A DNA stretch of 64,000 nt from Raillietiella orientalis. Lineage: Eukaryota. The position numbers and the translations under genes were made by a program. Below the pieces are notes generated by a model. It made no database searches, had not been told where the DNA came from, and saw nothing but the letters and a program-made list of their open reading frames with translations. The DNA lies in contig JAYWIR010000037.1 in assembly GCA_036172245.1 (NCBI GenBank), forward strand, positions 1,736,001-1,800,000, given 5' to 3'. Below are positions 1 through 64,000 of this stretch, piece by piece (position 1 is the first letter of the stretch; each line of letters starts with the position of its first letter).

Positions 1-479
1 AAAAAAAAAAAAAAAAAGGTTTCGATTGAAGCATCTATTCATTTGATTGAGTTTTTCCATTTACAAATTTCACATCTCCTTAAAACTCTAGTTGAAAAGC
101 AGAAGGCTTACTTCCGCACCATTTCAGTGTAATATCCTCATAACATTGCCACGCAGCCTTGGGTCAAGCTGCAAATAAGAAACGGGCAAAAGAATAAAAG
201 AAGCCAAGAGAGCCACGTCTGAGTGTGTTCCAGAGCTCCCCCTCTAGCAGCAGGAGCAGCGAGTGCACGCGCTCGTGTCGAAAGGTCTCTCAGATCCAAG
301 GCGAAGATGTGTGACCATCCTTCAAGCAAAGCAATAGGTGCAGCAATAAATTAAGGATTGGGATCGAACCGGCTATAGATTTCGAAAGATCGTGGATTTA
401 GCGTTACTTTCAAAATGGAATTACAGAAAACGTTTTCATTTATTTCACGAAAGAATAAATGCTCGAAATGTGGTTGATA

Positions 480-3400
480 AGATCAAAAGACATGAGGGTT
501 GCGTATTCACAACATGTGGTTGTTTGCGCAGCTCAAACAGGAGATGAAGTTTCTCTGACAGACACTCAGCTGACATTTAATAAATTCTCGTTTTCAGAAG
601 GATCCTCGTTTTAATCTCTTCTCCTCTTCTCAGAAGATCTGAACTGAAAATGCTCTCTCATTGCTTGCCGAATGTGGGCTCAGTAGAGAAAAAGCCTCTA
701 CAAGAATCTTTGGGGCTGTTAGATTATGGAGCAGTTCATTTATTGAAGTCATGGCACTAAAATCACGTCGAGATGCTTGAGTCACGCTGAATTCCTGGAA
801 TACTAAGTCCTGAATACTACAGGTGGCCTCATGCTGGAAAGATCCCATTATTCTCTGCCCTCAATAAACCTATTAATTTTGTCATACTGACAGAATAGCA
901 GTTGGCAAGGATTAACTGTGAAGAAAGTTTCAACAGTTGGCAACTGATTCGAATTCCTTGCTATTTTGTTGCAAATCCAGTCACCAGCCTTTGGGAACTG
1001 TAGACTTTGGGATGTACCTATACTTGCATTCATTTCTGGACGACCCACGTTCATCTAGTTCCCATTTTCTCTTTTCTGCTTCCTTTGTAGAAAATGAGCT
1101 TTCCATACAAATGTGCTAAAAACGGTCATATCTCGGTTTCTATGGCGGACGCGTCCTGAGATGTGAAAAGCCTTTTGAATCAGCTGATCCAGATGGACTG
1201 CATGTGTACACGACGTACACGCATTCTCTCGGAAATTTGAAGTTTCGTGCGATTATGCTTGTTGCCATCCAATCGGATATCTATGGAAGACGGAAACTGG
1301 AGTCCTTGACACCAAGCGGCTGACCAGTGAAGCTCATCTTCCATAGCCCAAGTTTTCATCATCAGTGGCAAATCAGAAATAATCTTCATTCCATTTTTAT
1401 ATGTTCAAGGACAAAAATTCCGAATTCTTTGAAAATACTGCTATTCGAAATCGGAACGTTTGAACAAATTAGTGATTAGTGAAGCTTCGTGGAGCTTACA
1501 ATAAAGGAATCTGTAAAGGCAAGGAGTAAGGAGCGATTTGAGGCTCCGCGAACATCACAATCATTAGAATCATCCAGACTCTAGCAGCTCCTTGATGAGT
1601 GAACTGAGAAGAGCAAATCGGATGGAGTTAAATGGAGGAAAACAATTTGGAAATACTGGATTCTCCTTTAAGTTGAGCACTATGAAAGATTTCATCGCGT
1701 TCAAGAAACATGAAATTATGCGAAAATTAGAAAGTTCCATCTTTGAGTTGCTCAGTGCTTAAGCAAACTGCGAGATGATTCCAACCGTAGCTCTGATTTG
1801 GATCTTGCCATCCGATCAATGGACGGGAATTCGTCTGAGAACTCAGGAATAATTATCACCCTACCTGATCTCTGCATTAGGGATAAGAAATTATGTTGCA
1901 TTTTTGCCTCATATGGGATGCGTTGTTCCCTGATCCGCCCTTTCATACTCCGGAGATTCCTCTCCACCGAGGCAGGCTCCTATATCCTGAAGGATCTTGT
2001 TGTTCCGAGCACGGCTCACTCCCATTTGAAATTTAGATGCTTCTTTGAATGCAACTTCTCTAAATAGAAAGTTCTGAGTGTTTCCTCTTACTGCTCCCCC
2101 TTTCGAATTGCTGCTTGATCCTCCTGTTCTGAGTATTTCCATTCAGGATCCTAAATTTTGCCGTTTCTTGCTACTGTTCCCAGATACTGTCTGTTCAATC
2201 ATTCTGCTTGTCTCCAGGTGAAAAGAGGAAGCAATAGCAAGGAGGTACGGAGCACTAATTACCTATCAACAGATCCGATCGTCATGCTCGACATCACAGT
2301 GCAAGCAAATCGGTCTTCATATATCCCCATCCAACTGTGGCAAGTGTTGCTAGGAAGTCAGTTTCTTTTCCTGTGTTCGGAAACACTTGACTGTACACGT
2401 TCATTGGTGGCATTCCGGACATTCCACAAGCTCCAAAGAAATGGCCACTGCCTCCATTTGCAGAACATGCGAAAGCGATTGCTATTCCTGGAACATCTGG
2501 AAAGGTGTGTCTCAATTGATTTGTCATTCTTAGTAATTTAATACGATTCCCCAGCGCTGCTGACGCTGTGGGCTTCATATGTAGTGAGGCGAACTCCTCC
2601 TTTCGCAACTGAGGAAAAATTTCAGGATATCTTCCGTCTTGTTAATAGTCAATTAATAATCAGTAATCCTGATCTTCGCTGATCTTCACCCCCCCACTCC
2701 ACTTCGGCCCCCTTGAAAAAAATGGAGTCTCTTCGTAACAGGGCTGAGAAAGAATGGAAAGAAACGTTGCTGCTACGTGTTTCTGCCTATTCACTGAGAT
2801 TTTGATTCTTGAATCCATGGATCCTGGGCTTCCGCAAATTAAAGGAATTAATTTACTCTTTCTGTCGAGGCTCCCTAAGAACACATTCTGCATGTGTGTT
2901 TGCTGAGAGTAAATACTACCACACATAATATGCGCTCACGTCAATTTTGGTCTCCTCATGATTCATGAAGATTTCTCGAAAGCAATGAGAGGGACCAAGA
3001 GAATTTCTGCACGCAGTTAAAGTTTTCCTCGCTTCCCAAATCACTGAGGAATTCTGTTCAACTCAACATTCCTGGTTCCCATCCGTCCTAGTGGAACGAA
3101 TGTTTTCTTTCTCATGCGACCTACTTTTTGCATTAAGAAGTCCACTGCATCATTCGAGCCTGTTCACGTGTTTCTTATGACTTCTGGGATTCCTCGTCTG
3201 GCCCCATTTCCATTTGCAGCATCCTTGGAATTGGGGTTTAAGCCATTCAGCGCTCTCTCTTCTTCCTGCGAATAACATTGCTGGTGCCTCTCGTGATTGT
3301 CTGTACAGACACTAAGTATGTGAACACAGTTATTATGCAAAGCTTCACCATAATAAAAACTGCGAACTTAATTTGGAAGCCAAACATCGAACGAGTTCCA

Positions 3401-3935
3401 CTTGGATGAGGATTTTTAATGTTTTGGTGCCCTTTGCATCATTAAGTAACCAGAAATCCTTGGTTGCCCAAATGATGGGGGTGGTGTACCTAAAGACGCT
3501 GTTCATTCCCGATGGCCTATATCTTCGGGTTCCCACCTGGACATGCTCGTGGGGGAGGGGAAGGGACACTGAGCATCCTGTGCGATCGAAGTCAGCAGCT
3601 TCTTTGTCAGCTGGCTCGTCGGACTATCCATCTTCATGAGCAACATCTTCGCTAAGAAGATGGGCATGATTTTCGGGCTTTTTGGTTGACATGGGATTAA
3701 TCAGTTTGCACGGGATCCAGCTTTGCGAAAAGCTAAAGCTGCTGATCACTATCAGGAAACTTCACCCAAAGACTACTACAGCAGGAAGGTGAAGCCTTGG
3801 AGGAGGCGCCTTCACACTTTCATTCAGGTCAGTGTCTGCACATTGCTGTAGCTGGTGCAGGGGTCAGTCGTGGCTTTCCTTCTACCCATGCGCCTCATCA
3901 TCCTCATAGTCCTGAGGAATTTGCTGGAATTCATC
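480..3935 (-). pseudogene. Degenerate endogenous viral element: bunyavirus-like (Phenuiviridae-like) L protein/RdRp core and C-terminal part
   Basis: Minus-strand translation across frameshifts gives collinear segmented (-)ssRNA RdRp-like motifs. In order: ASSKAS (~3810), motif F-like QVGTR[D]I (3539-3517), motif A-like NSKDAA/KWGQ (3232-3197), weak motif B region (~2925), motif C-like GSMDSRIKIS (2824-2795; cf. GSDDSSMLIS), motif D-like GVKISED (~2692), E-like region (~2620), then MKPT and FFGACGMSG. Spacing fits an L protein. Many stops and frameshifts; boundaries are approximate. Confidence 0.6.
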
Positions 3936-4234
3936 TTCTCCGAGGACGAGCTTCAGGCCGTGAGACATTGCGGGATGCCCGTGGACGCACAGTTCGTTTT
4001 TGCTTTACCACCTTAAATGGGAGCGACGCCCTTTTGCTCTCCCTGTCCGGCGGTCATTCCTGACCGTAGAGAGGATACCTGCCTGCCGATGGATTGGTGC
4101 AGCTCGCCGAGAAGTGCGGAAGTTCCTCATCAGATCATGGCAAAGTGCACTGAAATCACCAAGGCAGGAATCCGTTCACACACACTGAAAAATTGAACTC
4201 CAGGAAGTGAAGCAACACAACAGCAGCCACGAGA

Positions 4235-5368
4235 AGCTTCGGTTTCCCCTTGAAACCGCTCTATCGGCTCCTGGAAGCCCAGGAATGGATCTCTTGCCGC
4301 CCAAAGAACTTTGAAGCCTGGCGGCAGGAACCGTTGCATGGCTGGGCAAAGCACCAGGATGTTTCCCTCCTGAAACTCCGTTGCGCTCACCTCTCTCCGT
4401 ACTGCACGGTGGATGAGGTGTGCAACAGCCAGGAGAAGTGGACCCGCCTGGCCGTCACCCCCCTCGCTGACGCACTGTCAGCCCTCAGGGCAAGAGATGA
4501 CAGCTGCGAACCGGCGAGATGGGAGGTCGCCTGCACCATCGCAGGAACAACACGACCTATTGGCGGCTGGAGGACTTGCGAGCTGGCGGACGCCGCCACG
4601 CCTCGCCACGTTCCGAAGGGACTTCTTCGGTGGAGTGAACACTTGAGTGTGCCCCCCGAAGAACTTGTGGTCCCTCCTTCCTGTTTGAACACTTCTGTGT
4701 TTCCTTTGAGCTGGAACAGGACGTCATCATGCTGGTGCATTGGGGTTTTCACTCCAGCCAGCGCACGAACCGTGTTTCCGGGGGAGTTGTCTCCCCGAAC
4801 TGTAAGCGCTCCGGGGAAGTGGAAACGCTCCCGCACCTGCTCTTGGACTGCGGTGCCCTCCTAGGACTGTGGCGGAGGCTGGCCTCAGCTCTTCTGCACC
4901 AGGGGGACACCGCGAGAGACTTGATGCTCCGCTTCTTCACGCCAGGCGGCCTGTCTTTAGGTGCTGTCGTTGCAACCGTGTGTTGCACCCGCGCCATCGA
5001 CAAGGCCCACCGAGAGTTGGAGAAGCTGGCCATCCTTCGTCAGCCCACCGGATTAGCCAGCTCAAGCATGTCGTCGGCTGCCGAGTGGGTCCATCTGCCA
5101 GAGGACGTGAGGAGAGAGATCGCCGGCATCCATCGCCGGTTTTGAAAGGAAGGAACGGACTCTCCAAAGACCCCTGTCCCCTGCCCTCCATATTATTATT
5201 TTTATTTTTTATAGTAGTGTATTTGTGGTCCCCTCCCTCCCGTTCCGGACTTTCTCTATACAGACCTGCGTGTCGGGGATCCCACCCCTTTCGTCTCTTG
5301 TTTTTTCCCTTTGTCCAGGAACTCTGTTCCCGGATAGTTTTTAATAAACGCCCCGGCGCACCCGGGTG
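4235..5368 (+). mobile_element. 5'-truncated non-LTR retrotransposon (L1/Tx1-like), ORF2 C-terminus plus 3' UTR
   Basis: Zinc finger typical of the LINE ORF2 C-terminus (PNCKRSGEVETLPHLLLDC). WISCRP segment shared with the copy at ~20250. Ends in AATAAACGCCCCGGCGCACCCGGGTG. Confidence 0.85.
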
Positions 5369-6249
5369 ATAAACAGCAGCCATGAGCTTGCGACAGACCT
5401 CTGAAGTGGCTCGTGTTATCGTAGATGACAACAGACCTGAGCTTTCAATGCGCACCTGGAAGATGCTGGTGAAAAAAAGAAAAAAAAAGAGCATCCTTAT
5501 GAGTGATTTGTGTTTCCAGTTTTTACTCCTCTTGTTCTGAAATCGGTCTTCACCAGGGCTACTTTGATTTTTTCATTTTTTTTTTCTCTTTCAGATCCCA
5601 AGAACTGGTGATTTTCACAAAAGCAGGAGATCGCCGATGGCTGTTTTAAAAGACGAAGATAACTATATAAGCTTTCATTTTTTTTTGTTTCCACTGAAAT
5701 GTGGGAAAATCATGCAAATATGAGACTGTTCCATTTCATTCCTCGAAGCAGGTACTTCCAGGATTTTTTTCTCCCAGTTCTGAATAAGAAATCGATCGTG
5801 AAACATCTCTGTCATCTCAAGGAAAGTGAAAAAAGATTTCCCAGGCGACATGAGAGGCAAGCAATCGAAAGCAGAACTTTTTTGAAAGTCATTGCACTCA
5901 CCAAATCTCTGAGCATCAAACAAGCACTACCGGACCAGAAACTTGCCAAGGACCGTCTCGTAAAATGGTGTTAATTTCAGTCGTCATGTGAGAATCCTGA
6001 ATTCCTCTTGAGGGACTGTGTCTTCTGCAGTTCCCAGGGACCGATGCTGAAATCCATCTTACTTCCACCTCTTTGCACGAAACGTTCAAGAAAGCAACAG
6101 GAAAACATCGTTCTCTAATTTCCAAGCATCGTGAGCTGTGCTGTTTGCACTTCACGGACTTTCCATTTTAAATACAAATGTAATAAATAAGATATGACGC
6201 TTATTTATTTATAAGATTCTTGTCATTTATCTCGAGAGGACAAAAATTC

Positions 6250-7450
6250 ATCAGCTTGTAATTGAGATTCAGGTCTGTTGAGAAATTAATCTCTGAGACC
6301 CTTCTTCTGGGATGGCAAAAGTCCGATGTACGATTTTATTTACGATACCTTCCAATTTATCTGATTTTGATTTGGAGACAAAGGTTTCTTCTTCTTCCTA
6401 CGGATGCTCAAAGCTCATCTACTGGGCGCATAGAAATTGAACAGCATTTCGTTTCGCTTAAATGAAGCAAAAAATCGATTTTTTCCGATAATTAGATTGT
6501 GCTAATTATCTTATCTCGGTGTTTGATATCAATTTCTCGGACTCCTTCAGAGCCATGAGGCAGCTTTCGCGCTTTGCGGAGAGTTAATTCAATCCAGAAG
6601 ATGCTGAAAGTTGGTAGACAAACTCTTCGTCCCAATTACGCACACATCGATCGGGAAATCTCATCCAAAGTGGAGGAAATCCAGATTCGAATCTGATTGG
6701 AAAATTTCCGTTACAAATAATTTCATCCTTGGCGAACTGGATTTTCAGTGATCCTTTTATCTGTGTTTACCAGTTGTAGCTGTACTCTCAGCAAACTGAG
6801 CAGCCACGCCGAAGGTCAGAAAACGCAAACTCCGCCAGCTGCTCTTAGCAGAGTACGCTACAGGACATGCTAAAATTATGCAAACTTGCAAGTCCTCTCC
6901 CGTGAGATAGACCGGATGGATGTTAACTGCGAAAGTTTTAAAACAGAGGTGGTTGCGCGGAAAACTCGGTGTTCCTCCACTTGATCTCAGTGCTTACGCC
7001 TGCATGACTTCCGGAGGTCAAGTGCTCCCAGACTGAATTGTTTGCTATCGGACTTTTTCAGGCTCCCCAACAGTGTTGAACACGAATCCCACTTGAGTCC
7101 AATCTACTTTCTGCCGTCGTGATTGCTGGCACAACTGAGGGAGTTTCGCTTCCTCAGTTATGTCAGCAAAAAGGAGGGGTAGAAGAAGAGGAGTAGAAGG
7201 AGTCAGTATGCGGATGCTTCTCGGGAGCCTGAGTCTTTGGATTTGCATTAGTATCCCAGCACTAATTACTTTAGTGCAGAAAGTTTCAGTTACCCGGGAT
7301 TCCATCTCACTCCCAGGAGACCTACTCCCTTGCTTTTCCTAAAGCTCCTGAATCACTTTTAATTTGCCGACATTCAGCGAGGACTTGTTGGCTACATGTG
7401 GTCTCAGAAAATTTTCTTCCGACCCTTGTGTGGGACAACTCGCTCTGGTC
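6250..7450 (-). pseudogene. Probable upstream continuation of the bunyavirus-like L element
   Basis: Same strand as, and upstream of, 480-3935. Degenerate segments ILTPST...PLLFA, SLRFLTFGVAAQF, TNFQHLLD and KII resemble the pre-RdRp region of phenuivirus L. Similarity is weak. Confidence 0.35.
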
Positions 7451-9949
7451 ACAGACCTTGAGGCAAGAATCAGTGATCATAAGTGCCTTCCTGGATTCTG
7501 ATGGTGTTTAGTGAGATTCGGAATTCACGTTGGGTGGCTCGCAGTTTCCAAGGGGGAAGGAGAAGAGGGAGATATCAACTCGCTGTTTTTCAGCTCGTTC
7601 TACGTAAATAAAAAGCTCCTCATTCGCAACAAGCTTGTTTGGTTTTGTTTTTATTTTTTTTCAAGAGATGAATGCGATGTGATGTGAATACGTTGGAAGT
7701 AACAAATCACTCTCAAAAATAAAGTCGAGTTATTTCGTTTTCGACGGTGCAGTATGTAATTTTCTCAGCAGATACCCCACGGATTTGGTTTTCTTGATAT
7801 GTTTTGGCTTCCTCCGGGTTTGTGATTATGTTTTCGAGGACTTGTGGGGAGTCACGTTGCGGGTTACCACATATCATGACCGATTCCTAAAGGCGATGGT
7901 CATACGGGCGCAAGAAGCACCTGCAGAAAAAAACTAAGACCAAGCGATCGTTTATCAGTAACTTCTCAGATGGCATTTTCATATTTAACATCACCTCGCA
8001 TGAATTATTTACGGATGAAGAGTTTACACGGTGCCCGATTTTCTCCTTTGAAGGTTTCTTCATGTATTGTCCTTCGGATTCCTTTCATTTGGTAACTCTC
8101 CTTACAATCATTTACTGACTGATGACTTAAACAAATTACCTCTGAGTCACGCAGTATATTTCGGGAAGATGCTTTCAAGAGCTGCCGCATCACAACATGA
8201 TAAGTCGTACTGATGAGCACTATGATGTTTCAGCAATTCTCTCCCCCTCCCCCCGGTCATATAGATCATCTAAGGAAATAATCAAGGAAGCCCAAATCAG
8301 AACAAATCGTATGGAGAACTAATTTGAATTTGCTTTTCGCATTTCGAAAAATTCACTTTCCACGCATACTTTAATCATTACTGCATCATGCTGCGTGGTC
8401 ATTATTCTTAGTTTGCGCCAAGCATCATCAAATCGGATAGGAATGGCTTCCATATTCTAAGTAGCTGCACATTCAAGTGACACGGTTGTGCATCATATTT
8501 GCAAATAGTCATGTCAGGGAACAGTTGCGAATATTTCCGTCCCGATGACCATGGAAAACTGGAAATGAAATCTCCACGGCTTTTTTTTCCCCAGACTGGA
8601 GATGCATCTCGAAGTCCCGGAAATTTGCAATTTCTTTCTTTTCTTTTTTCTTTTCGTTTCAAGGAGATTTATTTATTCATGTGATGTAGAGATTTCATTC
8701 CTCCTTTTTGAGCTTTGTTTCGCGTTGTCTTGGAATCGAAACAGCGATGTATTGGCGGAAATTTTCGCATTTTTTTTTTTTTTTTTTTAAAAAAGAAAAA
8801 AACATTAAAACAAAGCATTAGCTTGAGTGCCTTCTTAAACTGAACATTAGAGGATTCAAATGCATTTTTCTCGCTGGAAAATCCTTCCGATAATTGACTG
8901 GCTTCTCGCTCAGGACACAGAAAAGGAAAAAGACCTCATGAACTTGATCTCACACCATGGCTTCGCAAAAAGCACCCTGCTTTCCTCCAGGAAAAAAAAA
9001 AAAACGAAAACGATTTTTCGGACATGATATTCCGACGATCAAATCGAAATTCCTATCTCGCATTTCACATACGTGCTTTTATCGATGTCTAATGATGCAT
9101 CTGACACGTAGCCATCAAAAATTCCGGCCATCGCACATCCCACATTAGCGGATTCCATTTTGATTTAATTGAAGTACTTTGAAAGCCATTGTGTGCCTCG
9201 GGATAAATTTGTGATTGCTGTACTCTACTGATGGCGTTAGGAGCATAGTACACGAAGCTGGAATTTGTAATTGAAAGAAAGAAGTTGCCCAAATGGAAAT
9301 CACATTTGTAATGCCACGTATAGTGTAGGAAAAGCAGCCACACACACACACACACACTTAAGTGCACGTACACACCGTCTGCAGATTCAAGCTTGGGATA
9401 CGAAAATGGGACTGGAGGAAGAACATTTGCATTGAGGGCATCGGAGATGGCCGACAAACTACCCGCAACCGTAAAGACCGGGCGAAAAGTGTCGCCAGAA
9501 TCTAATGGTCCCTGTTCTGGAGTCTGCAAGGTCATGCATTCTACTCACAAAGCATTGTCCATATGCTAAATACGCATTTATTGAAGAATTTTTGGCATGC
9601 ATTCCCTATCTGTGTGAAATAAATAGTAACTTATTTAAACACATGCTTTTTGGATTCTGTTGAGCAGTGAATAAAGGAAACTTTCTGTCTGAAGATGTTC
9701 GAGGAACACGAAACAGCCGAGACAGCCATGAACTGGTTGTCGAGTAGGCGCAGAGACACACTACATGTTAATGAACAGCCTAGGACTCCAAACCCTTGCA
9801 CTTGCTTTAAAATTTCATTCAATTACTGTTACATAGCCGGAAATGATTACCGTATTGTGTTGTTTTTCTTTTTTAGCAGTTTTTCGATGACGGCATCCCA
9901 TTAGCACCAGCAATGAAAGAAACCAGAAATGTCTGCCCCACACACGTAG

Positions 9950-11640
9950 CGAATGGCGCTTAGAGGAAAATGAAAGCTCGGGTTGCAGCGAAGTCTGGAT
10001 CACGTTGTTCCCAGTGGAACTGATAGTATACGCTAGAGGGAATGGTAATGTTTGCACGCGTGAGGAACGGAAAGCCAGCGTCTACGATGTATACGCTGGG
10101 AGCCGGAGCCCCTGTCATTATAGCAAGTTTGCTTCCAAACCAGAAACAGAGGAGTTGTTCGAATAAGTGCTACCAGCAGATGGCTTCCAAAGGCAGACAT
10201 TTGAACGGAATCCACGTGGACGTGGAGTCTGCGCTGGCATACCAAAACTCTTCCCGAAGGGCTTAGTTTGCAGAAATTGGGAGATTCTGGGTTCCTTCGA
10301 ATCCCTCAATGTCTCTCTTCTCTTCAGACGACTGTTGTTTCTAGGTTTTCTTCGATCTCGCTCTTCTGCCTCCTCACTCTTTCTTGCACAGCCTCTAAGA
10401 CCGAGGGAATCGCCAACGCCATCCGACCGACACCGACTTTGAAGTCGGGTGTTTTTAGCGAAGATTCCGATCTCGGAGTGCTTACTTTATGAGTGGAATG
10501 ATGGATCTGCTCATTCTGCGGAGACTAGTGCCATCGATCGCAGGCTGCGCATAAGCTCATGCCCTTTTCCTTGGGATGTTATCGGGAATGCAGCGCTGTG
10601 CCATGCGGTTCTTCGGAGACTCGATTTGCCTCGTTCCGCTGTCTTTATGTGGATGTTCATGCGGCAAGAACCTGACGCTGGAAGGGACTACCTGGCGATT
10701 GCCTCAGCGGAAATCAGCTGGACCATTTGCTCCCGATGCGCAAGTACCGTGCTCTCAGCCATTCTGAAAAATAACGGAAATTTACTTTGGCTTAATTTTT
10801 TCCGGTGCATTTGGCCTGCCGAACCGCACTGCGGTGGAGATGATCGCCTTCTTATGGAGTGATGTGCTTTCGGAGCATTTTTACGGCCATGTCAGAGTCG
10901 GAATAGTTGATCAGGAGAGGAGACAGTATTTATCGGAATACAGGCATGCATCAGCTTCCACTCTCTCGGTTTTCTCATTTGCTTTCACGGACAGAGTGAA
11001 TGAAGTGTACTTAATTTGGAATTGGGTTGCTACGTGGGAAGCCGAGCCGCATTTTCTAAGGCAGCTGACCGGTCGAAACCCCGTTTGCACCGCGAGGACA
11101 AAGGAGGCTTCTTGAGATGGAAAATGGCTCCTCACTCGGTGCAAACCATTCGATCGCCTCTTGGTTCAGAAGTTACCGATTTCAGAATCAGGAGAATGGA
11201 GGAGAGTGAAGGTACGTTCAGGAAGAACTCAGAACAATCATTATGGAGGCTTGACGCAGCTTTCCTCCGGGCTGGGTGAGCTTCGAACGCGGCGCACATG
11301 TGTCCTCTTGGGTGATTCTGGATTCTAGACGATTTGCGCATCCCCTCTTCATCCCGCTCACTCTGCATTCTGCAGAAGCAATCAGCCATTACTGCGGCTT
11401 ATTAGTGGAGAATATGCTCGAACTTGATGGTCGAGCCGCACATGGCGTCGGAGCTGAGGTCGATCTTCCCACACTCATCCTAACGAAAGGAAGAAACTTC
11501 GGCAGTGCCCTTTTCGGTTCTACGCACACCTCGCTGTCTCCGTGCTGCGATGAGCGAGAAGACGGAGTGTGTTTCCACGGAGGCGCCGACCAGATACTCT
11601 GAACGTAAAACGAACCTTTCTCTGGTCGCAGCAGACTTTG
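9950..11640 (-). pseudogene. Degenerate chuvirus-like / gB-like (class III fusion) glycoprotein gene
   Basis: Collinear Cys-anchored segments across frameshifts: EVSSFR*DECGK, SAECRV...GC, SPEESC..LHND, ACLYSDKYCLLS*STIPTLTWP*KC, QLISAEAIAR, LRRTAW...FPITSQGK..LMR, and a hydrophobic C-terminal region near 10050-10190. The length (~560 codons) fits. Confidence 0.5.
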
Positions 11641-14504
11641 TCCAAGTTATGCTGCGGCCATTCCTTTTCCCTTCCCTGCTGGGGGCGCAACTTTTGCCAG
11701 ACCGCTTCCTTGGGCGTGAAGGAGCCTTCGGCCGAGCAAGGCTCGAGTAAGACATTGCAAAGCTCCTCCGCTCCGCCCACATCGATGAAACACATTTCCC
11801 CCTTCCACTGTCTCCTAGCCGCTCCAGTGTGACTCTTGAAATCCTTCGTCTATTCCACTACTGAACTAGAACGTCGCTCTCCACAAAAGGAAACTCCGCG
11901 AGAGCTCAGTTTCCTTCGTCTAGGAAATGCGAAGCGAACCCCCTTTCGAAGAGACTTGCAGAGAACCCCTGCTACGCATCTTTCAAGGCAGAAGGCGTTG
12001 TGAGGGTTATTTTTATGTTATGGCTATGGCATTTCATAACTATAGCTCCCACTTAATGTTACATCGTTATGAAATGAAGCCGAAGCTCTGAATCACCACT
12101 TTGCAGCAGGCGCGCCGAGGAATGTTTGTTCCGTGCACGCGCACTTTTTGTCGCAACGAGCGAAGAAATCGGCTCGCTGCTATTTTCTCCGGTTCGCAGA
12201 GAGAATTCACGTAGAAGGAAAAAAATCCAATGATTCCCATCAGGTATTATTTATTTTTATTTATTTAATTTTTTTTGCTCCTACTCTCCAGCTTGGTCCA
12301 TCCTTTAGACGTTGATTTCACTGCATCACGCGAAGGGTAGATCATTTCCTTTTCTGACCGCTTCCTCTTTCAGAAACCTGGACCGCCTCCTCAACTTGAA
12401 AGCCAGCTGCGAATACCTGAATTTATTTCCCCGGTAAACTGAAGGATCTGTTCATGTGATCCAGGTTCGAAGGCTTCACTTTGAAGAAGAAGGAAAACCT
12501 CGGGAAATGTTCTCCAAAAAGGGAAAAGCAGCAGCCTGCCCTCTACAGTGAGCGAGGAATCTCAGGCATCTGAAAGGTCAAGGTGGCTGCATGGAACTTG
12601 ACTCGGAAAAGAATCGAAAATTCGAATTCGACTGAGTTGCCTTGGATCTTAAGATCCAAAACAACCCAGTCGAGAGAGCACTCCTCTCGGGAGATTTATC
12701 ATTTCATCCTTCTTCTTCGGTCAGAACTTTTTTGGCATTTGTCTGCAAAAATGAGCGACCCCTTTGGTTTCGTTTTCACCTCTTCACATGGTGCTCCCCT
12801 TCCCCTCCCTCATTTTATGTGCATTGATATTTTTTGGACCATGTTCGCAGTTGCCACAATTGCCAACTGCACGGGGATTTTTAGTCACTCCTGGTAACTG
12901 CATCCTGTGCACTTCACATGTCGCTCATGTCGCTGCTTTCGAACTGATCTGTAGTTATGACTGGACCTATGAGAGCTGAAGCCGGTAGCCGCACTGACAA
13001 GTTCCCATGACCACCTAAGGTTGCTCTCGGTCTCGGGAACACCTATGGGACGTCCATTCATTATTTAGGAATCCTCCCAAGGAAACTCTCCTCATAAAGT
13101 CATCGCGTACTCTCCTCAGAGAAATTCCGAATGATTCGGTCTTGTTCAGGAAAAAGCTCGGACCGTTTCTGCAAATAAGTAAAGCTATCCGGTCCTCGTA
13201 ATGATTCTGGAGGGAGGAATTGTGAATCCCTCAGAATTCATAAATGCTGATTTTGGCCTTTGATTTTCTTTTCTTTTTTTTTTTTTTTTGGCCCCCCGAA
13301 TAGAACGTGCCTCCTCCTAATATTTGGTTTCGCAATTTGCACCCCCGATCTTACTTTCCTGAGAGAACATTGGAAGTTGGCGTGTATCACATAATCAGAT
13401 GAAATGGATGTGAGTGATCTGTATGCGTTTTCTGGGAAACGAAATCATGAGAGTGCATTCGGTCGGTGTTTCTGTGGATAAGACATTTAGGTCTTGTGAT
13501 TCTTCGAAAATCCGATTTTCTCCAGGAAATAAATGATGGTGCAGGATAAACAATTAAGGATGGAGGATACACAACATTCTGTCGAATCTGACAGAGATTA
13601 TTATATTTGCGGTTCATCACCGGAAACAAAACATCCTTCTCTGATCGAGTGTTCAATGAAGTGGAAACTTTAAATACAGGAATTCGCGAGGAATACGAAT
13701 TAAACGAAATGTATGGGGAATGAGCGGGAAATGGATTGCAGGGACGGCAGCATATTACGTTAATCGTACCAGAGCAAACACGTAGAGTTCCTACGAGAAG
13801 AATGGGCATGCTCTACGGAGCTGTCAAAGGAACACAAATAGAAGGTCCATCTGTGCCTCTGCGCTGCATGCAGTAATCGAGTGACCCCTTCTTGTCACTG
13901 AACCCGTATTCGTCGTCGCATGTATACGGGATGTTGAGAGCTCTGAACTCGCGTCTGCCGATGCCGTGTCTGCCTGGATACTGCAATCGAAGAGGCACCC
14001 CAGCCAAGGGGCTGAGAGAGCCCTCGTGGAGCTCTACATGGATGGAGGCGTTGCTTCCCGTTTTGGTTTCTGTGTTCTCATTTGGATTCGTGACACTTTG
14101 GCACGTGGTTCTGTTTACAAATTTTGGAAATGTACTGCGTATCAGCATCCGTCGGATTTTCACCGGGTTTCCCGACCGGATGGTTAGCATTCAGGATGCC
14201 AAAGTTTCGCGTCTCGAGACGCGGACTGAAAGAAAATAAAGCAATCTGATCCCTTCCTCAATGGAGCACTAAAACGTTTGAGAAAATGCCCTGTGAGGAA
14301 AGAATGGGAAGACTGGAGAGTTGGCAGTCAGCGACTTGTCGTTCGACCGTAAATTTTCCGTTCGTGAAATAAATAAAACGGAAAGCAAAAAAAAAAAAAA
14401 AAGGCAATCTTACAGGAATAAAAAAAAAATCTGCAAAAAATTGTCAAACGCACACGTCTTGCAATTTCCTTTTCAATTTGTTCTTCAGATGAAGGTGTTT
14501 TTGC

Positions 14505-15377
14505 TTTCCTCTTCTGCTTCGGAGGAAACGACACACGAGAGCCCGCTTTCTGCCGCTCCACGTACTGTGGGACTCCTTCGGTGGAGTCAACTTCTAATTG
14601 CTGCCCCCGACGAACTTGTGGTCCCTGACCGATGTCTGGACGTTTCTGCGTTCCCGCTTTCCTGGAAACAGCCTCTGCTGCTCTTCCTCCACTAGGGATT
14701 CCAGTGCAACGAGCCCCGGCATCGGGTTTTCGCAGAGATTGCATCCCCGAACTGTCCCAGGTGCAGGTCGGCGGAGTCAAGCCCGCACATGCTTTTGGAC
14801 TGCAGTGCCCTCCAGGAACTGGGGCGGAGGCTGGCATCAGAGCTCCTGCACCAGGAGGACACCGCCCGCTACTTGCTATGGAGGTTCTTCGTTCCAGACG
14901 GACGCGGTTGCCTCCCCTTCTTTGTTACGGCCCCACCACGTGCTGGAGACGACGACGTAGATAAGGGGGGTCACTGGGATGGCCATCGCCTGCATAAGGA
15001 CGGCCGCAAGGTGGTCTCACCCGGAGGGAGAAGTGAAGACGGAGATCGCTGGCTTACAGAGCCGCTTCTGAAGTGAAGGGACGGAGGACACCCTAGCCTT
15101 CTTTTATTTATTTTTTTCTCATCCCTCATTCCTTTTCTCTCCGAAACTTTCCCGGTTTTTGTGTACTGATCCCGGTGTATCAGAGAACCCAAAGACCCTT
15201 GCCCCAAACTCCTGGGTTTTCTCATTTTCTTTTGTAGTCCTCCTCTGAACTTTTCAGTATCCTGACCTGCATGTCGGTGACCCCTTCCCCCTGGGATTCT
15301 TTTTTCTCAGGCTAGGAACCAGCGTATTTCCTACCTTTTTTTATATATAAAATAAACACCCTGGAGTGACCGAGTGG
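14505..15377 (+). mobile_element. Truncated L1/Tx1-like non-LTR retrotransposon 3' fragment (same family as 4235-5368)
   Basis: Clear nucleotide similarity to 4600-5370. Contains HMLLDCSALQELGRRLASELLHQEDTAR. 3' end is AATAAACACCCTGGAGTGACCGAGTG. Confidence 0.85.
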
Positions 15378-16442
15378 CAAACTTTCTTGTTCGCCTACGA
15401 GGGGAGAGGTTAGCCGATTCTCTTTAGCCGAATCTGGAGGTGACAAGAGCACTCACTCTCAAAAGTTTCCTCCTGCACGATTGGAAAATCGCTCTGAGCA
15501 GCCTCGAACTTCGCCAACTGATGCTGCGAGATTTCTACTTTGCGCATCTTGGAGTGAAATTAGGAGCCAAACTTGTTGAAGACACGTCTGCAGACGGCCT
15601 CCCAGCTGCTTAGAATGGAGCCAAAAAGGAGGGGGAAAAACGGCAAAAACATGAAGCCAGGCGGTACTCAAATGGGAATCTGAAGTCCAACATCCAGTCC
15701 AGGAACCAGTTTGTAATCCAGAAAAAGGTGCTTTCTTCTATCCGCGAGAGTGAACCTTGCAGAAAATGCCTGAAGTGAACTCCCGGGAGTGTGGAAATGC
15801 AGTTCGTATTTGCCAGAGGTCTCAGAAATGTTGAGCGAATTGATCAGGGAATGATTTCCGGCTCTACGAAACGCACTACCCCATGCTCCCCACTTGACAA
15901 AATTTAGATTTTCCTCAGGTCCAGCAAGCGGTGGGATGAATTTATTAATCAGTCACCACAGTAAACATTTAAAACACTAACACGAAACAAAACGCAATCT
16001 GCGCAAAGTTTCTACGTGTGGCCATCGAGCTTTGCACTTAAGAATCGGTCATTCGCCTTAGTCTTTACACTTTGGATAAGAGGAATAGCACTTCTGGAAT
16101 GTCACTCCTAGAAACTGAACATTTGCACTTAGGTCTCCTTTCCATCGGTGAACTCGTACTCTCCATCTAAAAGAACAGGCAATTTCATGGAAAAGGACCC
16201 TTCTTCTCCTCTCTCCAGTTTGGGCTACACCTCGCTTGAGAGTGGCGGAGGCTGCAGAAGTTCCCTTGGATGGCAGCCACACCCTTCTTCCATCCATGTT
16301 CGCTGCTCGTGCGTGGCGGAAGGTCCCTGCAAAGAGACAGCCATGATGAACACTTTCCTGCTACTTAACAGCCTGAGAAGATCAGGGTGATGTCAGGGCA
16401 AATCGCAAGACCAGGGGAGCTTAAGTAGTTGAACGAGCCCTG

Positions 16443-16906
16443 CATTCAGACGACAATCATGAGCACATAGAAAATGCTTTGGACAACATTAAGCAACATA
16501 TACAAGAAGATGACGTACAAGAGTTTAAAGAGCTCGTTGGAAGAATTCAAAATCATGGACGACAAATTTCCGAGGAAAAGCAGTGGATGATCAAAGCCAA
16601 CATGAGGCTGGTAGCTTCCGCTGATTAAAAAAAATACTTAGCCGGTGGTCTCGCTTTGCTGGATTTCGTACAAGAAGGCAGTGTTGGTCCGATAAAGGTC
16701 GGGTACAAATTGTATTGCAAACCTGGATTTCAACTTATGGAGCTTGGGATTGTGGAGCAATCAATCACCAAAGCAATACCAGAGCAACCTGAGGCGGTCA
16801 GCAATAGCGGTTCACATGGTCAGGATTATCAGTAAAAAATCACCAAGTTGAGACTCATGAGGAAGGAAGAGAATCTACATTAGAGGAATTGGTGGCGCGT
16901 TTGCAA
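16443..16906 (+). pseudogene. rpoD: Bacterial RNA polymerase primary sigma factor (sigma70 regions 2-3) fragment, pseudogenised, probable endosymbiont-to-host transfer
   Basis: Translates as QEFKELVGRIQNHGRQISEEKQWMIKANMRLVASAD*KKYLAGGLALLDFVQEGSVGPIKVGYK, then via frameshifts STYGAW / EQSITKAIPEQ / IAVHMVRIISK / GRESTLEELVARL. This is collinear with the RpoD consensus ANLRLVISIAKKY..RGL.FLDLIQEGNIGL..AVDKF...[29 protein letters not shown]...GREPT.EEL. Confidence 0.88.
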
Positions 16907-17719
16907 TAAAGTTGCAAGTTTTGCAAGAAAGAAGTTCTCGGGCAAGTCAAGTTTGTAAGTTTTGCACAGCGATGCAAGATTAATGCAAGATTTTGCGGTC
17001 TGTGCCTCTATCTTCATGCCTCGATTCACCCATATTCATATGAAAGCATCGGAGAAGAGGGCATCGGTTCCAAATCAGGAGACCCTGGCAGCACTCTTGC
17101 CTTGACTGTGATTAGACAATGGTTTACATCTCGATTGCTATCATCCTCTTTCTTGTGCGATCCTTTTGCTTGCCTCTCCTTCGCTCGCTCACCCGAGGAT
17201 GTGCTCGAATTCATGAGAGGAATTCCTCGCAGCTTTCTATCGTTGTGACCTTTGTCTTCTCCGGAGTCTCGAGAACACAGAGGCATGGAAAAGGCGTGCG
17301 TCTGCGTCATCAGGAAGACGAAAAAAGAAAACAGTTCAGCAGGATGCATATCTCCTCAGTTTTCAGCATCGTGGTCATTAGGATGCCGATAGTCTGCAAC
17401 TTTGAGAATGCACTAAAAAATGAGAACTGAATCTGGGATTCGTCATCGAACAGCGGTGGTCCTGCCGAGTAGATCGACGTGTGCCTTATTTGAATTTTCC
17501 TTGGCCCCTAGAGCTGCTGAGTTAATGCACCACGGACGATGCACACCTTAACCAATAGCACGCTGACCTTAGCCAGAAGATCGGGAAGCGAATGCTCTGA
17601 ACGCAAAGTTTCTGTTTCAGCGAGGGGATTTGGCCATCACCTTGCTGCTCAAATCTCCTCTCTGGGAGCCATTGGAGTTCATTGCTCTCTCCATCTCTCC
17701 GAACAGGTAAAGGGATTAA

Positions 17720-19125
17720 GCAGCAAAGGATAGGATTTCCCTCCTCTCTACAAAGTGCCCTGTTGACCTCTGCTTCGCTTGCGGGATGGTCTCAGGAATC
17801 ATGCAAGATGGTGGCAGCAGCTCGTTCTCTAGCGCCGAAGGGTCCTGGTCCGGGATATTGGAAACACCTGGAGGAATAGAGGTCATGTGATCACTCGCCT
17901 GATGCGGGCAGCGGCTAGCAGGCGCTCGAGCACACACTGGCGACGCAGTGACTCGTCTTTCCCGAGCCACCACCATGCACGGGAGCTCGCGGCGGATCGA
18001 CTTCAGGAAAGCAGCCCGGAAACAGATCCTCATATTCGGACTTTCGGAGTACAGTGCCGACCGGGACGAAGAGAACGCTCTCCCACGTGCAGTTGGGTGC
18101 ATTAGTCCCTCCCCTCGGACCATCCTGGCCTCAAAACTGAAATGGAAGCAGACCCGCGAAGTGGAGACCGGTCTCTTCCCTTTGCTTGTAGGGCTGAGGA
18201 GCGTGTTTCCATGGAGACGCCTGTCTAGTTCCAATCCTGCGGGATCTGGGAACTATCCGCCGTGCGTGCGCGTGCGCGCTTTATCGATGAGCCACTCTTC
18301 ATCCGTGGGCGGGGAAAGATGGGAAAAGCCTTTCTTCTGCATCGGTCCTGAGGGCGCACTCCTGAGCAGTAGATTCTTTCCTGCAGAGTCTCCGCCTAGC
18401 CGCAGAGTCATCGCAACCGTAGGCTTCTCTCCTCTCTGAGATGACCGTGAGTAAGAATCTTCAGATATCAACCACAGAGGAGGAAAGGGGTTTCCATTCT
18501 TCAGCTTCAACCACGCCTCGGCTACTTCGCCTTCTCCCTTTTCTAATGCACAAACCCCGGTTGCAAAGGCTGATGCCTTCTTCTGCGGAGGCCTAAACCA
18601 GGAAGAGGAGAACAGAGTCAAGGTCCTCAAAACCGCGATCATTACCTAGGTACGCGTGGAGAAAGCTGGGGAGCTCGGACGGTCTTCCGTCTGGTCGTCC
18701 ACCTTTGTCCCCCGACGCGCTGAAAGTCCTCTTTTCTGGTCCGCCTGCTGAATTCCTCGGACTGCAAGAAAGGGGCGATGCCGCGCCGGCCCTTTTTTGT
18801 TCCGATAGGCTGGTCGCCTCAGGGAAAAACACAGGATCCTCCCTCCCTTTTTCAATAGTCCCTCTCCGAGCAGACGGCAAGTGCGCTCCCACCGGAGAGA
18901 CTGGAGAATGGCACTTGGCGACACCCGAGCATGGACACGAGAAGACTTCTTAATTTTAATTCCTGAAAAGACCCCGGAGGGTCGACTTCCAATCCTGATC
19001 AGTCAACAGGGGCTTTCGGTTTCCGATTTCCACCAAGACCTCACCTGAATCCTACAGGCCAACCAGCGTCATCTTGCGGGGAGAGCTCCAACCTACGGTG
19101 CACCCATTTCTCTGGCGATGCTCTT
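17720..19125 (-). mobile_element. 5' region and gag-like ORF1 remnant of a non-LTR retrotransposon
   Basis: Starts with a head homologous to 30555-30720 and 32178-32350. Nearly open minus frames at 18253-18642 and 17716-18234. Degenerate zinc-knuckle-like ICFR..C....RRE near 18030. Confidence 0.5.
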
Positions 19126-19130
19126 TATTG

Positions 19131-21125
19131 TCACCATGTCACGCTGGGGCGTTGATTGTAAAATAATATTAACAAAAAAAACGATTATGTAAAATATAAA
19201 AAATGTCTTCTTTCGTGGCGACTTCACATCGCCACTACGAAGGGGAATGAGGCCTCGGAAGCGTTTCTTCTCGTGAGCAGCTCTCCCGATGGGGTCCGCA
19301 CAGGAGAAGTGAGGGAAGGGGTAAATAGGGAAAAACCACACACACACATGAAAGTTCAGTCAAAAAAAAATGTGTTGGGTGATGAAGGGAAGAGAAGGGT
19401 TCGCAGATTTCTGCCTGGTGTCCTCAGCATTCCCTGGAGGATGTTGGTAACTTCCTCCTTTTGTTGGCAGAGATCTTGTCACCTTCCTCGTGAAGGAGCA
19501 GACGATTGCGATGACCTCAGCGTTCGACCGGTCTCTTTCGGCGCGGCTTCTCGCCGCCACGATCCCACGGAGGTAGCACAGGGCTGCAAGGGAAGCTGCA
19601 GGAGAACATCCCTTCGCACGTGAAGAGGCATCGCAAAACCTCCCTGCCGTTGTCCATAGGGAGTGGGAGGACCGCAGTGAAACGTTCCCAGACTCTTAGG
19701 AGGGCAACACAATCCAGCAACAGCTGCGGGAAGGGTTTCCCTTTTCCAGCACCTGGCACAGTATTGGACTGCACTTCCTCTTGTCCAATGGTGGACACGT
19801 GCGTTGCATGGGATCACCCAGTGCAACAACTGCAATGCCGAGGCCAGCCACTTTACAGGAAGCGTGGAGCTGTCCACAAACACTGGGGTTATTTCTGTCT
19901 CTTCAGGAGGAATGTCCACGAGTTCCGCCCAGAGACGAACTCCTTTGAAGGGGACAGCAGGAAAACATGCTTCAGCCAGCTGACACGCCGTCCAGCATCC
20001 CAGCCGCTTCTTTTTTCCCGCGATCTCGCAGGATAATTCCCATCTTGCAAAGCGGTTGCTATGTCCACTTTGTTGGATCGTGTGGGGTGTTCCGTGCCTA
20101 GGTGGTCTTCCGTGGACGGTCCATGATTTCCTTCAACGAGCAGCGAGCGTGGTTCGAGAATCGCAAGCATCGCGATGGCTCCGAGCTCGTGCCGTTTCTT
20201 TCCGCCCACGCCTGAACTGTTTCTTGTTTCCAGGCGCTGCAGTTGGTGGGGCGGCAGGAAATCCATCTGTTCTCCTCGACCAAGACAACCATTTTCCGGG
20301 GTCGCACCCGCAGCGGGGCGATACTCTCGATGGCCATGCACGAGGAACGTACCGATCCCCCCGGAGCCGGCTGCTCGCTTGGTCAGGATTCTGGCTAGGA
20401 CGCACCAATAAGTGGTCCAGAATTTCTCCACTAGGGCTAATCTTCTACACTGAAACTGACGCTCCAGCCTCTCCAGCGTCGGTACGCCGAGCCCGACATC
20501 CCGACGCGGTGCATACAAGTTCTTCAAGCGGACCCGGGACCTCTTCGTTTCCCAAAAGACTTTTCGCAAAAGAACCTCGGTCCGCTTTTTTACATCTCTG
20601 GGCGGGGGCAAACAATAAACAAGAATCGGAGAAGAAGAGCCACGAATGTGTTCCAGATAACAGCCCGTTCCGACAAGAGAAACACACCATTCAGGAACGG
20701 GCCGAGAGCTAATTCTGCCTTTTGGAGGCAACCGGACCAGGCTTCTCGTGCCCAGAATTTCCCTAACGGGACTTCCCAGGTACTAGAAGCACCTGACCGT
20801 GAGGATTCCCAAACGGATACAGTCCGGTTGCCCTGCCTATGCTGTGCCAACGGGAAGCATAGTTGATTTTGCGCTGTTTTTGCTCTGTTTATACGCATTC
20901 CAGCTTCCCAGCGGATCAGCTCCAGGAATTCCTCGAGAGATGCTGCCGGGTCTGACATGGGTGACAAGAGCAGAAGATTGTCGGCATAGGCCGACACGGC
21001 AGGAGTGCTAGGGCACTAGCTGAAAAGGGTAGCAAGAGTTGTCCTCTACCTCTCAGCAACAACTCGAAGTAGATGCTGAAGAGCGACGGGTTCAGGCTGT
21101 CTCCTAGCAGAATCCTGCGCCGCAC
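19131..21125 (-). mobile_element. L1/Tx1-like non-LTR retrotransposon: RT C-terminal half, zinc finger, 3' end
   Basis: GDSLNPSLFSIYFELLLR (RT motif 4), SAYADNLLLL (YADD motif), GMRINRAKT, LYAPRRDVGLGVPTL, and zinc finger YCARCWKRETL. 3' end AATCAACGCCCCAG at 19157-19131. Confidence 0.88.
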
Positions 21126-21179
21126 CGGTACGCCTTACACGTATCAACTGCTGAAAAAAATATTAATTATCGCATTGCG

Positions 21180-21931
21180 CCAGCAGGAGCTCAGGTAGAC
21201 CAGGAGGACATCCGGGATTCCTTTGCGTTCCAGGAGCTCCATAAAGGGCTCCCAATAGACACAGTCGAATGCCTTGCTTCCACCCTCCCATCAAAATGTC
21301 AAGAGTCGGCTCTACTGTTACAGCACTGGGAACTCCCCTGCAACGCCTTCCGACACCATTGGACCTGGGAAGCGGTGAACCCAAATTGTGTTAGATGTGG
21401 GGAACGGGAGTCCCTCCCCCACCTACTTGTGGATTGTGTTGCCATTGGAATCCCCTGAGACAACCTTAGGGACGCCTTGAAAGCCCTCTTTGTTGCCGAC
21501 GCCCTTCGGCCTGCGGCCTCGTTAGCAGCCTTGTGCTGCCTTCGCGGGATCGTTGCCGCTTGAAGCAAGGCTGCAGAAGGACCACGCGATAAGGGTGCCA
21601 TCCAGCACGCCGCCGAATTTTTGAGGAGGGCGTGGCGATGGCCCCACCTGGATCTGGAATGCAGAAAGAGCTTGCCGGCATCCTGCGAAGGATGCAACGG
21701 CCCCAGCAGCAGCAGTGATCCCTTCCCTTACCCTCCCAACTTTTCTTTTGTTTTTGTTTAGCTTTTTTGTTTATCCCCCTTCCCCCTGCTGCCGTGGTGG
21801 ACCGTACTGGTCTGCGAACCAGTGACCCGGCAGGCTCTGTGTTTCTTCGTGCGTGGCTGGAGCACTGGTCCAGCCACAGCACTCTTTGTAAAAGTTAATT
21901 TTTTAATAAACGCCCCGGCGAAACCCGGGTG
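21180..21931 (+). mobile_element. Truncated L1/Tx1-like 3' fragment inserted in opposite orientation
   Basis: Zinc finger PNCVRCGERESLPHLLVDC. 3' end AATAAACGCCCCGGCGAAACCCGGGTG. Confidence 0.85.
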
Positions 21932-22300
21932 AAAATCGAATGCCTTTTGCAAATCGACTGCGACCGCAAAGGCTCCCAACGGCTTTGACTCTAAATAGCC
22001 TCCCAATCCCTGGCTATCTCGGAATCCAGAATTCTTTTGGTAAAGTGGCACAACCTTTTGTTGCAACTGAATCCAAGAGCGGACCTGGAAACTGCTTAGT
22101 TTCCACCTCTCGTTCGCGTACAGCGTACGTCTGCTCCGGGCTGATGAATATTTCCTCCAGCCGCTCCAGGCTCTCAGTCCGTAGCCTCGCGAGTAGCTTG
22201 GGGTCCGTGTTGATTTAGGTATTCGGACGCTAGTTGCTTACGTTGCGGAGGTCTCTTCCCTTTGAAAGGAGACGTTCTCTTTCTGATCTGAAGGAAGCGG
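21932..22300 (-). mobile_element. RT N-terminal motifs (domains 2-3) of the interrupted minus-strand LINE
   Basis: NTDPKLLARL...ISPEQTYAV and AFAVAVDLQKAFD, matching LINE RT motifs LNTDYK.L / P.Q.GF / D..KAFD. Confidence 0.8.
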
Positions 22301-22459
22301 GCACTTCGCCTGTCTTTTGAATCAGCTGCCAACTGAGTGAGACTTCTGCAAAATGGCGAAGTCGAAAAACTCCTGGAGGCTACAAGACAAGCGAGTTGGT
22401 GGACGCCGCCACTCGTTTCCGAGCAAAGGGACTCCTTCGGAGGAGTGACTGCTTGGTTT

Positions 22460-24420
22460 ATCATCCGGGGCGTTTATTATAAAAATAATAAGCATACATC
22501 TGTAGACTCATCGGCACCATATCGTCCGAAAATGTTCGAAACCTGCCGAGTAACCGGCAAGCAGGCCGGCAAGGTTCGCCTCGGCAGCGGAGGGGAAAGA
22601 AACTAACAAAAATAACAATAAATAAAAATCAATAATAAGAAAAACTCTGGGGAGCACGGAAATGGATGACTGTGTGCTTGAGGGCATCCTCTGCATCCTT
22701 TCCAGGATGCTGAAGATGCCCTCAAGCACACAGTTCCGAAGGAAAGTTCCATCTCTGTATGTCCCAAGTGGGGACTATCTTGCTGCCGTCCACAGGAAGC
22801 GTAGGGTGAAACAGGTGGCAACTCTATCTGCTGCCCTTCTCTCGCGTAGCTTTAGGCCGCCAAAATCCCACGTAGGCAGCAAAGAGCTGCTAGGGATGCA
22901 CTAGGCGAATGGGCATCGCTCATGAAAAGGAGCTTCAGCACGTCCCTGGGATTGTCCGTCGGTGCACCGGAGGCCATTGCTTAACGCAACCATAGGGGCT
23001 GGAGAGCAACACTGACTACAAGCAGGCGAGAGAGGAATTCCCGTTTCACGCATTTGCAACTGTTGGGTGCACAGCCCCTCGGGTCCAGTGAGATCGGTGG
23101 GCGTTGCGCAGGAGACCCCAGTGCAACAGCAGAAGTGCCGACTCCGGCCACTTCAGGAGAAGGATCCGGTTGTCCTTGAGCTCTGGGGGCCACTCAAGGT
23201 CCTCCTGTGAGATTTCCAACAGCACACTCCAGCGCAATAGTTTTTTGGATAGGGCACTAATGATCGCAGCGCTTGTTAGCTTGCCCATGGTCCGACCACC
23301 TAGTTCCCTCGTCTTCTGAATGATTTCACGACTTCCCATTTGGTCAGCTGGTTATTGCCTAAGTGCTCTCTGAAGGAGAGCAATGCCGCATCTAGAAACT
23401 CTCTTTGCGCCCAGGAACACGTGGTGGGCTGCACGATGACGTCCTGCAGTGAACGGTTGTTGTAGGACTGCAGTAGTCTCTGCCACATCTCCGGGTTTGC
23501 TTCGTTGTTTTTGTTCCATGTGCGAATGCTTTCCTGCAACCAGGCACTGCCCTTCGCTCATCGGCAAAAGATCCAGCTGTTGGTTGGTCAGCTTGGACAC
23601 CCGTCGGAGCTCCAGTACGCAGCGGGACACTTTGCGCCTGCGCCGCCCCGCCGGGAACGAAGACAGTCTCTCATAGCCGGTGGCTCGCTTCACCAGGTAT
23701 CCTGCAGGCTCGCATCAGTCGTGGTCCAAAGTTTCGCCACTAGGGCAAGTGTCTTCTACTGGAGCTACCGCTCCAGGAGCTTCAGCGTCAGGAGACCGAG
23801 GCCTTGGTCGCGACGCGGAGCCCAGGAGTCTTTCAGACTGACTCGGGACCTCCCTGTGTCGCACAAGGCGATCCTCAGGAGGTCCTTCGTCCGCCTTTCT
23901 ATACTATTTGGTAAGAAACAAACAAAAGCAGGGGGCGGAACAGGGGGACCACGAACGTGTTCCACACTGCGACCCGTTCTTCAAGAGAAACTTGCCATCC
24001 TGGAACGGGCAGATCGCCGAATCTGCCTTCTGAAGGCGGCTGGACCACGTCTCCTCCGAACAATAGTCTTTCAACTAAGGTACTTAAAGTACCGGACTGT
24101 GAGGATCCTCAAACGAACCCGGACAATCCTACTGCCCAGCTCAGGTTTCACGCTTGACTTCGCTTTGTTCACCTCCATGCCTGTTCCCTTAGTAGCTCGA
24201 AGAATCCCTCGAGTGCGTCCACAGGAGCAGACCTGGAGAGAAGCAGCAAAAAGTTATCTACATAGGCCAACATGGCAGGCGTACCGAGGCACGAGCTCGT
24301 CAGGGTAGCCAGGGTATCCCTGAACGCCTCAGCACCAACTCGAAGTAGATGCTGAAGAGTAAGGTATTCAAACTGTCTTCCTGCCTCACGACGAGTCCAC
24401 CTGAGTTCCACGGGCTCACG
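22460..24420 (-). mobile_element. Second minus-strand L1/Tx1-like copy (RT C-terminal half to 3' end)
   Basis: LAYVDNFLLLL, SRVSLKDSWAPRRDQGLGLLTLKLLER, and zinc finger APNSCKCVKREFLSRLL. 3' end AATAAACGCCCCGG at 22478-22465. Confidence 0.85.
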
Positions 24421-24739
24421 CTATGCATCCAGGAAGAGCCTTTTCGCATCGTTTTATGCGAACAGGATGAGATTACTACCGAATGTAGAAGACCTGACCA
24501 AGATCATCCTATGACCATTCAACATCCTCAACTTGGACGAACTGGCTTTGGTATTTCCTAGCTTCCTTTCCTCTTCACTGGAAGCGTAGCAATAGAAACA
24601 CGAGGGATCCAGACTGAAAATTGGAGGTTTGTGAACAGTTCGCCACCAGCGGCAACCGCCATCAAATGCAGCTGATTTGCTACTACCAGGAAACAATTGG
24701 ACGATCTACCCATAGGAAACGCGAAATGTGGAAGAACCA

Positions 24740-25330
24740 AACAACAAAGTTGGGTCCGAAATCACGAAGAAAACTCTCCGCGAGCTCATCCTCCTAGCAG
24801 AGTCTGGACTGCCAATTTTCCCTCATAAAAGGAAAAATTGGTAGCCCAGACTTCCAGCCGCTATGTTATCTGCAACGTGAACCTACGAGAGGCTGAAGAG
24901 ACAGTCTGGGAAGCGACCTACCACCGTACAATCAAGACGACCTCCTTGTGTTCTACCACTGGGGAATCTTGAGTAGTTCGAGGATGAAGCATTGGACAGG
25001 CAGAGAGATTCGAGATGAACTCTGCAAAGCATATGGGGCTAAGGAAACGCAGCTGCACTTCCATAGCTGCCCAACGCTGGGCAGGGATGAATCAACGCTG
25101 AAGGAGGTAATGGGCCGGCGGGATGGTGGATGGCGATCTTGACGGGATTGCTTGACGGGAATGGCAACTCCCCCGACACAATCTTATGGTAAGAACAAAG
25201 ATTTCCCTCTTCATCACATCACATCTTGCGATAAGTAGAGCAAAAATGGGGAAATCAGGAAGGGCGACGCCTACTATCGAAATCCTAGAACGAGTAATTC
25301 AGGAGATTGACTTTAGGAACTGTGGTTGAA
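24740..25330 (+). mobile_element. Degenerate LINE ORF2 C-terminal fragment (more divergent family)
   Basis: Zinc-finger-like DELCKAYGAKETQLHFHSCPTL, preceded by FYHWGILS. Confidence 0.5.
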
Positions 25331-25595
25331 TCCCAGACTGCAAGTGTCGCTACATTTTGAAAAAGGTTGACGACAGTGACTAGGTGAAAGCAACGTCCAA
25401 GATCTTGTAACCACAGCGCTTGACATGAAGCCACTATCCTACCGAAGGGGGGCGTTTAGTGCGTCCTCGAGCTAGGACTAAAAAAACCTGTTGCGTTTCG
25501 CGTAATCCTTGTTGCTTATTTATTCCTTTGAGTGCTATGGACTCAGATGCCTCCGGCGGAAATTATCGGCGTGGACTATGAACTCATATATGAGT

Positions 25596-26023
25596 CTGGC
25601 AAACGTTTTCATCTTGTACGCACGCCATAAGTTAGCACTTTCCATGTTCGAGATGGACGCATACACTTAGACATTCTTGTCATCCCCTTGGCAACGACAG
25701 TAAACAAAATTCTGCTTGTATATCGGCCACCGATTCTCGGTTTCTCTCGGTGTTCGTACAGAATTTCTTATACCGTTTTTCATCTTTGTGATATCTTGAA
25801 AATGTGAATGGATCAACATTTTTTGAATAAATAATGATGCATGTTTGGGGAAAATGAAAACATTTCATTTAATGTGGTGTTAAATAAAAACAATTACAAC
25901 ATTGACTTTAATCTGCAATCTATGTAGTCAGTCGGCACCTCTGATAGAGCACGCGGTACGCGAAGAAGCGTTCCGTCCACTCGCGTGCCGCCGTCAACAC
26001 GGAACGCTTCAATCGGATGGACT
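25596..26023. repeat. ~430-bp repeat, inverted copy of 29917-30338
   Basis: The reverse complement aligns by eye with few differences, and the two copies give near-identical spurious ORFs (MKCFHFPQTC / MKYFHFPQTC). Contains a 12-bp perfect stem GAAGCGTTCCGT...ACGGAACGCTTC (25965-26010). Confidence 0.92.
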
Positions 26024-27329
26024 CGGACGCGGAGACTGTTCCATTTCTACGTAGCAAGAGGAGAAAGGGACAGTGGGAAGAGAAGGGAAGGAGGAGGAGA
26101 GGAGAATAGCGGTGGTAGTAAGGGTGACTACGATGATGAGAAGAAGGAGGGAAAGGAGACAGGAAGAAAGCACCCAACCCTCTGCGCATCCACTGTTCCC
26201 GTTTTTCCCTCTACTGCCCCAAGACAATCCTCACGTCAAAGAAAGACCTTCCTCCTACCCCTCCTCAGCTTCCGCTGGACCACGTCGGCTTCTCCAGTCC
26301 TTTGAGAAGGTGGCGATCATGAGCTGCAAGGAGAGCGTGAGTCCTCACCCAGAACTCCTGAAGGGACGAGGGATTCTGCTGCATTTCAAGTCTGGACGAT
26401 ACTGATGTCATCGAGCAGTGGTTCTGTGCTTCACCATCGACGTTGCGCGCATATTCTCTTGGGTTTCAGGGAATTTTTCTTGCATGCAAACCCACCTCAT
26501 CTGCATGCATAGCTTCAGGATGTCGTTCTTCTATTGTTCGACGTCGTGACATGAACCAGCACGATTCGCAAGTACCCATCTATTGATTCTGATCCCATGG
26601 AGCGTTGGACGCAAATCAGAGAGATGCTAGATTGCTGCGTCATGATAACAAACGCTTCCTAACTACGCTGCAGACGATAGCGCCTCTTATTCTTCAAAGT
26701 CATCTATCTCTTATCTGAAGCTGCTTTGTTTTCGGTAGAAGTTCCACCAACAGGTTTCTAGTAACAATAGAAGGTCGTTCCGTTTACCTAATACTGCACA
26801 GAGCCTGACCACTTTGTGGAGATTTCTCTACAGAAGTGCTCTGCCAGAATAATGCATGGAAATGATATCCTACCTGTAATTAATTGAGTGATAAATGAAT
26901 GCCGGTTTAGGATGCTGGATATCAGAGCAAGAGATGATTGCGGGTTCCGGTGTGTTACTTTTATGCACGATCTTTCTGGTGAAGTTTGTCATTATTGTAG
27001 AAAACAGGGACGTGTTTGGGGTGAATGGGTTGTTTGCGTGGAGATCTTGAGTATTAATAGGGGCTGCAGGAAATCAAGATGGTCTATCTTAATAAGCCTT
27101 TATTGGTGACAGACGATAGGAGTTGGCAGAAATGACGAAGCAGTAAGCTAAAAATCGAAGTTCATCCTCAGCAGCAAGTAGTGGCAGAAAACCGGTGGAG
27201 GAAAAGGGAACAGAATGGAATGCAGGATCTATTCTTGTCCCTAGACCTCAATTAGTTCACCTCAATAGTGCTTTCATTTGAATTTTTTTTCTGGTCATGT
27301 TCTGCGTTCAGAGAGCAAAGAGAAGTAAT

Positions 27330-27900
27330 AAATGCATGTTAATAAATATGGATAACTGTGCATATTTAGAATTAGCATATAGGTTTAGTTCTTATGCTTT
27401 GGAGGGTTTGGGAGTTCGAGATCTTGATTGGCATTGCAGAATAGTAACATTCTTCGTATATCAATGAGGCAGAGCTCCGTTAAAATCGTGGCTGTGGCCA
27501 TCCAAGAGCTTCTTCTCTCATTGCGCTGTCATTACTCCTCTTTCCAGTTTTCCATCATATTGAATTTCATACCAGAATACTTGAATACGTAATTATTGTG
27601 ATTATTCTGGATAAGTCTCGGACACTAAGTGACTGGGTATGCACAAAAGAAAATCGGTCCAGAACTGGTAGGATGTTTCATCTGTACAAATAAGCACTCA
27701 ATGCGAAAGCACCACGAGAATCGCAGCAGTTCAAACAGCAAGACATTGGATTGTTCCGGAACGTTGCCTATTCTTATGTTCCTTGCTTCCATTTTTTCTT
27801 CTGACAATTTCTTGCTTGAAGCACGGAAGTATCGACTCGTCTGGATCTCCGCACGTCAATTGAAAGCAGCTCTCACTGAAAACTTGGGTTTCCAGTTCCT
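27330..27900 (-). pseudogene. Second degenerate bunyavirus-like (Phenuiviridae-like) L fragment
   Basis: CLFVQMKHPTSSGPIFF resembles phlebovirus LLIKPTSSK.HIF. Downstream TELCLIDIRRMLLFCNANQDLELPNPPK resembles TEE..TL.RYI.MEGFVSQPEIPKPHK, in the expected order. Confidence 0.45.
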
Positions 27901-29339
27901 TTTTCGGTACTGAAAAGTTCGTTTTTTCTTTTGTCTTTTTTTTTTTCGGATTATGCAAAGCATTCAGATTTCTTGATCACAGTCGTTAGTTGCACATAAT
28001 GAAGGCGAGTCTGCAGATATCAAGGCAAAAATTTTCATCTTAGGTAATGACAGTAGCAGTGTTTGTTCAGGGAGTGCATTAGAAAGATTGCAGCTTTTAG
28101 GAGTCTGACCCTTCTTAAGTCCTCAAGTCGTTCACCGAATTGTGGTCTGTGAATATTCGTGAGATGCCTTAGAAAGCCTTCATCTTTCTGAAATAAAAAG
28201 CTCCATTGCTTAGTGGTTCTAGATTCGATGCGCGTGTATCTTCGAAAGTTCCTCTTTGTGTTGTCTTCAGAAAAATGTGAAGAATCTCATTTTGCCTGCG
28301 CACGCGCTGGAATTCTGTAGATTTTGCCTTGTAACACTCCTGTGAATCCAAATTACTTTAGAAGAGCAATTCATTGGAATTTAAAAATGCACTGCTACTG
28401 AGTTTGCATAGCAACGAAGACTGAGTCATACAGCCCATGAAACGCTGCAGGCAAGAATATGCAAAGCTGGACAACCATTCCCCTTCAAGATTGCATCACA
28501 TGGAATGAATTCAAGAAATAGAAGGGTCTAATAGGCAATGACGAATGAATGAGAATCCAGAAAGGCAAGTGCAGCTCTCAATTTTCATAAAGATGGAGAC
28601 GAATGAATTTTTGATCAGGATGTGTTTCTCTGTCTGTCAGAAGAGTGAATTAACTTTCATTGGGGAATATTCTTCTTTCAAATAGAAGACGGACCTAAGG
28701 AAGTGCGAGGTTGCTGATTTGAAACAGTATGAGGGCGGAAGATTGCCACGAAGATATGTTTCTGTTTGATAACGGGATGCAGGCTCAGGAATGAAAGGGC
28801 GGGCTTTTCGTCTTCTTTATAATCTTTCCTACTTCCTTCACGTGGACTGAATCCATTCCTTTTTTCATGGACGCACACTCTGCAAGTTTCCCGCCTCGCT
28901 GCGTGCGTGCGTGAGAGAGAGAGAGCGCGAGGGGCCTGGAGAGAACCGCTTCCGCATCGCGCAGCAACAGCAGCACTTTGATTTCTTACCCAAAAGGCCG
29001 AAAGAAGCGACTAAAGAGGAACAAAAATAGATGAGAAAGAGGGAATATTGATTTCTGAAGGATGCATCTTTTTCAATTTGACTGTGAAATGGAATATAGA
29101 TCAGGGCGGCTGTTTTTCCTACGAACAAACAGATTCAAGTTTCCGGGATTATCTCCGTTCCTGATCTGCTTGGGTCTAATGAATAAAAGATTTTCAGTTT
29201 CTGTAGAACTTTCGAAAAGCGGTTTGCACTTCTTTCTGAGATGTAGAAAGCAGAAGGTCATACGGTAACCTGGCAGCCGAAACGACTGGAAACAGTGCTG
29301 CAGTAAACAGTGACATTAAACAGATTCCTCTTCGAGATC

Positions 29340-29830
29340 TTGAAAGAGCCAGGATGCATTCTTCTTAGCAACCGTCTTGCTACTGGTCCATGACTAGCAT
29401 GGGAATGCCCTCGACCCACAGGATATCGGGACGGTCCTGTGAGGATTCTTGCGGGTCAACTGAAGATGACCTCGACACTTACACCTACCGTAATCTTGTC
29501 TAGGATTGGACAATGGTATAGCAGGCAATCGTACTCGGCGACAAACCCAACCTCTAGATCCTACGAGGGTTTTCTGGAGGAGAAGACGGTGTATCCCACT
29601 ACAACTCTATCGTGCGAGTGATCGTCACATTCTTCTTGAGGAGCATCCTCATCAGGAGAACCAAGCCGACGAAGAGTCACGCGAGCAACGCCCGGTACAT
29701 CCTACAAGGACTCCTGAAGAGGGAGATAAATATTCGTGCATGCAGGAAAGTACCATCCTGGACCCTCCTGTACTGCTTTGAGGATCGTGAAAGATGCGGC
29801 AAGGACGGTGAAGAGCTTTACCCACGCAGG
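29340..29830 (+). mobile_element. Possible degenerate LINE ORF2 3' fragment
   Basis: GC-rich decayed coding-like stretch resembling the C-termini of neighbouring LINE fragments. No intact diagnostic motif. Confidence 0.3.
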
Positions 29831-29916
29831 TCTCAGTCAGAGTGTAAACCAAAGTGAGAGTTTCTGTTTGTTTCATTTGTTTTCATTGTTTTTGATTGTT
29901 CAACCTTTGGGTGTGA

Positions 29917-30338
29917 AGTCCATCCGATTGAAGCGTTCCGTGCTGACGGCGGCACGCGAATCGCAGTTGGACGGAACGCTTCTTCGCGTACCGCGTGCTC
30001 TATCAGAGGTGCCGACTGACTACATAGAGTGCAGATTAAAGTCAATATCGTAATTGTTTTTATTTAACACCACATTAAATGAAGTATTTTCATTTTCCCC
30101 AAACATGTATCATTATTTATTTAAAAAATGTTGATCCATTCACATTTTCAAGATATCACAAAGATGAAAAACGGTATAAGAAATTCTGTACGAAAACCGA
30201 GAGAAACCGAGAATCGGTGGCCGACATACAAGCAGAATTTTGTTTACTGTCGTTGCCAGGGGGATGATGAGAATGTCCATCTCAAACATTGGCAGTGTTA
30301 AATTATGCTGCGCGTGCAATGTGAAAACATTTGCCAAA
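29917..30338. repeat. ~420-bp repeat, inverted copy of 25596-26023
   Basis: Direct visual alignment with the reverse complement of 25596-26023. Carries the same internal hairpin. Confidence 0.92.
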
Positions 30339-30484
30339 CGCCATGCTGATAGCTTCCTTCGGACGCATGTATGCGTCCACAACACTCAAAGGGTTGAAAG
30401 TGGGTGGGATTGGGTAAAGACAAGCACGGGAAACACAAGTCCTCCATTTAAGCACTAGTGGACCTACCCTGACCTACTTGACCC

Positions 30485-30600
30485 GCGTCGGAGGCCATGT
30501 GGTTACGGTCTCCGCGCGAGGCACCTGGAGTTGCGGGTTCGAATACTCGGCAAGAATCGACGCAAAGAGTTTGTGCGCCTCGTGGGTTCGAGTCCCACCC
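30485..30600 (+). pseudogene. tRNA-derived sequence: degenerate tRNA plus a second T-arm (Pol III A/B-box-like head)
   Basis: 7-bp acceptor-like stem GCGTCGG/TCGACGC, D-arm-like GGCCATGTGGTTACGGT, and B box GGTTCGAAT. A perfect second T-arm GTGGG-TTCGAGT-CCCAC lies at 30582-30598. The anticodon arm is irregular, so this is not called a functional tRNA. Confidence 0.6.
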
Positions 30601-31099
30601 GCGAGATAACGCTACTCGGCCTACTTCCGGAGGCAGCGCTCAGTAGTGGTTCAAAGTGTATGCCCCCGACGAGGTCCCAAACAATGGAAGTCGACCTCCG
30701 GGTTCCTTCCAAAAATCAAGCAGTGGAAGTTCCCCTCTGGTTGCGCATAGGACCGGACCCCCTTCGGGGGAACCCTCCATAAAGAGAGCATGTAGAACCT
30801 GCACAGCGGTACATTCTTCAAACATCTCCAGCAACAACTTGCGTTCTTCAGACTCTCTCCTCCTGCTCAATCCAGATGGTCCTCTTCACCTATTCGCAAC
30901 ACTTCAAAGTCTAGATGCATCGAGTTCATTGCATCCGAAATTCTTCTGCTGAGGAAGTGGCATGACAGGAGAATTTCTTAATTGAACTGGCATGCCTGCT
31001 GCTGCCAACACCCGCAGACCTTTCAGGCACCAGGTCTAGAACGTGCAATCGAGGTCACAAATTCGGTTTTAACCCTTTCCACTGGGACGCGTGAAAACC

Positions 31100-31760
31100 T
31101 CCGCATCTTGGGTTTTTTGTAGGACGCCTTTTGCCCTCACCCCACCCGACATCAGCACGCTGCCATCTTATTGGTGAACTCAGATCTCCATCCCGTGATC
31201 AGGGACGCATCACCACTCCTGAGAGTCCCCAAAGAGTGCGCGTATGCAGAGGACGGTAGAAACACTCCCGCACGTGCTCCCGGGTTGCCGAAGGCTGCGT
31301 CAGGGATGGGAGAGAGTACGTCGAAGCACGTCATTCCCACAGTGTCGTCCCGGAAGACCCACTTGGACGGATGGCTTGCCCGGTTGCCTCGGCGCTGACC
31401 ATCTTCCGCATGCGGGCAACGATGGCTGCCAAAATGGAGAGAGGAGGAATCGCCACCGCCTCCATGAGAAGGGCAACGAAATGACCCCCTGTGGGATGAG
31501 GGAAACAAAGAAAACCTCTAACGATTGTGGGCAGATTGACCCGAAACCGGTGAGCGCACCCCACCCTTTCCTCCCGTCCCTTCCAGGCCCGACGCAGGTC
31601 CTCAAGTACCGCGGTGTCGGTCCATCTGATTCCCTATTTATCTACGCATTTATTGTCCTTCCCTCCTTAGTTCTGTCCTTCCCGGAAAGGATAGCCCCTG
31701 TGGGCACGGACCGACACCTAACTGTATAGGTTTTGATTCATTTAATTCAAATAAATAGTT
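31100..31760 (+). mobile_element. Truncated LINE 3' fragment
   Basis: Zinc-finger-like VC..TVETLPHVLPGCRRLRQGW, followed by a pyrimidine-rich UTR and AATAAA near 31750. Confidence 0.65.
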
Positions 31761-32069
31761 GAGCTATCCGGGACGAGGTCACTCCGGGACTTTCATTCAA
31801 ACGAAATGAACAAAAATTAACTCACCCTGAAGGAACGATTCAGGGAACGCTGGCACGTAGGTCGGTAGCTTGAAGCATGTGCGGCGAAGGAGGGGTCAAA
31901 GAGCAATGCAGGGTAATAGCAATCAATAAATACATCCCTGCACGATATAGGGAGCCACCTGTAACAAATGTTTATCGTCTCTGGGACAAGGGATAACGAG
32001 AGCGTGAGGAAGTGGAAAGGGTCACCGGATGCCTGGCTTGAGTCCTTCTTACAGCTTTTCCGCAACCTT

Positions 32070-32350
32070 CGTGATGAGGATGTGAAGCCGCTACGAGGAA
32101 AGACTTCTTTTAATGCATTTTATATGACTGTTGTTTTTGTAAATATTATTTTACAATCACCGCCAGGTAAAAATAAAGGAGCACCGCCAGAGAAATGGGT
32201 GCACCGTAGGTTGGAGTTCTCCCGGCAAGATGACGCTGGTTGGCCTGTCAGGATTCAGGTGCGTTTTTGGTAGAAATTGGAAACCGGATGTCCCCGTTGA
32301 CCGATCGGGATTGGAAGTCGACCCTCCGGGGTCTTCCAGGAATCAAGGAG
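32070..32350 (+). repeat. Inverted homologue of 18955-19245 (LINE 3' end joined to 5' head)
   Basis: Shares AATATTATTTTACAATCA, GCCAGAGAAATGGGTGCACCGTAGGTTGGAG, CAAGATGACGCTGGTTGGCCTG and GGAAGTCGACCCTCCGGGGTC with the reverse complement of 18955-19245. Confidence 0.9.
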
Positions 32351-35300
32351 TCGAGTCTTTTCGAGGTTTCCCTCCGGTTGTGCAAATGTAGTCGTCGTCC
32401 CTCTCCCTCCCCTTGGGGGTAACTCCCTGCGTCTTGTAGCACGGAACTGGTGGGTTGATACCTCTCCAGAGCGTTCGTTAAGTGCGAAGATTTAGAATGA
32501 GGCTTACTCCCAAAGCACGGATGCCGGTCTCCAACAGATAAATTTGTAGGAAAAAAAAAAAAATGGACAAAAAAGAGTTCTTGAGGAGTTTTCCGTATAA
32601 TTCATTACATTTTACTTCAACTTTTTGTTCGTAGTTGATGAGACCCCATTATTTATTACCTTAAGGATCGGAAAAATTTCCCACTTGGGCTTCTTGAGTT
32701 CCGGTACGTTAAACTTGACGGGATTTAAAAGGAAGAGTCGACTGCAAGACTTGACCAAATACACACCACAATGATTTGAAAAGGAATAAAAAAAAAAAGG
32801 AAATGGCAACGCCACAAGGAGTTGCCCGAAAATGCATGTTGAGTCACACGACTCCAGTCAATGCTTTCTGCAGTTCTGGCTTTTGAGGGCGGTTCGGATG
32901 GTTTACACGCGGTGCTTTCTTACGAGATCGTCGCATGCTTCTGCAGATGCCTGAAAGGAAGCTTTCCCGGCTATCAGGGAGCAAAAAATTTCCTTCCATC
33001 CAGAAGTATAGATTTGGGAATTAACGTGAACGGAATCACCAGCTCGCATTGGTTAGTGGACAACGCTAGTCAGTTTGTACACAAGTCGGTCTACGATCCT
33101 TGTGAACTGAAATGCAGTTTTTCCAAATTTTGCTCCCCCGCTCCGATGGCAACCCTCTTCATATGAGACCGACTTCACATGAGACTTTCAAATGAGACGA
33201 TGAGAATGGCAGTGGATCGCCTCCGCGTCGACAGAGATCTTACGTGATACCGAGGTTTGGAAAAAGGCCCAGCTTGATATCCTCGTAGGTCTCAAGAGCA
33301 TCAATACTTCCGGATGGTGATCGGCTCGCCGACTTCAGTCGCTTATCTTATCCTTATCCTTATAATGCAAGTTCATATCCTTCTGATCTTTGGGGAAATC
33401 TTCTAGCAGAATCTTCGAGACAGCAGGAGGTTTCTTTCCCCACAAATTTAAAAGTATCGCCCGATAGCAATTTGGAATAGCGACACATTAATTTTTTGAA
33501 TCTACCACATCTGAATCCTTCCAAGCCTATGCACTAATAGATATGATGATGATTTGTCGTCGGTCCATGAAGAACAATATGCCTGTGATCGTGACATTCC
33601 TTTGGATGAATCATCTTTGCAAATCGAGGTAAACGAAAATATGAGCCATGACAAAGATAAATTCAGCTCCCTGGACGCACATCTACAATTATATGTAAAC
33701 AGGAGGATATGTAAGCATTCACTTGGATGCGTCATTTTTTTTTTTTTTTTGGACCAGAACTTTTTCACCCCCTGATGCCTCCGGTAAAGAAAGGTATCAC
33801 TGCCTCTGGTGAAGAACCATCAAATTGCCCAAATTATGGATATGTAAACAGCCAAAATTATGTATTGCACTCGAAGTCAAGTTCAACTTACATAAAGTTT
33901 GGAATTTGCAATCCTATCTAGGAAAGGAAATCCTAATCCTTTGCAGCGCCTTCACATTTCAGTCCATTCTTCCATTAGTCCATTTTCCTCGATTCATCCT
34001 ACGAACTTGGATATCCTCGGTTCCAGCTGTGGGCAGCGCCCCTGTCTCAACGGGCTGCAGGTTGCCCGTTGCCGCTATGAAGAGATGCGGAATTTTCGAT
34101 CCAGGAGGATAATTTCGTGGTCGCTGCTCTTCCTTCAGCCGCTATGCCAGCTCCACCTTCAGCCTTCGATCAGAATTCTTCCCGTCGCCTGGCTACGGAC
34201 TTACGGACAAAAGCTTGATGGTTGCCGATGACGCAGGGGTTGTTAGGAAGTCAGAGAAAGTCCTCTCCTTCAACCACGCTTTCAGAAATCAACTGCGCAC
34301 AACATCGCAGGCTGAACTCTTCTCCGCGATCCCGCTCATCGTAAAATCAAGAGGACAAACTCTGCCTATCCTTCTTCACCAGCATGATCTTGAATGGCTT
34401 GGGATGTCAGGCTTTCGTTTGAGCACACTCGCATTCATTTGAATGAGGTAGTGACCAGCTTCGTTGTTTACTGATGCTCCTTGTTGAGCTTCCTTTTTCG
34501 TAGGGAACCGCTTGCAAAAACAGTACGTACAGCAGGAGCATGTGCACGAAAGAAAGCGCAGGAAACCCATCTACTCGAACGGCACGGACTTTCGGTTTCT
34601 TTCACAGTCCGTTTCGTAAGAGGAAACGACCTCGCATTCTGAACCGCATTTCCATGTAGGTATGTGTGGAAGATTCGCAAAGATCGAGTTACAAACCCTT
34701 AACGACAGAAAATTATTGCTTCGGCTTGATATGGCGCGCGAGGACAACGCTCTGGTGACCACGTTGGGAAAATGCATGGCCTACATCTTTTGGGAATTCT
34801 CTGAAGCCTTTTTGCAAGAGATCTGGTGCTGAGGAGTTTCCCAGCTCTTCTCGTGGAAGAAGCAGGTGGTTCCGAGAATGCGTTTTCCTCCTCCTTATTC
34901 CTTCTTTTTCCCAACCGTCCGAAAAAGTCAACTCGCGGGGTCACTTATCGTAGTTCATTCACATTGAAAAGAGAAACATCGGTACACGTAGATTTTGCTA
35001 AACAACGAAATTTCTGGGAAATTCCGTCGTTCTCGTCGTTTCGCTCGCGGCAGTAACGGGAACCGGTGGTAGGGAAACATCGAAACAAGATTTTCCATCC
35101 GGCAGACGAGCAGGTGATACTCGTGATCACACCAATGGCCGCAGTCCCCCGCACAACGCAGGGGATACGTTCTGCGTTATACGAGTCCAATAGGTTATAC
35201 AGAGATGATAGGATACTGTTTATAAAAGGTACAAACTTGAATATCTTAAACGCTACGGTAGTAGAATATTATTTCATTCTGAAGCAAAAAGGAAAAATGG

Positions 35301-38300
35301 AAAGTGTTCATTTATTATTCAACATGAAGTGGAAAAAAAAAAAAAAAGAGAGCTGCTGGGGTTTCCGTAGATGCTGAATCCATTTAAGCAAGTTCAGCGT
35401 TTCTGCGCCATTTTTCTTGTTGTTGAAAGTGTACTTATTGAGCCGTCTCATCTACGGAAGTTTGAACGAAACCGGATTCAGCCTACTTGCTTGGGCAATC
35501 TTTTCGAAAGCAGTTGAGCTGACACCATGATAGAAAATGGAAATTCGCCCACAGAGTCACACGGACATGATTTACCGCATTATATGAGGACCGTCTCCAT
35601 TTTCCCGCCGCTTGGTACGAACCTGAGTTACGCGGGGATCCGGGGCACTCGAAAGAGCTGCTTATGAAAACGTTAGGGAACTCTTCTTTCGTTTTTCTCA
35701 CTTTCTAATGGAGAAACAACAGGCAATGTATGTGGACGAGTCTATCAACTTATCTACTCGGATGAAATGATCGCTTTGCAAAGATCACCTCAACAACGCG
35801 GTTCTACATGTAGACATTTACTGTGAACTCTTGAGGGAAGAACAGCCGAAGAGTCAGGAAAAGGGAAAAGAAAAGAATGAGGATAGCAGATTGCAGAAGT
35901 GCGCTAAGAATATTGCTTGAAGAAGAAGAAAAAAAAAAAAGGATCTCGTCTTCCATGCGCTAAGTTCTTCATTCCCTTCTCTCTTGTCCGGGCTGTTGGG
36001 AGCAACGGAGATTCAAAGCTTTCCTGGAGGCTGAGCAGAAGACAGATCAACAGGTAGAGGCATGCGTTGGAGTTCGTGAAAGGTTTCAATCCCAAATGGT
36101 CACACCTGGAAAGCTTCTGTTTAACGCCAGCTGAGAAACTGCACGGTGAAAAATCCCAACGGCAATTTGAATACCATGGAACAAACGACCCGTTTAAAAA
36201 CTAACCACAATGGATAATAATAAAGTTTTGAAGGGAGATGAAGGTGAAGACACAATATCGTTTCAAAGGGAAACGATGAATCCGGACTCTACATATCCGC
36301 CTTGTTTATGCTGAAATCGCTCAGGGCCGCCTTCTTCAGACACATCAAAACTTTGATGAGTATTTCCTCGTAATCTTCTGACTTCCCATAAGTGCATGCA
36401 AGCATCCGAGTAAAGACTTGTATAGATTATTTCAAGGAAACTGCAAGAGGAGTGTCGTAAACTGCTCTCCCAACAGAGGGGCATATTTCTTTTAAAAAGA
36501 AGTCGATTTGCAACTACTGCTTTGTCTCTGGTAAATAAATTCATAGATCTTGTAAAGCAAAGCATGAAAATCAGTAAACAGAGCTAAAAAGGAACGACCC
36601 TAGAAAAACATCACTTGAGCGGACTACGATCATGATGTCCACCGGTGATCATTTTCGTACTGAGGCGAACAGAGTTCTAATGGGAACCTGTCAAAACGCA
36701 TGAGAGGAACATCGTAGAAGAAAACAAGATGTATGTTTTGCTGTTTCGCTTGCCCATGTATGATGTCACCATTCGAAAAGAATGAAGGACAGTAAAACAC
36801 AATGTCTTCTAGGGTGCATATCCAAAAAGGCATCATTCATCAAGAAAGACAGCTTGCTTGCCCATAAAAATCATTGCTTTTAATTCGAAGAGAAGACATT
36901 TGTTGCTTTCGTGCTTTCTGCTTCGTTCCGATATCAGTAAAGCACCTCAAAGCAAGTGCTCAGACAAGATCTTCCCGAATGCAGCATCTTGACTTTAAGC
37001 TGTTCCGAAATTTACTGTGTGAAATACTAATGGAATAATAATGGAAGCGAATAGTTGAAAACGCGGTTTTCAAGTGAAATTTCTCACGGGCACTTTGCAC
37101 TCGGCGCACATCACATTTCTTATCGCAACCACAACAAAGTATATGGGGCTTCTTGAAGCACATTTGACGCGTCGCCATTTACCTGCCAAAGCTAACCTGC
37201 AGCCCGATGAACATACTGACCACTGGCAGGATTGCCTTCTTGTGCAGCTTCTTCCGTAAGCTAGCAGGATTCATCTGGGATCTCACTCGAGCAGAGTGGG
37301 TACTGATTAAGCCTTGTTTTCTCGTAACACACCCTTATCCATGGTAACCATCCTTGCTGGAACGAAGAGCGTTGCAAGAAAGGTACGCAGACCCAAGCCG
37401 TCTTTAAGCCGAAGGTCATTCTTGGAGGAGGTCACAAACATGCCTCATGCGTATTTTATCATTCGGCAATTTATTCCATCACGACGGTGGGACAATATAC
37501 TTCGGTTTTTGCTTTTGCTTTTGTTTTGTTTTTTCGTCGCGAATATCTTTCCTTTTTGCGTTTCGCATCTGATCGTTCTCAAAATTTCAGATGCACCTTT
37601 TGTTATTTCGAAACTGTTTTTCTTGAGAGAAAACGCATAGAAGGTTTTTCTAGAGTGCTTCGGCTTTTGTTTTGTATTCAGCTCACAAAGACGAAATCAG
37701 GCAAATTTGAAAACAAAACAATTTGAAGAAAAAAAAAAAAATTCTCTCAACTCTTGCCTCTTCCAATATTTGATTTATATAACACCTTTCTGGACCTCTT
37801 CAAGCTACACACGATTTTTAAAACCATCTTTGGTTATCAATATAACTTAAGTCTTCGATGATTTGCTAATTTTTGTTTTTAGTCTTGGCTTCAACATAAA
37901 TACAGCGCTATTTTCTCATTGGCTAAGGATAATGAAAAACGAAAGTGTATTTAAAGGAAATATCCTTTAAACCAGTAGGACCAAACAGCATCACATCAGA
38001 AGAATTTTTCAAGACGTTGTTCATGATTCCAAGCTCATCGTTCGAGTCCATTGCTGAGTGCGCTGATCTGTACACACTGCAAAGTGTACACACTCTGCGT
38101 GGCGAAACTGCGCTACTTTGCAGAAGGTCAGCATTATGGCACACACACACACATCTGCGGTTCTTGTTGCAAAAGTGTTTTTTTGAATTTACCGAACTTC
38201 CACCCTTAGCTTCACATTCGAGATTCTTTTCTTAAACTTGTTTCCGTTAGATTATGGTTATGTACGGACTTAAGTACGATACACGTTGAAATAAGAGTTG

Positions 38301-41300
38301 ATTTTCTCTTTCCAAAGAAACCTGGAGACTTGAAATGGGATCCTGGTGTTGACAAGAGTTTCGCTTGTAATAATTGTTCTTAGTAATAAAGATCATTGAA
38401 ATGAACAGAAAATGGTTCTAAAACCTTATTACTCGGGCGGTGATTTGCTGAAAAAACAGCGAACACCCAGACGACTGTTCATAATCCGAGAAGGAAACCG
38501 AACTTTGCTAATACATTGATGCCGATGGATGCAGTCAGAGGAAAAGTAATCAATGAAAAAATTTGCAACGTTTCCGTTCGACAAGGAATTTAAAGATAAT
38601 TTGCAAGAACAGACACAGCTAGCAGATAAACAGACAGTGCCTAATGTGGTGAAAATACGGCACTTGTGGACAGCAAAAGTTTTTCATCTGGTACTGATGC
38701 TGCAAACCCTGAGTAATTAAAAAAAGTCGATAGAACTTGTGTGCTTTTGAAAACTTCAGCCTTGATTTTCTAGTTTACGCTTGTATGATTGCACAGCCAC
38801 CGAATTTTCGGGAGCTTGCAGCCCTCGAGCTTTGTTAAACGAAACCTGGATTCTCTAACAGCTCAAATCATTAAAATTCTTCTTGAACATAAACTAATAT
38901 GAGATTCCCAATAGAATAAACTAAAGTGGTGGAGACTAAGATGCTGACGGTACAGTGCTTTTGCAGACTACTCAACTGCTCGTGTAATCTAGAAAAACTG
39001 CCCGAATCAAAAACTGTTTATTCATGAAGCTATGTATGAAACATTCCTGAAGTTCAAAACCCAAAATCTGAAGTCCTGAAGCATGGATGACGCTTTTATG
39101 CTCCTTCTTTCGATTTTTAGGAAAATATTTACGATATCAAATCCAATTCTTCATCAGCCCACAAGTCCCCAGATTAATGTTGACAGAGATGACTCTTCCA
39201 TGGTTTGCCTGAAACCTTATATTCGTCTCTCTTCTCCATATTATGTTCCTTCCGTAAGTTAGTTTTTGTTACATCAGAAGCATTGCTTTTGATGTATTTC
39301 TTTTCCCATTCAAGTCGACGGTCTTTCGGTGGACCGAGTTATGCGATTGGAGACAATATTCATCATCCTTTGAACGCGGGCTTAGGATCTAAAGCTATTT
39401 GCGAGTTTCAAACCCATAGCATTTGACTGGAAACTTTCTTGTTGAGTTTCTACATTTTATTGCGGATTTACAATTAGAATTTCTTTCCTTTTATGCAATT
39501 CATTCCTTCCATTCCATTCCATTCATTCAAGCTGAACCTCAGAAGCTGAACTCACCCAACGTCCCGCTTCCTTTGCTTCGCACACTGCAAGTTAGAAACA
39601 CCACTTTCATTTCCACAACTGACTTCCACAGTCTTCTTGATTTCTTCCTTCATGACTCGCACACAAAATCTTACTGATGCCAAACTTCACCATATGTGAA
39701 AGATGACCCCTTCTCGTTTTTGCTCAGTGGAACTAGTACATACGTCGACATTGCAAAGAAAAATAAATTAAAAGCCCTCTAACACCAGTGAAAGACATTC
39801 GGGTGCAAATCGTTTTGTACATAGGTATTCAATAACTGACACACAACTGATGAAATTCTTTTCTGGAGACTTCTAATAGAAAAATTCGTGAGTTTCCTTG
39901 CATTGCTCCCAGTTTCATGCATGTTCCTTCTCTTGATGGAGCGCACTTTTACCTTTCCACCCTTCTCCATACATATTGTTTCACCCTTTTCCTATAATTC
40001 CCTGGATTGCATGTGAATATTTCTAATTGCTTTTGCTGTATATTCCGGTAACCGATCAATCACTCCCGAAATTTCTAATCGAATCTACCCAATATAGCGG
40101 ATACCATAATTATCGGGGGCACACTTCGTAGTTTTTATTTAGCCCCTACAACTGAATGAACACCTCATGTTCCTGAGTGATGACCTCTGCTGAAGGAATA
40201 CACCGAACCAAATGATTTAAACCTTCGTTTTCCGAACATGCCGACTGATAAAGTGCATTGGACGTTACCAGATGCAAATTCCAATCATTCCTGCGGCTTC
40301 CTAGGTACTAATGAAAGTGCAACTTCCTTGGTTCCCTCTAAGGAACTTCACGATTTGGAGTTTAAGAAATGCCTTAAGTACGATTACCAAACAAACGGAA
40401 ATAACTTCACAGAACTTTTTCATTATAACTCCCAAACGACAAACACAATTAAGCGCATAATACACTCAGAAGCAGTTCCATGGGACACAACGTGGCATGC
40501 TACCTTGATGGAATTTTCTAACTCTCCATTCAGATGCAACAGGAAAGTTGAAATGATATAACGTGAACTTCAGCTGATCTTGCAGAACGACTTCGTAATA
40601 TCATGAGTAAATGAAATTTGTACAGATTCAAAATGAACAGTTATTTTCGAGATTGCTGACTCTCTTCAGAGGACGGCGAAAAACTCGTACCAAAGGCACA
40701 TGCAATTAAAACCTTTTATTTGATTATCGCACTATTACATTTAATATTTCACCGTTGCACATCCTTCATCACAAGTACTAAAACAGTTTAAAAATTGGGC
40801 GGAATATCAAAGTCCTAAACAAAACTTATGAAGCTTTCAGAAAAGATTGTCACTAGTCTGTTATTTGATCTGACATCCTTGACAGTTAACTGGTATCCAG
40901 GACTGCAATTATATCTAACATGATCCCAAAATGGAAACTCATCTTTAAACGAATCACCTAGACGCTTCCAAATTATGAGCACACATGTTGAAAATATAAT
41001 CAATCATGGGCAGGGTTAGAATAATGATACTCTCACAAAGGGGTACTTTTGAAAACTCACGAAAAAGGTTGCTTGTGTATCGCTTCTTATATAGCAAAAC
41101 TTTTAAATCCCGAGTCGAACGCATAGCAGTCAAACAAATCAAGAAATTGAATTTACCAAAGGTTGACTCTTGCCTGTTTTCTCCATAAAAGGTCTAATAC
41201 ATAGTAATAAACTCACTGACAACGATTTTAACTAGTGGACTCGCACTTTCGGGGGAGAAATATTTTGCCATCAGAATAAAATAAATACAGAATGGCAATA

Positions 41301-41715
41301 AAGCACAAAAGGGAATCTTTGAATAAATGTGTTAAATCCCTTACATTATATTGGAAAGCAAAGGCAAACAGCGGTGTTCTTGAAGTACCTTATCTTTATT
41401 TTGTTTTTTCTGCAGCAAATACATATAAGCTCAGCTAATCTTACCATTACATGATATCATCAGTTCAAGTTTAACTTTGGCACATATGATGATGTCCGTC
41501 GAATGTAAGCATTATCATATTTTATATAGTTCTCACAAACTTGTTTATCACAGACTTCGGAGGAATGTTGACATAACATTAAGAAAATATGTTGGGGATG
41601 ACCCTTCATAAAAATAGTTAATGGGGATTTTGTTAAGTGTTAATCTGAAGGAGAAAATATCTGGCAACGGAATGAACTGATGAACAGTAATCAGATCCAC
41701 AAAGACGAAACAGTA

Positions 41716-41871
41716 TTACAGATGGTACCACTTTTTATCCTTATACTTCATCAACAGTTGATGACTGTTACTAGCAAAATCTTCTGCTTGTCCCATCAGT
41801 CGAGAGGTTCGTTCTTCCAGCTGACCGAGTCGCTCTCCACGTTCAATCAACAAATTGCGAGTACGTGAGAT
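41716..41871 (-). CDS. STXBP5: tomosyn last coding exon (R-SNARE motif)
   Basis: ISRTRNLLIERGERLGQLEERT...KYKDKKWYHL*. Confidence 0.96.
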   Translation of the reverse strand: MSRTRNLLIERGERLGQLEERTSRLMGQAEDFASNSHQLLMKYKDKKWYHL

Positions 41872-44800
41872 CTAGAAATGATTTGTTTTCTTTAAAAAAA
41901 ATTTTTCTTCCAAACCTCGCTAGCAGCATTGGTTGACTTTGCTTCCAGCTGTTCCAAGCTACTGTTCGGACCTGGAATACGTTTTGCAAGAATTTTGGAA
42001 GCTTTGCCACTCTTTTGTTCTCCAACTTTGGAAAGCACACAAGTCGATGTATATTATGTAAACAATACATACATAACTCTTCACGGTCCAAAGGTTTGTT
42101 GCTAACTGCATTAAAAAAACTTTTAATAATATTTTCTCTTGGAGCATCTGGAGTTTTCTTAGGTATGTACAATAACCCTACTGTATCAGCGAGATTCAGA
42201 CTGAAACTACAATTTAAGCAGAAATAATACAACACCACTAGTTACCTAACATCTGCATTAACAGTGAATCTTTGAATCTCGGATGGAGAGCACAGATACA
42301 AGCCATGACCATGATTGCTGAAGCAAAACGTGCGGGAAATCCTAAAAGTAAATTTACAGTTTAGTAAAATTTTTAGGACACAATTGAGCACTAAATATCA
42401 TTTAAAACTCTTTACTGTTCAGCATCTTCATGAACAAACATCTGCTGTCCCCAGATAGAAAGCATTGGGTCAGCAGGACCTTCTTTGTGCGAAGTCTGAA
42501 AACTACAGGATTGCAAGATTAGCTACAAAAATCTAATAAAGAACGCACACTCATCAGTCATCTACCATTCATTCCCTTCTCAATTAAAGTCGAAAAGGAT
42601 GAATAATCAGATCGTCGACTAGCAAATGAAACTTATCTAATCATGGCTCACCTGAGATTTGAGAGAGGCAAAAACAGCTCATTAAACAGCAGCCGTAAAC
42701 TGGGAAGACTGTAGCACATCAAATGGCCATTTGATAAATAACAAAGTAAGCAGACACTATCTACAAGGCCCATGTTATACAAATTATGATTTGATACTAC
42801 ACATACCTTTAATTGAAACAGTATCTGCTTTGACAATAAAACAGTCTTTGTCAGCAATTTGTTGTTTGTAGACACAGAGCTGAGATGGCAGTGCAAGAAC
42901 ACAAGCCTGTTTATCAGAAACCAGGACAGCAAACTGGCGACAGTCAATCATGGGAGAAGAGTCAGTACTAGATAATGCACCCCTACTGCCTGATCCTAAC
43001 ACAACACATACTAGAATGCACATCCCAAACAAATTAATTTACTTTTTTCTTTATCCTCTGCTTTTGATTCTTTCCAGGACTCAAATGGCACAGGAATCAA
43101 AGCATTGTTGCAATCTAGAAAGGACATTTCCATGATGGTCCCCCTAAGACGATAGATGATGCCTAAATCACAATGACAGTTTCACAAACAGCACAGCTGT
43201 TCCCAAACAAACCACTTGATTGTGGCTGGACAGGCTGCATGATCTGCTGATCCACATCAAGAGATAAAGAAAAACTGATTATGATAACTGATCCAAAACT
43301 AGTTCCAATCCACAAAGTTGGAGTAGTTGAAGAATCTAAAAAAACGAGAAATTTATGACATCATTTAAACTAAATGAACTTCTTTTCTTTCAATGTGATC
43401 TTCAATATAATCTATAAAATAAGGGGACGCTGATTTTTTTTTTGTAAACGACTTTTATGTTTAATATAACAGAAGATCTTAAAACTACAAAGCAAAAGTA
43501 CACAAAAAAATTCACATAATAACAATAAGAATTTTAATATGCATACTGAAACTGAAAATTCCTAATATGAATTATATTATGAGAGAAAATTCTATTATCA
43601 CCATTCAATTAAATCAATCTGAAAAATGTAAAAATGCACAATACACTTTACACATGCACTCTGTTTAAATAAATTGCTATCATACAAGGATAATTAAACT
43701 GGCCAAACCTTCCTTTTTAGTGTAAGAATCAATGAACGCAAGGCAGGTAATGCTCTCCATGTTTACATTCTCCAAACTAGAAAAACTTGAACTGCGAGAA
43801 TGAGATATTGCTGAATCTGACTTATCTATGGTGCAGAAAATTAATGAAAAATATGCAAAGCAAATGGAAAATATGATTAATCACTCATGAAAACTCATGC
43901 TTCCTCATGCTTAAAATAAGAAAAAAAATTACACACAAAATGCAAAGGTTTCTTGCATGTATCATGCTTCATTTAAATCAGCAGTTTGTGGAACAAAAAA
44001 ACATTCTCATAGAAACAATAAATATCATTATGGCAAGAAATGCTAATTTACATCCAAAATTTTGTTTCGTGAACATTCTTTGAAATATACTCCACTTAAA
44101 ACTGAAAGCTAGGATGCATAGAATGCATATTTTAATTTTATAGCAGATTTATAATTCCACGCGTATATGGGATTAATCATTCAAAATATATAAAATCAAA
44201 TAAAAACAAATCTGCATGATTGCATGAACTACATAATAATTAAAACTAAAAGTAAAGAAAATATGAATCTAATTGATTTCAGTGAGCAAGTTCCTATCAA
44301 TTACAAATTTAATAAATGCCATAACACATAAAACACTTTTGCACTAATCTTATTGATAAAACCAAATTGCAACCAAATTTAAATCGGAAAATTGTAATAT
44401 GCTCAACATAAGCTCATGGTTGGAAAAAACATCAAAACTTGGACTGTATGGAAAGCTTGCAACATGCAATAAAGACCATATAATTCATATGAGCGGAGCA
44501 GAAGCAGAACACGAAAAACAATCGCAAATATGGTACCCCAAAAAGCCCTGTAAGATCTGGTCAAATGTGACGAGCATGCTCGGCTACTTCCAGCATTAAT
44601 GCCAAAATTGTCTCTATCTCCAACAGATGTCCAGTTACCCCATGGACAATTACTCATAGTATATGGTGGAGTAACAGGTAAGGAAGGTGGAGATGCAGGA
44701 AGCTCAATGGTTTCATAACTAGGAATCGCTATACTGGCACATTTTTTAAGTCGATTTGTTGCAACCCCAGCTTGTGGGCGGGAACGATTTGCTAGCATAC

Positions 44801-47800
44801 AGTTTTGTGGCCCACCTTCCAAAGGGCGTCTTAATATGGCTCCTCCCTGCCCTCCAATTGCTACAATTCCCAACTGTTTCCCAGGAATCGTATTTGAACA
44901 TGTTGCAGAATCATCAAGCAGCTAAAGAAACAAAACAACCATTTTTCATCTGCTGCAGAAATCTTATAATTCTTATAAAGTTTCTTGTCTTCCAAAAGAT
45001 TCTTAAATTGAGATCCCTGCAATTATGAATCAAGCACATGTTTTACATGGAGATGCCATGCACTTTCAACAAAAAAAAAATGATCAATAATTTGTAATTA
45101 GCATCATTCTGGATCTCTGATTTGAGAACATTCTTTAGTTTCTGATTTTTGACAAATACTAGTGTTTCCAATCAAATTGAGAAGTAAACAAAGAAACACC
45201 AAGAAAAAGTACAAGAATGCTCAAAAACAGCATCAAAGTATACTTCAATATTATTCCAAATCTTTAAAATTTGGCTTCAAAAGCATTGAGTAACTACATT
45301 CAATACACTTGCGTGTGTGGAGTTAACACAGTACAATGAGAAAAATACAAAATCATGTTTCACATTAAACAATGTCATCATTTTCGCTATTTAGTTTTGA
45401 ACTAAAATTACATTATATGCAAAGAGTTTGCATATTTGATTTCATTGTTTCGAAGTTATAATCACGGTTAAAACTTTTAGAAAATTAATCATAAATTCAT
45501 TAAGGAAACTCGCTTAAAACTGAACAAGTATTAATTCTCTGATGACTTTCCATGTTACCTTACATTTAAATAAGATGAAAATAAAGAAATCTAATGTACA
45601 CGCAGGAGGAAAACTAATTATTGTCAGCAAACACAAAATTATAGCTACTTTCCTATATGTTCATGCAGATGTAAATGAACCATTTTAGTAATGCAAACTC
45701 TGAGCTGCAAATGCACATATCTTGAGGTGCTGGAGAACAAGCATAAAGAACACGCCTATCAAACTTTACCTTCACCATAATTTTTCAATCAAAAATAACT
45801 TGGTATAATGAAATAATTGGGTTAGCATGCACAAAATGAAACAGAAAACATGGATTGTTACCATGCATAAAATGATGATTTGAAGAAGTGTGGAAAATAT
45901 CGAAAAATATGGAAGGTTTTCGCATCCTTTCAGTTGCCCATAAGTCAATAATAACAGGATTGGAATGAATCATTGTGCCCATATCATACACCATGCCCCT
46001 TTGACATGATTTGAAGTCTCGTCCTACTTTACACTAGATAAAATCTTTGATTTGGTAAAACAACTTCACATTACTTTCTGCTTTGTCGGATTTCCTTTTG
46101 GTTCTAGCACAAAGTGACTCCGGAAGACATGCTGATATAGTATCTTCTGCCTCACTACTATTTTTTTTGGATGATGAAGGCATACAAAATTGTTCAGTTT
46201 CAAACATAACATTCGATTGACAATGTTTTTCTTGACAGCCCACAGCATTACAAAATGCATGAGCTACACTATTGTTGACATCAACATCGGAATTCCCTTC
46301 AGAATGCCATCCAACAGGTGACAATGGCGACAAAAGATGACCAATTCGCTTAAGACCTCGAGACACCAGTTTCTGTTTCTTTTTTAGGTTCTGTTGGTCA
46401 CACACTTCAGTATGACTCTGAAGCTGACTATCAAATCCTTCATTCGGTGATGGAATTGTATTAGTTTCCACAACAGTATTAGATTTATGACAGGAATATG
46501 CTGCTTCCTGAGATGCATTTTCCAGGTCAGTCAAGTGAGGATCATTAGAAGTAGAGGCTGTTAGCATGATTAATTTATCTGTTAATGCCAAAGTCTCTGA
46601 ATCCTCCAAGGATGCATCTAATAGCTTATCCACTGATGCCATGTCAACTCTATCTTCTGTGGCTTCTTCTGCCTATTCAATCAATGTATTACTTAAGATA
46701 TTACTACAATTTTCCTAATTGAGAAAGGAATAAAACTTTTCCTTCACTGGTGACAAGCTACAATTGTTGCAAATTCACAAAATATTCATTTTAAAACAAA
46801 TGCTATTTACAATAAACATCCTAGGAAAAATTCTAATGTACAATACACAAAGAAACCCACCATTTCAGAAGATTTGCTCTGTTCGTCATCTCTGTAATTT
46901 GCATCCATGGGAACCCTTCTTGAACGAGAAGATCTCACATATGGATCAGCTGAACCATACAAATCCACAGGAATCACGCTGATAAGGCACACACGCTGAA
47001 CTATGTCAATTACCACTAATCCTTGTTCACTTCCATATGCTAATCTGGAATTGAAAAGTCTTTAACATTTAATTGCAATAATAATTTCATGATCTAACAT
47101 CTAGTGCAACACATGCACGTACGACAACCGTGAAAACTACTACTCACAATCCATACAAAGAATTCAGTGTAAGTGCTGTAACTGGGATTGGCTGCTGACC
47201 AAGAATGAGTGGCATGCAACAAAGAAGTTCCACCTGATAACCTGGAGCCATTCTAAGATGTCCTTGTTTCGTTTTCAGGAGACGAATTTTTTCCTAGACA
47301 AACAAACGAAGCCTTGTGCAATTCACATCCTTATTTTTGTAACACAATTTAAATCTCAAATTGATTCATATTAAATTACCAGTATCACCGGGTTTGTTTT
47401 AATTATTTATTATTACCTGTGTGACATCATTTTCACTTGAATTACCAATGTTTTTTGAAGATGAAGGCTCTGGAGAACAACTAGAACTTTCTGCAATTCC
47501 TATATCCAATAAAGGTACTTCTAAAACCTAATTGACTCATCATTAAAATAGAACTCATGATGAATACTTTCTACCCGTATCTCTTGAAAAGTCTCGTGAT
47601 TTTTGAATTTGAAGAGTATAACATCCATAGCTGCATTGGCAAGGCAAAATAATCGGCTTTCTGGACAGAGAAACAATAACTGGATTGCCAATAATTCCTC
47701 ATCATGAGACTCCACAGATTTATGTTTCACGACTTCGAATAATTTGGCTGTTCTAAATTTATACAAAAATTGCAAATGTGTTGCAGAAGCATCCCAAAAC

Positions 47801-50800
47801 TTGACGGTACCATTAGTATGACTGACAGAAGATATGTATAAGATATATATAAGAATTCAATAGTCACCCAGTGATTATGATTTCTGAATAACTGCTAGAA
47901 GAATTACCCCACTGGCCCCCACTAATAGGCCATTCACGTTCACTAAAAGTACCTCTGCTTTTACTTTTAGAGCCAACAGAATAATAAGCAGGAACAATAT
48001 CTGCTGGGCATTCAGCAAGATATAAACACGCTGTAACTGATGAATCATTGATATCAATTGGGTATGGATTCTCAAAACACGGAAATCCGGGAGACAATAA
48101 ATCCACAACCACAATATCATTCATTAAAAGAACCACAACTGCATAAGCATCTGCAGCCTCTAAAACATAGATTTCATCAAATACACAATTATCACAAAAG
48201 GTTTTAGCAACGTAACTTTTCTTTCAAAGTAAAACATTCTAATCAACTAACCATTATTGTCATGGGAAAAACCATTTGAATTTTTATATATAAACTAACA
48301 ATAGAATTATTAAGGTTGCCATGCTGTTTTTATTACTGCCTTCTCATTCATCCAAGATCTAACATGACTTATATTTCAGAAAATACATCTACATTACTCA
48401 AATGATACATAATGAAAAATCCCACCCGTTGCTTTTTTTGCTGAATCTTGTTCAATTTAGCAATCCTTAGATGATCCCTGTTTTATTCATTATTTAAAAG
48501 TTCTTTTGTTCTCTGGAGTATTCCTTGGAATCCGACCACGATTTGCGATTCTTCTTACGATTCTTTATCAAATTTGGGAGTTTTGTGATAATCATACTAT
48601 ATCAAAGATCTTGATGCAGTATAAAATTTACGACCTGTGTTTGCAGCCATTAAAGTCAAATTTTTATGATTCGTAATCACACAATGATACATTTTTAAAA
48701 ATTTTACATTCCTTTCGAGTAATTGGGCGTTCTGTTAATTTTGTTTATTTATACTTTTCTTATTTAAATGTAAATACGTGTCTTCTTATTGTAACAATGT
48801 AATCCAATTGTAAGAATTGCAACAACTCTTAAGACTACGAACTGGTCACCTTCATAAGGTATACGCCTTTGGTTTCAATTTATAAATATTGCTTTATTTT
48901 ACGATCCTAATTTATGTGAAAACACAAAGCAACAAGGATGTATTGCTTTCCTAATGTTTTCATTTTCAGTTTGATCATCACAGCAGCATATATATAGTAC
49001 ACTTTTAAAACAATGCCATGTGAACGATCTATTAAAGCGAAATGCTAAACAATCAATTTATTATTAACTGTGTAAGTTGGTCCATTATTAACAGGCTTTA
49101 CGATGGCTTCTCTGGTTTATTTGTCTCAAATTGTATAATCATTCTTGGCACACTATTTTACCAAAAAGAACAAAATAATAACTGCTTATTATAATGATAA
49201 AAAAGGGTGGAATCTTTTGAAACAGACAAACAAACACAATAAAGCAGCGCTCATAATGGCAAGATAATATACTATTTATAAGTAGAACTTCCAACACTTT
49301 ATAATCCACAATAGAACAGTAAAGACATTCTGAACAGATATGAATTTCTCATTTTGAAAATTCAACCCAAAAGCAAACCTCTGCTGTTGTCTACTTTGTG
49401 AGAAAAAAATCAACAGCCAAACCGAAATTTTAATACTAAAATATTTGAAACATGCATACAATTTACTGATAGCAACAAAAAAATTGATACTTAATATAAA
49501 TTTGGATTCTCAACAATCATAACAATGACATCTAAACAGCATTTTTCACTCACTTCTAATGAAAATAAACAAATCTTTGATATTTTTTTAACAAATTTTT
49601 GATAGAGTATTTACTTACTGATGGTTAGACTAAAAAAATTTACACTACTCTTCATTACTGTACTTTCCTTATTACATTACATTATGTTACAATAATACTG
49701 AAGGATACAAAATGAGAACTCAACAAAGGATATTTTTTAAAAAGATATTTTTCTTGAGAAATCTTTTAAGCCAAAATAGCATTAGAGAAGGAACTAGAAA
49801 CCATCAAAAAATTAGTAAAATGGAACTCGAAATAGGTTAAGGTACAGAAAAATGATAAAAGATATCAAATCCAATTGACATTTGATAATCAATTTCAACA
49901 TTGATAATAATCGCAATTTTTAATAATCCCATTATGGAAAAAAAAATCACACATTTACAACTCAGCACTTGAATTCATAATTGACAACCCACTCCACTGT
50001 CGGAAATTTTACTTTAATATTATAAATCAATGAAAAATGAAATAAATAATGGCTTTCATCGATAGTTCGGCTTCCTTAAATATTCAAAAATAGCTTACAT
50101 AACACCTGTGCATTCAAGCATCATATAGAGGGAATGCTCATTATTAAAACACATAGTGACAAGCTTGTACAAGACTTAATAAAGTTGTTTTCCATTCCTA
50201 TATAACTAAAGAGTAACATGTATAAGTAAATTATTTTTGTGGTAAATGGTCACCATCTTTCTCCTAATAACACTTTAAATGTGAATCTAATTGCACATTC
50301 AAAATTATTAAATTGAAAAGAAACAATCTTTCAAACTGCAACACATGCTTACTTCAGTTTTTATTTGATTCCTCTCTTATAATTCCCATTACTTTGGTTA
50401 AAACATTTGGTTGACTTGATAAAGAATCGAATATTCGAAGATTTAATGTTTTCAATGAAAGCTTTAAGGCCTTACTTTGGCAAAATTTACGAATATACAC
50501 TTGTAAAAATTTCTTTACAACACATATTTACAGCACAAAACCAATTATTACCATTTGGCCATGGTGATTCACATAGGATTATAAAATCTAATACGTTGCT
50601 TTCCATTTCCAATATCGTTGTACATTTTCCATCTATTATGGTAACACTGGAATTTCTGCTTACATTACCATAAGCAAGTCCACCCGAAAAGATCATAAAG
50701 GAATCTCTAAGGAGAAAAAATATTGTAAGTCATTGTCAATGCCCAAGCATATTACAAGAAAGGATTACATCTCAAGAATTTCTTTTATATTTCAAATTTA

Positions 50801-53800
50801 ATATCATAAGCATTTGCAATTCCTATAATAGAAAATAGATTTAGTAGCATGCAATGTGCACACAAATAAAAATCTACAAACAAAAATATCTAAGATTTTC
50901 AATAGCAGGTTTAAATTGCAAGCATGTACTTCACTGCATTATGACCAATTACTCAAATTCTTTGCTTTCCTAAAACATCTTTAAAAAACTACTTGTTTTT
51001 ACATAGTTGAGCAGCTGGGCACATTTATTCAGGATTCGATCAGTTATTTTACATTTCATGCAATACTCCTATTTTGCCTCGATGAATGTATATGTTTCTT
51101 GACTGATACTTGATTATAATGTCATACAACTCAATTATTGGCATCTAAAATCGAACTATACAATTTATGATTTGACCTTTAAGCTAGTGGATCTCCAGAT
51201 TCTTTTTAATCAGATCTTTATTATTATTTTCTAGAATTTAAATTTTAGCTTCATATCCGAAAAAGTTTCTTAATTATTCATAACTGTTGTTTATTTTCAT
51301 TTACATCATATACAAACTTTCAGTTAATTTAACAAAGAACTGACTTCAATTGAATGTTTCAAAAAAATAGCTTCACTGGATAACGTCACACATTACTCTG
51401 AAATTTAAAAACTTTCTAGAAATTTTAATGCTATGATTTTGCATCATTAATTATGAAAGCAGCCAAGGATCATTGGGCGAAAATCATTTTTAAAACTCAC
51501 TCAAAATTTTTTTGCCTACTATTTGAAATCCATGCCAAATATCATTCACCATAAAAGTTCCCTACGACTGCATCTTGATAACCCTCAGATGAGTGAAGAA
51601 CTGTATTGAACAGAGACATACAACATCAGGTCTATTCATCATCACTTGATGAATTCATTACGAATTTCATTTAAATTTTTATTCAGATAATCTGAAATTG
51701 ATGAAGGATCCAAAAGCACTTCAATAAATCCATTTACACATAAAGTACTGTCGCAATATTTTAAGCACAGATTCAAGAATTTTGACTTTTAGTTCAAGTT
51801 TCCAATTTTGTTCAATTTAATGTTTGAACCAATCTATTTTCGATTTGATTTACACACATTAATTCTTGAAACCACAATTTACTCAAAAATCTTTTCTGTT
51901 GTTTTAAATTGTAAAGGTAAACAACAAAACTGATCTTATTTGAAACAATGTCATTTCTGGAGTCTGGGTTTGCATTTGCTTTTTTGTACAGACATGGGTT
52001 CGCAATAAATCATCAGTAATTTTTATAATCGCTTTCAAGTTTTAAATGTCGTCCAAGGACAAGAACACATAGTTCCTGTGAGTTCAAATGCATTTAATCA
52101 AAATAATTGTTTATTATTTGTTAATATCAAACTGGAAATGCTCGTGTTTGAACTCTATCCTACCAGGCTACTGAAACCACAAATCCATGTCATCTTTAAT
52201 AAACCTGTTTTATGATAAAATTAACTGTAACTTTATAATTCTGATATACCAATGTCATCAATGTTGACCATGACTCTTGAGTAAACTCTTAGGTAAATTT
52301 GTAAATTTTTCCTTCGTTTCCTAATCTTTGCTTTAACTTATAACAAAACTTTGCATTCGTAAATCACCCAAGTCAAGTATTTCTGTACTTTAATGAATTA
52401 ACCTTTGAATTATGTTTTCACAGAAAACCTACGGATGCACAAAATAGCCGATTACACGAAAATTCATAAGAAATTAAATTATTTGCAAATGTTTTATTCA
52501 AAGCAATACATACCCGTTTTTGCAATGCTTCCATTGGATTTTTTGAATAGCATGGCACGATTCCAGTTTTCCATTTTTATCCATTTTTGCTGTAAGCAAA
52601 AAATTAACATTTATGCAACACAATCTCAAATTGTCCAATTTTTAGAGAAAAATTTTTTAAGGTTTTATTGTAATCCTGATTACGAAGAATATATTAACAG
52701 ATATGCAAGACATTAAGCTGAAAACCAGCTAGGTTTTTACAAATTATACTATAATGTTCCATTATCCTGTGGGAAAAATGTATTCTCGATAAAGTTTCGA
52801 ACAAAATACACTCATGCAGAACAATTTATACATGATTTAAACAGATTAAAACTTTTTCAATTGTTAAAATTCTATTTGTATTAAAAATTAATTCTAGGAC
52901 GATTCAAATACATCAACGTACTTGACTAATGAATGTACTATTGTCAGGTACTTAGAATTCAACAGTATTCCATGTAAAAAATTATACTAAAAAATTCATT
53001 ACATGTATATCAAAAACCCACAATAAATCCGTAGATTTCAATATTTCTCAATATTTAAATTTTGATGACCAGGATTCCTGAAATTCCGATGTTAAGTGTC
53101 CATAAAATGTAGTATAAAAATTAAATCTTTCCATTTAATGATTAAATACGTTTTAAAGTATTATTGCGCTTCTATTATTTATCATTGTGGTTTGTTTAAC
53201 TTTATTTCAAACTTGAAGGGTCAAAATTAACTTGGATTCCTTAAATATAAGAAAATGAGCTTTTCATAAGCTTTAAACTATACTTAGAAAGTTTCCGACT
53301 GAGATATTATCTATTATAAATTTTAATGGCATGTGAATCCAAAGCACACGTGGGATTTGAAAAAATCCCAATTTCCACATTTCTTATATAAAGTTTTTTA
53401 ATTATTGATTTCAATAATTGATCCTATCGTTTCTTCGTATCAACATCTATATTTTGGGGTCATGCTTAATAAAAAATTGCTTAATATGTCTAAAACATTA
53501 CCATATACAATCTAAGCTCTTCTTACAAAAACATATTACTGTGATTTTGTAAATACTTTCTGCTTTGCATCAGTGACAAGCAATAACATTAAATATTCTG
53601 TTACAGACAAAGAATTCATGAATGCTCTCCATGAAAATCTGTCACAAAGGCTTGGTATGTCAGACAAGGATCAAGTGACTAAACATTCTCGCAACTCTCG
53701 AAATCTGTTCTGTAGAGGGAGATTTCCATCCCTCCAAAGTTTTCTGTACAAAATAACTGAGCAGATGAATGCTGAATCTCGTATGTCATAGCAATCAGAG

Positions 53801-56800
53801 GTCAATCCTTTCAAATTATACATGACTCTTACAAGTAATGGTATGCAAACATACCTTCGACTTTGAAAAGGAAAAAAAAATGGAAAAAAAAAATCAACCG
53901 AATAACATGAGTTCTTGAAACATTTGATGATTGAAAAAGAACTGAAAATAAATAATGCAAATAACTTCTGCATTTTATATAGCTTGAAAATCTATGAATG
54001 CATGTACTAGAAATATTTTAATTGTCAGTCTACTGTATGCAATCCTAGAATTCTATTTTATTGAACACAGACCTTCTTTTATAGATTAAAGATTTCTATT
54101 ATCAAATATAATCTACGTGAATAACACAATCAAACAACCTTAGTGCACTCAAAGCATTTCCAAGGATTAAAAAAATTAATATAAATGTGGGTTTTGGATA
54201 ACATATAAGCAAACATTATTTTAATATTCATGACACTTTTACAAATCTATTGAACAAATTTATCAGATTCTGCTTAAAAAGCATTATTTTTACAGTAATG
54301 AGAAACGAACTTTTACCATGGGGAAATTGTGATGAAACTGGTTTTGAATTTTTCGTATTCCATGTAAGAAGAGAACCATCTTGATGACTTGTCATAAACT
54401 GTTTGCCATCATGATGCCAGGATACGCTCTTCAATTTGTTTATTGAATAAAAACGTTGATCAGCAGTTTTCAAGTGCAAATTCCACAATACAAGTAATCC
54501 ACTTTCAAATCCAATCAACAGCTGTAAACAAAAGATTATATCATTAACAATCATTCATGAGTTTCACGATAAACAAGTAAATATGATTTAAACAGACACA
54601 AATTCATAAAAAACTTTCATGAAATCTTATTTGGGTTAATGTTCAAACAAAAAAATTTTGCTAATTTTTTCCCATTGTTTTATTTTACTAATTTAAAACT
54701 TGTCCTCAAAACTCTCAAATATTGTCTTTTTGGATTATTTACATATCTACATTATTTTTTGCATGTTTGATTCCATATTTTCTTAAATTACAGTGTACAA
54801 TTTATATTCTGCAAACTATTAGAAAATTGAATCCTTATCATAAACTGAGTTCAATAGTAAAAATCCACAATGGGATGACTCAAAATACTATATATGCAAT
54901 AGATCCCCCTCTGCCGATTCTAAATCCAAAAAAACTGCAGCTTCCAAAGGTGGAAAACTTTTTTCTCCAATAAGGTTGCCAACAATGATGAAGGAAACGG
55001 AGTTTTTACGTAGTTGAAACTCCAAATTGAAAAATGGTGGTGATATTTAAAGTGAAACAAGTTAGAACTAATGATTATTTTCAAGAACTATAAGAAATGC
55101 ATGTTTTTTGCAGTTTTGGAGTGATAAACTATGCAGATTTTAAGAAAGAAAAAAAAAAACTGCCACAGAAGAATACATCACCAAAAAAAAAGTCCAAAAG
55201 TTAAAAAGAAAACATAAGAAGAAAGACATTTTAAAATAATTACAATTGTAAAAAAGAATGATCTCAGAAATGAAATGAAAAAGATGGCAACAACTTTAGT
55301 GTCTGTAAAGGAAAACAAATAAAAAAAAGTGCTAAAATCAACTAAGTTTCAAGTTATATTAGCGCAGGATATTTTATCGCAGTTTAAATACTGTCACTGA
55401 TGTGTGATAATATAGCATTAGAGTCCATGGCATTTGCAAATTCAGAATTAAAATGCACTGTGTGAACATGAAATGCTTGTAAAACTTTTAAAGCATTAAA
55501 TGGTAAGCAGCTAGTAAGTAGCACTTTTTGAGTAAATCCTGTAATACCTGAGATGGAACAAACAACAATAAAGAAATTAAAATCCTTAACTTACAGATTT
55601 AAAGAACAATTCAGTTACTTAAAGAATTAAAGTGTAAAGCCAAATACAAAATGGCAACTTGAAAGTCATCTTGTTTGAATCGAGTGTTCCTAAGAATTTG
55701 GTGCAACATAACAAAGAACTGCTCAAAAATTAAAAAATCCAAAAAAACATGAGCAAAAAAAAAAAAACTCCAACAAAAAAAATTGCGTTGCTTTGCAAAT
55801 ACTACTGCTTCAAAAAGCTATTGTAACAAATAGGTCAATATGATATAAAAAATTGAAATTTGACAATGAAATACCTTATTAGAATCTGTTGGACAATCAT
55901 ACAACTGCACCACAGCACCTGGTCGAGACTTTTGTTGTCTGCAAAATTTCATTGCGTAAAAATACAAATACATTACTCTGTGTAAGTCTTAAGTTGATTG
56001 TAAATGACTGATTGTAAATTATTTTAATAACTCTTAATCAATACTGTTTTAAAATTATATATTTCAGAGCACTTCAATGCAACTTTAATTTAATTGACAA
56101 AAGTAAAGTAGTACTAATCATACAACACTATGCAAGTGTATATAAAGCTCATTCTGTCCGATAATTGAAAAATTAAATTAAGAATCATTTTTAAATATTG
56201 AGATAAATTAAAATGATTTGCTTCACGCATGATTAAACAATAGTCAAATTATGTATGCCCACTTAAGTCTAAACTTAATTTGTATAAATACAACTTACAC
56301 ATCAATAGCTTTATTCCAATTGATAACATATCCTGACAAAGATAATGTATCGATGTTGGCAACATGGACATTTCCTTTATCCGAACCAAGATACAGCCAA
56401 TGACTTTGAAATGCAACATGACAAGCAGTAATTCTATTGATACAAAATTACAATAGCAATCTCTAACCAAATAATTCTTCAGCATTTTTTCCTTAAAAAT
56501 TGCATAATAATTATTTGAAATTATGTTTTTATAGGATCGAAACTTCTATGTAAAAATTGTCAACACAAGACTAAAAACAATTAAGAAATATATGTAACCG
56601 AAAATGAATATACAAATCAAATAACATGTGCTGAACACAACAAAAGTTAATTTGTTATTACCTAATGAATTTAATTTCTCATAATGTATGATGCTTACCT
56701 TTCTGTTTGAAACTTCAAGCTACACACAATGAGGGGTAGCTTTTCCTTTAAGTTCCATAAATTCACAGTATCATCTGCACAGATAGTAATCAATAATCCT

Positions 56801-59800
56801 TCATTGATAAGAAAACGAATATCTATAACAGCTGTACAGGAAGCATGTTGAAAGTCTGTGTCTACACCAGGGCGTCCAAAACTATACAATGTTAAAGATT
56901 TGTGTGTTTTCTTTTTTGTTTTTTTTTTTTAAATGAGGGCACTCTCGATTGATTAAATATACTTCAATCAGAGAGCATGGTCCCATTAGAAAATTTAATT
57001 TTCATTCACTACACAGAACAAGGCATCACATTCAATTAAACAAAAAATAATACATAAAAAACAACAGCTTTTGCTGATTCCAATACTTTTCCATCTAGTT
57101 TACTTAAAAGTATTCCCAAATATTTTACTTTAGATTAATTTTGACTAAGAATGTAACAGCATATGTTAAGAAACACACTTGCATTTGGGGCAAATAAACT
57201 CTTAACAAATGTTGCTTAATTTTCTGGGCATTACAGTAAGAGTTTATGAATAAATAAAAATCCAGTTTCCTCATATAAATTATAAGTGCAAACAAAAAGG
57301 TTGAATAAAGTGATTTGACCAAGATAAATAGGTTTCACATGAACTAAGAAATTAAAAGACAACTACTGTACTACCTAAATATTGATTAATATTCTGGAAA
57401 ATTTCAACAATTTTCGATAAATTTTTTTGTAAAAGAATCTGCAAATACCTCAATGGAGAAAAAGCAAATGAAAACCTATGCACACTTTTAACACACATCT
57501 GAGGAAGTTTATGCAATCTAAAAATATGATTAGATGATCAACTAATTAAATGATTTTAACTTGTTTTTCATTAATTGAATTCGGATTAATTTGCAATTCT
57601 TTCTAAGAATGCACAAAGAAACTGATGTTCATATCAAATGTTGATCACCACACAAAAAAACGATCAAATATAAAGAGTAACGAATTTAGTACAAGATTAC
57701 TGCAGAAAATGAGGCAATAAAGAAAACTCCACTACTTTCATATCAAGATGTTCCAAGAAAAAGAACATATAAACAGATGAACAAATATTTTCAAATGAAG
57801 TAACTTTACATAATCACAGGTAAACATAACTAAATTTTTATATTTTTCACCTCTTCCTAAATGCATGTTGTTTAATTAACATTTAGAAAACACATACTAG
57901 TCGCAACTGAAAGAACATCTGAACATCTGAAGAACTGGAAAATTCACACTCATAAAGCCTCTTCTAAAACAAAAACATAAAAGAAGTAAAACTCAAAATG
58001 TTCCAATCTCAACAACAGTACTCATGCTCTCTTTGATTGTAACTTTTAATCTTCAGTCACAGTTCACAGAACAGCCTCAAAAATAAAAAATTTGGAGATT
58101 TATTTAGAATGAGAAGGAAATGCAGAATAAAAGTCCAAGAAACACAATTATACAAATATGAAAACTTATCAAAATATTGGCCATGGACCTTCATATGTTA
58201 CCCATCTAAGAGTTGAACACTTCAAGTTTAGAAGCAATTGTTAGCATTGCAATATCCTGAAATCTTTTTTGTGCCACACACACAAAAAAAATGTGGCTTA
58301 TTCCTTTTGACATATAAAAAGTATTGAGTTTTCTTTCACTGATATAAATACTTTTTATATTGCAAAAAGAACAAACTATGAGGATTTGTGAATGCTTTTA
58401 AAGCTAATGAACAAGAAATTCACTAATGTTCGATTTGTTTAAGTTTAGACATAAACACTACGACTCAATGTTCATTGGCTAATATGGAGCTATTTGTGTA
58501 TTCACGACTCAGAAAGCATGCTCTCTGAACCAAAGAAGAAAATGCACTATTCTACATCATAGTTTTTTTTTAAGACTTTCTATAATACTTAAGGAATTTT
58601 AAACAGCTTTTCTCCTTTAAAAAACAAAATGATTCTGACCCTAATATCAATAATAAATTTTTCATGAGTATCAAATAAAAAAGAAATCATAAAGTTGATA
58701 GCAAAGTTTATGTTCACTTCCATGCTGTAAATTCTGACTCTAACTGTAACATAACTCTTACTAAAGAGGAAAACATCACACGATCATCCTAAGAAAATGA
58801 AAAACATGCTACCTTGGATTACTGTAAATGATCTCAAGACTTCTCAAATTGAACTAGGAATTTTGAGCAACAATTAACTAACAAAATCAATAAAGTTAAA
58901 AATTAAATACAGAACGTAAAGCAATAAGAGTATTTCCAGAACATGACATCTTTCGAAATGTTCACTGGCATGAGAAGATATTTTCTCAAACAATATTTTT
59001 GTTTCTTTTCCTGAATGTCTAAATATGAACCTTATGGGTATAAATAAATAGCAAACCAATTCACAATAAGTACATTATAGTATTACATCATAAGTACCAT
59101 CACATCACAAGTATATTATGCAAATTCTGCGTATTACTGCTTATACTGATCATAGCATGAGCTACGAATATTTACATTGTATCCTTGCATTTCAGACCAT
59201 TCCCCACTACTTTAAGTCTTACTGTGACTTTCAATGTGTTTGAAAGTCACAGTAAAACAGTGATAGAGAATGTATACTTGTGATGACTGTTTTCTTGATT
59301 GCTGTTTTAGAAAGCCATAAACATACATGTCCTTCTAAAAACTTTGAACCAAGGTTACTAAACATGCATAACTTAGACAAGACAAATGAATATTCAATTG
59401 AAATGGAGAAGAAAAAAAAAAATAAGCGTTTGGATCAATTTCATATGGCATTTTATTGAGGAAACCATAATTGTGCAAAACACTAGCTTAAACTTAACTC
59501 CAAAACTAGACAAATTTAAATGAATACATATTGCTTACAAAAATTTGAATGCATAAATACCTACACAATAGATGCAGATAAAAAAGACAATGAAATAATG
59601 CAACAAGAGTTCAAGGGTAAATATCTTGTTGGGCTATTAAAGCAAAGACAGCATTCACCTATGCCAGAAAACATTAGTTGAAAGTAACAAAAACTAAATA
59701 TGAAAACAATCGTCAGGAAGATAAATATGAGGGATTATACACAAATATGTAGTTTTACAGAAAAGTGAGAAAGAATTCAAAATCACAAATTCTTTCAATT

Positions 59801-60843
59801 TAAAGTGAGAGGAATAAGCCTAAACTAAACACGCACTCGAAAATGTTTATGAACCAGTTTTGCAATAAATAATCAATTCAAAAACTGGAGTATGAATCAG
59901 GAATGAATACGTTACAGCTAAGCCTTAAGAAAACCCAAACTACTGATGAAAGAAATTGCATGTTTTTGAACTTGTGTATGATCTGTTCAGTAATCATGAA
60001 CTACAGTACCTAACAAAAAACCGAAATTAGTAAACAAATGTAGCACTCAAATAACAAATGAAATAAAAACACAGAGTGAACAATGAAGAGATGAAAAAAC
60101 ACTTCCAAAAGAAACAAAGTAAATCAGAACTTAATAAGAAGAGATACACTAATGCGCACTAATTTTGGAAAATACATCTATAAAAGTAATATAGGTTTGA
60201 CCCTGGATACCTGTTTACGAAACCTAAATCAATTACTAATAATAACTTGTGACTGATGTGAATTCCATTCAATCACTATAGATTATTTTACAAGGAAAAC
60301 TGCGAACATGCAATCAACTTTCTCAGTTGTCTTGTAATTAGATTCAAACCCACAACTGACTACAAGTAAATATAAACCTTGATACCACCTTCCACTACTT
60401 GAGATTTTTTTTTCATTTGTCACATTTCCTGATCGTATTGGCAACAATTTTTGCATTAGGATATATTATGAGAAAATTTAAGTTGACACAGTGAATGACA
60501 GACACTACTTTTTATATTCAAAGGATACATTCTTAACTGACCACTTTTTGTACCAACAGCTAACAGCCGCTGAACAGGGTCAAAATCCATACATATAGCT
60601 TGGAAAGGAAAGCCATGCTTCACAGTCTACAATACAAGCAGACAGTAGGATTTGAATGTTTAGCATTTAATAAGCATCAAAATTCCCATAAAAATAATAA
60701 CAATATACCCTGGACAAAACGAAATTTTCTGGTTTCAAAGTTTCCACAATTTCTTCTATGGTTTCATTATTACGTAGATTTGATGCCTGTGAAACTGTTG
60801 ACCAAATGCCATCAAACACTCCTTTAAAAGTGAACTTCTTCAT
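41716..60843 (-). CDS. STXBP5: Tomosyn / syntaxin-binding protein 5 (WD40 beta-propellers plus C-terminal R-SNARE), multi-exon gene
   Basis: Manually spliced exons with GT-AG boundaries and consistent phases run from ATG 60843 (MKKFTFKGVFDG) through TVKHGFP..DPVQRLLAVGT, FGRPGV, WNKAI, EWPISGG, ITGHTNGTVKFWDAS, SRSSSFSS, LWIGTSFG and LDREELFGE to ERGERLGQLEERT..KYKDKKWYHL* (stop 41716-41718). Confidence 0.96.
41916..42025 (-). CDS. STXBP5: tomosyn exon 24
   Basis: FGEQKSGKASKILAKRIPG. Confidence 0.93.
42073..42200 (-). CDS. STXBP5: tomosyn exon 23
   Basis: TPDAPRENIIKSFF...LDREEL. Confidence 0.92.
42246..42341 (-). CDS. STXBP5: tomosyn exon 22
   Basis: ISRTFCFSNHGHGLYLCSPSEIQRFT. Confidence 0.94.
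42416..42502 (-). CDS. STXBP5: tomosyn 87-nt frame-preserving (cassette-type) exon
   Basis: SFQTSHKEGPADPMLSIWGQQMFVHEDAEQ; phase 2/2; AG...GT boundaries. Confidence 0.8.
42652..42760 (-). CDS. STXBP5: tomosyn exon 20
   Basis: SVCLLCYLSNGHLMCYSLPSLRLL...FLPL. Confidence 0.93.
42807..42995 (-). CDS. STXBP5: tomosyn exon 19
   Basis: RQFAVLVSDKQACVLALPSQLCVYK. Confidence 0.92.
43043..43162 (-). CDS. STXBP5: tomosyn exon 18
   Basis: IIYRLRGTIMEMSFLDCNNALIPVPFESWKE. Confidence 0.92.
43213..43335 (-). CDS. STXBP5: tomosyn exon 17
   Basis: PTLWIGTSFGSV...QPVQPQSSG. Confidence 0.93.
43709..43825 (-). CDS. STXBP5: tomosyn exon 16
   Basis: KSDSAISHSRSSSFSSLENVNMESITCLAFIDSYTKKE. Confidence 0.93.
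44639..44921 (-). CDS. STXBP5: tomosyn hypervariable-region alternative exon B (donor position tentative)
   Basis: Strong phase-0 acceptor TTTCTTTAG, then LLDDSATC...LKKCASIAIP...PPSLPVTPP. Candidate phase-1 donor GTAACT at 44638. Confidence 0.65.
46075..46672 (-). CDS. STXBP5: tomosyn hypervariable-region alternative exon A (donor position tentative)
   Basis: Phase-0 acceptor at 46672 and a ~200-codon open frame inside AT-rich surroundings. Candidate phase-1 donor GTAATG at 46074. Confidence 0.6.
46861..47044 (-). CDS. STXBP5: tomosyn exon 13
   Basis: LAYGSEQGLVVIDIVQRVCL...DLYGSADPYVR. Confidence 0.93.
47148..47293 (-). CDS. STXBP5: tomosyn exon 12
   Basis: LRMAPGYQVELLC...VTALTLNSLYGL. 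Confidence 0.92.
47417..47527 (-). CDS. STXBP5: tomosyn exon 11
   Basis: VLEVPLLD...Ser-rich; phase 0/0. Confidence 0.8.
47575..47821 (-). CDS. STXBP5: tomosyn exon 10
   Basis: HTNGTVKFWDASATHLQFLYKFRTAKLFE...LCPESR. Confidence 0.95.
47868..48159 (-). CDS. STXBP5: tomosyn exon 9
   Basis: AYAVVVLLMND...FENPYPIDINDSSVT...EWPISGG...EIIITG. Confidence 0.95.
50552..50706 (-). CDS. STXBP5: tomosyn exon 8
   Basis: DSFMIFSGGLAY...TTILEMESNVLDFIILCESPWPN. Confidence 0.95.
52514..52589 (-). CDS. STXBP5: tomosyn exon 7
   Basis: AKMDKNGKLESCHAIQKIQWKHCKNG; phases fit both neighbours. Confidence 0.88.
54317..54521 (-). CDS. STXBP5: tomosyn exon 6
   Basis: LLIGFESG...SWHHDGKQFMTSHQDGSL..W...FPH. Confidence 0.95.
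55875..55938 (-). CDS. STXBP5: tomosyn exon 5
   Basis: QQKSRPGAVVQLYDCPTDSNK. Confidence 0.9.
56299..56433 (-). CDS. STXBP5: tomosyn exon 4
   Basis: ITACHVAFQSHWLYLGSDKGNVH...LSGYVINWNKAID. Confidence 0.95.
56699..56881 (-). CDS. STXBP5: tomosyn exon 3
   Basis: FGRPGVDTDFQH...FLINEG...ADDTVNLWNLK. Confidence 0.95.
56882..60528 (-). other. U12-type (minor spliceosome) GT-AG intron
   Basis: 5' splice site GTATCCTTT. Branch-point-like TCTTTAAC lies ~10 nt before the 3' TAG, with no polypyrimidine tract. Splicing restores ...LR I FGRPG in frame. Confidence 0.9.
59219..59255. repeat. Perfect 16-bp inverted repeat with a 5-nt loop
   Basis: TTACTGTGACTTTCAA-tgtgt-TTGAAAGTCACAGTAA. Confidence 0.9.
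60529..60626 (-). CDS. STXBP5: tomosyn exon 2
   Basis: TVKHGFPFQAICMDFDPVQRLLAVGTKSGQLR; donor GTATCCTTT. Confidence 0.95.
60709..60843 (-). CDS. STXBP5: tomosyn coding exon 1
   Basis: MKKFTFKGVFDGIW...ETLKPENFVLSR|GTATAT. Confidence 0.92.
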
Positions 60844-63800
60844 TTTGCTTCAATGCTATCTCATTGTATGATTTCTGCATTTTATTGCTTTTAATGCTGA
60901 ACCACATCTACAGCTTTACATGTTAAACAAAACAACTGGATGTTTCCTCTATGGTTGGATACAACTATAAAAAAATTATAAATTATGAAATTGCTGCAAC
61001 AAAAACTAACTTCTAACTTCTACATATAGCAATATTACATATTTTCCATGTACTCATAAAAATATGGTAGTAAAGAACAGAATTCGGATGAAGTCTGTTT
61101 CATTAATCTCAAACAGTTTTCTGACTCTGCTTATTTCGGTTCAATTTCAGAAAACTTGCAACGTTCATAAAAATGTGACTGGCTACAAAAGAACAAAGTG
61201 CACTAAAAAAGACTTGGTTGAAAGCTGAATGAACAGCATCGATCCTTAGTTTTTAAGTAAAAATTTTAGTAAAAACCACGGACATGAGGAAAATCTGTAA
61301 CACGAGGGAGTAAAAATAACCACGACATCTTCGAAGTAATCACAAATAATTGGTAAGGAAAACATTACGAACTTTTTCAAATTTCACTTCCTGAGATGAA
61401 TATGGAATATTATTGTTTACTCAAACACAACCTCGTAACTAAAACAGCATGCCATTTTCACAAGCACAGTTATTTTTGCAAATGTTTGGTACATTGTGAC
61501 ACTATTTTTTTGAAACAATAAAGAAATTCATAGTTTCCTGAAAACGCTCATAAAATATTTTACATATCACATTCTGCGGGAACCTTGCTTTAAGTACTGC
61601 AACGCTTCGTTTCGAAACAGAGTCTCAATAAAAATTCTTCATTCTTTAAAAATGTTAAGCACATTATTAATTAACATATCCATGTCTTCTCATCATACCT
61701 TTGGTACAACACCACATAATTCACATCAGTTTCTTTAATAGGCATTCATCGCAGAGTGAATAAAAAGTCCCAGAGGTTTCGGGAATCTTCAAAATGCTAT
61801 CGTACTGGCTTACTTACCATCGAATTGAGTAATTAGCACCGCTATCACAAAATTCTTAATAGCAAGTACATTATTAGCGGACACATTAGAAAATTTATTT
61901 CATGCATTTGTTCATGAGACTTCCGTTTACGATCTTTCGCTGTTCCCGCAAAATCGAAAAAAAGAAATTGTGATGATGTATACCATCAGAAGTGTTATTT
62001 GACTTCGATCTCGGCAATCAACGATAGACTGCAATCCATTATAAGCGTTATTAATCTTAATCGCCGGTAATTAGGGATGCTCCCCACAAACTCTGAAGTG
62101 CCAACCGTTATATGGCCCTATGTTCAGTTTGCAACGCTTGGAACCAGCATTTGCAGTTTCTTGTATTTACCTACTCGACGGATCTGTTGCATTCAATACT
62201 TTGTTTCTGAGAGTATTTCCTTCGTAATTCTGTTGGTGTCCTCACGAAAGCCCGCAGCCATACATAGGTGACCTGGGTGGTTACTCAACTGACTAGTGTA
62301 CTTCACGAATTCATGGACAGCAGGGGTGGCGTACGAAAGCACTTGTTGCTCGGCCGTGTGTCATCAGTCCAACTTGCCAACGGCCGTTGGGAACTCCCGT
62401 CGTACACGCGATCCCAGTCACGAAGAACACTAATGCTAATGTCGGGGCAGATCACCGTATATCATTGTCTTGGTGTTCATCCACTCGGGCACTAAGGCAC
62501 GCATTCCATAGAAACTTTGGAAGGTTCCTCCTTCCTACTGGATCCATTGAAGCTTCGTCAAAGCTCTTGGAAGCGCTCGATTTTTCGTGACTCTTCTTTC
62601 TTCTTTCGCGCTGGGACAAGAACGCGAACTTTTTTTTCTCTTTTTTCCTCTTTTTTTTTTTCTTTTGTTGCAAGAAATTAGAAGAATCCAGAATCGGAAA
62701 TCTGAGAGGAAATTCGGCTACTGCTTGGGTTTCGAGTGCATGGCAAGATTTTGCTCCAAATTCGAAAGTTTGTGAGTTCGATCAGGGGCCCTGCATGTGC
62801 ATTTTGACTTTTTTCTTGCCGAACCGAATGAAACTGCGGATCCATCAATTAAGCGACATTCAGATTAATGACTTTAATTTCAAATTCCACACACACGGAA
62901 TTGGCGGACTTCATATCCTTATTTTGTTAACCAACACCTGAGCGTCCTCCCTTGAACCTGACCGTGGAAGCAAGAAAGTGACAGCAATGGAAATGATTTC
63001 AGTTTCCTACTTGAAATCATCTCGGATAAATTATGCACTTTTTAGTCTTTGCCTTGGATTCAGTTGTTTTTCCACTCCTGTTCCATGTTGCCGTGGGCGC
63101 ACTTGCTCTTCCCCCCCCAAAAATATGGTTTCTAGACAACGGCACTGCGGCATCGAATTGTAAAAACTGTAAAAAAACAGAAAACGGAATGAACTGCATA
63201 TAAATAAAAAGCGGAATAAGAAAATGGAATGAATTAATGTCCATGAATTGTTTCGGAGTCACGAGCATACTGAATGAACTGTTGGCCAAAAAAGGAAAAT
63301 TTTTCGTTTTTAAACCAGCCGAAATTCTGCACCGTTGTACTACAATTGCATAGCTGTATATTTCGTTTTTTTCCCTTTTCTTGTAGAATGCTGATGTTTT
63401 TTTTCCTTTTTTTTTTTTTTAAGGCCGTGTTAGTGTTGAAAAGACTTCAGGACTTCAAAGAGAACGGATCCATTTGTGGAGAAAGAATTTGTGGCGATGC
63501 CGGAATGCATTCCGGTTGTGTCCACGCTCATTTAGTGCTGCAGAGTCCCTAGCACAGTGGCACAGAAGTGAGAGATGTGCCACTTGAGTTTTTTCGATTT
63601 ACAATGAGCTCTTGCATTCAAGCCATGCTGTGGATTGCAGAGATTTTCAGAGCTGTGGTTACAAGCCTTTCTTGTATGACGAAGTGCCACTTTTGATGAT
63701 TCCAGCATCGGATTTCCGGTATGTGCTCACTCAAGTGCTACATGTACTGTAAGAACTTGTGGCAGTTCGTGTTCTTCTCCGCATCCTAAACTTGATCGGG

Positions 63801-64000
63801 TTTTCCCAACGTTGGGATAGCTGCTAAATTCTTGAAGTCTTGAGCAATATATCAAAAAAACTTTTGTTCAGTGTGTTGCCTTTTATCGTTTTTATTTTTC
63901 AAAGTGAGGTCTCCTCACTTGAATACTGAAAATAAAGCAAGTGATGCTGCAATTTTGAAAACGGCTAGAACATCACGTTCAAGACTGCAGAGTTTCATCC

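Follow-up and report, generated by a model that had tools for sequence, protein, structure and literature searches.

Wolbachia-like sequences in the window

The window (the whole stretch of 64,000 nucleotides analyzed here) contains only three Wolbachia-like stretches, as detected by blastn comparison with five Wolbachia genomes; a blastx comparison of the window with all open reading frames of at least 80 amino acids from a reference Wolbachia genome (G046) yielded the same three only, with 5 of the 9 matches at E-values of 5.5 or worse. Two of these stretches, derived from rpoD and from a kef-like gene, abut each other, and the third one, derived from atpA, lies 43 kb from the rpoD fragment. 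The features concerned are:

16448..16903, forward strand: decayed piece of Wolbachia rpoD, distributed over three frames (tblastn, blastn, domain map, trees)
16626..16628, forward strand: in-frame TAA, inside 3 inserted nt that Wolbachia rpoD lacks (frame reading and DNA alignment)
16903..17018, forward strand: frame-shifted fragment of a KefB/KefC-like CPA2 potassium-efflux antiporter gene, approximately residues 130–165 of 572 (blastn, tblastn, reading by eye)
59613..59667, forward strand: 55-bp micro-fragment of Wolbachia atpA (ATP synthase F1 alpha) in a tomosyn intron (blastn)

The rpoD piece is a broken copy of residues 370–524 of the 649-residue Wolbachia RpoD, with 60% amino acid identity, as delineated by a tblastn search of the 64-kb window with RpoD from the Wuchereria bancrofti Wolbachia (P0003) as the query. 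The match consists of three segments that are collinear in the window: residues 370–487 at 16449–16799 in frame +3 (71 of 119 positions identical, E = 1e-34), residues 489–499 at 16804–16836 in frame +1 (82% identity), and residues 508–524 at 16853–16903 in frame +2 (71% identity). The remaining 494 residues of RpoD produced no match elsewhere in the 64 kb, all other tblastn matches having E-values of at least 4.5. On the Pfam map of the Wolbachia protein, region 2 corresponds to residues 416–483 and region 3 to residues 497–571, so that the piece extends from the linker that follows the non-essential region through the complete region 2 into the first 28 residues (about one third) of region 3. 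At the DNA level, the piece is 70–73% identical to all five Wolbachia genomes (best blastn E = 7.4e-70); in the DNA alignment with the closest reference genome (G046), 339 of the 462 positions are identical (73%), and there are 28 gap positions.

The sigma-70 text is legible in frame +3 between 16425 and 16910, interrupted by stops. The read-through translation (P0001, with X at the stops) matches solved RpoD structures in a phmmer search, with 64 distinct structure chains at E ≤ 1 and a best E-value of 1.1e-10, for what we take to be the RpoD of Francisella; a Francisella-like donor was dropped from consideration after Wolbachia proteins reached 60% identity. The Pfam sigma-70 models gave no match to P0001 at E ≤ 10, and a Pfam search with the separate open frames of the fragment along with the read-through returned only weak unrelated matches (E ≥ 0.005). 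Because the Pfam models are silent, homology is established by phmmer and tblastn, both of which are significant for region 2 and document descent from sigma-70 group 1 (RpoD). Intact sigma-70 regions 1.2, 2, 3, and 4 in one frame are absent: only the residues listed above are represented, with three stops, and the longest open frames over the fragment comprise 67 and 68 amino acids. The preliminary description, made from the letters and a list of open reading frames, had placed an rpoD-like stretch at 16443..16906, collinear with sigma-70 regions 2.1–3 and invisible in the ORF track; the tblastn limits, the Pfam map of Wolbachia RpoD, and the shortness of the open frames agree with it on each of these counts.

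The kef piece was identified by a DNA match, with 74–77% identity at 16903–16999 in all five Wolbachia genomes (best blastn E = 8.6e-13), which carries the identification; the protein match (17 of 29 amino acids) is not significant alone (tblastn E = 0.05). The frame-shifted continuation ‘LMQDFAV’ was read by eye to about position 17018, and the right end (16999–17018) is approximate. The source gene encodes a 572-residue protein that matches the KefC model at 6e-134, which is below the cutoff of that model, and the CPA2 model TIGR00932; an Rfam search of the Wolbachia kef locus found nothing. In the reference Wolbachia genome (G046), the kef-like gene is located 314 kb from rpoD, on the opposite strand; in the window, the two pieces now lie head to tail and meet at approximately 16891–16903. 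Because the kef piece starts at the end of the rpoD piece, two unlinked Wolbachia loci have been fused, and the composite spans about 570 bases.

The atpA piece shows 87–93% identity in all five Wolbachia genomes (best blastn E = 1.2e-15); compared with G046, 51 of the 55 nucleotides and 15 of the 18 amino acids are identical, and the match does not extend to either side. A younger age of this piece relative to the rpoD piece was considered and rejected: 50 positions are identical in the best 55-column stretch of the rpoD alignment, against the 51 of atpA, so that a younger age is not supported. The presence of this separate piece suggests that Wolbachia debris is scattered in the host genome.

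Host gene, flanks, and repeats

The host chromosome was characterized from a gene at the right side of the window:

41719..60843, reverse strand: host tomosyn (syntaxin-binding protein 5, STXBP5) gene, at least 15 exons (tblastn, tree)

Fifteen collinear tblastn pieces run from 60843 to 41719 and correspond to residues 1–1325 of a wasp protein, with 27–67% identity; the introns are AT-rich and 0.1–4 kb long. In a tree built from 958 concatenated host residues and 25 other proteins (quick search, SH-aLRT only), the host falls within Arthropoda (SH-aLRT 97) and Pancrustacea (99), without resolution between malacostracans and insects. Thus, the host is an animal, as the preliminary description had it, and belongs to a Wolbachia-carrying group (arthropods and some nematodes). 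For the best-conserved tomosyn exon, the highest identity in an exhaustive HMMER search of 15 billion public proteins was 69%, which indicates that the host lineage is thinly covered in public data; the named proteins at 61–66% include those of a wasp, a gastropod, stick insects, krill, shrimp, and Drosophila. A protein atlas search with the host exon gave no usable match. A hymenopteran host was a rejected candidate: the best 120 listed matches are all from Hymenoptera (62–72%), but a mollusc, crustaceans, and other insects are similarly close on that exon (63–66%).

In the assembly, the rpoD/kef composite is continuous with flanks that are non-bacterial by blastn and blastx. The recognized host exon closest to the rpoD fragment lies 25 kb away, where the GC content is very different: the composition is bimodal, with 39–59% GC up to 36 kb and 27–37% GC from 43 to 62 kb. 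A sharp GC contrast accordingly sets the repeat-bearing left part (1–36000) against the gene-bearing right part (43000–62000), and rpoD/kef lies in the GC-richer one; the contrast may be natural or may mark a join made in the assembly. The repeats and retroelement traces are:

21108–21455, forward strand: open frame with a weak zf-RVT match (E = 2.8e-4, below the Pfam cutoff)
14696–15076, forward strand: open frame whose Cys-His motif looks, by eye, like a zf-RVT zinc-binding tail
4600–4913 and 14552–14865: old dispersed 314-nt repeat, 69% identical over 318 aligned columns
25670–25979 and 29968–30277: pair of 310-nt inverted repeats, 96% complementary, 3988 nt apart
18968–19214 and 32098–32335: three adjacent inverted-repeat matches of 67–86 nt, 78–95%

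Neither of the two open frames contains an intact reverse transcriptase. The 310-nt inverted repeats may be the termini of a foldback element or DNA transposon, and the three adjacent matches point to a pair of diverged copies of a single element, inverted relative to each other. The Pfam search of the 133 open frames of at least 90 amino acids detected only one zf-RVT and one WD40-like match; the Rfam search of the 64-kb window produced nothing, and no tRNAs were found in it. The earlier statement that the bacterial fragment is flanked by eukaryotic repeats is therefore to be modified: the flanks are non-bacterial, and decayed retroelement traces occur nearby, but the immediate flanks of rpoD/kef are single-copy within the window.

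Phylogenetic affinity of the rpoD fragment

When 5.8 billion proteins were searched by word index, with the search limited to longer ones, 521 candidates yielded 5 matches, and the 4 named ones among these are Wolbachia RpoD (58–60% identity, E-values from 1.6e-30 to 1.3e-28). The linker that precedes region 2 includes a 17-residue run, NIKQHIQEDDVQEFKEL, that is identical in the fragment and in Wolbachia RpoD; this linker is otherwise poorly conserved. Among 98 Anaplasmataceae genomes, 95 match the rpoD read-through, and these fall into two blocks, one of 59 genomes, including those titled Wolbachia, with E-values from 5e-36 to 5e-25 and 48–59% identity, and the other of 36 genomes, with E-values of 2.8e-23 or worse and 28–45% identity. 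In five non-Wolbachia Anaplasmataceae genomes, blastn found no significant match to the rpoD piece (the best E-values, 0.009–0.04, belong to short matches elsewhere in the query), nothing significant for the kef piece (one weak overlapping match, 68%, E = 0.04), and no match to the atpA piece.

Separately, near-intact Wolbachia-type RpoD proteins (P0013, P0024, and P0102; 90% identical over the query region) are filed in the databases under spider and bark-beetle names, and one of these, 774 amino acids long, carries an extra Pfam domain. These proteins likely represent contamination of, or recent transfers in, the respective assemblies.

For phylogenetic analysis, 45 Wolbachia rows were taken from 44 of the 59 genomes of the first block (one genome was entered twice and the other 15 were left out). 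In the protein tree (74 rows, 180 columns, quick search), the fragment falls within a 56-row Wolbachia clade (SH-aLRT 99), with no resolution of its position inside the clade. In the DNA tree (52 rows, 540 columns, careful search), Wolbachia together with the fragment is supported at 100/99, and the fragment is nested in a 22-row Wolbachia subclade (97/90) that includes wStur, the cat-flea strain wCfeJ, and the rows identical with, or neighbours of, named proteins of supergroup D (hosts Wuchereria, Brugia, and Litomosoides); a separate 14-row clade (100/98) contains the proteins named as groups A and B. Under the approximately unbiased (AU) test, trees that unite the fragment with the nearest genus outside Wolbachia (p = 0.022) or with the five Anaplasma/Ehrlichia-like rows (p = 0.0098) are rejected, and those that place it outside all 45 Wolbachia rows (p = 0.19) or with the A/B clade (p = 0.24) are not. 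Because neither of the latter alternatives is rejected, the nested placement is a matter of bootstrap support, and it is on this support that the donor would lie outside the A/B clade.

On the evidence of these sequence comparisons, the donor is Wolbachia or something nearer to Wolbachia than any other sampled genus. The preliminary description had guessed at a Wolbachia- or Rickettsiales-type endosymbiont and had proposed a comparison with bacterial RpoD and a phylogeny as checks; with the tblastn match at E = 1e-34, both trees leading to the Wolbachia clade, and the two AU rejections, this guess has been sharpened to Wolbachia.

Two other sources of the fragment have to be weighed against these results. 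One is a lineage within Anaplasmataceae that would be an unsampled sister or stem group of Wolbachia rather than a part of its crown group. Such a donor would be compatible with the acceptance by the AU test of the 45 Wolbachia rows together with the fragment outside, and also with the very long end branch of the fragment, which makes its placement unsure (2.28 in the protein tree and 0.72 in the DNA tree, the latter being a maximum likelihood estimate that exceeds the true distance, since the model assigns slow rates to conserved sites). However, the unconstrained DNA tree puts the fragment inside Wolbachia, within the 22-row clade, and the kef and atpA pieces match all five Wolbachia genomes (74–93%) and none of the five other Anaplasmataceae significantly, so we regard a stem-lineage donor as quite unlikely. 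The other conceivable source is eukaryotic. Plants, algae, and apicomplexans possess nuclear sigma-70 genes, and the fragment could in principle be a pseudogene of such a nuclear gene for a plastid-type sigma factor; the probability of this origin is negligible given that the tomosyn tree places the host in Pancrustacea and that the fragment nests in Wolbachia, with which it shares the Wolbachia-specific linker.

Decay of the fragment

In the frame +3 read-through of the rpoD fragment, the TAA at 16626–16628 is followed by a further TAA and a TAG downstream. The tblastn segments show two frame changes, and the DNA alignments show 7–9 indels, most of which are not multiples of three; the MAFFT alignment has four deletions (7, 6, 2, and 33 nt) and three insertions (3, 1, and 1 nt). 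The in-frame TAA and no fewer than three frameshifts had been noted from the letters alone, and the alignments bear this out.

Over the columns of the fragment, Wolbachia genomes differ among themselves by a median of 15%. The private differences of the fragment, scored at sites that are at least 95% conserved across the 45 Wolbachia rows, are distributed evenly across codon positions, with 23 of 114 first, 23 of 123 second, and 5 of 19 third positions changed (about 20% each), for a total of 51 of 256 conserved sites (19.9%; Jukes-Cantor distance 0.23). This pattern is as expected in the absence of selection on the protein. The GC content of the fragment is 42.5%, compared with 35% for the Wolbachia rpoD segment and 48–51% for the flanks; per site, changes from AT to GC (30 of 162) are slightly more frequent than changes from GC to AT (15 of 94), an excess that fits drift toward the local host composition. 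The equal change at all codon positions, together with the rise in GC, therefore points to a long evolution as non-coding host DNA. The rpoD/kef remnant has no coding capacity and, to judge from its decay, probably no function.

The same features bear on the possibility that Wolbachia reads present in the sample were misjoined to host sequence during assembly. Wolbachia sequence is common in arthropod assemblies, as illustrated by the RpoD proteins that the databases attribute to spiders and beetles. However, a live Wolbachia needs an intact rpoD, whereas this copy is 27% diverged and combines stops and frameshifts with equal change at the three codon positions; moreover, the rpoD piece is only about 455 bp long, is fused to a piece of an unrelated gene, and has a GC content shifted toward that of the host. 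Because a live Wolbachia cannot hold such an rpoD as its sole copy, simple contamination is excluded on internal evidence, and we assign a very low probability to misassembly in general. The argument from decay against contamination by a live bacterium, already made in the preliminary description, is thus reinforced by the codon-position pattern and the GC shift in addition to the stops and frame changes.

Co-option of the fragment as, for instance, a transcribed non-coding RNA or a portion of a host exon appears highly improbable as well. Some nuclear Wolbachia transfers are transcribed, according to the account of those in filarial nematodes (PMC3849323), but the locus analyzed here has no open frame longer than 68 amino acids, its substitution pattern is neutral, and it matches no Rfam family.

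Origin, age, and implications

Taken together, these observations lead us to consider it roughly 90% probable that the rpoD/kef remnant is a nuclear Wolbachia transfer, that is, a non-functional fossil in the chromosome of a pancrustacean arthropod. By analogy with organelle and endosymbiont transfers, pieces of the Wolbachia chromosome would have entered the nucleus of the host germline, and, as with mitochondrial-to-nuclear copies, these bacterial pieces would have been end-joined into a chromosome break. The rpoD and kef pieces might have been ligated at insertion, or else, a larger insert might have been cut down later. Subsequent evolution has been neutral, with accumulation of stops, indels, and approximately 0.23 substitutions per site, and with the GC content moving toward that of the local host sequence. 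With an assumed neutral rate of about 1–5e-9 per site per year, the transfer would date back tens of millions of years or more, an estimate to be read as an order of magnitude only.

Transfer of Wolbachia DNA to host nuclei is common and usually results in dead DNA; the remnant described here is a typical small, old case that carries little mechanistic weight. In practical terms, the assembly contains Wolbachia-derived debris that should neither be annotated as genes nor be taken for contamination. In historical terms, the remnant records a past or present association of a pancrustacean lineage with Wolbachia that, to judge by the bootstrap support, would fall outside the A/B clade, and if orthologous copies exist in related hosts, the locus could help to date this association. 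A more far-reaching interpretation, under which the fragments are old fossils of a non-A/B Wolbachia infection in a pancrustacean lineage without a close relative among public proteins, is unlikely. If true, it could reveal a lost symbiosis in that lineage, and if the fossil proved to be shared by hosts of known divergence, it would provide a rare external time point for the history of the Wolbachia supergroups.

Comparison with known systems

As a sequence, the fragment is homologous to RpoD (sigma-70 group 1) from the linker through region 2 into the beginning of region 3, and differs from any working RpoD in the absence of regions 1.1 and 1.2, most of region 3, and all of region 4, as well as in the presence of stops and frameshifts.

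As a nuclear insertion, it has close described counterparts in nematodes. Nuclear Wolbachia transfers (nuwts, or NUWTs) are described in the filarial nematode Brugia malayi (PMC3849323) and also in the Wolbachia-free Loa loa, Acanthocheilonema viteae, and Onchocerca flexuosa (10.1101/2025.03.17.643741; PMC2882956). As outlined in these reports, the filarial nuwts are, like the remnant analyzed here, short, rearranged, and inactivated pieces of Wolbachia genes in host nuclear DNA, for which the donor lineage can be assigned by phylogeny; the differences are that the host in the present case is a pancrustacean arthropod rather than a nematode and that three pieces occur within one 64-kb window. 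In Dictyocaulus viviparus, nearly 1 Mb of Wolbachia ‘genomic fossils’ has been catalogued, a live infection has been argued to be absent, and the fossils have been taken as traces of a past infection (PMC4046930). By the description given in that paper, the likeness extends to short length, inactivation by mutations, co-assembly with the host, and greatest similarity to non-A/B strains.

With the large Wolbachia insertions of insects, the remnant shares the direction of transfer, from Wolbachia to the nucleus of an arthropod. Those insertions, however, are recent, near-identical to their source, and span nearly the whole genome, whereas the remnant comprises about 570 bp and is about 27% diverged. 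What is new here is the kef piece that abuts rpoD and the atpA piece in the tomosyn intron.
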